Shown here: positions 1 to 64,000 of the stretch, one piece after another | Position numbering within the stretch: position 1 is the first letter of the stretch | Layout of the letters: the number at the start of each line of letters is the position of its first letter | NCBI GenBank assembly: GCA_002269645.1 | Contig: NIVC01002716.1 | Location: 1 to 64,000 of the forward strand | Direction: 5' to 3' | DNA: 64,000 nucleotides | From: Macrostomum lignano | Lineage: Eukaryota | Program-made: the position numbers and the translations under genes | The notes under the pieces: model-generated | Database searches by the model: none | What the model was told of the DNA's origin: nothing | What the model saw: the letters and a program-made list of their open reading frames with translations, nothing else

Positions 1-415
1 ACTTCATAAGGTCGAAATTCACAACGTAGAAAACTACTGTATGGTTCTTGATAGCTTGATAGATAAAATTTTCGACTTTGTGAAATTCGAGCTTATGAAG
101 TTTCGACCTTGTGAAAGTGGCTGCACTTGAGTTTTCGATGTTATGAAATTTCGACCTTGTGAAATTTCGACCTTATGAAATCTCTTGCTAGATTTTTCGA
201 TGTTGTGAAATTTCGACCTTGTGAAGTTTCGATTTCGACTGATGTGAAAGTGGCTGCTATTTGAGTTTTCGATGTTGTGAAATTTCGACCTTATGAAATT
301 TCGACCTTTATGAAGTCTCTTGCTAAAGTTTTCATGTTGTGAAATTTCGACCTTGTGAAGTTTCGACCTTGTGAAATAATTTACTTTTCGACGTTGTGAA
401 ATTTCGACCTTGTGA
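1..415. repeat. Degenerate tandem array of GAAATTTCGACCTT(A/G)TGAA-type units, possibly subterminal repeats of a DNA transposon cut by the window edge
   Basis: More than 15 imperfect copies of (G/T)TTCGAC(C/G)TT and TGAAATTT motifs; transposon origin is inference. Confidence 0.75.
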
Positions 416-420
416 AAGCA

Positions 421-627
421 CCCCCCACCTACCTTATCTGCCTACCTACCTACCCACCTACTAACTGATTTAGCTACATATCTACCTACTTATCTACCTA
501 CTTATCTGCCTACTTACCTACCCACCTACCAACTGATTTGCTACATATCTACCTACTTATCTACCTACTTACCTACCCATCTACCTACCTACCTACTACC
601 CACCTACCCACCTATCTACCCACCTAC
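421..627 (+). repeat. (CTAC)n-like microsatellite
   Basis: Visible CTAC/CTAT/CCAC tetramer run. Confidence 0.9.
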
Positions 628-643
628 CATTGCTCAACCGCAG

Positions 644-1440
644 TCGCTGGCTCGCGAACTGGACGACAGCCGGCGCTCCCGCCAACCTGCAGATGGTGCT
701 GGACAAGTTCCAGATCCCGGCGCCGCAGCATCTTCATCCGCACTCGATCAGTCCGCCGCGGCGGCGCCTGCCGCTTCCACGCGCAACGACGAAATCCGCG
801 CCTACCGCGACCGCGCGCCCGCGCGAGGCCGAGCGGCTGCGTCTGGCGCGAGCTGGAGGCTGCCGGGCGCAGCTGGCCGAGTCTGCCGAGGGCCGTGGCC
901 GCCGCTGGCCGACTCGCCGCCGCCGCCGACACTCACGACGACGAGCGGGCGAAGCTGCTGGCCGACGCGGCCGCGCCCGCGAGGAGGCCGCCGCCGCTGC
1001 CGAGGAGATCCGGGCGCTGAAAGGCCGGCAGCGTGGAGAAGCCGCTGATCCGCAGCCTGGTGCTCGCCTGCGTGCACGCGCCCCCTGCCAAGCGGCTGGA
1101 GGCCTGCAGGTCATGGCGCACTGTCTGGGTGTCAGCGACGCCGACCTCGCCTCAGCCAGCGGGAGGCGGCGTCGTCGGGGGCCCCAGCGCCGTGTCGGGT
1201 GTCTCCGCAGCGGACGCGGCCGCCGCAGCCGCCAAGAATCTTTGGGCGAGGAGTTCGTCAAATTCCTGCAGCGAGAGTCCGCGCCAAGAAGGTGCTGCCG
1301 CTGCCGCTGCCCGCGCCTGAGGAGACCGCGGCCGCTGCGGCCAGGTCCCGGTCCGATCGCCCTCCGGCGTCTTCCAGGACCCCCAGCTACCGCAGTCAAC
1401 GCAGGCCGCATTCTGTCCAATCCAGCTACTCAACCTCAGC
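644..1440 (+). CDS. TRIP11: C-terminal coding exon of golgin TRIP11/GMAP-210 (coiled coil, GRAB domain, GA1 motif), broken by about 7-8 single-base frameshifts
   Basis: Acceptor CCGCAG ends at 643. Stitched frames read NLQMVLDKFQ (human ANLQMVLEHFQ), VEKPLIRSLVLACVHAPPAKRLEA-LQVMAHCLGV (GRAB) and SLGEEFVKFLQRES (human SFSELFVKFLETES). Confidence 0.8.
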
Positions 1441-1449
1441 CTACCCTAG

Positions 1450-2495
1450 CGCCCCCCGCCTCTCCCTGCCCGCCTCTCCCTATCTGCTGTCCGCCTCTCC
1501 CTATCTGCTCTCCGCCTCTCCCTATCTGCTCTCTGCCTCTCCCTATCTGCTCTCTGCCTCCCTATGCTCTCTGCCTCTCCCTATCTGCTCTCTGCCTCCC
1601 CTATCTGCTCTCTGCCTCTCCTATCTGCTCTCTGCCTCTCCCTATCTGCTCTCTGCCTTTCCCTATCTGCTCTCTGCCTCTCCCTATCTGCTCTCTGCCT
1701 CTCCCTATCTGCTCTCTGCCTCTCCCTGCCGCCTCTCCCTATCTGCTCTCCGCCTCTCCCTGCCCGCCTCTCCCTGCCCGCTCTCCCTGCCCGCCTCTCC
1801 TGCCCGCTCTCCCTATCTGCTCTCTGCCTCTCCCTGCCGCCTCTCCCTATTGCTCTCTGCCTCTCCCTATCTGCTCTCCGCCTCTCCCTGCCCGCCTCTC
1901 CCTATCTGCTCTCCGCCTCTCCCTGCCCGCCTCTCCCTATCTGCTCTCCGCCTCTCCCTGCCCGCCTCTCCCTGCCCGACTCTCCCTATCTGCTCTCCGC
2001 CTCTCCCTGCCCGCCTTTCCCTATCTGCTCTCCGCCTCTCCCTGCCCGCCTCTCCCTATCTGCTCTCCGCCTCTCCCTGCCCGCCTCTCCCTATCTGCTC
2101 CCCGCCTCTCCCTGCCCGCCTCTCCCTATCTGCTCTCCGCCTCTCCCTGCCCGCCTCTCCTGCCCGCTCTCTCCTATCTGCTCCCCGCCTCTCCCTGCCC
2201 GCCTCTCCCTATCTGCTCCCCGCCTCTCCCTGCCCGCCTCTCCCTATCTGCTCTCGCCTCTCCATGCCCGCCTCTCCCTATCTGCTCTCCGCCTCTCCAT
2301 GCCCGCCTCTCCCTATCTGCTCCCCGCTCTCCCTGCCCGCCTCTCCCTATCTGCTCCCGCCTCTCCCTGCCCGCTCCCCGTCTCCCTGCCCGCTCCCGCC
2401 TCTCCCTGCGCTCCCCGCCTCTCCCTGCCCGCTCCCCGCCTCTCCCTGCCCGCTCCCCGCCTCTCCCTGCCCGCTCCCCGCCTCTCCCTACCCCT
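1450..2495 (+). repeat. Pyrimidine-rich minisatellite mixing about 21-bp CTCTCCCTATCTGCTCTCTGC and about 14-bp CTCTCCCTGCCCGC units
   Basis: Tandem units directly visible; overlapping ORFs are repetitive in all frames. Confidence 0.95.
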
Positions 2496-3139
2496 CCTGG
2501 CCGCTCCTACTCTCCTCCGCTATTAACAATCCCAGTAGTCTCCTGTGTCCGTTTGTCACCGGCTGTGTCAAGACTGTCAATTGCTTACCGCCTGTTTCAT
2601 TATTGCAGTTCGGAATTTGCCGCCTATGCTTGATATTCTACTCAAAACTTGCTCTGCCGCTAGTGATAATTGTGGCACGACATATCGTAGCCCTAAACTG
2701 GTCAATCAATATAATCAGCATGGTTTTGGGGTTCCCATCGAGTCTGCAGATTGCGTGCCATTATAAATGTACGGTGTTGTCGATCGCTCTCATTTCCATT
2801 GCATCATTGCTGTTACCTGAATCTATCGAACAAAACCATTAAATGCTCATGGCATTGAACCGTGTTGGATATTCAATGCTTGGCGCGTATAGAAACTTGT
2901 GTACTTGCTGTTTGTTCTGTTTTCTCTGTTGATGCACAATGGAACATTGGATTAAATATTGGTACATTATGTAAATACAGGTGTACTGCCAGACTCCCGC
3001 CCTGGTTCTGAGTCCCCAATTCATTTCTGATTTTGTCTGACCGCTTTGCCTGCTGGGTGCACATTTTCTGGCCTGGCCTCCGTGTTTCTGTTTTACGGGA
3101 CACTGGGTGGGAGCAAATGCTTGGGCGGCTGTGAGAGTC

Positions 3140-3870
3140 AGGGGTGGCAGTGAGAGGGAGAGGCTGGCAGTGAGAGGGAGAGGCTGGCAGTGAGATAGAG
3201 GGGCTGGCAGTGAGATAGAGGGGCTGGCAGTGAGAGAGAGAGAGAGGCTGGTAGTGAGATAGAGAGGCTGGAAGTGAGAGGGAGAGGTTGGCAGAGAGAG
3301 GGAGAGATTGGCAGTGAGATAGAGGGGCTGGCAGTGAGATAGAGGGGCTGGCAGTGAGATAGAGGGGCTGGCAGTGAGAGGGAGAGATTGGCAGTGAGAT
3401 AGAGGGGCTGGCAGTGAGATAGAGGGGCTGGCAGTGAGAGAGAGGCTGGCAGTGAGATAGAGGCGCTGGCAGTGAGAGGGAGAGGCTGGCAGTGAGATAG
3501 AGGGGCTGGCAGTGAGATAGAGGGGCTGGCAGTGAGAGAGAGAGAGGCTGGCAGTGAGATAGAGAGGCTGGAAGTGAGAGGGAGAGGTTGGCAGTGAGAG
3601 GGAGAGATTGGCAGTGAGATAGAGGGGCTGGCAGTGAGAGGGAGAGGCTGGCAGTGAGATAGAGGGGCTGGCAGTGAGAGAGAGGGCTGGCAGTGAGATA
3701 GAGGCTGGCAGTGGATAGAGGGGAGAGAGGGAGAGGTTGGCAGAGAGAGGGAGAGATTGGCAGTGAGATAGAGGGGCTGGCAGTGAGATAGAGGGGCTGG
3801 CAGTGAGATAGAGGGGCTGGCAGTGAGAGGGAGAGGCTGGAACTGAGAGAGGGAGGCCGGCAGTGAGAGG
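3140..3870 (+). repeat. About 20-bp minisatellite GGCAGTGAGATAGAGGGGCT
   Basis: Tandem units visible. Confidence 0.95.
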
Positions 3871-4571
3871 GACAGAATGATAGCAGCTATTGCTAGTAAT
3901 CTGTAAGCGCAGAGTGAGGCTGAAGGGCAGTCGTGGCCATTGTAAGACAACTGACGGCGCACTGCAGATAGTGTAGAACACAACGGGAACAAAAGTACAT
4001 TCACATGCAACAGAGACCTGAGAAAGTCCAGTGGGCTGTCGATTTGAGTTGCTAGTGGCTTTAGGATCCACTTGCTGGCAAGAGCGGGTTGTACTGGGTG
4101 CATTTACATGTGTATTTATCATTGTTTATGATGGCTACTCACTGGAGCCAGGTGCGGTCGTGTGGATCAAAAGTACATCAGGTCAGTCTGTAAAAGTCTA
4201 GGAATGTAGCCGCAGTTGTGGTACAAGAGCTGTCTGGCTTTCCTGCTGCAGAGCAGAAGTTACAAGATAGGGGCAAGAGAAAAAATGAATAAATAGAATA
4301 CGCAAAGCTTATAGTGGCAAGTACATGTTATATATTATACTAAGAATCTACTACAGGTTGTCATGGCAGTCACACTAGTATCGCAAGAGCAGAGGAAAAA
4401 CTGAAACAGTTCTATCTGATAATAATCGAGTATTATGTGTACAGCAGCTCAGTGGGTGAATTGTTGTTTACATCGTTACAGATCGATACAGCGGTCAGGT
4501 CGATACATTGAATGAAATTTGCACAGCAAAAAGAATTTGTTGAACGGGGACATCTGCAGTACTGCGGCCTC

Positions 4572-5585
4572 TGGCAGTGAGGGGGAGAGGAGGCAGTGAG
4601 GGGGAGAGGTGGCAGTGAGGGGTAGGAGGCAGTGAGGGGAGAGGGAGGCAGTGAGGGGGGAGAGGAGGCAGTGAGGGGGAGAGGGTGCAGTGAGGGGTAG
4701 GAGGCAGTGAGGAGAGGGAGGCAGTGAGGGGGAGGGAGGCAGTGAGGGGGGAGAGGGAGGCATGAGAGGGAGAGGGAGCAGCGTGAGAGGGAGGCAGTGA
4801 GGGGAGAGGCAGCAGTGAGGGGAGAGGGAGGCAGTGAGGGGGAGGGAGGCAGTGAGGGGAGGGAGGCAGTGAGGGGGAGAGGGGGGCAGTGAGGGGTAGG
4901 AGGCAGTGAGGGGAGAGGGAGGCAGTGAGGGGGAGAGGGAGGCAGTGAGGGAGAGGGAGGCAGTGAGGGGAGAGGGAGGCAGTGAGGGGGGAGAGGGTGG
5001 CAGTGAGGGGAGAGGGAGGCAGTGAGGGGAGAGGGAGGCAGTGAGGGGAGAGGGACAGTGAGGGGGGAGAGGGAGGCAGTGAGGGGAGAGGGAGGCAGTG
5101 AGGGGAGGGAGGCAGTGAGGGAGAGGGAGGCAGTGAGGGGAGAGGGAGGCAGTGAGGGGAGAGGGTGGCAGTGAGGGTAGGAGGCAGTGAGGGGAGAGGG
5201 AGGCAGTGAGGGGGAGAGGGAGGCAGTGAGGGGGAGAGGGTGGCAGTGAGGGGTAGGAGGCAGTGAGGGGAGAGGGAGGCAGTGAGGGGGAGAGGGAGGA
5301 GGCAGTGAGGGGGGAGAGGGAGGCAGTGAGGGGAGAGGGAGGCAGTGAGGGGAGAGGGAGGCAGTGAGGGGAGAGGCAGCAGTGAGGGGGAGAGGGAGGC
5401 AGTGAGGGGGAGAGGGAGGCAGTGAGGGGGGGAGGGTGGCAGTGAGGGGGAGAGGGAGGCAGTGAGCGGGTAGGAGGCAGTGAGGGGGGAGAGGGAGGCA
5501 GTGAGGGAGAGGGAGGCAGTGAGGGGAGAGGGAGGCAGTGAGGGGAGAGGGAGGCAGTGAGGGGAGAGGGGGCAGTGAGGGGTAG
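4572..5585 (+). repeat. G-rich 19-21-bp minisatellite GGCAGTGAGGGGAGAGGGA
   Basis: Tandem units visible; shares GGCAGTGAG with the 3140-3870 array. Confidence 0.95.
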
Positions 5586-5610
5586 GAGGAAGTGCAGCAT
5601 TTTCGAGTGC

Positions 5611-6042
5611 GACACAGTCAAATGGCAGTCAGATGACACAGTCAAATGGCAGTCAGATGACACAGTCAAATGGCAGTCAGATGACACAGTCAAATGGCAG
5701 TCAGATGACACAGTCAAATGGCAGTCAGATGACACAGTCAAATGGCAGTCAGATGACACAGTCAAATGGCAGTCAGATGACACAGTCAAATGGCAGTCAG
5801 ATGACACAGTCAAATGGCAGTCAGATGACACAGTCAAATGGCAGTCAGATGACACAGTCAAATGGCAGTCAGATGACACAGTCAAATGGCAGTCAGATGA
5901 CACAGTCAAATGGCAGTCAGATGACACAGTCAAATGGCAGTCAGATGACACAGTCAAATGGCAGTCAGATGACACAGTCAAATGGCAGTCAGATGACACA
6001 GTCAAATGGCAGTCAGATGACACAGTCAAATGGCAGTCAGAT
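5611..6042 (+). repeat. Perfect 24-bp tandem repeat GACACAGTCAAATGGCAGTCAGAT, 18 copies
   Basis: Identical units, no spacers. Confidence 0.97.
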
Positions 6043-6137
6043 GACAGTCAAAATACACTGTTCTGCGGTCTGCAGTGCGAGTTTACATGCAGTTCTGTTC
6101 GATTCCGACAGCACCGCTCGAGTTCGCGTCCTCAGCT

Positions 6138-6674
6138 TCAGCCGGTCTGCACCCGCACATGGCGGGACAGCAGCGACAAGTAGAAGTCGACGCTCTTGAC
6201 CTCGGTGAGCAGGAACAAGACCCTGTTGTACATGTCCATGGCATCGGCCGAGTCCCTGCCCAGCACCTTCAGCAGGTCCTGTGTGCAGCGCAGGTACAAA
6301 TTCTGGTAGCCCCGCAGCTGGCGCTCGTCCACTCGCACAGTCTTGTAGTCGGGCAGGAAGAAGTACATGCCCAGCAGCAGCACCACCCCGATGTTCAGCC
6401 GGTCCCGGAACAGGCCGTGGCACTGCTCGTACAGACGAGCGGCCGCCAGGTACACCGTGGCCACCTCGGCGTCGGAAATCAGGGGAATGTCGCCCTTGGT
6501 GAGGTCAGCGAATAGCCCGTTGACGATGTCCAGCAGCGGCTGCTGAAGGCTGTCGGCAGTGTCGCGGCAGCTGGCATCGAAGGAGGCGGCCGGGGCGCAG
6601 CGGACGGTCATGATGCCGCTGGCTGGGTGGTAGTGCAGGCCGCGCAGGATGCTGATGAGGCCGCTGATCTTCTC
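6138..6674 (-). CDS. Divergent nuclear receptor, exon 4 (C-terminal ligand-binding domain)
   Basis: Acceptor CCGCAG then EKISGLISILRGLHY...VDFYLSLLSRHVRVQTG*; phase 0, matching the exon 3 donor. Confidence 0.75.
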   Translation of the reverse strand, partial: EKISGLISILRGLHYHPASGIMTVRCAPAASFDASCRDTADSLQQPLLDIVNGLFADLTKGDIPLISDAEVATVYLAAARLYEQCHGLFRDRLNIGVVLLLGMYFFLPDYKTVRVDERQLRGYQNLYLRCTQDLLKVLGRDSADAMDMYNRVLFLLTEVKSVDFYLSLLSRHVRVQTG

Positions 6675-6719
6675 CTGCGGGCGGCGTTGGAGAGTTCGGC
6701 TCTGCAGCGGATCTGATGA

Positions 6720-7582
6720 GAGTCTGCCTTGCCTGTCTCTGAGAGTGTGCTTAATATGTCTCTGAGATTCTGCCTCGCCTGTCTCTGAGAGTCTACTTCG
6801 CCTGTCTCTGAGATTCTGCCTCGCCTGTCTCTGAGATTCTGCCTCGCCTGTCTCTGAGATTCTGCTTCGCCTGTCTCTGAGATTCTGCCTCGCCTGTCTT
6901 TGAGAGTCTGCTTCGCCTGTCTCTGAGATTCTGCCTCGCCTGTCTCTGAGAGTCTACTTCGCCTGTCTCTGAGATTCTGCCTCGCCTGTCTTTGAGAGTC
7001 TGCTTCGCCTGTCTCTGAGATTCTGCCTCGCCTGTCTCTGAGATTCTGCCTCGCCTGTCTCTGAGATTCTGCCTCGCCTGTCTCTGAGATTCTGCCTCGC
7101 CTGTCTTTGAGATTCTGCCTCGCCTGTCTCTGAGATTCTGCCTCGCCTGTCTCTGAGGTCTGCTTCGCCTGTCTCTGAGATTCTGCCTCGCCTGTCTTTG
7201 AGAGTCTGCTTCGCCTGTCTCTGAGATTCTGCCTCGCCTGTCTCTGAGATTCTGCCTCGCCTGTCTTTGAGAGTCTGCTTCGCCTGTCTCTGAGATTCTG
7301 CCTCGCCTGTCTCTGAGAGTCTGCTTCGCCTGTCTCTGAGATTCTGCCTCGCCTGTCTCTGAGATTCTGCCTCGTCTGTCTCTGAGAGTCTGCTTCGCCT
7401 GTCTGAGATTCTGCCTCACCTGTCTCTGATAGTCGGCTTTACCTGCCCCTGAGAGTCTGCTTCACCTGCCCCTGAGAGTCTGCTTCACCTACCCCTGAGA
7501 GTCTGCTTCACCTGCCCCTGAGAGTCTGCTTCACCTGCCCCTGAGAGTCTGCTTCACCTGCCCCTGAGAGTCTGCTTCACCT
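6720..7582 (+). repeat. 23-bp intronic minisatellite (CGCCTGTCTCTGAGATTCTGCCT, turning over to CACCTGCCCCTGAGAGTCTGCTT)
   Basis: Period 23 (unit start at 6781 recurs at 6804). Confidence 0.95.
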
Positions 7583-7651
7583 GTGCCCAAGAATCTGCCT
7601 TGCAACGCTGTCCCACAAAAAGCCAAGGCTTGAATGCCGAGCAGCTCTCAC

Positions 7652-8060
7652 CGACACCATGGCCGACACGAGACGCCTGTCGAGCTCCTCGAAGAAGGGC
7701 AGGAACCGGATGATCGACAGTGTCCTCTTGGTGACGGCCTCCAGCAGGTTCAGGCCGCTCAGCGTGTCCCGCACGGCCAGGCTCTCCCTGGGGCAGTCGA
7801 ACGGCATGCAGAACATGTCCGCCAGTTTGTAAAAGTGCACAAACAGGCTCCTGTCCATCAGCGGCGCGCCCTCCTCATCGCCTCCAGCCAGACTGCGGAT
7901 CAGCCCGAGTGGCGGCGCGGCCGATGGATCCACGGATGGGGGCGCCGGCGCCAACTGCGTCTGCGGCGGCGAGCGGGAGGCGGCTTCCTCGAATTGGGTC
8001 GGTGACGAGGACGCCTTGCTGGACTGGCGCCCGCGCTGCTGCTGCTTCGAGTTTCCCAGG
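7652..8060 (-). CDS. Divergent nuclear receptor, exon 3 (hinge and LBD helices 1-4); 5' boundary approximate
   Basis: LLEAVTKRTLSIIRFLPFFEELDRRLVSAMVS resembles the LBD helix 3-4 signature; donor TCG|GTGAGA at 7651. Confidence 0.7.
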
Positions 8061-8099
8061 GCGCCTTCGGGTGAAATTTGCGAGTTGCATATAATCACC

Positions 8100-8275
8100 G
8101 ATTGTCAACATGACGCCAAATTAGCACCGATTGTCAACATGGCGCCAAATTAGCGCCGATTGTTAACATGGGCGCCAAATTAGCGCCGATTGACAACATA
8201 TCGCCAAATTAGCGCCGATTGACAACATGGCGCCAAATTAGCGCCGATTGTTAACATGGCGCTAATTTAGAGCCA
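8100..8275 (+). repeat. 29-bp intronic minisatellite CCAAATTAGCGCCGATTGTTAACATGGCG, about 6 copies
   Basis: Period 29 (8116 to 8145). Confidence 0.9.
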
Positions 8276-8352
8276 AAATTGTTGTCACCTTTGTAGAAAC
8301 GGCGCCAAGCAAGCATGAAAGGCGGCACGAGAAGAAGAGGCCAACCACTCAC

Positions 8353-8508
8353 AGCAGCAGTTCCGGTTGAGGTCTTCTTGAACTTGTACTTTCTCTCCCG
8401 GCTCTTCTGCATGCCGGCCAAGAGGCATTTTTGAAATCGGCAGGCGGCGCAGGACTTTCTGGACGGGCCGACGATCCGGCAGTTGCCGTTCTGGTAGCAG
8501 ACCAGTTG
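8353..8508 (-). CDS. Divergent nuclear receptor, exon 2 (second C4 zinc finger); not in the ORF track
   Basis: QLVCYQNGNCRIVGPSRKSCAACRFQKCLLAGM = C-x5-C-x9-C-x2-C plus the RFQKCLxxGM signature; AG at 8510-8509, GT at 8352-8351; 156 nt, phase 0/0. Confidence 0.9.
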
Positions 8509-8599
8509 CTGGGGCGGAGGGTGGCGGGAGGATGTCCGGCTGTCGCGTTCTGGACAAACTTTGGTTACTATAAGAGGGCTGGAAGGGTTGGCAGTGGCC

Positions 8600-8965
8600 C
8601 CTGAAGTACCAGCGGAAGGAGGGTATCAGCAGCCCCTGAAGTACCAGCGGAGGGGGTATCAGCAGCCCCTGAAGTACCAGCGGAGGGGGTATCAGCAGCC
8701 CCTGAAGTACCAGCGGAGGGGGTATCAGCAGCCCCTGAAGTACCAGCGGAGGGGGTATCAGCAGCCCCTGAAGTACCAGCGGAGGGGTATCAGCAGCCCC
8801 TGAAGTACCAGCGGAGGGGGTATCAGCAGCCCCTGAAGTACCAGCGGAGGGGTATCAGCAGCCCCTGAAGTACCAGCGGAGGGGGTATCAGCAGCCCCTG
8901 AAGTACCAGCGGAGGGGGTATCAGCAGCCCCTGAAGTACCAGCGGAGGGGGTATCAGCAGCCCTC
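8600..8965 (+). repeat. 33-bp intronic minisatellite CAGCAGCCCCTGAAGTACCAGCGGAGGGGGTAT, about 11 copies
   Basis: Period 33 (8641 to 8674). Confidence 0.95.
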
Positions 8966-9017
8966 ACCCGGACGGGAGAAGCACAGCAAGCGCATGTCAC
9001 AGTGACACAGGCCTCAC

Positions 9018-9242
9018 CTTTCCGGTGTTTCTGCTGTAGAAAATGCGGCAGCTGACGCAACTCGGCACGCCGAAATTCTTGCGCACGTTGGCGCCGGTGC
9101 CGCAGACCTGGCACTCCTCCAGCGGCCGGCAGGTGGCGGTCAGCAGGGAGCTCTCGGGCTTGAGCATCGCCATGGGAACTGCTGGCAGCTGAGCAACTGC
9201 CACGCTGGGCTGCTGTGCTGCGGTGTGCATCACTGACTGCAT
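9018..9242 (-). CDS. Divergent nuclear receptor, exon 1 (first C4 zinc finger); start at ATG 9242 or 9173
   Basis: CQVCGTGANVRKNFGVPSCVSCRIFYSRNTGK then donor AAG|GTGAGG at 9017. Confidence 0.85.
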
Positions 9243-11459
9243 GCTTCGGCAGCGCGGGGGAGTCGAGTCGAGCGGACTTGTGGGCTCTTGATTGACTTTC
9301 CAAGTTTTTGCCTGTTTTCTGTACCGACTCCGTCAGAAAAGGGGAATGACAATTGTAAAGACCGTTTAAATATCTTTTCAGTAGTTCAGTGTGTCGATCA
9401 ACAAATCACAAAGTTGGGGAAAGGAGTTTGAAATTTGGCTAAGGTGCACGGAGCATCCCAGTTAGATTTCCTGGGGATTGGGGAAGGAATTAAGTGCTGT
9501 TAGTTGTCAGTCGGCAACACGGGCAGTTTGAGATTCAGTTGGATAGGGCAAGTTGGATGGGGCAGGTTGGATAGGGCAAGAGAAGCAGGCAGGCTTACTA
9601 AAATGCGTCAGTTGGGTTGTAGTAGCCGGGTTGAGAAACACTATGATAGCCAACAGGCAAAAACAGCGGAGGGCAAGAGAGGCAGAACCGGGGGGCTCTT
9701 CCTGTCATTGGCTGCGGGTTGAGAATTCAGAAGGAAGGTTTGCCCGCAGGGCCTGCAGAGGGAATGCAGGGTGGGGTTGAGTCAGTAGAGAACGAACGAA
9801 CCAAACGGCAAAACAAGTCTTGCTGGGGCTGAGCGGTGGGTGGTGGGTATTTTCCCTCAAAACTAGGGGGTGGGTGGGTCCTGTGTTGTTTGCACTTTAG
9901 GCACGGGCAGACAGTGGAGGCTGTCGGGGCACGTATGAAATAAATGGCCTTCACAATTCCCAGGCCGATTCTCATTGGCTGCCGGGGAGTAAAGGTCAGC
10001 CAATGCGAGGGCCCGAGACTGAAATTGCTTCTGCCCTTCAAGTTCTTAGTGTACATTTTAGTCAGTTAGGCAAGGCCTCGTACAGTAAGAAAGAACTTCA
10101 TATGAACCTTCTTGAGGTAAGGTCAGCCAGCTTAATGGCACGCACGCGATGCTTTGACGTTTTTGAAATTGAATGCCTGCCTTGTAAAGGAAAAAGGTCC
10201 TTCAACAGAAGCTTCAACATAAAACATTTTAATAAAAACCAGGCTCAGGCAGTTTTCAAGGGATTATTCAAATTTGAATGAAATGAACTATTGTATTTTA
10301 ACGAACTTTACTTTTCGAAAAATGATAAATAAGTTTGTTGAAAGTAGTACATAGTGTCTGAGAGATAGATCATTGTCGATCAAACCATGCATTTCAGGCA
10401 GATCAAAAATATTCAAGTAACATTTATCCGTTCGTTGCGATTTTTTATTTCTTCGTTCTTACTGTGCCAGAGCCGCACAGCGAGTGCTGGTTTTGTTGCT
10501 AAAAATAAATGCTTGGCAGTGCAGGCGGTGCGGCAGTGCTTAGTGCGCAGATATCATAGAAAGGAAACTGGAAAGATTAATCGGGTCTCTCCTTTTTGCT
10601 CCACTCAGTGCGCTGCTATTCGCTGCGCAAAAACAAATCGAGCTTATTTTAGAGTTTGGACGCAATCTTTTATGTAACTGAGGCTGATGAGAATTGAGAG
10701 AGCTGGCTGCCCCCCCCCCCCATTCAAGACAGAAACAGAATGCATTTTTCAATGAAAAATAGCTTTCAAACAGCCGAAAAAATCCAACAGTAACAAATCT
10801 ATTATACTCGTAAGTAAATCTTATTCTAATTTGTAGGAACAGAGTGCACACCGGCTGTGCAGAAGCTACAGCAGTGCAAAAGTGCAAATCACATGATAAT
10901 AACTCACTGCCAATTGCTTGAGCTGCCCCAGCATTGGACGCAATTGGGGTGGGTGCTTACAGAACGGGGAACGGGGTGGTGCGGGACAGGACCACGCGGG
11001 GCCGGCGTGCAAGTGTCCGCGAACTCGCAAACCAGCTAGCTCTTCACATGCTGCACATGCATTAGTGCACACAAGTACTGATGTACGCATCAGATGTTAA
11101 ACAGCAACCCAGCTGTCCTTTTCTGCGATCCAGAAATCTAGCTGCACAGTTATTTTGAACCGTAATAAACAGTGCTATGCATGTACTCTATGCATGGGTG
11201 ACAGACACTTTCTACGCAATTATTTTGCTTGCTTTTTGGAGATTAAGGTAAAGCTAGCACGGCTAAACTAAATTGCTTGTACCAACAGTACACACGGCAG
11301 CCCACTGCCTGCTCAAGCACACTATTACATGTACTCACTTGGAATCTCACTGCATTCACTGGCCTCTCACTCACTGAGGGAGATGAAGAGGGGGGAGAGG
11401 GGGTGAAAGAAGGCAGAGAAAGGACGGGGAGAGGGTATAGGAGGGGTCGAGAGGGCAGA

Positions 11460-12370
11460 GGAGAGGGAGAGGGCAGACAAAGGAGGGGAAAGAGGGCAGA
11501 GGAGTGGAGAGGGGAAGAGGGCAGAGGAGTGGAGAGGGGGAGAGGGCAGAGGAGTGGAGAGGGGGAGAGGCAGAGGAGTGGAGAGGGGAAGAGGGTAGAG
11601 GAGTGGAGAGGGGGAGAGGCTAGAGGAGTGGAGAGGGGGAGAGGCTAGAGGAGTGGAGAGGGGGAGAGGCTAGAGGAGTGGAGAGGGGGAGAGGGCAGAG
11701 GAGTGGAGAGGGGGAAAGGCTAGAGGAGTGGAGAGGGGAAGAGGGCAGAGGAGTGGAGAGGGGGAGAGGCTAGAGGAGTGGAGAGGGGAAGAGGGCAGAG
11801 GAGTGGAGAGGGGGAGAGGGCAGAGGAGTGGAGAGGGGGAGAGGGTAGAGGAGTGGAGAGGGGGAGAGGGTAGAGGAGTGAAGAGGGGGAGAGACTAGAG
11901 GAGTGGAGAGGGGGAGAGGCTAGAGGAGTGGAGAGGGGAAGAGGGCAGAGGAGTGGAGAGGGGAAGAGGGCAGAGGAGTGGAGAGGGGGAGAGACTAGAG
12001 GAGTGGAGAGGGGAAGAGGGCAGAGGAGTGGAGAGGGGGAGAGGGTAGAGGAGTGGAGAGGGGAAGAGTGCAGAGGAGTGGAGAGGGGGAGAGGGTAGAG
12101 GAGTGGAGAGGGGGAGAGACTAGAGGAGTGGAGAGGGGGAGAGGGTAGAGGAGTGGAGAGGGGGAGAGGGCAGAGGAGTGGAGAGGGGGAGAGGGTAGAG
12201 GAGTGGAGAGGGGGAGAGGGCAGAGGAGTGGAGAGGGGGAGAGGGTAGAGGAGTGGAGAGGGGGAGAGACTAGAGGAGTGGAGAGGGGGAGAGGCTAGAG
12301 GAGTGGAGAGGGGAAGAGGGCAGAGGAGTGGAGAGGGGAAGAGGGCAGAGGAGTGGAGAGGGCAGAGGAG
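11460..12370 (+). repeat. 25-bp purine-rich minisatellite GAGGAGTGGAGAGGGGGAGAGGGCA; a short related tract lies at 13625-13700
   Basis: Period 25 (11521 to 11546). Confidence 0.95.
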
Positions 12371-12662
12371 GGGGGGGGCAGGCTTCAGATAGGAAAAACA
12401 ATCCGCCTGCTCGCTACGGCGACCCAGTACATGTTTCATGCATAGCATGCATTCAAACAAAAAATGTGAAAATCCAAAAAAACTAAAACAGCACAAAAAA
12501 CAACAAAAAAGCATTTACTCATAAAGAACAGTAAGCAAGCAGTTCAACTACAGTACGCCTTTTAAAGTTAGTATTAGTTTAGTTTAGAAGTAGTCGGGCT
12601 AGATCGGTTTGTCTTTGCTGGAGGGCCAGGCTCAATGGACACCAAGGGCAAGGAGTCGAGCA

Positions 12663-13085
12663 TCAAAGACCGGCAGGAGGAGTCACTGCGCAGCTGACTG
12701 CACCTATGGTCCGCGTCCAGCGTGATAACGGTGAACCGGCGCGCGGGAGATGCGGATGCGGCTTCAGCAAGTCGGCCGGAGGCTGGATGGCGCAAGTCGA
12801 CGGGATCGCGGTGGTGTCAGGCAAGCTCCAGCAGGTGTTAGCGGCGCCAGTGAGAAAGCCCAGGACATCTCCAGTACGACCGAGAGTCGCGGTACAAGGA
12901 CTTCTGCTGGCGAGGCTTTTGCAGCTCGAGCAACAGTGACAGACAGCGATGACCAAGGCCTCAGCGACATCACCGGTTTTTAACGTCAGCGAGCGACTTT
13001 GGGCTCCAGAGTGCCAATCATCGGGTCGGCTCGCGGATCGGTTGTCCGTCATGTTGGAGTCGAGCAGGAGTCCGGCGCGGTCCAT
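12663..13085 (-). CDS. Unidentified GC-rich 140-aa ORF between AT-rich flanks
   Basis: Exon-like GC content and an ATG start; no family recognised. Confidence 0.3.
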   Translation of the reverse strand: MDRAGLLLDSNMTDNRSASRPDDWHSGAQSRSLTLKTGDVAEALVIAVCHCCSSCKSLASRSPCTATLGRTGDVLGFLTGAANTCWSLPDTTAIPSTCAIQPPADLLKPHPHLPRAGSPLSRWTRTIGAVSCAVTPPAGL

Positions 13086-14869
13086 CCGGCCTGATCTAAT
13101 TCATTTTAGTGTATTTTTCGACATTTTTTGGTTCAATTCTTATTTTTTTAATTGGCAATTTGACATTATAAAACTGCTGTTTAACGTTAATGTTGCAAGG
13201 AATTTTTCAAAGTTAAAGTAACATCGGTAGACACTTGTGCGATTTTTTTCGTTGCGTTGCGTCTTTCATCCTGAAGCTGTTGCGTTTTTCATTTTCCGCG
13301 TTTATTTCTCTCGTATTTATCGTCCAAAATGCGTTTCCTCAATACATTTTCATATGCGTCAAACTCGCTTTTTTCATCGCCGGCAAAAAAAATAAAAAAG
13401 CAGCCCCTTTCCTGTCATACGAGCTATTCGAATGTCACTAACGCTAAAACTGTTTTTCCTATACCTCGTTGTCGCGTGCATTATCCGCGTTCAATCTCAT
13501 TGCGCCGTCGTACCTGTCAAACTCATCGAATCCAGTCTTTGTTCTTGTGACTCGCCTATTTCAAGGAGGGATGTTGTGCAGTCGTGCCCTTTTTCGCCCT
13601 CGTGCCCCGCCCCAACCCTGGAGGTAGTGGAGAGGGAGACAAAGGAGAAGGAGAGGGTAGAGGAGTGGAGAGGGTAGAGGAGTGGAGAGGGAGACAAAGG
13701 AGACGCGGAGGTCACTGCCGAACCGGTTTAAATATCGGATAAGGCCAGAACTGGCCGCAGAAGCGACCCAATTATAAGATTAGGTCTACAGTATGTATCC
13801 AGCCCGTTGGGCATCAGAATACACAAGCCAGGTACGAATACAGGCAGTACTGATTCAATCTCCGATATGTGTCGATAATAATTTTATAAACTACGGAAAG
13901 CACAGCGAAGTGATAAGGAAAGCCCGAATGAGCAACATGATCTCAATGAGCTCGATGAGATTGAAAGGAAGTCAATACAACAAAATAAACATTTTACATG
14001 TGCTCAGAATTTATTTTATATACTCGAATCGGTGGGTGCTCACGCTCATAGGAATATATATTTAAAATATTACTAAATAGATAACAGGGCACGCGAGTAG
14101 TATGCTACTAATGTGTAATATTATCGAATTTGTACTAATAAAAACGTGAATAAATATAGGATTACTAATGCTATACAAAGGGCTAACTTCAACACATGGC
14201 AGATGGAGTGTACTATAAAAGCACAACTGTGAGAGACTTATTTTTCAAAGAGTTTTGATGCCAGGCAGCCACGAAGAATAAAGGGCAGTTCGATGCTGCC
14301 CGAATATCACAAGGTGAAGGAGACAGATCTTATAGATGGCAGAATTTGACAGCTCATTCTAGTGGGGAAAGTGGCATACTTTGGCAAGCCTAAATTAAAT
14401 TACAATGACAAAACTTTCATCAACTGAAAACAGCTTTACTTCACTATCAATTAACAGTGGTATCAGATATTCTTGCGTAAATCTGACTCAGAAAAACTTT
14501 AGAAACTTTCATGCCTACTTGCCTACCCGTTTATCAGTAGGCAGATGAGAAAATTTCGGAAGGGAGCATAAAAATGTACAGTAAATAAGAAAACACAAAT
14601 CATAGTCTTGCACTGACCTGCAGTAATTGAAAAAGTTACGAGAGCAAACAACGGCTAACGGGGAGGCTCGTGCGCATCGGGCGGTGAGCACCGATGACGT
14701 CATGGAGGGTGGGGGCGGGCGGGAAGCTTCAATGTTGTAACAATATGGATATACATATAGACCGATTTCTGCGTTAGCTGATTCATACTATTGGAAACAA
14801 GTTGCGTTTTTATTCAGACGGCTCTGGAAAATAATAGGGAAATGGGAGCCTGCAGGAAACAGAGAAGAG

Positions 14870-15120
14870 GGAAATGAGGAGAGAGGAGCGAATAGAGGAG
14901 AATAGAGAGGAGAGGAGACGAGAGTAGAGGAGAGAAAAGAGGAGAGGAGAGAGGAGAGGAGAGAGGAGAGGAGAGGAGAGGAGAGAGGAGAGTAGAGGAG
15001 AGAAAAGAGGAGAGGGGAGAGGAGAGGAGAGAAAAGAGGAGAGGAGAGAGGAGAGGAGAGGAGACGAGAGTAGAGGAGAGAAAAGAGGAGAGGAGAGAGG
15101 AGAGGAGAGGAGAGGAGAGC
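14870..15120 (+). repeat. (GAGGA)n-type purine tract, left half of a repeat split by an insertion
   Basis: Shares GGAGACGAGAGTAGAGGAGAGAAAAGAGGA with 23464-23850. Confidence 0.9.
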
Positions 15121-15614
15121 CCCGACCGGAAATCTAATATACTAAAAATGAGTTGTCTGTATGTATGTATGTATATGGGTATGCGATTGATTTCAGAAAA
15201 AACGGCTCAACCGATTTTCTTCAAACTTGCATCATTCGATCAGAAATTTTCCTGGCACAGTACATGCATCTTGGCTAAGAAATTGCTCAATGTTAAAGGG
15301 ATTAAATATTCGAAAAACACGCTTTTTTGCAAAGGTCAAGCCAAATTTTCGACTTGAAATGCATTGTAAGAATGCTAGAGAAAAAACTGACTGACTGAAT
15401 TTCAATTCTGATAAAGATTGCATCACAACAAGTTGAAAACAGTGCCAAAGAAATGCACACACGACTTGATTGAAATTGCGTAACCATATTGCTAACTCGA
15501 AGTGAGACTGATACTGGCTGACTGAGAAATTGATTATGTCATAACTTTTTACTCCAATTGACTTGCTGTAAGAATTGAATTATAAGGGCCACAATTCATG
15601 TTCTCCAATTGAAA

Positions 15615-15696
15615 AGAGATAGTCTAGATGCGAACAGACTGGACTGCTAATGTAGCGACCTGGGTTCGAATCTTAGAAGCGCAAAATAATTTTTTT
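15615..15696 (+). ncRNA. Degenerate tRNA-Ser(GCT)-like / SINE-head unit inside the Helitron
   Basis: A-box-like TAGTCTAGATGC, GGACTGCTAAT anticodon arm, B-box GGGTTCGAATC, T7 run at 15690-15696. Confidence 0.45.
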
Positions 15697-15749
15697 ATTA
15701 AAACACCTTAAAAACAAAAAAACTGCTAAACATAAAAAAAGCGCAATAG

Positions 15750-18700
15750 AAGAGCCACCATGTCAAACCTAAAGGAGCCACCATGTCGAACATTAAAGAA
15801 CCACCATGTCGAACATAAAAGAGCCACCATATCGAACATAAAAGAGTTACCATGTTAAAAATTAAAGAGCCACCATGTCGAACATTAAAGAGCCACCATG
15901 TCGAACATAGAAGAGCCACCATGTCAAACATTAAAGAGCCACCATTTCAAACCTAAAGGAGCCACCATGTCGAAAATTAAAGAGCCACCATGTCGAACAT
16001 AAAAGAGCCACCATATCAAACATAAAAGAGTTACCATGTCAAACATTAAAGAGCCACCATGTCGAACATTAAAGAGCAACCATGTCGAACATTCAATAGC
16101 CACCATGTCAAACATTAAAGAGCCACATTGTCAAGCATTAAAGACCCACCATTTCAAACCTAAAATAGTTACCATGTCAAACATTCAATAGCCACCATGT
16201 CAAACATTAAAGAGCCACCATGTCGAACATAAAAGAGCCACCATATTAAACATAAAAGAGTTACCATGTCAAACATTAAAGAGCCACCATGTCGAACATT
16301 AAAGAGCCACCATGTCAAACATTAAAGAGCCACATTGTCAAGCATTAAAGACCCACCATTTCAAACCTAAAAGAGCCACCATGTCAAACATTAAAGAGCC
16401 ACCATGTCGAACATTAAAGAGCCACCTTGTCAAATATTAAAGAGCCACCATTTCAAACCTAAAGAAGCCACCATGTCGAACATACAAGAGCCACCATGTC
16501 GAACATAGAAAAGCCACCATGTCAAACATTAAAGAGTCACCGTTTCAAACCTAAAAGAGCCACCATGTTAAAAATTAAAGAGCCACCATGTCAAACATAA
16601 AACAGACACCATTAAGAACATTAAAGAGCCACCATGTCAAACCTAAAACAGCCACCATTTCGAAAATTAAGGAGCCACCATTTCGAAAATTTAAGAGCCG
16701 CTATGTTAAACATTAAAGGGCCACCTTGTCAAATATTAAAGAGCCACCATTTCAAACCTAAAAGAGCGACCCTGTCGAACATACAAGAGCCACCATGTCG
16801 AACATAAAAGAGCCACCATGTCGAACATACAAGAGCCACCATGTCGAACATAGAAAAGCCACCATGTCGAACATAAAAGAGTCACCATGTTAAAAATTAA
16901 AGAGCCACCATGTCGAACATTAAAGAGCCACCATTTCAAACATTAAAGAGCCACCATGTCAAACATTAAAGAGCCACCGGTTCAAACCTAAAAGAGCCAC
17001 CATGTCGAACATTAAAGAGCCACCATGTCAAACATAAAACAGACACCATGTCAAACATTAAAGAGCCACCATGTCAAACATTAAAGAGCCACCGGTTCAA
17101 ACCTAAAAGAGCCACCATGTCGAACATTAAAAAGCCACCATGTCAAACATTAAAGAGCCACATTGTCAAACATTAAAAAGCCACCATTTCAAACCTAAAA
17201 GAGCCACCATGTCAAACATTAAAGAGCCACCATGTCAAACATTAAAGAGCCACCTTGTCAAATATTAAAGAGCCACCATTTCAAACCTAAAGAAGCCACC
17301 ATGTCGAACATACAAGAGCCACCATGTCGAACATAAAAGAGCCACCATATCAAACATAAAAGAGTTACCATGTCAAACATTAAAGAGCCACCATGTCAAA
17401 CATTAAAGAGCCACCATGTCGAACATAAAAGAGCCACCATATCAAACATAAAAGAGTTACCATGTCAAACATTAAAGAGCCACCATGTCGAACATTAAAG
17501 AGCCACCATGTCAAACATTAAAGAGCCACATTGTCAAGCATTAAAGACCCACCATTTCAAACCTAAAAGAGCCACCATGTCGAACATTAAAGAGCCACCT
17601 TGTCAAATATTAAAGAGCCACCATTTCAAACCTAAAGAAGCCACCATGTCGAACATACAAGAGCCACCATGTCGAACATAAAAGAGCCACCATATCAAAC
17701 ATAAAAGAGTTACCATGTTAAAAATTAAAGAGCCACCATGTCGAACATAAAAGAGCAACCATGTCAAACATAAAACAGACACCATTAAGAACATTAAAGA
17801 GCCACCATGTCGAACATTAAAGAGCCACCATGTCAAATATAAAACAGCCACCATTTCGAAAATTTAAGAGCCGCCATGTTAAACATTAAAGGGCCACCTT
17901 GTCAAATATTAAAGAGCCACCATTTCAAACCTAAAAGAGCCACCATGTCGAACATTAAAAAGCCACCATGTCAAACATTAAAGAGCCACATTGTCAAACA
18001 TTAAAAAGCCACCATTTCAAACCTAAAAGAGCCACCATGTCAAACATTAAAGAGCCACCATGTCAAACATTAAAGAGCCACCTTGTCAAATATTAAAGAG
18101 CCACCATTTCAAACCTAAAGAAGCCACCATGTCGAACATACAAGAGCCACCATGTCGAACATAAAAGAGCCACCATATCAAACATAAAAGAGTTACCATG
18201 TCAAACATTAAAGAGCCACCATGTCAAACATTAAAGAGCCACCATGTCGAACATAAAAGAGCCACCATATCAAACATAAAAGAGTTACCATGTCAAACAT
18301 TAAAGAGCCACCATGTCGAACATTAAAGAGCCACCATGTCAAACATTAAAGAGCCACATTGTCAAGCATTAAAGACCCACCATTTCAAACCTAAAAGAGC
18401 CACCATGTCGAACATTAAAGAGCCACCTTGTCAAATATTAAAGAGCCACCATTTCAAACCTAAAGAAGCCACCATGTCGAACATACAAGAGCCACCATGT
18501 CGAACATAAAAGAGCCACCATATCAAACATAAAAGAGTTACCATGTTAAAAATTAAAGAGCCACCATGTCGAACATAAAAGAGCAACCATGTCAAACATA
18601 AAACAGACACCATTAAGAACATTAAAGAGCCACCATGTCGAACATTAAAGAGCCACCATGTCAAATATAAAACAGCCACCATTTCGAAAATTTAAGAGCC

Positions 18701-20165
18701 GCCATGTTAAACATTAAAGGGCCACCTTGTCAAATATTAAAGAGCCACCATTTCAAACCTAAAAGAGCGACCCTGTCGAACATACAAGAGCCACAATGTC
18801 GAACATAAAAGAGCAGCTATGTAGAACATAAAAGAGCCACCATGTCAAACATAAAAAAGCCACCATGTCAAACATAAAAGAGCCAACATGAAGAACATTA
18901 AAGAGCCACCATGTCGACCATTAAAAGAGCCACCATGTCGAACATACAAGAGCCACCATGTCGAACATAGAAAAGCCACCATGTCGAACATAGAAAAGCC
19001 ACCATGTTAAACATTAAAGAGCCAATATTTCAAACCTTAAGGAGCCACCATGTCGAACATAAAAGAGTCACCATGTTAAAAATTAAAGAGCCACCATGTC
19101 GAACATTAAAGAGCCACCATGTCGAACATTAAAGAGCCACCATGTCAAACATAAAACAGACACCATGTCAAACATTAAAGAGCCACCGGTTCAAACCTAA
19201 AAGAGCCACCATGTCGAACATTAAAGAGCCACCTTGTCAAATATTAAAGAGCCACCATTTCAAACCTAAAGGAGCCACCATGTCGAACATTAAAAAGCCA
19301 CCATGTCGAACATTAAAAAGCCAACATGTCAAACATTAAAGAGCCACCATGTCGAACATTAAAGAGCCACCTTGTCAAATATTAAAGAGCCACCATTTCA
19401 AACCTAAAGAAGCCACCATGTCGAACATACAAGAGCCACCATGTCGAACATAGAAAAGCCACCATGTCAAACATTAAAGAGTCACCATGTCAAACATTAA
19501 AGAGCCACCGTTTCAAACCTAAAAGAGCCACCATGTTAAAAATTAAAGAGCCACCATGTCAAATATAAAACAGCCACCATTTCGAAAATTAAGGAGCCAC
19601 CATATCAAACATAAAAGAGTTACCATGTCAAACATTAAAGAGCCACCATGTCGAACATTAAAGAGCCACCATATCAAACATAAAACAGACACCATGTCAA
19701 ACATTAAAGAGCCACCATGTCGAACATTAAAGAGCCACCATGTCAAACATAAAACAGCCACCATTTCGAAAATTAAGGAGCCACCATTTCGAAAATTAAA
19801 GAGCCGCCATGTTAACCATTAAAGGGCCACCATGTCAAACATTAAAGAGCCACCATGTCGAACATAAAAGAGCCACCATGTCGAACATTAAAGAGCCACC
19901 ATGTCAAACATTAAAGAGCCACCGGTTCAAACCTAAAAGAGCCACCATGTCGAACATTAAAAAGCCACCGTGTCGAACATAAAAAAGTCAACATGTCAAA
20001 CATAAAAGAGCCACCATGTCAAACCTAAAAAAGCCACCATGTCAAACATAGAAGAGCCACCATGTCGAACATAAAAGAGCCACTATGTCAAACATAAAAG
20101 AGCCACCATGTCAAACATAGAAGAGCCACTATGTCAAACATAAAAGAGCCACCATGTCAAACATT
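15750..20165 (+). repeat. 23-bp satellite TAAAGAGCCACCATGTCGAACAT, about 190 diverged copies, with an 828-bp (36-mer) higher-order duplication
   Basis: Period 23 (15867 to 15890); 17101-17928 repeated from 17929; identical ORFs 828 bp apart in the track. Confidence 0.97.
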
Positions 20166-20274
20166 CAAGATATCCAATTTCAAATGTAAAGGTATAAAGC
20201 GCCATGCCAATTTAAAGGAGCCACTATAAAGCTAAGGAAATTGTCGCTCTAGCTACTTATTGTCTGGTGGATGG

Positions 20275-20850
20275 TTGCTATTTGGGGATGCTATCTATCT
20301 TGGGGATGCTTGCTATTTGGAGGATGCTTGCTATTTGGAGGATGCTTGCTTTCTGGGGGATGCTTGCTATCTGGGGAATGCTTGCTATCTGGGGAATGCT
20401 TGCTATCTGGGGGATGCTTGCTATCTGGGGAATGCTTGCTATCTGGGGGATGCTTGCTATCTGGTGGATGCTTGCTATCTGAGGGATGCTTGCTATCTGA
20501 GTGATGCTTGCTATCTGGGGGATGCTTGCTATCTGGGGTATGCTTGCTATCTGAGGGATGCTTGCTATCTTGGGGTATGCTTGCTATCTGAGGGATGCTT
20601 GCTATCTTGGGGATGCTTGCTATCTGGGGGATGCTTGCTATCTGCGGAATGCTTGCTATCTGGGGAATGCTTGCTATCTGGGGGATGTTTGCTATCTGGG
20701 GGATGCTTGCTATCTGGGGATGCTTGCTATCTGGGGGATGCTTGCTATCTGGAGGATGCTTGCTATCTTGGGGATGCTTGCTATCTGGGAAATGCTTGCT
20801 ATCTGGGAAAATGCTTGCTATCTGGAGGATGCTTGCTATCTGGGGGATGC
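20275..20850 (+). repeat. 18-bp minisatellite GGGGGATGCTTGCTATCT
   Basis: Period 18 (20341 to 20359). Confidence 0.95.
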
Positions 20851-23463
20851 TTGTGGTCTTGGGAAGATTTCTTATTGCAATTCACTTCATTTGAGCAGTT
20901 TGTCTGTTGTCTTTGTGAAGGATTTTTTGGCTGTCTTTTTGTTAATTGTAGAGAACAGAGATTCTATCCAGATGTCCCCCATCGGGGGGCGAAGATTGCT
21001 AGTAATTGTTCTTTAAATGCGTCAAATAGCACATAAAAAATGAATTGGGGGGAATCCCAAAATAACTGTCGAAACGACACGAAATTTGTGAGAATCGACA
21101 ATTGGTGGCACAGCTTGGCACAAATATAACTGTGCCAAGCTGTGCCAATTGGCACATGTGACACATTTAAGAATCAAATTTTTAATTGTGCACTGCTGTG
21201 CCACAACTGTGCCAGTTGTCTCAGCTATTTTTGAATGCTTATAATTGTGCACAACTGTGCCATAAATGTACCATTTGGCACCATACGAGTAAATGTGCAG
21301 CTAGAAGCAGTTAAACTAGCGCGTACTGTGCCATTTGGCGTAAATTCGCCAGACGAGTGAATTTGCAGTTTAAAGCAGTTGAACTAAGCGCATAATATGC
21401 TATCTGATGCTGTTATAGTTGACCCGTTAGTCAACTACGAGTTATGAAGTGTATGTATGAAGTAGCTAACATTTTGCGAGAAGTCCTTCTCATGTTTAAA
21501 TGAGGGAAGACAAATTGAAAAGAGTTGTCAATGTAAATTAAACTTTAAAATAATGTCGAGCGCGAACATAAACAGATTAAAACAGTTGGAAAAAGGGATG
21601 TTGCATAAATACTTATATATTTAATGGGAAGTAGCAAATAGGACAAAAACATGTATAAAACAGGAAAAAGGGGAGGCTGCGGAATTAAAAAATGCATACT
21701 AGAAGTTAACGGAAAGAAACATAACAGACAGCGGACATTGGACAGGAAACAAAAAACAACGTAATTAAAAAGCGCGGTGCATGAAAATTGTGGTGCCACG
21801 TGCCAGCCAAAGAGTTTACACTTCTAATACATTTGAAACCAAAACATGCAATGTAACAAATTAACTACTGAGTCGACTACACGTGGCACAGGATTTTAAT
21901 GTAACAACATGTATGCATCTAATGTATTAATTTAAAAAGCACAAACAAACAACTAGATAAAAAACAAGCAATTAGTGAAACCAACTCCAATACCTCTGTT
22001 CCCCTATACTTTTCTAGTTAGACAACAAGTCTGATTCCTGGTGCTATTGTAATTTACGAGTCTGGAACTAACTATAGTAATGTAGTTGGTTACTTTATGT
22101 GGGAAAGAGCATATTTCCAGGGGAAAACAAAACCAGAAACATGAGGGAGACAGACCAAGCTAGACGGGTCCCGCATCTGCCAAACAAGTTTAGTTTTGCT
22201 AGATGCAACAGCAGATATCCCGCGCTCAGTCCTCGCGAGTGCATTAGCCGCCTCCGACTGCACAGTGTCAGTGACATTGGCAGCCGCACCTTGACGAAGT
22301 TTCTTTACAGGCAAACGTCCGGATTGCTTTTCACGCCGACTGACGGTGATGGAGCATCGGACGTAGGCCTTTTCAATCGCTTTCATTGGTTGGGATGTCG
22401 ATTCCAGCCAGGTAGCAGGCGTGGCCGACCAGGCCGTTACCAAAATCTCGTCGTCGCTGAAGCACCCCTGCACCATCTCGCGGAGAAGTGCATTGAGGTT
22501 GGCCGGAGTCGTTGGTTCTTGATATATCCTTACTGGCCGTGACCCTGGTCCGAGCGACGTTGGACGTAAAGGCGAAACCGATTGGCTGCAGAGGTGTTTT
22601 TTAAGGATTGAAGAGCGTTTGAGAGTAACAATAGGATATTTGCGCGATCATAAATGAAGGACTATTAATTTCTTACCGTAGTATAATTTCTTTCCATTGT
22701 CGTCGACCAGCAGGTTGTCAACTGTGACGGCTGGGTCCACGAGCTGATCTAGATGGACGGCGAGATGCTGCGTGATCTGCTGCTTTAGTTCTTTTGTAAT
22801 GGCGTCAATCAAACGCAGTTGCGCCATTTTCGAGCGTCTGAGCAGATCATGCCGCAAGTTGGGAGTGAAAACCTGCCGGTCATCTGCCAAAATCGAAGCT
22901 ACTGACGTCGCAGCCTCAGTGCAAGTTGCACCGGGTGTGCGTCAAACAGTTTTGTTAGGTAATTAGCAATAAAAAAGGTTATTTGAGCCAAGTGTGCCAA
23001 GAAGGACAAAGACATATAACTGTGCCAAATGTCATAGCTGTGGCACAACTGGTACACTTGTAGTAAGTGCGCCAAGTGTGCCAAATGGTTTCCAAGGGGA
23101 ATTAGCTATAAAAAGGTTATTTGTGCCCGGTGTGCCAAATAGAACATACAAAGACATTTATAACTGTGCTAAATGGTATAGCTGTAGCACAACTGGCACA
23201 ATTGTAGCAAGTGTGCCAAGTGTGCCAATTGGTTTCATTGGCCAATTAGCAGTAAAAATACTATTTGTGTCAAGTGTGCCAAATAGGACATACATCGACA
23301 TTTACAAACTGTGCCAAATGGCATAGCTACGGCACAATTGGTACAATTGTATCAAGTGTGCCAAATATGACATACAAAGACATTTATAACTCTGTCAAAG
23401 GGCATATTTGTGGCACAACTGGCACACTTACTGTTTTTGAAAGGACAAATATTTTCGGTCGGG

Positions 23464-23850
23464 AGCAGAGAGGAGAGTATAGGAGAGCAGAGAGGAGAGG
23501 AGACGTGAGTAGAGGAGTGAAAAGAGGAGAGGAGAGTAGAGGAGAGAAAAGAGGAGAGGAGAGGTGAGGGAGAGGAGAGCAGAGAGGAGAGTATAGGAGA
23601 GCAGAGAGGAGAGGAGACGAGAGTAGAGGAGTGAAAAGAGGAGAGGAGAGAGGAGAGGAGAGAGGAGAGGAGAGGAGACGAGAGTAGAGGAGAGAAAAGA
23701 GGAGAGGAGAGAGGAGAGGAGAGGAGAGGAGAGCAGAGAGGAGAGTATAGGAGAGCAGAGAGGAGAGGAGACGAGAGTAGAGGAGTGAAAAGAGGAGAGG
23801 AGAGTAGAGGAGAGAAAAGAGGAGAGGAGAGGTGAGGGAGAGGAGAGAAG
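23464..23850 (+). repeat. GA-rich tract, right half of the split repeat
   Basis: Same sub-units as 14870-15120. Confidence 0.9.
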
Positions 23851-24519
23851 GCTAAGAGCAGGATGGACGGGAACTTGAATCCGGATGGACGAGTTCGGGT
23901 TCCAATGGTGCCTCCAACACGGTTCGGTATTCCCAAATTTGACTTGCATCGCTCAATGAACAAGACATACATTTAAGATGATGGAGCAGACTATGCATAA
24001 CAAAGTTGCTTGCAAGGTTATAACAAATTGAAATGATGTCACAATTTTGGCGGGCGACAACGGTAACTTAACAAAAGGTCACTCCGAGACACGGCTGGGT
24101 GTGTGGCAGATATCTATAGACACATGCAAACGCGCTACTTATTACTGGCAAGCGCCAGTTGAAAAGTAGTGCGCGCGGATATTAGTTGATAAAAAATAAT
24201 TGTTACAAGTGAATAAATTACACGTCTTCAAGTTGAATCTTCGCAAGCGGATAAGCCGGACATCAAGCCAGGGGGCAAAGGGGGTGGGAAATGGAGGAGC
24301 CACTAAAGAAGAAAGTCGCGATTTTTTAGCAAGATAGTGATTAGTGAAGCTGCAAATTTAGCTCGAATGCTTTGTCTCTTTGAATTCATTTTCTGAACTG
24401 GAAAACTTCAATAGAGAATTGATTTATTTCATGTTTGCATTATTCGAATTATAACAAATACTAAATCCTTGTTGAAGCTCCGCTACCTAGCCAGAACTCA
24501 ACCCGTACTCAAGCGAGGG

Positions 24520-24640
24520 TGAGATAGGGTGGAGACAGGGGTAAAGATAATGTGAGACAGGGGTAAGATAGGGTGAGACAGGGGTAAGATAGGGGTAAGA
24601 TAGGGGTGAGACAGGGGTAAGATAGGGTGAGACAGGGTGG
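24520..24640 (+). repeat. Short degenerate AGACAGGGGTAAGATAGGGTG repeat downstream of GRB2
   Basis: About 5 imperfect copies. Confidence 0.75.
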
Positions 24641-24729
24641 GACAGTCAAGTAGATCCAATGAGTCAGCACAGCAGTTGATCACACAGTCAAAGCAGTTCC
24701 AGTCTGCACCCCAAGCAGCACGCGCTCGC

Positions 24730-25116
24730 CTAGCTGTAGGGCTGCACATAGTTGTAGGGGAACACGCCGCGCCGCCCGTCCTCAGTCTCGCCCAGCCACC
24801 AACTCTCATCCTCCTTGCCCAGTACAGTGATGACGTCATTCTGACGGAACCGCAGCTCGTCCGGATCCTGCGGATTGAAGTCGAACAGGGCCACCACCCG
24901 CTGCTGGCTGGGCAAGGCGGTGGTCTGGGGTCCGGCCGGGGCGGCCCTGTTCTGGGCAGGGCCTGAGGGCACCGCTATCGGGTCCACCATGTCGCGCAGC
25001 AGCATGTGGCTGTTAGTCTGGCTGATGGAGTTCAGCCTGTGGTATTGGATCATCTGGTTGATGCTGTCGAACTTTGTAAACCACAGGTAGTACTTGCCGG
25101 CCTCGTCTTTTAGCAC
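24730..25116 (-). CDS. GRB2: GRB2/Drk adaptor, exon 2 (end of SH2 and C-terminal SH3)
   Basis: VLKDEAGKYYLWFTKFDSINQMIQYHR...VVALFDFNPQDPDELRFRQNDVITV...WWLGE..GRRGVFPYNYV; acceptor GCGCAG. Confidence 0.95.
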   Translation of the reverse strand: MLKDEAGKYYLWFTKFDSINQMIQYHRLNSISQTNSHMLLRDMVDPIAVPSGPAQNRAAPAGPQTTALPSQQRVVALFDFNPQDPDELRFRQNDVITVLGKEDESWWLGETEDGRRGVFPYNYVQPYS

Positions 25117-25184
25117 CTGCGCACGTGGATTGTTTGCGAGGTTAGCGTTGCACTGTACATCGGCCCCGCTTCGCAGGGGTACAG

Positions 25185-25570
25185 GGACAAGCTGCGCCAA
25201 CCCCACTCCGCTGGGGTACAGGGACAAGCTGCGCCAACCCCACTCCACAGGGGTACAGGGACAAGCTGCGCCAACCCCACTCCACAGGGGTACAGGGACA
25301 AGCTGCGCCAACCCCACTCCACAGGGGTACAGGGACAAGCTGCCGCTGCGCCAACCCCACTCCGCTGGGGTACAGGGACAAGCTGCGCCAACCCCACTCC
25401 GCTGGGGTACAGGGACAAGCTGCGCCAACCCCACTCCGCTGGGGTACAGGGACAAGCTGCGCCAACCCCACTCCGCAGGTTGCAGGGACAAGCTGTGCCA
25501 ACCCCACTCCGCTGGGGTACAGGGACAAGCTGCGCTAACCCCACTCCGCTGGGGTACAGGGACAAGCTGT
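25185..25570 (+). repeat. 37-bp minisatellite filling the GRB2 intron
   Basis: Period 37 (25201 to 25238), about 10 copies. Confidence 0.95.
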
Positions 25571-25590
25571 ACCTGCACCAAACAACCAAC

Positions 25591-25938
25591 CTTGAAGTGC
25601 TGCAGCTGGTTGCCGAATTTGACGCTGATGCTGAAGTCCGGAGCCGTGGTCTCACTGGTGCGCACCAGGAACGCTCCGTCAGGCTGTATCAGGGTGCCCC
25701 GGGCGTCCCGCTTAAGCAGGAGCTCCTCAGCGTGGCTTCTAGTGCAGTTCGGCACGTACCACGAGTGGTCAGCCATGCGAACGTAGTTGCTGGGCACGAG
25801 GCCCGACTGGCCATTCAGCTCGGCCAGGTACCAGCCCGGATCAACGTCCATGCTGAGCACCTTAAGCAGCTGATTTTTGCTAAATCTCAATTCGTCACTG
25901 TTCGACGGAGTAAAGTCGTGCAGTGCAACGGCTTCCAT
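25591..25938 (-). CDS. GRB2: GRB2/Drk adaptor, exon 1 (N-terminal SH3 and most of SH2); spliced product 244 aa
   Basis: MEAVALHDF...WYLAELNGQSGLVPSNYV...HSWY...DGAFLVRTSE...FSISVKFGNQLQHFK|GT. Confidence 0.95.
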
Positions 25939-26124
25939 TGCTCGAGTATTGTTTTCAGTCTTTCTTCATGCAAGCAACATGGTTAGGATTTGTACTGCTG
26001 CAGAGAACACTAAGATCAATGGTGTAAGGCGAATTTCTGTTGCAAACTTCTAATTGCTAATGGCAACAGTTGGTTGGTAAGAACAATAGTCTAGTTAGTA
26101 ATGCAACTGCTAAGAACGGTTTGG

Positions 26125-26275
26125 TTGCTAATGTCACTGGCCTAGTTGGTATGTCACTAGCCTAGTTGCTAATGTCACTGGCCTAGTTGCTAATGTCACT
26201 GGCCTAGTTGCAATTGTCACTGGCCTAGTTGCTAATGTCACTGGCCTAGTTGCTAATGTCACTGGCCTAGTTGCT
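26125..26275 (+). repeat. 21-bp tandem repeat CTAGTTGCTAATGTCACTGGC
   Basis: Period 21 (26161 to 26182). Confidence 0.9.
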
Positions 26276-26679
26276 AATGAAAGCTGTTGGTTGCTAAGGC
26301 TTGGCCTAATTATATTCTAAGGCTGGGTTGAATTCAAGAAATGAACCAGGCTGGCAAGGGCGTCAGCGCAGAGTTGCAAACAAACAGTTATACGCAGTTT
26401 TATTTAGGCCGTTGGTGCTCCGACTCCGAAGTTAATGTAATTAAGAAGCGGCGAGTTTCACTTGGTTACTACTTGTCAGCGTAAATGCAGCAATAAAGGG
26501 AGCCCGAGCCCCCCCCCCGTCTGACACGCATTTTGAGCCTGACTCCTCAGCTGCAGATAGCAACAATAACAAACTATACTCGATGTCCATAAAGAGCGTT
26601 GCGTATCCTTAAGAACACTCGGTCACCATGCCTACACTGAGCATTGAGTGTTCTTTGTTATCTATTTGTAATCCTGCTC

Positions 26680-26840
26680 ATAAAGAGCATTAAAGGTCAA
26701 GAACCTGAACACAAAGAACATTTAAGGTCAAGAACCTGAACACAAAGAACATTTAAGGTCATGAACTCTGCCCATAAAGAACATTTAAGGTCATGAACTC
26801 TGCCCATAAAGAACATTTAAGGTCATGAACCCTGTCATAA
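26680..26840 (+). repeat. About 31-bp tandem repeat containing AAAGAACATTTAAGGTCA
   Basis: Period 31 (26701 to 26732), about 5 copies. Confidence 0.85.
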
Positions 26841-27119
26841 AGAAACTCAACTCGCCCTTCAGCTGAACGTCAAGAGGTGTGCAACGGCATCTGCTACGAG
26901 TCGCACTAGCTAAACACAACCTGCGAAATAGCGGAATTAAAATCGAACTGGAAAAATCATGCCAGTAAAACTACAGAAAAAATAACAAAATTAGAACGAA
27001 ATTTGCATAAAGAGCGGAGCTTTTCCATTGCCGCGTACGGAACTCGAAATGCAGTCCTAGGTATAACGGAATTGCGAATTGGAGAGGGCAGAGAGAAAGA
27101 CCGAGTCATTCAGGGCAGG

Positions 27120-27168
27120 CGGGCAGACTGACAGACAGACAGACTGACAGACTGACAGACAGACTGAC

Positions 27169-27215
<47 letters not shown>

Positions 27216-27225
27216 TAGACAGACT

Positions 27226-27280
<55 letters not shown>

Positions 27281-27290
27281 GCAGACAGGC
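27120..27290 (+). repeat. (GACA)n microsatellite
   Basis: Visible. Confidence 0.95.
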
Positions 27291-27345
27291 AGTTTTTCCA
27301 GACCAAAGCCGCTATTCCAGGTAACAAAATTCACAAGCCGTCTCC

Positions 27346-27844
27346 TCAGTGGAAGCCGTTGGCGGGTGCGGCAGCGGGCGCCGCGGTCACCAGCCCGTTG
27401 CCGCCGCCGCTGCCAGACGGTACAGCCGGGTCCGGGAAGTTGGCAGGCGAGTCGTCAATCTGGTCGTAGTGAATGGCGAACTCCCGGGCCTGCACAGACC
27501 AGCTGTCCGTGTCCCAGCACAGGTAGCGGCCCCGCTCGCCCTCAGCTCCGGACAGCCGCTCGTGCTTGTCGCCTGACCGCGTCACCCACAGTCTGTCGGC
27601 TTTCACCCAGCGCCAGTGCCGCTTGTGCAGCTCCTTGGCGGCGCACAGCTGCAGCCGGTCGCAGGTGCAGGCGTAGAACATCCAAAACAGCGTTTCCACG
27701 GGCAGCTGGTCCAGCGGGGGCGGCGGCAGGCGGTCCCGGACTTGAAGGCCGACCAGGTACTCCAGCGGGACGGGATGGTCCGAGTACTGCGGCTTGTGCA
27801 GGCAGCAGTCGGACAGGGGCGACGCCAGCAGGGGGTGGAGGTCG
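27346..27844 (-). CDS. CNOT2: CNOT2, last exon (NOT-box, NOT2/3/5 domain)
   Basis: DLHPLLASPL...DHPVPLEYL...RDRL...ETLFWMFY...LQLCAAKELHKRHWRW...LWVTR...ERGRYLCWD...WSVQAREF aligns with the human CNOT2 C-terminus; acceptor CTCCGCAG, phase 2. Confidence 0.92.
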
Positions 27845-27924
27845 CTGCGGAGCGGCAGAAAGGCTTCTTAATAGAGTTGGGGATGCGCGAGGTTAAAAAA
27901 ACGCAGACTGAGGGCGGCGGCGGT

Positions 27925-28850
27925 CCAGAAACTGAGGATCTGGGAGGCTGGTGGCCCAGCAACTGAGGATCTGGGAGGCTGGTGGCCCAGCAACTGAGGA
28001 TCTGGGAGGCTGGCACTGCAACTGAGGATCTGGGAGGCTGGCACTGCAACTGAGGATCTGGGAGGCTGGTGGCCCAGCAACTGAGGATCTGGGAGGCTGG
28101 TGGCCCAGCAACTGAGGATCTGGGAGGCTGGTGGCCCAGCAACTGAGGATCTGGGAGGCTGGCACTGCAACTGAGGATCTGGGAGGCTGGTGGCCCAGCA
28201 ACTGAGGATCTGGGAGGCTGGTGGCCCAGCAACTGAGGATCTGGGAGGCTGGCACTGCAACTGAGGATCTGGGAGGCTGGTGGCCCAGCAACTGAGGATC
28301 TGGGAGGCTGGTGGCCCAGCAACTGAGGATCTGGGAGGTTGGTGGCCCAGCAACTGAGGATCTGGGAGGCTGGTGGCCCAGCAACTGAGGATCTGGGAGG
28401 CTGGCTCAGCAACTGAGGATCTGGAAGGCTGGCCCAGCAACTGAGGATCTGGAAGGCTGGCCAAGCAACTGAGGATCTGGGAGGCTGGCCAAGCAACTGA
28501 GGATCTGGGAGGCTGGCCCAGCAACTGAGGATCTGGGAGGCTGGCCCAGCAACTGAGGATCTGGGAGGCTGGCTCAGCAACTGAGGATCTGGAAGGCTGG
28601 CCAAGCAACTGAGGATCTGGGAGGCTGGCCAAGCAACTGAGGATCTGAAAGGCTGGCTCAGTAACTGAGGATCTGAAAGGCTGGCTCAGTAACTGAGGAT
28701 CTGGGAGGCTGGCCAAGCAACTGAGGATCTGGGAGGCTGGCCCACCAACTGAGGATCTGGGAGGCTGGCCCAACAACTGAGGATCTGGGAGGCTGGCCCA
28801 GCAACTGACACTCTGGGAGGCTGGCCAAGCAACTGAGGATCTGGGAGGCT
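27925..28850 (+). repeat. 28/31-bp intronic minisatellite AACTGAGGATCTGGGAGGCTGG(TGG)CCCAGC
   Basis: Period 31 (27961 to 27992), with 28-bp variants. Confidence 0.95.
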
Positions 28851-29229
28851 GGCGGTCTTGCACTGATGGTTCACATGCACGACAAAGGGGCAGGTGTAAT
28901 ACTTGGATTAATAAACTACTCTTAATGCATGTTAGACGCACAGTTATTTACAACTTGCATACAAAAATACTTTCACGCAGTCAAGGCCATCCATCCGCAT
29001 CTGAAGGAAGTTCTACACAGCCCTATAGTCTAGAAGGTAAACTTAGAATAGAAATCAGACAGACATACACACCAGTAAAAAGGCCCACGAGAAAACTGCA
29101 GTGCAGCTGCAGCCTTGGGGTGGGCGGCTGGCTCGGGCGCAAGGCACTTACTTCCTCTCGCTGCTGCAGTGCGCGAACTGACATTGCTGGGGTGTACCTT
29201 CACACTGACAGTGGCATGCGCTGCGACCT

Positions 29230-30110
29230 GGCTGCAGCCCCGCCCTCCCGGTCATGCAGCCGCCATCCTCCTCGTCATGCAGCCCCAACCCTCCCGGTCA
29301 TGCAGCCCCCACCCTCCTTGTCATGCAGCCCCCACCCTCCTCGTCATGCAGCCCCTACCTTTCCGGTCATGCAGCCCATCCCTCCCGGTCATGCAACCCC
29401 CACCCTCCTGGTCATGGAAGCCACCCTCTTGGTCAGGCAGCCCCCACCCTCCTTGTCATGCAGCCCCCACCCTCCTCGTCATGCAGCCCCTACCTTTCCG
29501 GTCATGCAGCCCATCCCTCCCGGTCATGCAGCCCATCCCTCCCGTCATGCAGCCCATCCCTCCCGGTCATGCAGCCCATCCCTCCTGGTCATGCAGCCCA
29601 TCCCTCCCGGTCATGCAGCCCCACCCTCCCGGTCATGCAGCCCATCCCTCCTGGTCATGCAGCCCCGACCCTCCCGGTCATGCAGCCCCCACCCTCCCGG
29701 TCATGCAGCCCCCACCCTCCCGGTCATGCAGCCCATCCCTCCCGGTCATGCAGCCCATCCCTCCCGGTCATGCAGCCCATCCCTCCCGGTCATGCAGCCC
29801 ATCCCTCCTGGTCATGCAGCCTATCCCTCCCGGTCATGCAGCCCATCCCTCCTGGTCATGCAGCCTATCCCTCCCGGTCATGCAGCCCCCACCCTCCCGG
29901 TCATGCAGCCCCCACCCTCCCGGTCATGCAGCCCCCACCCTCCCGGTCATGCAGCCCCCACCCTCCCGGTCATGCAGCTCATCCCTCCCGGTCATGCAGC
30001 CCATCCCTCCCGGTCATGCAGCCCATCCCTCCCGGTCATGCAGCCCCCACCCTCCCGGTCATGCAGCCCATCCCTCCTGGTCATGCAGCCCATCCCTCCC
30101 GGTCATGGCA
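29230..30110 (+). repeat. 22-23-bp intronic minisatellite CAGCCCATCCCTCCCGGTCATG
   Basis: Tandem units visible. Confidence 0.95.
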
Positions 30111-30124
30111 GAGCCGCCACTCAC

Positions 30125-30660
30125 CCTTGCTGGGTCATCGGCAGGCCGACGCCATTGGGGTCCACGCCGCGCCCGATGAACCTGGTGTCCTCGCGGTTCT
30201 CCTCGCACAGCCGAATGAAGGACAGCAGGCCGAGCATGCCAAACCTGTCCCGGATGACGCGGCTGCCGCTGCCTCCGCCACCGCCGCAATCGATAGAAAA
30301 GCGCGCCAGTTCGTCCACGAGCTCCTCCCGGTCGCCGCTCAGGCCGCTTGGAGCGGCGGGCAGAGCCGGGAAATCCTCCTGCTGGATGGAGAACTCGGCA
30401 GAAGCGGCTCCCGGATTTCTGCTCACAGCGGCAACAAAGCTGGGCATGGCGGAGTGCGGCTGCTGCGGCTCCCTGCTTGACCGGCGCGAGTGTCGCCGCC
30501 TGCGTCGCTTCTCGCCCTCGCCCTCCTTGTTACTATTGGCGTGATGCTTATTGCCAGCCAGTTGGCCACTGAGCCTGTCTTCTTTTGCAAGCAACTGCGA
30601 ATTCGGCTTCAGGCTGGCAATGGAGAAGCTGTTTGCTGAGCTAGGAATTTTGACAGCGTA
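30125..30660 (-). CDS. CNOT2: CNOT2, upstream coding exon; 5' boundary and start uncertain
   Basis: EFSIQQEDFPALP (human DFSIHNEDFPALP) and DRFGMLGLLSFIR...G.D...GL; donor GG|GTGAGT at 30124, phase 2. Confidence 0.88.
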
Positions 30661-30938
30661 CTGGATTTATGTAAGGCCAGAATGCAGATAGGCTTTTATA
30701 GTGGCTGGCCACCTGGAATGGTTCTGCATTGCATTTAGTCAAATATGACTGCATGCATCCCACTGCGGGATTATAACAGCAATAAAGGTGCAGATTGTTT
30801 TCCTATTTGCAATACAAAACAAAGTTCTTCCATTCAAGCAAACTCTCATATGTATGAATAATAATGCCATAAATATTTCCATTTCAATTAAATTTTCCTT
30901 CTATATAAAACATTGAATCAAATATAAATGTACATACG

Positions 30939-32337
30939 TAGGGGCGTTCGGGGTTCGGGGTCCCGATGAATGTTCGGGATCGGGGTTCGGGGTCCCGATG
31001 AATGTTCGGGATCGGGGTTCGGGACGGGATTTTGGACCGGGATTTCGGGGTTTTCGGGGTTTCGAAAATTTTCTGAATTCCCATAGAACTACGAAAAAAT
31101 CCTTATGAATTAGAATATCGTCCTCTATGGTCTGCGGCAATTTCTTTCTGCTGATGTTGACGGCGTCGGTCGATCCATTCGGAGGCGGCTTATGGAGCAG
31201 CTGAACAAGTGCACGCTTGAGTGCAAAGACTTCAACATCTTGTTCTACAAGACCGCTGCTTTTCTAGACAATACCATCGCCGCATCGCCTCATCTAAACC
31301 TGGGTGACATGGTGGACATCCAAAACCGTCTCAAGAGTGAGGTCATCTGGAGCCTTGAGCAGGAGCTTTCTGGGCAAGATGCCGCTGCTGCTGCCAGCAG
31401 CGCAAATACAATGGCCGCTACCGAGGAGAGGCACGATTATGTCATTTCGGGTACTGAAGAGAGCTCTGGATGCAAGTTTTTGCAGTTCTGCAGATTATCT
31501 GGAAGTACCACTCACGAGTGCAATGCGACTGCGAGTGCATCGAACTCCGGCGCCAGAGGAGACGCGAGGAAGAAGGAAGCGAGGCGCAGAGCAGCTGATC
31601 AGCTTTCTCTGTACAGGAGTCTGGCGCAGCAGAATTTTCAGGTAGCAGTCAGCGAATTCTGGAAGCAGAACTCCGCTAATCTTCCAGAGCTGGCAGAGCT
31701 CGCTAAGCTTCACCTCACTGCCCCAGCATCATCTGTCCCATCAGAGTGCGCCTTCAGTTATTCTATTATCACTTGGTAGTCTGATCATTTAGATTGGATG
31801 ACATGAGAATTCAAATTATTTTAGTGTTTACTAGCGTCAACATGCATCAATGGCAATGCCACCAAAGACTAAGTAAACGAGATTAAGAAAAAGAGAGATT
31901 GATTCTTCATTGATAAGATAGCTTCCATCTCTGCAGAGAAAGAGGCACATGATGTTTCACACGTGAAACACATCAAAATTGTTGCACAATGAACACAACC
32001 ATTGAGTTTGTAAGTTCATTAGTTGTATTTGTAATCGATGGAATTGAATAATATACTGAATAAATAGTGATTCACTATTGGAAAAAGAAAACAAAAGAAA
32101 TGCAACCTGCCTTAAATTTATTTCACATTAATTTTAAGTTGAACTGAAAGTCTGAACAGACTAATAGTTGTAAGTAGCCGTCAATACCACTTTTTATTTC
32201 ATGCTATTGCTTACTTCGGGGTTATCGGGGTTTGGGGTCGGGATTAGGGTTTGGGACAGGGTTCAGGGTTCCCGATAAATGTTCGGGATCGGGGTTAACC
32301 CCAAACCCCGAAAAAAATGCCATCCCAAACACCCCTA
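30939..32337 (+). mobile_element. Internally deleted hAT transposon, 1399 bp
   Basis: TIRs TAGGGGCGTTCGGG / TAGGGGTGTTTGGG; 8-bp TSD TACATACG / TACATATG; TCGGGG subterminal repeats; transposase remnant. Confidence 0.9.
31192..31779 (+). pseudogene. hAT transposase C-terminal (dimerisation domain) remnant
   Basis: FWKQNSANLPELAELAKLHLTAPASSVPSECAFS matches the hATC motif; early stop; N-terminal domains absent. Confidence 0.85.
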
Positions 32338-33708
32338 TACATATGGCATCTTCTAGCAATTATGGTTATGCAATTAATTATTGATTATGGTTAAACCCTT
32401 GCTAAGTACAAATTTATTATTTTATCAAAGCATATATTTTAAATCTTAATATAAATAATGACATATTGTTTGGCAATATTATTTATCCTTTATAACAGGT
32501 TTTATTAATCTATTATCTTTATTAGCTAACTATATCTTATAGTATTGTATATAACATTATTTTTATACCAAGTAGTTAGTTAGCCTTTGTTAAAGTAGAA
32601 CAAAAGCCAAAGGCTTTAATTATATTAAGCTTCTATAAAGTAATCAATATTTATGAAACCCTAGCCAATATTGTCTCATTTGTCTGTATCTTTAAACTAT
32701 TGTAGTTCAAAACTCCAATTTATTTTTTACCATATTTAATAAGCTAAGAATGATAAAAGGACAAAATGAATGAGTTGTACTATGCATTTTTTATTACTTT
32801 TAGGCATGGGATATTTATACCTAAAGTGATTAGCCAAGATATAAAGATATTTTTGCTACAGTGTGTCACACTTGTTATTTGGGTTTGGAAATATTTGCTT
32901 GGCTTTTACACTTAGTAGCACTTGCCATTTGTGTGCTTAGCTAATAGCTATATTAGGTTAGGACCTATACTATCTAAGTCCTTGTCATAAGCTACAAAGT
33001 TATATACTATTGTGCAACTATAACATCCTTTTTTTCCTTTTTGCCACATTATACTACACTGCCAAAGAGACCTATCTATAAAGTATAGCATTATAGATTT
33101 ACCCAGCCATTTCTATTGGTAACACAATAATTTACATGTGTTTGTTGCCAATATGGCCAGGTCCCAGGTGATTTTCAAGATGTATATATAGGATGCTTAC
33201 TATCTAGATACTTTTTGGGGGATGTTTGTTTAGGGGATGGGGAAGTAAATATTGCTAGTTTTATTTTATGGTAACTGAAATAAATATGCTATAAATCATA
33301 CATGCCCAACCCCCTTGATTTACACTAGCCATGCAACTTAATTTTTTACTAAAAATATAACTTAGGATACCTATTAAAAAACCCTAAAGCAAAAACAATA
33401 CAACTTTGGATAAATGGAGGAGTAACTATTACTGTCTTATTAAGGCTAAATGCCTCATAAGCTAATTAGTGCTATATCTATATTCTTTGTTGGGATGGGG
33501 ATAGCGCTATATATGACCACTTCCTGATGTGTAATCAATGCGCTAAAGTTAGACGCTAAATTTGAAATTATCGATTGTAACCATTAGAGTATAAAGTTGT
33601 CTATTCTTGGTCTTGGGGCATTGTACATTAAACAACTAAAGGCAAAGCCCACCATGAATATCCAACTTGGTGATAAAGAGGCGAATGTCCATCTAAGGAT
33701 GTTCTGAC

Positions 33709-33997
33709 GGTAATAGCTAGAGTTCCGGCACCGGAACCCGTTTTCTAACAGCTAGGGATCTGGCAGTGCTGTATAGAAGCATATAAAGACTGCTAAGAAC
33801 ATATCTAAGAAGTCTGGATATTAGAAGCATCTCGTCCCGAATCTTATCATATTGTCTTAAATTTTAATCTAGAACAAAATCCCAATATCAGCCACATGTA
33901 GAAAGAAAAATATAATGTTCCATCTATATTATAATGGCACTTCCGGATCTGTAGCCATTAGAAAATGGGTTCCGGTGCCGGAACTCTAGCCATTGCC
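33709..33997. mobile_element. MITE-like element with about 65-bp imperfect TIRs
   Basis: GGTAATAGCTAGAGTTCCGGCACCGGAACCCGTTTTCTAA vs reverse complement GGCAATGGCTAGAGTTCCGGCACCGGAACCCATTTTCTAA; no clean TSD. Confidence 0.8.
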
Positions 33998-36900
33998 TGT
34001 TGGCTGTTCTGACCCCATGTGCTTGCCTTTTATTTAGGGCCATCTAACTCTGCTACTTATACTTGCATCATTTTGGCTTACTAGACTTAAAAATTTACCA
34101 TCTCTCTGATCTATATTTTGCCTGAAGATGCCAATTGTTCAACAAAACATGTTGCACAAAGATTAGGCCTTAATAAATTGTAATTTCATATTATTAAAGA
34201 AAAAATGAGAATATCTACCATGCAACTTCTAGACCTCCACAAATTGACAAATATGGCCTAGGCTAGGCCCTACCACTACCAGTCTTAATCCTAGATCTAG
34301 GCTAGCCCTAGCTAGGCCTAACCCTAAGTATTTGACTTATCTAGCATTCTGCTTAAAAGCCTAAATTACAGACATTTTTTTATATTAGGCCTGGCCAATC
34401 TTCCAATGCAATTCAAATGTCAATGTCAGAAATTCAGAATCAAATGCCAGTGAAATAGTGTCATAAAAATTGAAATGAGCTTACAATAGCTATAAGCTAT
34501 ATCCCCAGTATATTATATATGGCTTGGCCTTGCAGTTGCAGTTGCAGCTTGCAGGCTCATCATTGATTTGTAATTCGCTACTTTACATTTTACATATACT
34601 AAATTGCTAAATTAAAGATCTTCTCATACTACAATGATCCATTAGGCTAGACCTAAGAGTTAGGTGGGAGGGCAGGTACACGATTGTCTACTCATGCAGT
34701 TCGCTTGATTTAGTGAACTACGGAAATATTTTAAAGGTCATTAAAAAGTAGCAATAAAGTCTTTAATTTTGTGAAAATAAAACTTTTGAACCACAGGTAA
34801 AAAGCATAAGTTTCTAAACTAATAGTCTTTTTTTATTCGCAGTAAGCTTAATATGCGTTGTTTTAATGACTTTTAGTTACATTGCTAAAATTTAAAATGT
34901 TTTTTTCTTCGAAAGCAAATGCCGGTTCCTGAAAAATACCAAATGCCATATTTATAAATCATTCCAGTTTTGTTGTCTAAATTTTTCCATTTTTCAGGCA
35001 TCAAGCATCGCTCCTAAATCAGACACCATTGTTTCTGAATAAAACGCTACTCGTCGCCTAAGTGAAAAATTTCCTTCTTCCTGGAATAATCTGTTGCCAA
35101 AAGGCTTGGCACCCACAATGCCAGATACATAACATCAGATAGCCATGACAGATGACAAGTGACTACAATATTTTGAAACTATTATTCATATTAAGCTTAT
35201 TTTTTAATAATTTATTCTAAAGTAAATAAGAATGCTGCTGAAAATGAAATGCTCTTATTTTGTTTTTATATACATTGTATATGGCCTATTCTATAGCTTT
35301 ATTAAATTTGCAAAATCAGTTTTCTTGTCTTTTTTTCTTATATATGAGCTGAGCAAAGTCACTAAGCTATATCATTTAATAGTTTTTACAGCTATCGATA
35401 TATTAATATCATACATTATTTAATGATTTATACTGTTATTAGTATATAGATTACTAAGACCTAAGATTTTGAATATTGCCTATTTTTACCTTGAATTTAA
35501 AATTTTGAAAATTTGAACTTCACCTTGAATGTTATAGTTCCAGTAGGCCTATGAAATAGTTTTATAGCATGAGTTAATTTTGACATCTTTATTTTTAATT
35601 ATAATTTTTATATAGGCCATGGACATTGCTAATAGCATATAAAGATGATATATCTTAGGCATTGGTCATATCTGGGTTTTTTTGTGCGAATGGGTGTGAA
35701 TAGCATCCTGGTCTTAAAAATCGCACCCTGAAATTTGACTCAGGGTGCGAAAAGTGCACCCAAATTTTTGCAAGGATGTGATGCGGGTTTTACAATTTAG
35801 TGTTTTATTGTTATGGACATCTTAAGTCCATAACTTCGTATTCTTAGAATTAGCCAGTAATTTTTTGAATCTTTAATTAATGTAAAGCAATTGTCAACTA
35901 TCAATTAGATTTTGGTATTGGTAAGCACAACCTGATGAATTGAATACTGAATAGTACACTCTTGCAGTTAGGCAGCAAGCTCAAGCATTGAGTTTAAGTT
36001 GTTTAATTATTCAAATAAACTTAATAAGGCATCTAATTATAGACTTAATTCTAAATTAAACGATTTATTGATATTGCTGCATTGGCATGATTTGATGATT
36101 GGCTTATAATATTTGATTTGCTTAATATAAGGCTATACTATAAGCTATAGTATAATTATATATATAGGCCACTCCCCATTGTATTAAACAGTTAAACTTA
36201 TAACTTATGAAATGTTTATGTTTATTGAGCTAAGCTCAATATTGAGCTAGGCTGAGGGGAAAATTATAAGGAGATCAAACAATTAAGTTAAGCATTTGGA
36301 ATTTGGATCATCTTTGGATGGTTTGGATGGACAAAAACTTTGAAACACTATTAGTATTAGACCAGTTTTTGTCTGCAGCAGTGCAGCGCATCCTGGTCTT
36401 GAAAATCGTACCCTGAAATCTAGCACAAGGTGCGAAATTGCACCCAAGTTATGGATGAAAAAAAAACCCTAAGGTCATAGAAATATTACTTATAAGTGTA
36501 GTTTTAATTTGAGATTTTTAATGAATCTTTTTTATGGGTTAGGACACAGAAAAGTTGCATAGAAATGGCACATAGATAGTGCATAGATTTCCTTCTGAAA
36601 ATGTATTCTGCTCTGCAATATATTATATTATTATCTTGTCTTGATTATAGATTGGTAAAAATAGAGCTATAAAAGAGTTGAAGTAATAATTAAGCTGTTT
36701 CACTGTATTATGGCTGTAATCTCTTTGCCTATAGGAGCAGATCTAGAAAACATTTGAGGTGGCCAACCTATACAATACTAAGCCATTTTAAAAATAGTAA
36801 TGTAGCTAAAAATTATAAAATATAGTGAAGTACATAGTGACAATTTCATTTACTTGTAGTATAGACATGTATAGAATGCATGTGCACTAGGGATTATTTC

Positions 36901-37873
36901 TCTATATTAATGAATTGTCTTAAAGCTATTACTGAGTTGTACTAGGGCTATACTTCTTTCTATATTAAATGTCCTAATGTTGTTAGCTGCCACCAAGACT
37001 ATTCTATTAATAAATTATAATCCAAGTCTAACTATATATCCAAGTATTTGTCTGGTTATTTATCTAAGCATTAGTCTGAGTATATACTACTATTTAGCCA
37101 TTACAAGTATCATTCTTCTGTTATTCTAGTAGTGTTCTACTAGTAATTTGGCCTGAGCGGTATATTGGTCTACTGGTATGTGTACTTTATGTATTTCTAG
37201 TCCCAGGCATTACCAAGATCAAAGGGTCACAGCCTCTGTTTATTCTTGTATGTATCAATTTAGGATCTACTTTGTTTCTTTCTATTACTTTACCTCTTAG
37301 TAGTATATACTGTATATGCTTCGGTCTATTTCACTCTACTCTGCAAATAATTAACTTGAAATACACTTCTTGAATATTTCTTGAAAACTCACTGTTATAT
37401 GTTCACTATTAATCTTGCTTTGAGACTCAAGTCTATAAACCAAGTTGCCTCTTCTGGCTCCAAAAACTCATCTATTTATACTAGCTTTGATCATTGTTTG
37501 AAACAAAAAATAAATTAGAGAAATATTTCTGAAAATATGAATAGTAAAAAAGTTTTTCTTAGTTTTGTGCGAGTTTGAAATGCATACAGACAGATGATTT
37601 TGTACATAAAATGAGAGGGGCTTTTTACACATGTATATCATACAATTCTACCTCATGTTATACCACACCAAGCTATGGTTAAATATTGAATAAATGGGAG
37701 ATTCAAGCAAAAACCCTTTATTGTTAATTAAAATGCCAAAAAAACTTTTTGGTAGGTTTGGGCCAACAAAACCTTTTTGGGATATCATGTGTAGCACTAT
37801 GCAATGTGCATTTATGCCATTAATTCTGGCCCCAATTCTGATCACATAAACAATTAAATTAAATCATTGTTTT

Positions 37874-38446
37874 ATGTCAGACTTGGCTCATCAGGGTTCA
37901 GGCATTGTTGCCACTAGCCAATCAGGCTTGGAATCTGTGGCTGCCATTGTGCAAGAAATTCTAGCTCTACAATCGCGGCAGTGCTTGGCTCATGACCAGC
38001 TGAGTAGGGCATTTCGTCGTTATCTTAGTTCTGCTACTGACACAGGAGCTGGCGCTGACTCAGGTACTATCGTGAGCACAAGTGCCAATGGTCACAATGG
38101 GAGCCCAGCTGCCACAAACGCAGAGACAGTTTACCTGACTGCCATCCAAGAGTGCACCACCCAGTTCGGCAGCATTTCCAATGACTTCCTGGAGCTGATG
38201 CGGCGGCTCAGGCAGCTGGACAGCGACTCCGCGGTCAGTCAGCGGCCTGCTGAGCTGCTACTGCGGCACGCTGAGAAGCTGCAAGACTTGGAGGCCCAGC
38301 GACTCCGCGTCACTGTAGACTGGCAGCACGCCGCTTGCCGATGCACGGACGATTCAGATGAGCATCAGCTGCGGCTGCATCTGCGCCAGCTCGCTGATGA
38401 ACTCGACGAGGTTGTGGAAGCCGTCAAACTGGACTTTGATGACTGA
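37874..38446 (+). CDS. REX1BD: REX1-B domain protein (required for excision 1-B; C19orf60-like), 190 aa
   Basis: Pattern ILALQSRQ...FRRYL / YLTAIQECTTQFGSIS / LQDLEAQRLRVTVDWQ / C-terminal helix, recalled from the family. TTTTATGTCAG overlapping the ATG could instead be an acceptor. Confidence 0.65.
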   Translation: MSDLAHQGSGIVATSQSGLESVAAIVQEILALQSRQCLAHDQLSRAFRRYLSSATDTGAGADSGTIVSTSANGHNGSPAATNAETVYLTAIQECTTQFGSISNDFLELMRRLRQLDSDSAVSQRPAELLLRHAEKLQDLEAQRLRVTVDWQHAACRCTDDSDEHQLRLHLRQLADELDEVVEAVKLDFDD

Positions 38447-38501
38447 CGATGTCAGATGCTGATCAATTGATTGTTTATTGATAACTGTCGCTTTTAATCG
38501 T

Positions 38502-38710
38502 CAGGGGCGTCGCCATTGATTTTATGGTGGGGGAACAAAGGGGGGTGACTATTAAATGCCTACATGTACGTGTACATTATTTTTAGAATCGGTGTTTACA
38601 GCGCTCATTTTGGCGCCACAGGCACTCATTTTGGCGCCACAGGCCCTCATCCTTATTTTGGTGCTACAGGTGCGGGCCCATGACAATTGCCCGCCGATAT
38701 TTGCCTGCAG
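38502..38710 (-). mobile_element. Truncated copy of the hAT MITE family at 46023-46531
   Basis: CAGGGGCGTCGCCA terminus and reverse-oriented CTCATTTTGGCGCCACAGG repeats. Confidence 0.75.
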
Positions 38711-39437
38711 TGCAGATTTTGTCTGCATTGCCCTCCAATGTTTAGTACAGTGTATGTCTTAATAGAGATTTACCCGATCCTCATACCAACGTTTTGATCA
38801 CAGAATATACTATGCGTTTTGATAGTAACTGTATATCAAATTCATATTTTCTTGTAGGCATTCCCCGAGTTCTATATACTGTACATACATGCAGCGGTAC
38901 AGTACATAATTCATGCATATACCGTGTCGCTTTGTCCCCCAAATCTATTTATTAAGACTGCGGTACTCCGGATTGGGGGTGGCAATGCAGACAGAATCTA
39001 TAATGCGCTGCTGGAAAATTTCTGGGCAAACCTCGGCGAGCTTTTTGTACATCTGGTTGTCTGTATTTCTACATAACAATGAATTGAAGTTGGTCTGTTG
39101 AGACTTACGACAATTAATTCAAATACAAATACATTAAAATATCCATGTTGATCTTTTAAAAAAATTGCATTTCATTAGAATCATGTCAATCAGTTGCAAG
39201 CTTTGTTGATCCAGTTATGTCTACTTCATGGATTGGTAATGGTATGGTTTAGCCCGAATAGCTTTTAGAATGTACACACGCACAATGCATGTGCAAGAAT
39301 ATTTAATGTCTGGCTTAAATGTGATACAGTATGTGAAAGTACGTATTTATTAATTCGCTTCCAAATTCACAAGCATTGTAGGTCTTAAATTGCGATCTGG
39401 GTTAACTAAGAACCGCAAGACTGTGCATTCATTTGGT

Positions 39438-39453
39438 GACTCTTAAAAGGGCC
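39438..39453 (-). promoter_or_regulatory. Degenerate second histone stem-loop downstream of H2B
   Basis: AAAAC-GGCCCT-TTTA-AGAGTC-ACC. Confidence 0.65.
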
Positions 39454-39811
39454 GTTTTATTTTTACTAGTCCTCTACTAGATTAACGGAATAGTATTAAT
39501 AACAGGCCTAACCTCCTTGATTAAATGAAGACATAAATAATCGAATTGCTGCCAGAAATGGTTATTTCAATTGTAGGTTTAGTATTACATTTAAAATTTG
39601 ATGCGGCAATGCTCATGCTGTCTGTAGCTGCATTGTAGACTTAAATTGGCCCTACGTGTCGGACGGTGTGTTGCAAATTTATTTACATGTAAACATGCAG
39701 TTAAGCATATTAACCAGTTCTAGTATCAATAAATTTAAAACAGACTTCCACAAACGACGAACAGGAGCAGTTTTTAATGAAGAACGACAGCAAGCACAAT
39801 CAGTATGTGGT

Positions 39812-39827
39812 GGCCCTGAAAAGGGCC
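39812..39827 (-). promoter_or_regulatory. Histone 3' stem-loop (H2B)
   Basis: AAAC-GGCCCT-TTTC-AGGGCC-ACCAC, 80 nt after the stop. Confidence 0.95.
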
Positions 39828-39907
39828 GTTTTATCGTTCAGATTAGATTAGCCTAGGCACGGCTAGTTGATCGCCACTTTTGCCAGACGCCTTGCAAATT
39901 GCAAAGT

Positions 39908-40273
<366 letters not shown>

Positions 40274-41089
40274 TTCAACCGGATTTTCTAAAGTGATATA
40301 AACGAGATGATATGTGATCAATTTGAGTGTAACTGCTTTTACTAATTTCACGCTTTATTATATATTCTGGGTAGGTGGACTAGAAAACGAAATTTTATTA
40401 AGATCGATAATTTCAGACTTTGTATCAGCCAATGAGGGAGCTCCAAATTTCTAGCCTTGTTAATAAGAGTAATTTTCTTATCACACTACTATTAGTGGCA
40501 TGTAAAGTTTTTTTCTTTAAGGTCTTGGCGAAAAACGGCAGAAAAAAGGTTGAAGAAACAAAGAAAAAAGTAACTTGGTAAATGGTAATGAATACTTATT
40601 TCAGTGGCGGCGCAGGGGGGGGGGGCAGCTGCCCTCATGTGACCACAGGTCACTGCCTTAAGGGGGGTGACCACCCCATCATCCCCACGGTTTGAGATAT
40701 GGAGGGAGAGATCAAATGAGCAATGATGTGACTCCCGTCTGGCAAGCTGTGATCGAATTGGCTTCTATTGCTTTAGGCTCGTTCACAGGTTTTTGAATAA
40801 TAAAATTACATTAGTCTGCGGGTACACTGTACACCTAAAATATCCTTACGATCTGCCAACAGCTTCAGATTTATATCCCTGCAGCCCTAGCCTTCTCACT
40901 AGCCTGCATGCTCAAAGATGAATAAATCAAAGCAAGACAAATTAAATTTGTGATGATTTTCACCTGACTAATATTGTCCATTAGGAGCTCCCACTGTGTT
41001 GGGTTGGTTTTTAAGTTTGGTGGAAGTGGTGAGGATGAGGATAATAGCCCAGCTGCAGATATACTATACTAGTCGAGAATGGAATGATT

Positions 41090-41202
41090 GAATTATTGCA
41101 AACCGGGATCAGGATCCCGATGGTCAATTTCGGGATTTTCGAATCCCGGACAATTGTGATCCCGGAATTTCGGGATCCCGAGCGATTGATTTGCATTCCC
41201 TA
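41090..41202. mobile_element. hAT-like right end with CGGGAT subterminal repeats
   Basis: Ends ...GATTTGCATTCCCTA, reverse complement TAGGGAATGCAAATC, related to 46621. Confidence 0.55.
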
Positions 41203-41836
41203 CGCTGCACACTGCCAACAAAACCGGCCAGAGCTTGCATGGTGTCAGGGGTCCTCTTTGTACATCTAATTTGTTGGCTTTGAATGTTTCTTTTATTGCT
41301 ACAAAGATCAAGTTGCAAAGCGTATGGCATACTTTAAATGCAATTTGGCTTACGGCAGGGATGGGCAAGACTCCGGCCCACAAACCCCTCTATTCGGCCC
41401 TCAGGTCTTAAAGTCCTTTGAAACTTCACGATATCAATCCATCTCGCTTAAGGTCTCTCTAGTATTCTCTCGCCTCTCCTCTCTTTCCATTCCTTCCCTC
41501 TACCTGTACCTTTCTCCCATTCTCTGGCCCGCAGTCAAGCTAGCTAGATTCTCTATCTCACTTGCGGTATTAAAGTTATAGCGGACCCCTGGTGTACGGA
41601 CGGTGACGGTCGTCAAAAACAATAGCTACTGGGTATTTAAGCTGCATAAGGATTAATTGCATTTGAGATTTTGGTTTCCACATGTACTAATACACTGCAG
41701 TTTAAAACATCACGTACTGGTAGCCAGGTAGCGGGAAGCGGGGATACATGCGCGTCATGTAGGGTGCTTTTAGTTCGCTGTAGAATCTCTGCTAATTCAT
41801 TTTGCCGTGAAAATCGGCATACTTTAAAATTTGCGG

Positions 41837-41852
41837 TTACCTAAAAAGGGCC
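41837..41852 (-). promoter_or_regulatory. Degenerate second stem-loop downstream of H3
   Basis: AAAAC-GGCCCT-TTTT-AGGTAA; flank copied from the H3 3' UTR. Confidence 0.65.
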
Positions 41853-42398
41853 GTTTTAGCGTTCAATTCAAATTGTAAGTGCTTATCCCTATGGTCCCGT
41901 GCCGATAATTCTAATTTTATCCACTTCCACACGGATCAGTGTCAATAATTATGCTAGACTAGCATGTAATGATTAAACCGCGGATGAACTAACTGCCTAT
42001 AGTTTTCCACTTCTTTATCAGATTGACATTCGTAAAGCTTCTCAGAAATAAACGAGCATTAGGGATATATCTAGAATCATCTTAATTTTGTATTGTAATG
42101 AGCTAAAAATTTAATTTTACTAATAAATTGCTGTGCTTAATTGCATCAAGGTAACAAAGCATACATGTAGACTAGACTTAAATGCATGCATTATAGATTC
42201 ACTACAACTAGATAGAATTCGGATGCAGAATTTTAACGCCTATTTCATTGACAGATAAGTCATACACGTAATTCTAGAGTGTCAACACAAATGTGTATTA
42301 GTTTAGCAGCTTGGAAGTTAGGTCGTGCCTAATGGCTGTGCTGCTGTAGTGCAAGTTATAGTTTTGTCTTGCGATTTACGACATCATTAAAATGTGGT

Positions 42399-42414
42399 GG
42401 CCCTGAAAAGGGCC
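42399..42414 (-). promoter_or_regulatory. Histone 3' stem-loop (H3)
   Basis: Canonical GGCCCTTTTCAGGGCC-ACCAC. Confidence 0.95.
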
Positions 42415-42485
42415 GTTTTAGCGTTCAATTCAAATTATGCTAGACTAGCATCTAATGATAAGCCGCGGATGAACTTGAAGGCAGC

Positions 42486-42920
<435 letters not shown>

Positions 42921-43941
42921 TTAGGTAGGTGGCTGATGGTTGAATATTTTTAAAAGTTTATGACTTCAATTTTGCGCAGACTATGCTTTATATGTAGTCT
43001 GTACTCATTAGTATAATTTATTACAACAGTTCTGATTGGCTAAGAAAAAAGTTAAAATATTCAACGAACCTTTTCATCTTTCTTTACTAACAGTAGGCAA
43101 TGCCTAATTCAAAATTTAGTGTTTGGCCCTGCCGCCTAAGGGCCCTAGGCCACTGAGGCCAGAATCAACACTAAAAAGGCTTTTAACAACTTTTTTACAA
43201 CCAATTTACAATTTTTTAGGCCTAATTTCACATTTTAAACCATTGATTGCACAATCCACATTCCCGCCAGACTTAAACAGTTGTATTTTTGTCCAAAGGT
43301 ATCACTATCAGATATCAAAGTATAATGATCATTACGTACTCTCCAATCCAAATAATTGACCAATTCTCACTTTTAGACCACCAGAATGTGTCCATTTCAT
43401 CGAAGTTTCAAAATGCTACTTTTTATCTCGTAGTGGCCTCAGGAACTTAGGAATCGAAAAACCATTCTTCGATTGATGCGCTGTGTTCATGTTCATGGCT
43501 TGTTGGGGAAGCTATACAAAGCACACACGTACACTCGTTGAAAATGGCAATTTATAACGCATGAGTTGTAGTGTTAATGTGTTTAATGTGTAATAATGAT
43601 AACTGTATGATGCATGTGCAATGCATTGCATGTACTGTAAGGGTATATGTACACCGGTACATGTTAATTGCATACCACTTTCTAAGCAATTTAATGAATT
43701 ATGTACGAGAGTACGAGCTACATGTGCAGACGGCAACGGCAAGGTTAAGAGAAAATAAGTAATACATGTACATTGTACATGTATTAAACATTCATTATGG
43801 TTGGATAGTCCGCGGATAACCCCGGCTTTTATGCTACCGACATCCTGATTAATTATTAGTAAAAAGGTCACGCAGTTCATCGCTATTCTCGCATTTATAC
43901 TGTTATTCTGAAGTATTTTATGTATGACTTACAAAATTCTT

Positions 43942-43957
43942 TGCCCTTAAAAGGGCC
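43942..43957 (-). promoter_or_regulatory. Second stem-loop downstream of H2A
   Basis: AAAAC-GGCCCT-TTTA-AGGGCA. Confidence 0.75.
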
Positions 43958-44662
43958 GTTTTAGCATTTATTTAAGATAACGTAACCGGTCACTAACATC
44001 TAGCAAGACCCGTGCATCGGTTTATTGCAGCTTTCAAATTTAAACAATTACACGCCAGCACAATTTTTTGGATAATTAGATAAACTACACAAGCATTCAA
44101 AGCTGTTTATACAACTACTCTTGAGAGCCAGTCTATCAAGACAAGCAGAACCTGGATTAGATTTACATTGACATTTGACTGGACTGAATGGCCTAGAAAA
44201 TTTTTACCATTATCCTGACTCGTTGAACCATTAAATTAGTCCGACTAGGATCCAGAATAAATCTTGAATTTGAGTCTTACTTGGTGCTTGACTCAAAGTT
44301 TTTAACCAAGTCCAAATGCAATGCATTCTTTAAATTTCGTATATTTTTATTTTTAGTTGAACTTTTGAGATAGAGTTTAATGCGCTATACAGATGCAATG
44401 AAGATAATAAGAGTGTATTTCTGCAATGCTTTTGCGGCTGCCTAGGCCCTAACTAGCTGGCTGTCTGTCATTGTTATCATAGGTGAGTTATGAGTATGCA
44501 GAGATGCAGACTACATCGATTGCCATACCAGCGATTAAAAGGACAAGTCACAGGACTGACTTAGGCTAAGCGATACAGTATGTGAAATGTTTACAATTTT
44601 ATACAATCGTCAATCGAGATGAACACGAACAGGATGTCACGACTACATCATCTTAATGTGGT

Positions 44663-44678
44663 GGCCCTGAAAAGGGCC
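44663..44678 (-). promoter_or_regulatory. Histone 3' stem-loop (H2A)
   Basis: Canonical GGCCCTTTTCAGGGCC-ACCAC. Confidence 0.95.
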
Positions 44679-44782
44679 GTTTTAACGTTCTTAAGAGCGC
44701 AGCAATTACTTGCTGTCGCTGTCTGGCTGGGATCTAGCAAAAGATGCGCTCAGCCTTATAGCTTCCGTTATGCGTAGACTGT

Positions 44783-45202
<420 letters not shown>

Positions 45203-46022
45203 TTAAGAGTTGTATAGCAGTTTGGATACCCTCCTCTGTGAAATATATAGGCTCTTGTTCCTACAAATAATCTTAGCAACGGTTAGCAACGGGGCTGAAT
45301 TCTGATTGGTTAAGAAGTTTCTAAGTTAAGACAAAAATTAGCAAGTAAAATTTTACTTGTTACTCTACTAACAGTAACACAATAAGAACACGTTAATTTT
45401 GCAAATTTGCAAACATTCTTGAATTGGATGGATACATTGCAATTTATATTTTTTTATTCACAGAGCCGGGTAAACATGCAAAACAAAAATTGTACTTAAT
45501 CTCTCCCCGACTGTCGAGTTGCACAAAAAATTGGTTGACACGTAGCTTTTCCGAGTCGGACAATGCTGTATAAAAACATGAGATAAAATTTCTTAGCTGA
45601 CGAAATTTTTTTAGCTGACGAAAGCATTGGCATTTAGGAATCTTTAGGACCACCGAGGCCTTAAATTTGACCCGAGGGCCCAGCTGCAACGCCGTCCAAA
45701 ATCCTGAGGGCCTCGTGATTCATGCCGAGAGTTACTGTCAGCCTGTACAGGAGTCCTGCTGCTAACCTTAACTACAGAACCCGTTCATGATGCGTTGTTT
45801 GATGTCGTCTGCCCGAATTTACTTTTCAGTGTGGCGTCTTTTGTTGTCATTTTTAGAAAGCAGAGTCAAGGAATTTTTTAATTGTGATGAAATTAAGTGA
45901 TTTGCAATAGTCATCCTATGGGTTTGATGTGATTGTGCATTGCCATTTAACAGCTCTATACAAGTTAAATGTAAACAAGTATCAGCACACAGCTTTTGTT
46001 CACATAACTGCATCACTGCCAG

Positions 46023-46531
46023 CAGGGGCGTCGCCAACGGGGGGGACAGGGGGGCATGTCCCCCCCAGTAAAAGATCTGGGGGGGCATGCCAATGCTTTG
46101 TCCTCCCCACCACACTTGGTGGCCCTTTGTGCAAATCAATAATTTTGCTGCATGGCGACAAAACACAGCACCTGCAGCGCTAAAATGAGTGTTTGTGGCG
46201 CTAAAATGAGTCCCTGTGGCGCTGAAATGGTGCCTGCGGCGCTAAAATGAGTACTTGTGGCGCTAAAATGAGTCCCTGTGGCGCTATGGTGCCTGCGGCG
46301 CTAAAATTAAATGCTTGTGGCGCTATAATGAGTCCCTGTGGCGCTAAAATGAGTGCCTGTGGCGCTAAAGTGAGTGCCTGTGGCGCTAAAGTGAGTGCCT
46401 GTGGCGCTAAAATGAGTGCTGACAACACCGATTCTGAAAAGAATGTACATGTAGGAATTTAGTCGTTTACATGTACATGTAGAATTCTTGGCTTTGTCCC
46501 CCCCACCATAAAATCCATGGCGACGCCCCTG
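46023..46531. mobile_element. hAT-type MITE, 509 bp, with internal 21-bp tandem repeats
   Basis: Perfect 14-bp TIR CAGGGGCGTCGCCA; perfect 8-bp TSD ACTGCCAG (46015-46022, 46532-46539). Confidence 0.93.
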
Positions 46532-46620
46532 ACTGCCAGCATGCACGAGAGTATATATAGACACTTTTACCCTTAGGCCAATGTACTTTATTAACCTTAT
46601 AGAGCAAGTGTACTTATACC

Positions 46621-46740
46621 TAGGGATTGCAAAATCCCGGTTTTTTGCGATCCCGGGATCTCGGGATTTAATCCCGGGATCGGGATCTCGGGATTAAATT
46701 CCGGGATTTAATATCGGAATCCCGGGATCAGAAAAATACA
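46621..46740. mobile_element. hAT-like left end TAGGGATTGCAAAATCCCG with CGGGAT repeats; right end not found
   Basis: Related to 41090-41202. Confidence 0.55.
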
Positions 46741-47184
46741 GATTTTTAAGCTCCTGGGTTTAAATTTTAAGGCAAAATATGCGCTCAACGTATTTTTGCT
46801 TCCATTTTTGATTGCTATAGAGATAATGATCTTTTTGTATATGAAAAACAGCATTATCTTGTGACGTATTTAAGTAAGTAGTATAAAAGTACTGTTAGTA
46901 GTAAAGAAGCTAATCATATATCAAAATTTACATTGGAATACATTACACATTTGAATCTACATGTATTTTCGAAAACCGCCACCCTTTGGCAGAGCGATTG
47001 ACTGCAGCTCACTGCAAATGACGAAATTATAAGCTTTTCCAACTCTCGCTCAGACGCGGGGTCTTAAGGGTGGTGGCTGATTATTAGTTGTTGCTGAGAG
47101 TATAAACTCGATATACCTTACACACTCTGACAAGGAACATTAATTGCAAATTGCTAACAATTGAATCTGTTTTCAAACTATAAC

Positions 47185-47590
<406 letters not shown>

Positions 47591-47623
47591 TAGCCAGCGA
47601 GTAGAAAGCTTTCAGTTAAAAAC

Positions 47624-47639
47624 GGCCCTTTTAAGGGCT
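47624..47639 (+). promoter_or_regulatory. Stem-loop of the plus-strand H2B pseudogene
   Basis: AAAAC-GGCCCT-TTTA-AGGGCT. Confidence 0.85.
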
Positions 47640-48184
47640 ATATATTAATGTAGCCATTAATGTAGCTCGGACTGATTAATTATATGCAATTATATGAGTT
47701 ACAGTTTTAAATGAATCAGATTTTGTTCTAATCTAAATGCTAAAAATGAGTTGCGTTGGCCTACTGTTTTTTAAATTAAGATTTGGCAAAATAAACAAAT
47801 CCTACAAACGGAACAGTCGATGATTTCTCAGATCGCCGGCAAAGGCACAGAGAGACAGAAGTGGAAAAGCAGTTGCAGAGCATAAAATGAAGTTATAATT
47901 TTGTGTAAAAGCGACAGCTTTGCCAGCTCAGCAAACGCTTCGTTGCCGAAAGTTGGTTAAAAACAGAAATGCCTTCCGGAGTAAAAAGACGAATTAATTT
48001 CTCAAACAAGCATCAATAAAGTACAGTTTGACAGACGGATAAGGCAATTTGTACCCACGGATGCAAGAGGCGAATATCTAGGAATTGCACACGACAGAGC
48101 AGATCATGAAGATAATAACAAAAAACTCGTTTTGAGCAGGGGTCGGCAATTTTTAACCCAAGAGTCAGATAGAGACTGCGGGCT

Positions 48185-49135
48185 GGGGGAGAGGAGAGGA
48201 GAGGGAAGGATTGGAGAGGGGAGGATTGGAGAGGGGAGGATTGGAGAGGAGAGGAGAGGAGAGGAGAGGAGAGGGGAGGATTGGAGAGGGGAGGATTGGA
48301 GAGGGGAGGATTGGAGAGGAGAGGAGAGGAGAGGGGAGGATTGGAGAGGGGAGGATTGGAGAGGGAAGGATTGGAGAGGGGAGGATTGGAGAGGAGAGGA
48401 GAGGAGAGGAGAGGAGAGGGGAGGATTGGAGAGGGGAGGATTGGAGAGGGGAGGATTGGAGAGGGAGGATTGGAGAGGGGAGGATTGGAGAGGAGAGGAG
48501 AGGAGAGGAGAGGAGAGGGGAGGATTGGAGAGGGGAGGATTGGAGAGGGGAGGATTGGAGAGGGGAGGATTGGAGAGGGGAGGATTGGAGAGGAGAGGAG
48601 AGGAGAGGAGAGGAGAGGAGAGGGGAGGATTGGAGAGGGGAGGATTGGAGAGGGGAGGATTGGAGAGGGGAGGATTGGAGAGGGGAGGATTGGAGAGGGG
48701 AGGATTGGAGAGGGGAGGATTGGAGAGGAGAGGAGAGGAGAGGAGAGGAGAGGAGAGGGAGGATTGGAGAGGGGAGGATTGGAGAGGGGAGGATTGGAGA
48801 GGGGAGGATTGGAGAGGGGAGGATTGGAGAGGGGAGGATTGGAGAGGGGAGGATTGGAGAGGGGAGGATTGGAGAGGGGAGGATTGGAGAGGAGAGGAGA
48901 GGATTAGAGAGGAGAGGAGAGGAGAGGAGAGGATTAGAGAGGAGAGGAGAGGAGAGGAGAGGATTAGAGAGGAGAGGAGAGGAGAGGAGAGGAGAGGAGA
49001 GGAGAGGAGAGGAGAGGAGAGGAGAGGATTAGAGAGGAGAGGAGAGGAGAGGAGAGGATTAGAGAGGAGAGGAGAGGAGAGGAGAGGAGAGGGGAGAAGA
49101 GAAGAAAGGAGAGAAGAGAGGAGATTAGATAGGAG
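48185..49135 (+). repeat. Purine-rich array of GGAGAGGGGAGGATT (15 bp) and (GAGGA)n
   Basis: Visible. Confidence 0.95.
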
Positions 49136-49557
49136 AGCTGAGAAGAGACACAAGTCTTGAGCGGGCCGGATCGGTATTGTGCAGTTTCAAAGGACCCGAG
49201 GGCCGGACAGAGAGGCTTCGCGGTCGGCGTGTAAGACCCGTAGGCAGAAGTTCGCCGACCCCTGGTTCAGAGTTAACAAAGAGAAAAATCAAGCTTTGCC
49301 TCATGTGAGGAGTGAATTAAAAGTACAAAAGGGAATTGAAAGCTGAGGCAATAACAGCGCGCTGGCAGGGGCACAAGTCACCAGAAGCCCTAAAGAGGCT
49401 TGAAGTCGGTGAAGATCAGGTGTAGAAACGGCAAAACTTCCAGACGCAGCAGATAGTAAGGAAAAATTGGTTAAAAAGTTTAAACAACTTTAAACAAAAC
49501 ATGTTGGCTGTTGTATTTGCGTTCTAAGTCTAATAAAAAGTGTCGTTAGTTTAAAAC

Positions 49558-49573
49558 GGCCCTTTTAAGAACA
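49558..49573 (+). promoter_or_regulatory. Degenerate orphan histone stem-loop
   Basis: AAAAC-GGCCCT-TTTA-AGAACA. Confidence 0.55.
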
Positions 49574-50279
49574 CACTCAATGTCGGCTACGAATGGCCAA
49601 AGAACAGATGATTACAAGTAGGGCCAGGACAAGGACGGAAAGAGCACGTAGAACATTTTTATTAAATTTAAAGGCACAGACAGCACAAGAACCGATTTAC
49701 TTGAAGTGTTCGATTTTTCTACGAAAGATGAAATTCATTTGATATGACTTGGCAACGCCGAGCATGAGGCCGAGAAGCGTCCCAGAGTCGCTTCAGAGTC
49801 GTTGCAGGTTACGCAGTTAAAGTAAGAAAGCAGTGACTCCAGACGACTCTGAAGCAACGTAGAAAACTCGTCAAAAGTCGCCCACAGAGCCAATTTGAGG
49901 CGTTTTATTGTCTGCGATTCCGGGGCGACACAACCAAGTGACTCTGGAGCCGTAGTCGGACCTGAGGCGTGGTGGAGTCGCTGTAGAAGCACTGAGTTGC
50001 CTCTAGAGCGCATCTGCGTCACTTGATGAACCAGAATCGCATTTTGAAGTTATAACAATTCTACAGTCGCCTCTCAGTCGCATTGCAGTTGTTTGAGTCG
50101 TTAAAAAGTGACGACAAAGTCGCCAAAGAGTTGCAATGAGTCTGAAGCGGTTCTGGTTGCGGTAACGTTCTCAACGGGATGAAGCCCAGTATGGCAACCG
50201 AATGCGTATCAATTTTCAGAAAAATTTAGCAGCTTGAGATGAAAATTGCATTATAGGATTTTTAAAATCTAACAAAAAC

Positions 50280-50295
50280 GGCCCTTCTCAGGGCG
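50280..50295 (+). promoter_or_regulatory. Orphan histone-type stem-loop next to the TTC17 stop codon, on the opposite strand
   Basis: AAAAC-GGCCCT-TCTC-AGGGCG. Confidence 0.6.
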
Positions 50296-50303
50296 GTCCC
50301 ACG

Positions 50304-51339
50304 CTACACAATGTTATTCCGCTTAATCAGACACCGGATGGCCTCCGACCGTTCAGCGGCCAGCACCAACTCCGGGTCCAGCGCGGCGGCGATCTCGTAG
50401 TGCTTAGCGGCCTCAAGCCAGTCATTGGAGCCGGCGTGGATGTTGGCCAGGGCCATGTGGCCCGCCGCAGTCGGCTGAGACTGCGCGAACGCCAGGTCGA
50501 TCAGGACGAAGGCCAGACGCCGGCCGACTTCATCATACAGACCGAGCAGCTCGGCGAGGCCCAGCAGAGCCACGTGCCTCGCACCTGCTGGCGCCCAGTC
50601 GTGGGCGGTCAGCAGGCACTCGAACGCGGCCGTGTGGTTGCCATGGCGACGGTGCTGCAGCGCTGCCAGCGCGGCCGAGGCCCAGGCCTCCGAGGACGGC
50701 GTGCCCGGCCGCCGGTTCGGCACCAGCCTGGCAATCTCGGCCTCGTTGTTCGCCATGTCCGAGCCGAGGTCCGACCAGCGCAAGCCCAGGCCGGACAGCA
50801 GTTCGGCCAGCTGGCCGCCCAGCCGCTTATTGGCCTCGGATAAGGCGGCAACCGGCTCAGCGTCCGGACGGAAGAATTTCCGGCCAAGCTGGGCCTCGGC
50901 CAGCAGCCGGCGAAGTTGCTGCTGGCCTTCGCGCAGCGGTGCTGAGAAAGTGGAGGCGGCAGGCGCCGCGGGGCCCTGCTGGAGCATCTGCTGCTGCTGT
51001 TGTTGCTGCTGCTGGGTGTCCTCGGCCAGCAGGTCGGCCGCAGTGGTCGGGCAGGCGGGCGCCGCGCCAGAGGCCAGCGACTCAGCTGTGGCGGCGGGGA
51101 GTCGGGTGTCGTTGGCCTCCATGTCTGCGGCCGCGGCAACAGAGTCGCTCGAGTTCGCCGCCATCTCGTTGCCGCCGCTGGCATTTTTTGACACCGCAGG
51201 CGCCGAGGCCTGGCGGAGTCGCCGCTGGAAATCGAGGTGCAGCCGGCGCCGCTTGTGCAGCCGGGATAGCCGGTCCAGCAGCAGGTCGCCCGGCCAGGTG
51301 GGCGGCGCGGGTTCCGCAAGGCTGGCGGCAGATGGACAG
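50304..51339 (-). CDS. TTC17: TTC17 exon 9 (C-terminal TPRs)
   Basis: WASAALAALQHRRHGNHTAAFECL...HMALANIHAGSNDWLEAAKHYEIAAALDP; acceptor CCTGCAG, phase 2. Confidence 0.8.
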
Positions 51340-51367
51340 CTGCAGGATAAAGTGGGGAGCTGGTATA

Positions 51368-51369
<2 letters not shown>

Positions 51370-51416
<47 letters not shown>

Positions 51417-51419
51417 GGC

Positions 51420-51464
<45 letters not shown>

Positions 51465-51467
51465 GGC

Positions 51468-51512
<45 letters not shown>

Positions 51513-51665
51513 GGCAGGCAGACAGGCAGACAGACAGCAGAAAGCGGACAACAGAAAGCGGACAGCGGACAACAGAAAGTGGACAGCAGACAGCAGAACA
51601 TGGACAGCAGACGGCAGAGAGCGGACAGCGGACAACAGAAAGTGGACAGAGACAACAGAACATGG
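51370..51665 (+). repeat. (CAGA)n plus CGGACAACAGAAAG-type repeats in TTC17 intron 8
   Basis: Visible. Confidence 0.9.
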
Positions 51666-51674
51666 ACAGCATAC

Positions 51675-51968
51675 CCCTCCAGGTTCAGCTGGCTCAGCGG
51701 GGGTCTCCCGGCCTGCAGCAGCTCGGCGTGCCGGTCGATGAGCCTCTGCAGTCGGTTGACGAACTCGACGGTCTCGGCGAGGACCTTCGCTGCTGCAGTG
51801 GCGGCGGCGAGTTTCTGGCAGCCGGGCGACTGCGAGCTGTCGTTGAAGACCACGCAGTCAGCTCCAGACGGGTCGGCAGCGGCACCGCTGCGGTCAGAGT
51901 TGAACAGCAGGCCCTTGATCACAGCCTGGCTGTTGTCCTTGCGCGGCAGCAGGTGAATGTGCGGCACC
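51675..51968 (-). CDS. TTC17: TTC17 exon 8
   Basis: AG/GT bounded, phase 2/2; VPHIHLLPRK...NLEG. Confidence 0.7.
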
Positions 51969-52144
51969 CTGCGGATTGGCAGTCATTGGCAGTCATGGAT
52001 GCTTTATTGGGATGGGTTCATGGACTCAAGAGGATCTGTAAGAATAGAGCGCAAGGGTCCAAGACAGGACACCATAATAGAATAGTTGCCAGTTTGACAG
52101 CGTGTCAGCGTCATCTAAGTACCCCGAGGACCTCTGAGGTACCC

Positions 52145-52590
52145 ACAGGACACACTCAGGTACCCTCAGGACAGCCGCACAGATACCCCCGGACACAGCC
52201 GCCCAGCTACTCCCCGGACACAGCCGCACAGATACCCCTGGACACAGCCGCCCAGCTACTCCCCGGACACAGCCGCACAGATACCCTCGGACACAGCCGC
52301 CCAGCTACTCCCCGGACACAGCCCACAGATACCCCGGACACAGCCGCCCAGCTACTCCCCGGACACAGCCGCCCAGCTACTCCCGGACACAGCCCACAGA
52401 TACCCCCGGACACAGCCGCCCAGCTACTCCCCGGACACAGCCGCCCAGCTACTCCCCGGACACAGCCGCACGCCCGCACAGATACCCCCGGACACAGCCC
52501 GGACAGCCGCCCAGCTACTCCCAGGACACAGCTGCACAGATACCCCGGACACAGCCGCACAGATACCCCCGGACACAGCACAGATGCACA
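52145..52590 (+). repeat. Compound minisatellite CCCGGACACAGCCGC(CCAGCTACTC/ACAGATACC) in TTC17 intron 7
   Basis: Visible. Confidence 0.9.
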
Positions 52591-52604
52591 GCCAGACAGC
52601 TCAC

Positions 52605-52907
52605 TTGAAGGCGATGGAATTGGCGGGCGCAAGGCACTCGGAAGCCGAGTACTGCATGTAGTGGGAGTACAGGTCGCAGATCTTCTCCTGAAAGTGCGCC
52701 CGCAGCTCCGCACAGGCGTGCCGGCCGCGGCAGGGCCGGTCCGGATCGAACGGGCTGCTGGCGCTGTGACCGCCGATCCCGGCGGCTTCGGCCGAGCGGC
52801 GCTGGCACCGGACAGCGGCCAGCCTGGCGGTGAGGTCGGCGGCCCGCTCCGGGTCCTGGCGCATGGCGGCCAGATAGTGCGCCTCAGCTCCGGAGTAATT
52901 GGAGAGG
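52605..52907 (-). CDS. TTC17: TTC17 exon 7
   Basis: LSNYSGAEAHYLAAMRQDP...LAAVRC; phase 2/2. Confidence 0.75.
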
Positions 52908-53042
52908 CTGGGCGAGAGTGTTAAGTTAAATATATATTGTAAAATAATGTTGAGAAGGGCGACTGGAAATTAAACAGACTTAGTGGCACAGGGACAGCAC
53001 ACAGCGGTAGCATATTCTTGGATATTGCTCAGGCTGTACCTG

Positions 53043-53215
53043 AGGGTTGTAGCTCAGTGGTCAGAGCGTCGGACTCACGAATGAAAGGTCAGGAGTTCGA
53101 TTCTCGACCCACTCAACAATTTGTGTCCTTGAGCAAGACATTTAAGTCTGCATTGCTTCAGTTCACTCAGCTGTGAAATGGGTGCCAGCATTAGCTGGGG
53201 TAATTGATGGTGTGC
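53043..53215 (+). mobile_element. tRNA-derived SINE with a CORE-like central domain
   Basis: A-box TAGCTCAGTGG, B-box GAGTTCGATTC, then GTGTCCTTGAGCAAGACATTTAA...CTTCAGTTCACTCAGCTGTGAAATGGG resembling the MIR/CORE consensus. Confidence 0.8.
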
Positions 53216-53298
53216 GTGGTGACCCCTTCCCCCCCCCCCCCAGTCTTTGGACTGAACAGCCGTACGCAGCCTTCAGATACAGCTGCGGCTGAGCTGTC

Positions 53299-55900
53299 GG
53301 TTACACAGGTAACAGCACAGGTGGTTTCACAGGTAACAGCACAGGTGGTTTCACAGGTAACAGCACAGGTGGTTACACAGGTAACAGCAGAGGTGGTTAC
53401 ACAGGTAACAGCACAAGTGGTTACACAGGTAACAGCAGAGGTGGTTGCACAGATAACAGCACAGGTGGTTACACAGGTAACAGCAGAGGTGGTTTCACAG
53501 GTAACAGCACAGGTGGTTACACAGGTAACAGCACAAGTGGTTACACAGGTAACAGCACAGGTGGTTACACAGGTAACAGCACAGGTGGTTACACAGGTAA
53601 CAGCACAGGTGGTTTCACAGGTAACAGGAGAGGTGGTTACACAGGTAACAGCACAGGTGGTTACACAGGTAACAGTACAGGTGGTTACACAGGTAACAGC
53701 ACAAGTGGTTACACAGGTAACAGCACAGGTGGTTTCACAGGTAACAGCACAGGTGGTTACACAGGTAACAGCACAGGTGGTTACACAGGTAACAGCACAA
53801 GTGGTTACACAGGTAACAGCACAGGTGGTTTCACAGGTAACAGCACAGGTGGTTACACAGGTAACAGCACAGGTGGTTACACAGGTAACAGCACAGGTGG
53901 TTTCACAGGTAACAGGAGAGGTGGTTACACAGGTAACAGCACAGGTGGTTACACAGGTAACAGCACAGGTGGTTGCACAGATAACAGCACAGGTGGTTAC
54001 ACAGGTAACAGCACAGGTGGTTTCACAGGTAACAGCACAGGTGGTTACACAGGTAACAGCAGAGGTGGTTTCACAGGTAACAGCACAGGTGGTTACACAG
54101 GTAACAGCACAAGTGGTTACACAGGTAACAGCACAGGTGGTTACACAGGTAAAAGCACAGGTGGTTACACAGGTAACAGCACAGGTGGTTACACAGGTAA
54201 CAGCACAGGTGGTTTCACAGGTAACAGCACAGGTGGTTACACAGGTAACAGCACAGGTGGTTACACAGGTAACAGCACAGGTGGTTACACAGGTAACAGC
54301 ACAAGTGGTTACACAGGTAACAGCACAGGTGGTTTCACAGGTAACAGCACAGGTGGTTACACAGGTAACAGCACAGGTGGTTACACAGGTAACAGCACAA
54401 GTGGTTACACAGGTAACAGCACAGGTGGTTTCACAGGTAACAGCACAGGTGGTTACACAGGTAACAGCACAGGTGGTTACACAGGTAACAGCACAGGTGG
54501 TTTCACAGGTAACAGGAGAGGTGGTTACACAGGTAACAGCACAGGTGGTTACACAGGTAACAGCAGAGGTGGTTACACAGGTAACAGCACAAGTGGTTAC
54601 ACAGGTAACAGCACAGGTGGCTTCACAGGTAACAGCACAGGTGGTTACACAGGTAACAGCACAGGTGGTTACACAGGTAACAGCACAGGTGGTTTCACAG
54701 GTAACAGCACAGGTGGTTTCACAGGTAACAGCACAGGTGGTTACACAGGTAACAGCACAGGTGGTTACACAGGTAACAGCACAGGTGGTTACACAGGTAA
54801 CAGCACAGATAGTTACACAGTTAACAGCACAGGTGGTTACACAGGTAACAGCACAGGTGGTTACACAGGTAAAAGCACAGGTAGTTTCACAGGTAACAGC
54901 ACAGGTGGTTACACAGGTAACAGCAGAGGTGGTTACACAGGTAACAGCACAAGTGGTTACACAGGTAACAGCACAGGTGGTTTCACAGGTAACAGCACAG
55001 GTGGTTACACAGGTAACAGCACAGGTGGTTACACAGGTAACAGCACAGGTGGTTTCACAGGTAACAGCACAGGTGGTTACACAGGTAACAGCACAGGTGG
55101 TTTCACAGGTAACAGCACAGGTGGTTACACAGGTAACAGCACAGGTGGTTACACAGTTAACAGCACAGGTGGTTTCACAGGTAACAGCACAGGTGGTTAC
55201 ACAGGTAACAGCACAGGTGGTTACACAGGTAACAGCACAGGTGGTTTCACAGGTAACAGCACAGGTGGTTACACAGGTAACAGCACAGGTGGTTACACAG
55301 GTAACAGCACAGGTGGTTTCACAGGTAACAGCACAGGTGGTTACACAGGTAACAGCACAGGTGGTTACACAGTTAACAGCACAGGTGGTTTCACAGGTAA
55401 CAGCACAGGTGGTTACACAGGTAACAGCACAGGTGGTTACACAGGTAACAGCACAGGTGGTTACACAGGTAACAGCACAGATAGTTACACAGTTAACAGC
55501 ACAGGTGGTTACACAGGTAACAGCAGAGGTGGTTACACAGGTAACAGCACAGGTAGTTTCACAGGTAACAGCACAGGTGGTTACACAGGTAACAGCACAG
55601 GTGGTTACACAGGTAACAGCACAGGTGGTTACACAGGTAACAGCACAGGTGGTTACACAGGTAACAGCACAGGTGGTTACACAGGTAACAGCACAGGTGG
55701 TTACACAGGTAACAGCACAGGTGGTTACACAGGTAACAGCACAGGTGGTTACACAGGTAACAGCACAGGTGGTTACACAGGTAACAGCACAGGTGGTTAC
55801 ACAGGTAACAGCACAGGTGGTTACACAGTTAACAGCACAGGTGGTTACACAGGTAGCAGCACAGGTGGTTACACAGGTAACAGCACAGGTAGTTTCACAG
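53299..55900 (+). repeat. 24-bp minisatellite GGTTACACAGGTAACAGCACAGGT, about 108 copies, in TTC17 intron 6
   Basis: 8-aa periodic ORFs on both strands; lies between phase-compatible exons. Confidence 0.97.
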
Positions 55901-55911
55901 GTGCCCCATAC

Positions 55912-56445
55912 CCAGCAAGCAGGTGGCCATGCATAGCATGCACAGCGGGCTCCAAGGCGCCGGGTCCGGCCAAGGCATCCGCAGTGAGGCTGGCCGCGTC
56001 GGCCAGGTGTCCGGAGCGGGCCAGCATGCCGGCCAGACAGAGCAGCGGCACGTCCCTGTAGTTGTCCGGCGCCAGGAAGATCGCGCGGCGCAGACAATCG
56101 ACGCTGCGTCTTGGACTGGCTCGGACGCGCCAAAAAGCACCGGCCAGGGTGAACAGCGCCCACTGCGGGCCGCCCCGGCCGGAGCGCAGGCCAGTCAGCA
56201 GGCGCTGTCCGAGATCGTCCAGGTGCATGCGGAGTGACAGGCCGCCAAGCAGCGGCTCGGCCGGCTCCGGCTGCATGGAAGCAAAGCCGTCCATTGGCTG
56301 GCGCTGCTGATGACGGCTGCTGGACGCAGACGATTGCTGGCCCACGGACGGGTCGGCGGCCCGGGCGAGTTTCACAGCCTCCAAGTGGTCGCCTGTGAGC
56401 CGGCTGGGCTGCGGATCCGGGAACTCGGAGCAGTCTGGCGGATAC
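55912..56445 (-). CDS. TTC17: TTC17 exon 6 (second TPR cluster)
   Basis: WYPPDC...PQWALFTLAGAFWRVRASPRRSVDCLRRAIFLAPDNYRDVPLLCLAGML. Confidence 0.85.
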
Positions 56446-56459
56446 CTGAAGTGGCCAAG

Positions 56460-56790
56460 GCGAATGGAACCAACAGTTGCTAAGGGAAATGCTTTGGAAC
56501 CAACCGTTGCTAAGGGAAATGCTTTGGAACCAACCTTTGCGAAGGCGAATGATTTGGAGCCAACCGTTGCTAAGGGGAATGATTTAGAACCAACCGTTGC
56601 TAAGGGGAATGCTCGCTATCACCGGTTTGCTAAGGTGCATTGCCTCGTTATTAACGGTTGCTAAGATGCATAGCTTCGCTATCAACGGTTGCTAAGGACC
56701 ATAGCTTCGCTATCAACGGTTGCTAAGGACCACAGCTTCGCTATCAACGGTTGCTAAGGACCATAGCTTTGCTTTCAACGGTTGCCAAGG
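56460..56790 (+). repeat. 30-bp and 31-bp tandem repeats sharing GTTGCTAAG in TTC17 intron 5
   Basis: Visible. Confidence 0.85.
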
Positions 56791-56808
56791 TGCAGTGCTC
56801 AGACTTAC

Positions 56809-57194
56809 CAGGGCAGCGGGTGCTCGTCGCCAATCCGAATGCCCAGGCCGTCAGTCAGCATGGCAACGGATTCGAATCCTTTGTTCTCCAGAGGCACATG
56901 CTCCGAAGGCACGGACTGCAGGTCGCTGCCACTGGTCTCGCCGTGGGATCTGCACTCGGACGGCGAAGGGAAGGCGCTGGCGTTAACCAGGTAGCGCAGA
57001 GCTTCGGGCAGGTCGATTCTTGGTGCTTGGTGCACAGGCGGTCGGCGCGGCTGGCTGAAGTCCGCCGCCGACGGCTGCAGGCTTGGCGAAGACGCCGAAG
57101 ACGAGGCGGCGGCGGCGGTCGGTTGAGCGGCTGGCGACAAAGACGGATGCCGGGCAAGGTACTCCTGGTAGGCGGCCTCTGAGGCTTTACGGGC
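56809..57194 (-). CDS. TTC17: TTC17 exon 5
   Basis: GCGCAG acceptor, TG|GTAAGT donor; phases fit neighbours. Confidence 0.7.
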
Positions 57195-57557
57195 CTGCGC
57201 AGATCCGGCAGAAAAAAATTTCGGATAGCAAAACACTTGCTTACATACCAATGCTCGCTGGTAGTGGTCTAGGATACTACTGTCCTCTATTACTCATACT
57301 TGGGGGAGCTGCGCGAGGAGGGGAGAAGAGGGACGTTAGAGACAGGATTGGGAACATCGAGAGGAGGGGAGGGAGAGGAAAAGGAGGCAGATGAGGCAGA
57401 TGAGGAAGAGGGGAGGATGGTAGAAGGGAGAGGATGGGGAGAAGGGAGAGGATGGGGATGAGAGAGAGGATGGGGGAGAGGGAGAGGAAGGAGAGGAGGG
57501 GGAGAGGATAGGGAGAAGGGAGAGGTGGGGAGAGGAGAGGAGAGAAGGTCCGCTCAC

Positions 57558-57917
57558 CTGCAGAGGCGCAACCTCGCTGGCCGCGAGCTCCTTAGCCCTG
57601 GCCAGCGCCTCGGACCTCGCATGGAAGCGCTGGACGCGCGCCATCGCGGCGCCAACCTGACGGTTCTGCTGGCGCAGGCTGGATTCGAGGCCAAGCTGGC
57701 AGCGAACTGCGGCCGCTTTGCGCTGAGCGTCGGCGCGCAAAGCTAAAACGGCGCCGGCCGAAGGCGCCGCTTTGCTGGTGAGGCTGCTGTCGGACGGAGT
57801 CGCCTCAGGAAGCGACGGCTTCTCGGCTTTCCCAGACTTTTTATCGCCAGTGGCTGGCTGCTGCTGCTGCTGTTTCTCCGCGGCCGGCGGCGAGCTCAGC
57901 GGCAAAGCCAGGGCGGA
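57558..57917 (-). CDS. TTC17: TTC17 exon 4 (coiled coil)
   Basis: AAAVRCQLGLESSLRQQNRQV resembles human HAVLCQQKLEQKLEAQHRSL; phase 0/0. Confidence 0.8.
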
Positions 57918-58148
57918 CTGGAGAAAAAAGGCGAACAAAATATTTCCATTTTTACTGACAGTAGAGCAGTGTGAAAACTTATCTATGACTGTCACAAATA
58001 GTAAATACACATTTAATAGACGAATTAAATAAACGGGAAAATGTGTTTTGTTCTACTGCAAGTAGACAGCATGGAGCATCACCTAATTTTAGAAAGACCG
58101 AAAATTCTCATTTTGCCTGTAGCTTTCAATAAAGGCTGCCAGGCTCAC

Positions 58149-58338
58149 CTGATAAGCCCGCAGAGCGGCTGGAAAGTCGGCCAGCAGAGTCAGCACGTTG
58201 CCTAGCAACATGTAGGCCGCCTGGGAGCGCGAATTTATAGCCAGAGCGGAGCGCAGCACAGTCAAAGCGTCGGAGTGGCGCTTAGCGGCGTGCAGGAGGC
58301 TGGCGAGGTTCAGCAGCACCGCGTCTCGGCTGTGGTGG
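58149..58338 (-). CDS. TTC17: TTC17 exon 3 (TPR)
   Basis: DAVLLNLASLLH...AYMLLGNVLTLL (human DIALVNLANVLH...YYTLGNIYAML). Confidence 0.9.
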
Positions 58339-58514
58339 CTGCAGCGACGGGGAGGCACTGGATGCACCGTGCTGACGAGTTTAGGCAGGCAGACAGACAG
58401 ACAAACAGGCAGACAGACAGAGAAAGATAAACAGACAGACAGGCAGACAGACAGACAAACAGGCAGACAGACAGAGAAAGAGAGGCAGACAGACAGGCAG
58501 ACAGACAGACGCAC

Positions 58515-58803
58515 CTGGCAAGCCGCAGGGCCCGCAGCGCACACTCGGCAGCCCTGGGCGCGTCCCCCTTGATCCGCCAGTAGTAGCTGGCCATGTTGTG
58601 CAGGTGCCAGGAGCTGGCGTTGGCCGCCATGGCCTCCCGATGAGGTGTCCGTATTGGTCCGGCGTCAGGCCGCCCGGCACGGCCGTCCGGTACAGGAAAA
58701 TGTCGGGCGGAGCCTCCAATTCGGCGCGGTGGCGCACCGAGGCCACGTGCTCAAGCGAGTCCATTGAGAAGGGCAGCTCCATGGCAGCCTCGCAGTCGGG
58801 CAC
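58515..58803 (-). CDS. TTC17: TTC17 exon 2, with one missing base in a G-run near 58637
   Basis: PDCEAAMELPFSMDSLEH and NASSWHLHNMASYYWRIKG (human NTSSWVLYNMASFYWRIKN). Confidence 0.9.
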
Positions 58804-58974
58804 CTGGACAGGCCGGGGGGGAGGAAGGGCAGGGTGGATATGAAGGATACTCGACTGAGAAGGACAAGAACGAGACAGACACAAAACTCTGAAGATGAGA
58901 CATAGAGAAAGGCCAAAAAGACAAGCAAAAGAACCTTAAAGAAAACACATTGGGATGGGATCAAGTGCAAAGCG

Positions 58975-59232
58975 GTTGAGCCAGACAAGTAGGCAGACAA
59001 AAGTGCAAGTTCAGACAAAAGTGCAAGGCGGGTCAGCTAGACAAGTAGGCAGACAAAAGTGCAAGTTCAGACAAAAGTGCAAGGCGGGTCAGCTAGACAA
59101 GTAGGCAGACAAAAGTGCAAGTTCAGACAAAAGTGCAAGGCGGGTCAGCTAGACAAGTAGGCAGGCAAAAGTGCAAGGCGGGTCAGCCAGACAAGTAGGC
59201 AGACAAAAGTGCAAGTTCAGACAAAAGTGCAA
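58975..59232 (+). repeat. 56-bp tandem repeat in TTC17 intron 1
   Basis: Period 56 (58983 to 59039). Confidence 0.9.
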
Positions 59233-59246
59233 GGTGGGAGGCGCAC

Positions 59247-59719
59247 CAGCAGGCTGACGGCTCGCCAGGCTGTGTCGGGCTTGGCCCCCAGATCCAGGCC
59301 CGGGTCCAGGGGCACGGACACGAACAAGTCGAGGTCCTGCAGCGGCTTCCCGGCGGCTACGCAGTCGGCGTTGCTCCGCTGAAACTGTTCAACAAAAGCG
59401 TCGTCCTTGGCCGGCATGGACTCCAGCGTGGCGTCGGACTCGGCCAGCTCGCGCTCCAGGCTGTCCAGCAGCTGCAGCCGCTCCCACTGGCGCAGCCACT
59501 CGGCCAGGTCGGCCGGCCGGCGCATGGACAGCCGGGATTGCTCGGCCGGCAGCGGCTGCGGCAGGCCGCCATCTGGGGAGGCCACCCAGTGGGTTGAGGC
59601 CGATGCGGGCAAAGGATGAGGAGGCCAGACTGGCTGGATGAGCAGCAGCAGCAGCTGCACCAGGTACTGCAGTGGCTTTGACTGCTGCAGATTTAAGGAT
59701 GGCAAAAATTTGGTTGCAT
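59247..59719 (-). CDS. TTC17: TTC17 exon 1 (signal-peptide-like stretch and N-terminal domain); start unresolved
   Basis: STHWVASPDG, MRRPADL and DCVAAGKPLQDLDLF match human TTHWVVTEDG, LKHPHDL and DCIKAKVPLGDLDLY. ATG at 59719 is in frame only if a T-run lacks one base. Confidence 0.85.
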
Positions 59720-59789
59720 CGTTTCTTCTCTAGAGCTCAGCAGTGCTATGCTGTGATCAAGGCTATGGCTATAGACTATGGCAACTTTA

Positions 59790-59895
59790 GTAAAATGGCT
59801 CAAGAGTACAAGACTCTGAAACCTGCAGTTGCTTTAGTTCACCAAGCTATAGAATGGATACCAGCATTAGCTGGGATAATTGACAGTGTGCACGT
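59790..59895 (+). mobile_element. Decayed partial copy of the 53043 SINE
   Basis: TTGCTTTAGTTCACCAAGCTATAGAATGGATACCAGCATTAGCTGGGATAATTGACAGTGTGC aligns to 53153-53217. Confidence 0.75.
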
Positions 59896-60351
59896 ATGTG
59901 GTGAGTAGCCATGTGAGTAGCCATGCACTGCTTAATAGCTACAAGCTACATAATATGCAATAGCATATCTGCCTTTTAGGAGATATTTAATCAATTATTG
60001 TTATTATTACTATTATTAGCATATAATTTCTTTTTATTAGCACTTCTTTGTTGATAGTTTTTTATTAATTAAAATATGTTAACATTGCATTTTCTATGAA
60101 ACAGATTAAAATAAAAGTTTTATTGGTATTTTTCAAATGGAAAATACTGATTCTTGTGTTTTTGTATTTTTCAAAAAGTTCTAGCACAGTGCAAGCAGAC
60201 TTCTTTGAATAGGAATAGTTTTAGTACATGTAGCCACCAAACTTTTTTAATAATATTTTTCTGGCACATGGCAAAATCAAACTTATTTGATAGGATTTGT
60301 TCTAGTGTAGGCATGCCATGATCCTGACTATGGAATCTATGTACTGTCCAT

Positions 60352-60919
60352 TAGAGGTGTCATTAGAGCTTGACAACATGAGATTCAAGATGAGATCTTG
60401 AAATTTTTTCTCATCTCAAGAAATCTCAACTTTTGTGAAAAGTTTCGAGATGAGATTTGAGAAATTGAGAAATTTTTTAGATTGCTAAAAACAAAATTTT
60501 TGATTAAGAAAGTATATGAAAAGGCAAGATTTTTTTCAAAACACCTAAATACTATTGTTGAACCTGTGCTTTTTGTTTGAATATTTTAGCAAGACGATTT
60601 TGAAATGGATAAATTCTGTGATAGGTTAGGTTAGTTGAGCAGTTTTATATCATTGTAATAAATGCAAACATAATTATAAATTCTAACATATAAACTTGTT
60701 CTAATACACATTTTTGTTATCGTTATAGTCTTGCAACAAGGTGATTCAGTAGTAAACTCAAAGGATCTGCTGATCTTATGGTGTATTTGTTATAATGAGA
60801 TAAATTATATTTTCAAATATTTTTTTAATCTTATCCCATCTTGTCTCAAAATTTCTCAACTTCAGACTTTTTTGTCTCAAATTTCATCTTAGTCCAAATC
60901 TCAATTTCTGATAGCTCTA
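60352..60919. mobile_element. Old hAT-type non-autonomous element
   Basis: TIR TAGAGGTGTCA vs TAGAGCTATCA; TSD CTGTCCAT vs CTATCTAT; inverted GAGATGAGA/TCTCA subterminal repeats. Confidence 0.65.
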
Positions 60920-63703
60920 CTATCTATGCATGCACTATTCAATTTCCTAACCTAGGCTATAGAGTATATAAAACATGCATATAAATCAAGCATTTTAAAA
61001 TACAAGTTAAATGAAGAAATAATGATATTTTATAATAAATTTTCTACAATAAGTTATATGCGACATATACCAAGTCCAAGGACCTGCAACCATGCAATGT
61101 CTATTGTGATATCTATCTCAAATGCATCAGTGACACGGTGACACCTTGTGAATACCAGATTTATTTAAGGGAAAAGGCCACCTACAATAACTAAATACAA
61201 TATAGCCTATCATTGCTATATTAAAATGGCTTATCAAGATCTAAAATTAGGAAAAGGCCTATAGTATAGGCTATAGAGAAAAGTCATACTAGACTTCCAC
61301 TTAGAGACTTGGAATGTCTCCAATGTCTCCACTTAGAGCATTACAGTGACTTTAGCCAATGGATCAAACAATGAAGCTAATATATTATATTAATTAGCTA
61401 AAAATTTAAAATATTATATCAAAAATTAAAATGATTGTTTAATTTACCTATCGTATAAAATTTGCAACTTTCTTAATTTTCTAAAATTGTTCTATTGCCT
61501 TGCTATATAATCTTAATAATATACTTTAGGCCTATTGTTTACTTAATTGACTCAAGAGTCAAGAGTCAATATAAAAAGTCAAGAGGTAAAATAAGAAAGA
61601 GAGAAGAGAGTGGAATTAGATAGAAAGAAGAGGGATAAAAATAGCTCTAGGACTGATAGGTCTGTAGGTAAGAAAGTAAGCCACCCCCTTCCTTATTCTC
61701 TCTCTACCCAAAACCCTAATCCAGTACGTCGACGGTCGACAAGCGATAAATGCATAGTTCTCTGTAAGTTAAAAATGATTGTTGTACGTCGAAACATTTT
61801 CTTTGAAACTAGAGCATCATAACAAAACTCTAAGAAAATGAAATCTTTCGCGTTTTAATAACAAAAATAAAAAAATCACATCAGTTGATTTTAAAACTTT
61901 AGTGACCATGTTAGCTTTGAAATATAATAGGAAATAAACGCGGAGATGAAACCGGAATTATTATGTATTATTTGATACATTAATTAAATGTTTTGTGGTT
62001 AAGTAGAAGATTCAGCATCACATGCCTTTTGGGAGCTATTTTAATATTTTTCCCCCGTAACCCTAGTGGCCCTCGTGATTTACGAGTACCCGAATAACTG
62101 CCTCAAAAGCAAATTTATATAATCTCATTCTCATATAAAACATGGATAAACATTTTACCATTTTACCATTTTGAATAATTCCAAATATAATCTTGGAGAA
62201 CGCATATAATGTCTAGGAAATGTTTAAATATATGTTTTATTGAATACAATTGTTATGTAAGTCGTTAATAAAAATTCATTTTATATAATATATGTTACTA
62301 ACGATTACGTTGAACATTTGACGAAAGGACAGCTATCTTGTCTTATGGCTTAAGCATTGCAATATTAGTGCACTTCGACAGAAAATCAGATAATTAATGT
62401 ACGATCCGTCCGATAAAAGTAATCCTAAATTGTTGGAATGCATGTACGGTGGTTCTTCAAAAATATTATGCAATGTCAAACTTTCACGACTACGATTTGT
62501 GTGCTTACATGTACATGCATCTTGTACAGCTGCATGGTTACTACGAGTTCAGAGCTTCTGGTTATTATAGCGCTGTTGTCTAAATGTCATGATTTGGCCA
62601 GCCTCCTCATGCCCCCATGCACTATCCATTTGTCTGTAGCGCTGGCTACCAAAAGATAAAGATGATTAATTAAGTTGAGCGAAAGGTTAAATTACCTCGG
62701 CTGGGGGGCGATCGCGTCTATTTAATAAAAATAAAGTACAGTTAGTTTGGGGCGGAAACCGAAAGTTGGAGTTTGGGTCATAGACAACCTAGCTTGTGGG
62801 CACTCAAAAGAAAGTACTTTTATTACGCAAGGACAGTGGGAAACAAGGCGCTACATGTGTATGGCCAGAAGCTATCTTCACCAATAACTCGACCGTGCGG
62901 TAAATTCCATTGTCTGTGATTGATGGGGAAGTCAACGAAGTGAAAAGTGCAACGACAATCAAGCTTATATAAACTGCTACAATTTTTATCTGTTGCTAGC
63001 TAAAGCCTATTAAAGTTGCAAGTTCAATACATTGATGTTTGATACATGAAAATAGTGTAATATGTACCCCGACAATTAAGTTCTGGGTTCTGCAAATAAG
63101 TTATGAGATATATTTAATTTAGAGATTATATGCATGTGCTGCACATGCGAACCGCGAATGCGGCGTTCTGAATAAACGATACATTTATAGATTTATTCGT
63201 CCCTGTATGGTGCCTGCGCATTGCATGCTTCGTGCAGTACACACGGTACGTATCAATTCGATTGAACGAAGTGAGCATCTATACATTTAAAAACACGTTC
63301 GAGATTAATAAATTCTGCTCTGTGAAACAGATTCCGTTCAAACCGCTAAAAACGACTCAAAAATAGATATGATACGCACTCATACTGTACGTGCCTGTGC
63401 ACATGCTAGAAAATTAACAGACGACACCAGATTTTACGTACTGTACGTAAGGGTAAAAAAGCTGGGGGCTTTTGTACACGGCCCATACATGTAGGCCACA
63501 CATGTACACATGTACGTGTACAACTGTACAAATACATGTACATATAAAACTTTTATAGCTCGTACAAGTACAATAAAACCGCGAAAATGGATTTATAAAA
63601 ATATTTGCAGCTCTAAAACTTTTATAAGCTCTTCAAAGCTCTTCAAAGAAGCGGAGAGTGTGCTAATAAGTTTGAAGTTCAATAAGTTAGCCATTACATG
63701 TAT

Positions 63704-64000
63704 TTATTGCTTACGGTATCGTCCAAAGAAGCTGCTGTCAGAGTTCTGCTTCTGTTGCTGCTCTTCCTGCTGCTGCTGTTGCTGCTGCTGAACTTCTTCA
63801 TCAATTCGCAGGTTCAAGCTCTCCCTCAGCTTGGTGCAGTCCGCTTTGTACTTCTCCTTGTCTGCTCTCTCTTGGGCGAAGTCTCGCTCATAGTCTTTTA
63901 AGGTTGACTGCAGCAGATTTTTTGTATCCTCATTTTGTTTCAGCTCCTGCTGAGCCTCCTCAAGCTTCGCCTGCAGCTGGGTCAGCCTGGTCTCAAGTCT
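63704..64000 (-). CDS. 3' part of a coiled-coil protein with a UBAN motif (NEMO/optineurin/TNIP family); not in the ORF track
   Basis: Open 98-aa frame ...LLQSTLKDYERDFAQERADKEKYKADCTKLRESL...; Y-x2-DF-x2-ER-x2-K has the spacing of NEMO Y308/D311/F312/E315/R316/R319. Confidence 0.7.
   Translation of the reverse strand, partial: RLETRLTQLQAKLEEAQQELKQNEDTKNLLQSTLKDYERDFAQERADKEKYKADCTKLRESLNLRIDEEVQQQQQQQQEEQQQKQNSDSSFFGRYRKQ

Follow-up and report, generated by a model that had tools for sequence, protein, structure and literature searches.

Mosaic DNA methylation in invertebrates, in which methylated and unmethylated compartments adjoin, has been inferred from bimodal CpG observed/expected ratios (o/e) in Ciona, honeybee, Nematostella and oyster, and in its canonical form it depletes the bodies of housekeeping genes, a pattern thought to be ancestral for bilaterians. 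In vertebrates the depletion is genome-wide, with a CpG o/e of roughly 0.2-0.25 in bulk DNA and CpG-poor non-coding DNA around CpG-rich gene starts and exons. A different kind of decay, RIP, and the associated AT-isochores of fungi such as Neurospora and Leptosphaeria give AT-rich, gene-poor, transition-dominated blocks beside GC-rich genes, in duplicated DNA with high TpA/ApT; the conventional RIP cut-offs are a high TpA/ApT and a (CpA+TpG)/(ApC+GpT) index below about 1.03, and RIP is not known in animals. Among flatworms, DNMT1 and DNMT3 have been lost in the parasitic groups and in planarians and kept in Macrostomum. The presence of both enzymes in M. lignano, as in animals with mosaic methylation, and the invertebrate mosaic pattern itself are summarised in PMC11292947 and PMC9246332, and these two reports and PMC10658182 describe low-level 5mC in M. 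lignano.

We analysed a window of 64,000 nucleotides, by which we mean the whole stretch of contig NIVC01002716.1 (Macrostomum lignano assembly Mlig_3_7) under study. A 7.4-kb spacer in it separates two genes placed head to head, CNOT2 (-) and REX1BD (+), whose divergent arrangement had been proposed in a first-pass annotation and is confirmed by Pfam matches to NOT2_3_5_C at 27346-27699 (-, E=1e-21) and to REX1-B at 37874-38446 (+, E=1e-7). The exon ORFs of CNOT2 lie at 27346-27699 and 30121-30594, with an annotated CDS start near 30447, and the CNOT2 gene call in locus L003 spans 1-2571 on the minus strand; the introns of the gene are packed with minisatellites. An exact-product look-up of the REX1BD ORF returned no match, and a homology search with it returned M. 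lignano homologues and duplicated copies of the locus. Two of these copies, L001 and L002, share 95-97% identity with the window across the spacer and contain the same CpG-free stretches. Duplication is widespread in this genome, with 180 Mb in blocks of 95% identity or more (PMC5730564). Between 31.8 and 37.87 kb we found no ORF of at least 70 aa and no Rfam family, and searches of the spacer with Rfam and ARAGORN gave only a doubtful tRNA-Pro inside a transposon terminal repeat. The features are collected in Table 1.

Table 1. Features of the window around the CpG-depleted spacer and its controls
Feature	Position	Strand	Details
CNOT2 gene, 5' part	27346..30594	-	Pfam NOT2_3_5_C, E=1e-21
hAT-like non-autonomous transposon insertion, 1.4 kb	30938..32337		64 CpG, o/e 0.87 (normal)
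CpG-void domain 1	32310..33504		Unique, AT-rich; GC 0.294; 0 CpG against 25.8 expected
Short CpG-bearing patch	33505..33708		5 CpG plus one made at the MITE junction; common to the three copies
MITE, 293 bp	33709..34001		8 CpG, o/e 0.70; L001 and L002 lack it
CpG-void domain 2, ancestral part	34002..34575		0 CpG; 33981-34575 in the first-pass annotation
CpG-bearing patch	34576..35055		12 CpG in the window; common to the copies
Transposon-like insertion, 804 bp	35671..36474		9 CpG, o/e 0.41; L001 and L002 lack it
CpG-void domain 3, ancestral part	36475..37157		36435-37157 in the first-pass annotation
CpG-poor stretch	37158..37973		3 CpG in 816 bp; extends 100 bp into the REX1BD ORF
REX1BD, one 190-aa ORF	37874..38446	+	Pfam DNA_repr_REX1B; M. 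lignano homologues
Histone cluster with AT-rich spacers, internal control	38501..47600		Spacer CpG o/e 0.76
H2B	39908-40156	-	
H3	42486-42896	-	
H2A	44783-45163	-	
H2B	47315-47593	+	
Second unique AT-rich, CpG-poor domain	59894..61500		GC 0.285; 6 CpG against 32.6 expected, o/e 0.18

Three stretches that had been read by eye as devoid of CpG indeed contain none (32310-33504, 33980-34575 and 36434-37157). The gaps between the flanking CpGs, from 32309 to 33505, from 33979 to 34576 and from 36433 to 37158, measure 1196, 597 and 725 bp, where 25.8, 19.8 and 15.5 CpGs would be expected from base composition (C*G/n). None of 2000 mononucleotide shuffles of each stretch was free of CpG, the minima being 13, 10 and 7, and at the density of the control (o/e 0.76) the probability of finding zero CpG is 3e-9, 3e-7 and 8e-6, respectively. 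The region 32311-37870 as a whole holds 39 CpGs (o/e 0.28, GC 0.316) with a GpC o/e of 1.6, and the depletion is specific to CpG, as GpC is in excess in the voids (o/e 1.5-2.0). With lineage-specific insertions removed, the ancestral spacer comprises 4.44 kb and 22 CpGs (o/e about 0.2); both this value and that of the voids (0) are far below that of the AT-rich control from the same genome, the histone spacers. In agreement with the earlier reading, other AT-rich spacers keep their CpGs (17 at 39.1-39.8 kb, o/e 0.82; 37 at 43.1-44.6 kb, o/e 0.73), and the exons are CpG-replete (o/e 0.94-0.99 in CNOT2, 0.93 in H3 and 0.66 in REX1BD). Outside this region, the window's longest CpG-free gaps, such as 53298-55946, are trivial, being CpG-less minisatellites, the variants of which spread by copying. 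We dropped as analogues, for being CpG-less satellites, the voids of L004 and L005 (13.4-14.9 kb) and of L008 (5958-6737). Among non-tandem sequences in the 64-kb window, only 32.3-37.9 kb and 59.9-61.5 kb are CpG-depleted. No similarity was found between the void domains, or between them and the satellites; they are unique and non-tandem, and therefore do not form one CpG-free repeat family.

Comparison of the three copies divides the spacer into ancestral and inserted DNA. The 1.4-kb hAT-like insertion, which bears GGGTT-rich terminal repeats (30935-31019 and 32212-32296) and an ORF with a hAT dimerisation domain (31192-31779, +), is found in the window and L001, and in L002 the site is empty. 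The MITE has 61-bp TIRs (33709-33769 and 33937-33997), and the target site duplicated at its insertion is 8 bp long, GTTCTGAC. The 804-bp insertion has the target-site duplication GGTCATA and the ends GGGTTTTTTT and AAAAAAAAACCC, with direct repeats in subterminal position (35703-35766 and 36388-36450). Further insertions occupy the spacer of the other copies (L001 8628-8996 and L002 5009-7895). The lineage-specific CpG-bearing segments are insertions; they have target-site duplications, and their CpG o/e is 0.41-0.87. Young transposon insertions that the other copies lack account for most of the CpG-bearing patches in the window's region. The transposon origin of most of these apparent CpG islands had been overlooked in the first-pass annotation.

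The ancestral parts, by comparison between the copies, are poor in CpG and still changing. Void 1 is conserved and CpG-free in L001 (5062-6095) and L002 (2071-3376). Void 2, which includes a low-complexity patch rich in CTAG and CCCTA at about 34240-34330, has CA in the window and TG in the other copies at 34155. In void 3 there is a CA<->TG doublet at 36773, and the other copies have a CpG at 36911 and at 37023, where the window has TG and CA; hence the voids turn over and do not reflect an absolute exclusion of CpG. About half of the CpG positions in 34576-35055, probably an older insertion, differ between copies, so this patch is decaying, and in 37158-37973 all three CpG positions differ, with CA<->TG doublets at 37428 and 37492. 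The CpGs in ancestral DNA are clustered (top-three-gap P=4e-4), which indicates that sequence age or local protection also matters.

The substitutions between copies show that CpG is lost unusually fast in the spacer. Transitions were found at 16 of 78 CpG sites and at 99 of 2546 other C/G sites, a 5.3-fold excess (p=1.2e-7) that consists of 16 CpG events at one locus; strict alignment filtering gave a ratio of 4.9 (p=2e-5), and comparison with L002 had the same outcome. Since the three copies are of mosaic ancestry, with L001 almost identical to L002 over most of the spacer, they amount effectively to two lineages. The excess is confined to the domain, as had been suggested: REX1BD and the histone cluster together showed 11/820 CpG against 43/3652 other C/G sites (1.14-fold, p=0.72; range 1.14-1.25, not significant). 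The ratio was 0.9-1.1 in the histone cluster and 0.3-0.6 in three other H3 loci, and the five control comparisons spanned 0.3-1.25. The CNOT2 exons have too few substitutions between copies for a comparison of gene-body hypermutability. CpG was gained from TG or CA at 0.018, close to the ordinary A/T transition rate of 0.020, so that its loss is accelerated and its gain is not suppressed. In addition, the spacer contains four CA<->TG doublets, where about 0.4 are expected, and two CG<->TA doublets, compared with one and none downstream. These doublets, several of which lie inside the voids, may mark ancestral CpGs lost in both lineages, in which case the implied CpG loss in each lineage would be about 0.35-0.44, roughly a 10-fold effect. 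In block A the transition:transversion count is 47:13, and the polarised spectrum is AT-biased (31 C>T against 16 T>C, a per-site ratio of 4.3:1). Under such a spectrum the equilibrium CpG o/e would be about 0.56/k, where k is the CpG hypermutability; setting k=1 would then reproduce the controls (0.58-0.76), and the voids would call for a k of about 5-10.

We consider local germline 5mC, set by DNMT1/DNMT3 and followed by deamination, to be the probable source of this hypermutability and, through it, of the void; both the causal role of 5mC and its targeting to the domain are what we infer from the pattern of substitutions. The spacer is old, unique, AT-rich non-coding DNA broken by nested transposon insertions. 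Transitions remove its CpGs at about 5-10 times the rate seen for other cytosines, the neighbouring genes and the histone cluster being exempt. New CpGs continue to appear there at the ordinary rate, and strong AT-biased mutation combined with the fast loss is predicted to hold old DNA at roughly 1-2.5 CpG/kb, so that kilobase-sized voids are to be expected at equilibrium. The CpG-bearing patches would be later arrivals by transposition whose decay is incomplete, and the transition itself would be that of 5mC to T, the methylation being laid down in the germline by the retained enzymes. We found no compensating excess of TpG/CpA, with a CA/TG o/e of 1.15 for the voids against 1.16 for the controls; this is not decisive, as onward C>T decay under the AT-biased spectrum could erase such an excess. 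More doubtfully, there may also be a non-CpG (CWG) component in the voids, where the o/e of CAG/CTG is 0.74 (controls, 1.12) and that of TAG/CTA is 1.23 (controls, 1.04), and changes from CCAG to CTAG are seen between copies; across the spacer the CWG comparison gave 14/282 against 84/2234 (p=0.33), and significance appeared only in post hoc block A comparisons. A point against our reading is that methylation of the domain would place the promoters of two expressed housekeeping genes within methylated DNA, an uncommon situation among invertebrates.

The locus resembles mosaic invertebrate methylation in the juxtaposition of two compartments and in the combination of CpG depletion, GpC that is not depleted and CpG-specific transitions. 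However, it is the AT-rich intergenic or upstream DNA that is depleted here, whereas CpGs are plentiful in the exons of CNOT2, of REX1BD and of the histone genes (o/e 0.66-0.99), and REX1BD and the histone cluster are not hypermutable (ratio about 1), which bears out the earlier remark that this is not the usual gene-body pattern. The arrangement of CpG-poor non-coding DNA around CpG-rich gene starts and exons is also that of vertebrates, and the 5-10-fold hypermutability is similar to that of mammalian CpG. The difference is that AT-rich spacers only 1-10 kb away have an o/e of 0.7-0.9 and no hypermutability, and that the depletion (o/e 0-0.2) is deeper than in vertebrate bulk DNA, on account of the strongly AT-biased background mutation. 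Local base composition could sharpen the contrast between voids of 29% GC and histone spacers of 39% GC, as the CpG mutation rate reportedly depends on local GC, with decay fastest in AT-rich DNA (Fryxell and Moon 2005, cited in PMC5327563). However, that effect acts on CpGs already methylated, and it does not account for the control spacers, where the ratio is about 1, unless these are unmethylated.

A RIP-like or deaminase-driven C-to-T hypermutation of duplicated DNA, unrelated to maintenance CpG methylation, had been offered as an alternative cause. The setting is suitable, with three 95-97% identical copies, mostly transitions (in the block A proportion given above), twice as many C>T as T>C changes, a TpA/ApT of 0.94-1.17, same-strand clusters in L001 (five C>T changes within 55 bp, four A>G within 31 bp) and three G>A within 7 bp in the window. 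However, the CpA-to-TpA preference of fungal RIP is missing, since polarised C>T changes fell on 13/157 CpA, 14/154 CpT, 4/102 CpC and no CpG sites; the (CpA+TpG)/(ApC+GpT) index is not lowered but stands above the cut-off in all three voids (1.20, 2.02 and 1.11); and a runs test gave no overall strand coordination (z=-0.9), the one local cluster being at 33.10-33.24 kb. Moreover, the histone cluster and the hAT element are equally duplicated and have escaped such decay, and the accelerated class is CpG specifically. RIP as the cause of the voids is therefore not supported, and we regard it as extremely improbable. The related suggestion that CG had decayed all the way to TA fares little better: TpA is indeed raised, but only modestly (o/e 1.0-1.18 against 0.87 in controls), there are just two CG<->TA doublets, and CTAG, though twofold over its mononucleotide expectation and concentrated in the low-complexity patch of void 2, has an o/e of 1.0 given its trinucleotides, so that the claimed richness in this motif does not go beyond trinucleotide composition.

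It is also improbable that no special process is involved, i.e. that the spacer is CpG-poor by origin, for instance by descent from a CpG-less satellite or element, or through AT-biased mutation, and that sampling noise or faulty alignment has produced the apparent hypermutability. The many CpG-less minisatellites of this genome, with even longer CpG-free gaps, and the small number of CpG events in the test speak for this explanation, but the voids resemble neither each other nor the satellites, the CpG excess survives strict filtering and is absent from the five control comparisons, the CA<->TG doublets are too numerous, and AT-biased mutation alone would be expected to give an o/e of about 0.56, or about 35 CpGs where none is seen. 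Methylation or another CpG-mutagenic chromatin state might instead be aimed at the transposons of the spacer, for instance by piRNAs, and spread to their flanks, making the domain a silencing island unrelated to the genes. At least three insertions in the window's spacer, with more in L001 and L002, fit this proposal, as does the hAT-like element common to copies, with transitions at 3/250 CpG and 1/1029 non-CpG sites, although these numbers are tiny. We nevertheless judge it quite improbable, since CpG o/e in the young insertions still stands at 0.4-0.9, none of the three copies has an insertion in the 1.2 kb of void 1, and no transposon is recognisable in the void at 59.9-61.5 kb. The targeting favoured in the first-pass annotation, germline methylation of the transcribed 5' non-coding DNA of housekeeping genes (long 5' introns, or outrons preceding trans-splice sites) with downstream exons spared, has several points in its favour: the void runs up to the REX1BD start codon and continues 100 bp into the ORF, the exons are CpG-replete, the second void lies directly upstream of the first-exon ORF of a TPR-repeat gene (59217-59705, -), with the CpG o/e jumping abruptly to 0.94 at about 61.5 kb, and a void in L008 (1263-2758, GC 0.29, 30 CpG expected) reaches an annotated gene start at L008 2711. 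The trans-splicing of 38.8% of M. lignano genes (PMC5730564) counts in the same direction. Searches for homologues of the TPR gene's C-terminal exon, by which paralogues of the second void were sought, gave no match, and the hypermutability result accordingly covers the CNOT2-REX1BD spacer. On the other hand, similar voids are found upstream of these two other genes but not of a GRB2-like gene, whose 5' flank (25939-27345) has an o/e of 0.58, or of any of the histone genes; the transposon insertions fit inert intergenic DNA equally well, and the sample is three or four genes seen at the level of sequence. We therefore think targeting to gene 5' ends unlikely, and retain local germline 5mC in the spacer, as set out above, as our preferred reading.

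This footprint predicts 5mC in sharply bounded AT-rich spacers near gene starts, and none in gene bodies, histone clusters or young transposons. A broader and rather doubtful extension is that M. lignano has an inverted mosaic methylome, with its 5mC mostly in AT-rich upstream or intergenic DNA; methylation that has erased nearly all of its own CpG targets would then also explain the low bulk level of 5mC. If the predicted distribution of 5mC is confirmed, M. lignano would depart from the gene-body pattern thought to be ancestral for bilaterians. The promoters used in M. lignano transgenes, taken from up to 2 kb upstream of the TSS (PMC5730564), may fall in such void domains.

The AT-rich spacer between CNOT2 and REX1BD, head-to-head genes whose start codons lie 7.4 kb apart, contains three long stretches without a single CpG, an observation that we consider solid. 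They had been spotted by eye in the first-pass annotation, and computing the gap coordinates in the source DNA (bases 1-64000 of contig NIVC01002716.1, assembly GCA_002269645.1, Mlig_3_7) returned 0 CpG in each of them. Zero CpG was reached in 0/2000 shuffles, and were CpG as dense as in the control spacers, i.e. those of the histone cluster, it would have a probability of 3e-9, 3e-7 and 8e-6 for voids 1, 2 and 3, respectively. Since GpC is in excess in the voids (o/e 1.5-2.0), the deficit is specific to CpG. As also described at first reading, AT-rich controls keep their CpGs (o/e 0.82 at 39.1-39.8 kb and 0.73 at 43.1-44.6 kb), and exons are CpG-rich (o/e 0.66-0.99). The accompanying claim of TpA and CTAG richness holds in part: TpA is raised, but only mildly (1.0-1.18 vs 0.87), and CTAG is 2-fold over its mononucleotide expectation but equals its trinucleotide expectation, and it is concentrated around 34240-34330. 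The patch there is of low complexity, with many CTAG, GGCC and CCCTA motifs (as in cctaaccctaag); it supplies most of the local CTAG excess and resembles a degenerate interstitial telomere-type repeat.

Features of the CNOT2-REX1BD locus and CpG voids (window coordinates unless L008, another H3-containing locus, is named)
Feature	Position	Strand	Details
CpG-free gap 1	32309->33505		1196 bp; 25.8 CpG expected from base composition
CpG-free gap 2	33979->34576		597 bp; 19.8 CpG expected from base composition
CpG-free gap 3	36433->37158		725 bp; 15.5 CpG expected from base composition
Second void	59894-61500		unique, AT-rich, o/e 0.18; directly upstream of first-exon ORF of the TPR gene (-)
Third void	L008 1263-2758		30 CpGs expected, 0 seen; reaches annotated gene start at L008 2711
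CNOT2	NOT2_3_5_C 27346-27699; exon ORF 30121-30594	-	annotated CDS start near 30447
REX1BD	ORF 37874-38446	+
Histone cluster H2B-H3-H2A-H2B	39.9-47.6 kb		downstream of REX1BD
MITE	33709-34001		293 bp; 61-bp inverted termini; 8-bp target-site duplication GTTCTGAC; empty site in L001 and L002
804-bp element	35671-36474		target-site duplication GGTCATA; missing from L001 and L002
hAT-like element	30938-32337		dimerisation-domain ORF 31192-31779; L002 without element

Within the 64-kb window, non-tandem CpG-depleted 500-bp windows occur only in 32.3-37.9 kb and 59.9-61.5 kb. Longer CpG-free gaps elsewhere (e.g. 2648 bp at 53.3-55.9 kb) are minisatellites whose repeat unit has no CpG. The window is very rich in such arrays (85 TRF rows, including a 23-mer of 192 copies and a 24-mer of 108 copies; examples at 15750-20170, 53299-55902, 27925-28853 and 29233-30107), many of them housed in CNOT2 and TPR-gene introns; those with CpG-less units make up its longest CpG-free gaps, and the 23-mer array has gained 83 CpGs via variants.

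The spacer outside the transposon contains no ORF of at least 70 aa and no Rfam family. In a homology search, the REX1-B ORF has matches named Macrostomum lignano at 78-100% identity. Mlig_3_7 holds 180 Mb in duplicated blocks, because the line that was sequenced carries additional chromosomes (PMC5730564), and we compared two further copies of the locus, L001 (NIVC01000099.1) and L002 (NIVC01001813.1), which match the spacer with 95-97% identity and show the same CpG-free stretches (L001 5062-6095 and 6482-7072; L002 2071-3376 and 3556-4154). In both, 80 bp of the REX1BD ORF (window 38037-38116) are tandemly duplicated (10230-10309 and about 10302), in line with the greater length of their annotated proteins (236 and 212 aa vs 190 aa). 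CpG o/e in the three young insertions of the table is 0.41-0.87; L001 and L002 each have private insertions as well. The MITE and the 804-bp element account for 17 of the 39 CpGs in 32311-37870; the ancestral DNA without them has 22 CpGs in 4.44 kb (o/e about 0.2), clustered in two patches common to the copies, 33505-33708 and 34576-35055 (top-three-gap P=4e-4). The hAT-like insertion termini (30928-31023 and 32200-32300) are degenerate GGGTT/TTAGGG-like repeats, one of which encloses the sole tRNA that ARAGORN calls in the window, a probably spurious tRNA-Pro CGG (30928-31007).

Identity between the window and L001 exceeds 99% in 27.3-32.3 kb and is 97% thereafter, in block A, the part of the spacer where the three copies are equidistant. 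L001 and L002 are 96.7% identical in 32.3-33.7 kb and 99-100% from ~34.0 kb of the window onward, thus, most of the spacer, block A excepted, effectively represents two lineages. The ancestry of the three copies is mosaic, which suggests recombination or gene conversion between duplicated chromosomes, and we therefore compared CpG with non-CpG sites only inside one and the same region.

For each C/G site of one copy, we scored the presence of a transition in the other copy. At this one locus, with 16 CpG events, transitions affect 16/78 CpG sites (0.205) of the spacer vs 99/2546 non-CpG C/G sites (0.039), a ratio of 5.3 (Fisher's p=1.2e-7). The counts against L002 are 15/78 and 93/2538, and under a strict filter (gap-free 8-bp flanks, <=2 mismatches) the ratio is 4.9 (p=2e-5). 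REX1BD and the histone cluster show no CpG hypermutability (11/820 vs 43/3652, ratio 1.14, p=0.72), the ratio at other H3-containing loci (L004, L005, L008) is 0.3-0.6, and the CNOT2 copies carry too few substitutions for such a count. The rate of CpG-creating transitions (from TG or CA) is 0.018 vs 0.020 at other A/T sites; given the elevated transitions at CpG sites, CpG gain is therefore normal and loss fast, in the spacer domain only. Moreover, the spacer contains four CA<->TG doublets (34155, 36773, 37428 and 37492), where about 0.4 are expected from independent transitions, and two CG<->TA doublets, with one and none downstream, respectively. The doublets are traces of ancestral CpGs whose decay struck opposite strands in the two lineages, and several lie within present voids. 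Their number relative to that of conserved CpGs leads us to infer a CpG loss of ~0.35-0.44 per lineage, or ~10-fold hypermutability. As two positions in void 3, 36911 (TG in the window) and 37023 (CA), are CpG in other copies, the voids represent a state of turnover rather than absolute exclusion.

Because its copies are equidistant, changes in block A can be polarised: C>T occurred 31 times and T>C 16 times, besides 13 transversions, or 4.3:1 in favour of C>T when counted per site. Under the model f(CG) = v(fTG+fCA)/(2ku), these counts would imply an equilibrium CpG o/e of about 0.56/k, which at k=1 agrees with unaffected AT-rich DNA (0.58-0.76). With k=5-10, 1.3-2.5 CpG per kb would remain, so that gaps of 0.6-1.2 kb are no surprise. 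By this reckoning the oldest spacer DNA is already at CpG equilibrium, and the patches common to the copies and the young insertions are still decaying toward it.

CpG decay is thus well supported as the mechanism at this one locus. A CpG-specific transition excess is the classic result of 5-methylcytosine deamination, and judged by the substitution pattern, 5mC is the probable agent. The first-pass annotation had also proposed a RIP-like process, which is not supported as the source of the decay: the C>T changes fall in CpA (13), CpT (14) and CpC (4) contexts, the CpA+TpG index lies between 1.1 and 2.0, pyrimidine and purine transitions follow one another at random overall (z=-0.9), and the histone cluster and the hAT element, duplicated equally, are unaffected. 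The spacer does not bear the marks of RIP. CAG/CTG is rarer in the voids (32310-33504, 33980-34575, 36434-37873 and 59894-61500) than in the histone spacers (Markov-1 o/e 0.74 vs 1.12) and TAG/CTA commoner (1.23 vs 1.04), a hint of additional C>T decay at CWG sites; a CWG substitution test gave p=0.33 overall and p=0.001-0.006 in block A only. In the L001 lineage, 33104-33242 carries five C>T in 55 bp (CCCAGCC to CCTAGCT, GGCCAGG to GGCTAGG), then four A>G in 31 bp; the window itself has three G>A in the 7 bp of 33673-33679. Such local clusters could stem from a hypermutation burst or represent a conversion tract whose source copy is unsampled; over the whole spacer, same-type clustering is not significant.

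The void extends up to the REX1BD start codon, and together with those at the TPR-gene and L008-gene starts it fits the 5' association first proposed. The 5' flank of a GRB2-like gene (SH3-SH2-SH3, 24730-25938, minus strand) has no void (o/e 0.58), nor do the flanks of any histone gene. An old untranscribed spacer, a transcribed outron, and CpG decay spread from transposons are each compatible with this distribution. At ~61.5 kb, CpG o/e jumps from 0.18 to 0.94 in DNA that is still AT-rich (GC 0.37; 61501-64000), and no ORF, inverted repeat or tandem repeat accounts for the switch. The large TPR-repeat gene (50304-59705, minus strand) is called in the assembly, with products of 1072 and 1271 aa in the loci L006 and L009; searching twice for homologues of its last exon gave zero matches, the gene's own protein included. 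The 402-aa GRB2-like ORF stays open across 25164-25569, a 37-bp minisatellite that may represent an intron kept in frame by chance. The window H3 (42486-42896) is identical in protein to that encoded by a 918-bp contig of JGI metagenome 3300031474.

As the first-pass annotation held, the pattern is unlike the usual invertebrate gene-body one: the CNOT2, REX1BD and histone exons are CpG-replete, and the depleted DNA is an AT-rich spacer adjoining gene starts. The spacer process itself behaves like that in vertebrate bulk DNA or in the methylated part of an invertebrate genome of the mosaic type. M. lignano is reported to keep DNMT1 and DNMT3 and to have low-level 5mC, in which planarians and parasitic flatworms differ (PMC11292947, PMC9246332, PMC10658182), and PMC9246332 calls the genomic pattern of its 5mC unknown. 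A compartment stripped of most of its own CpGs would add little to bulk 5mC, and hence the low level would not contradict methylation of the spacer.
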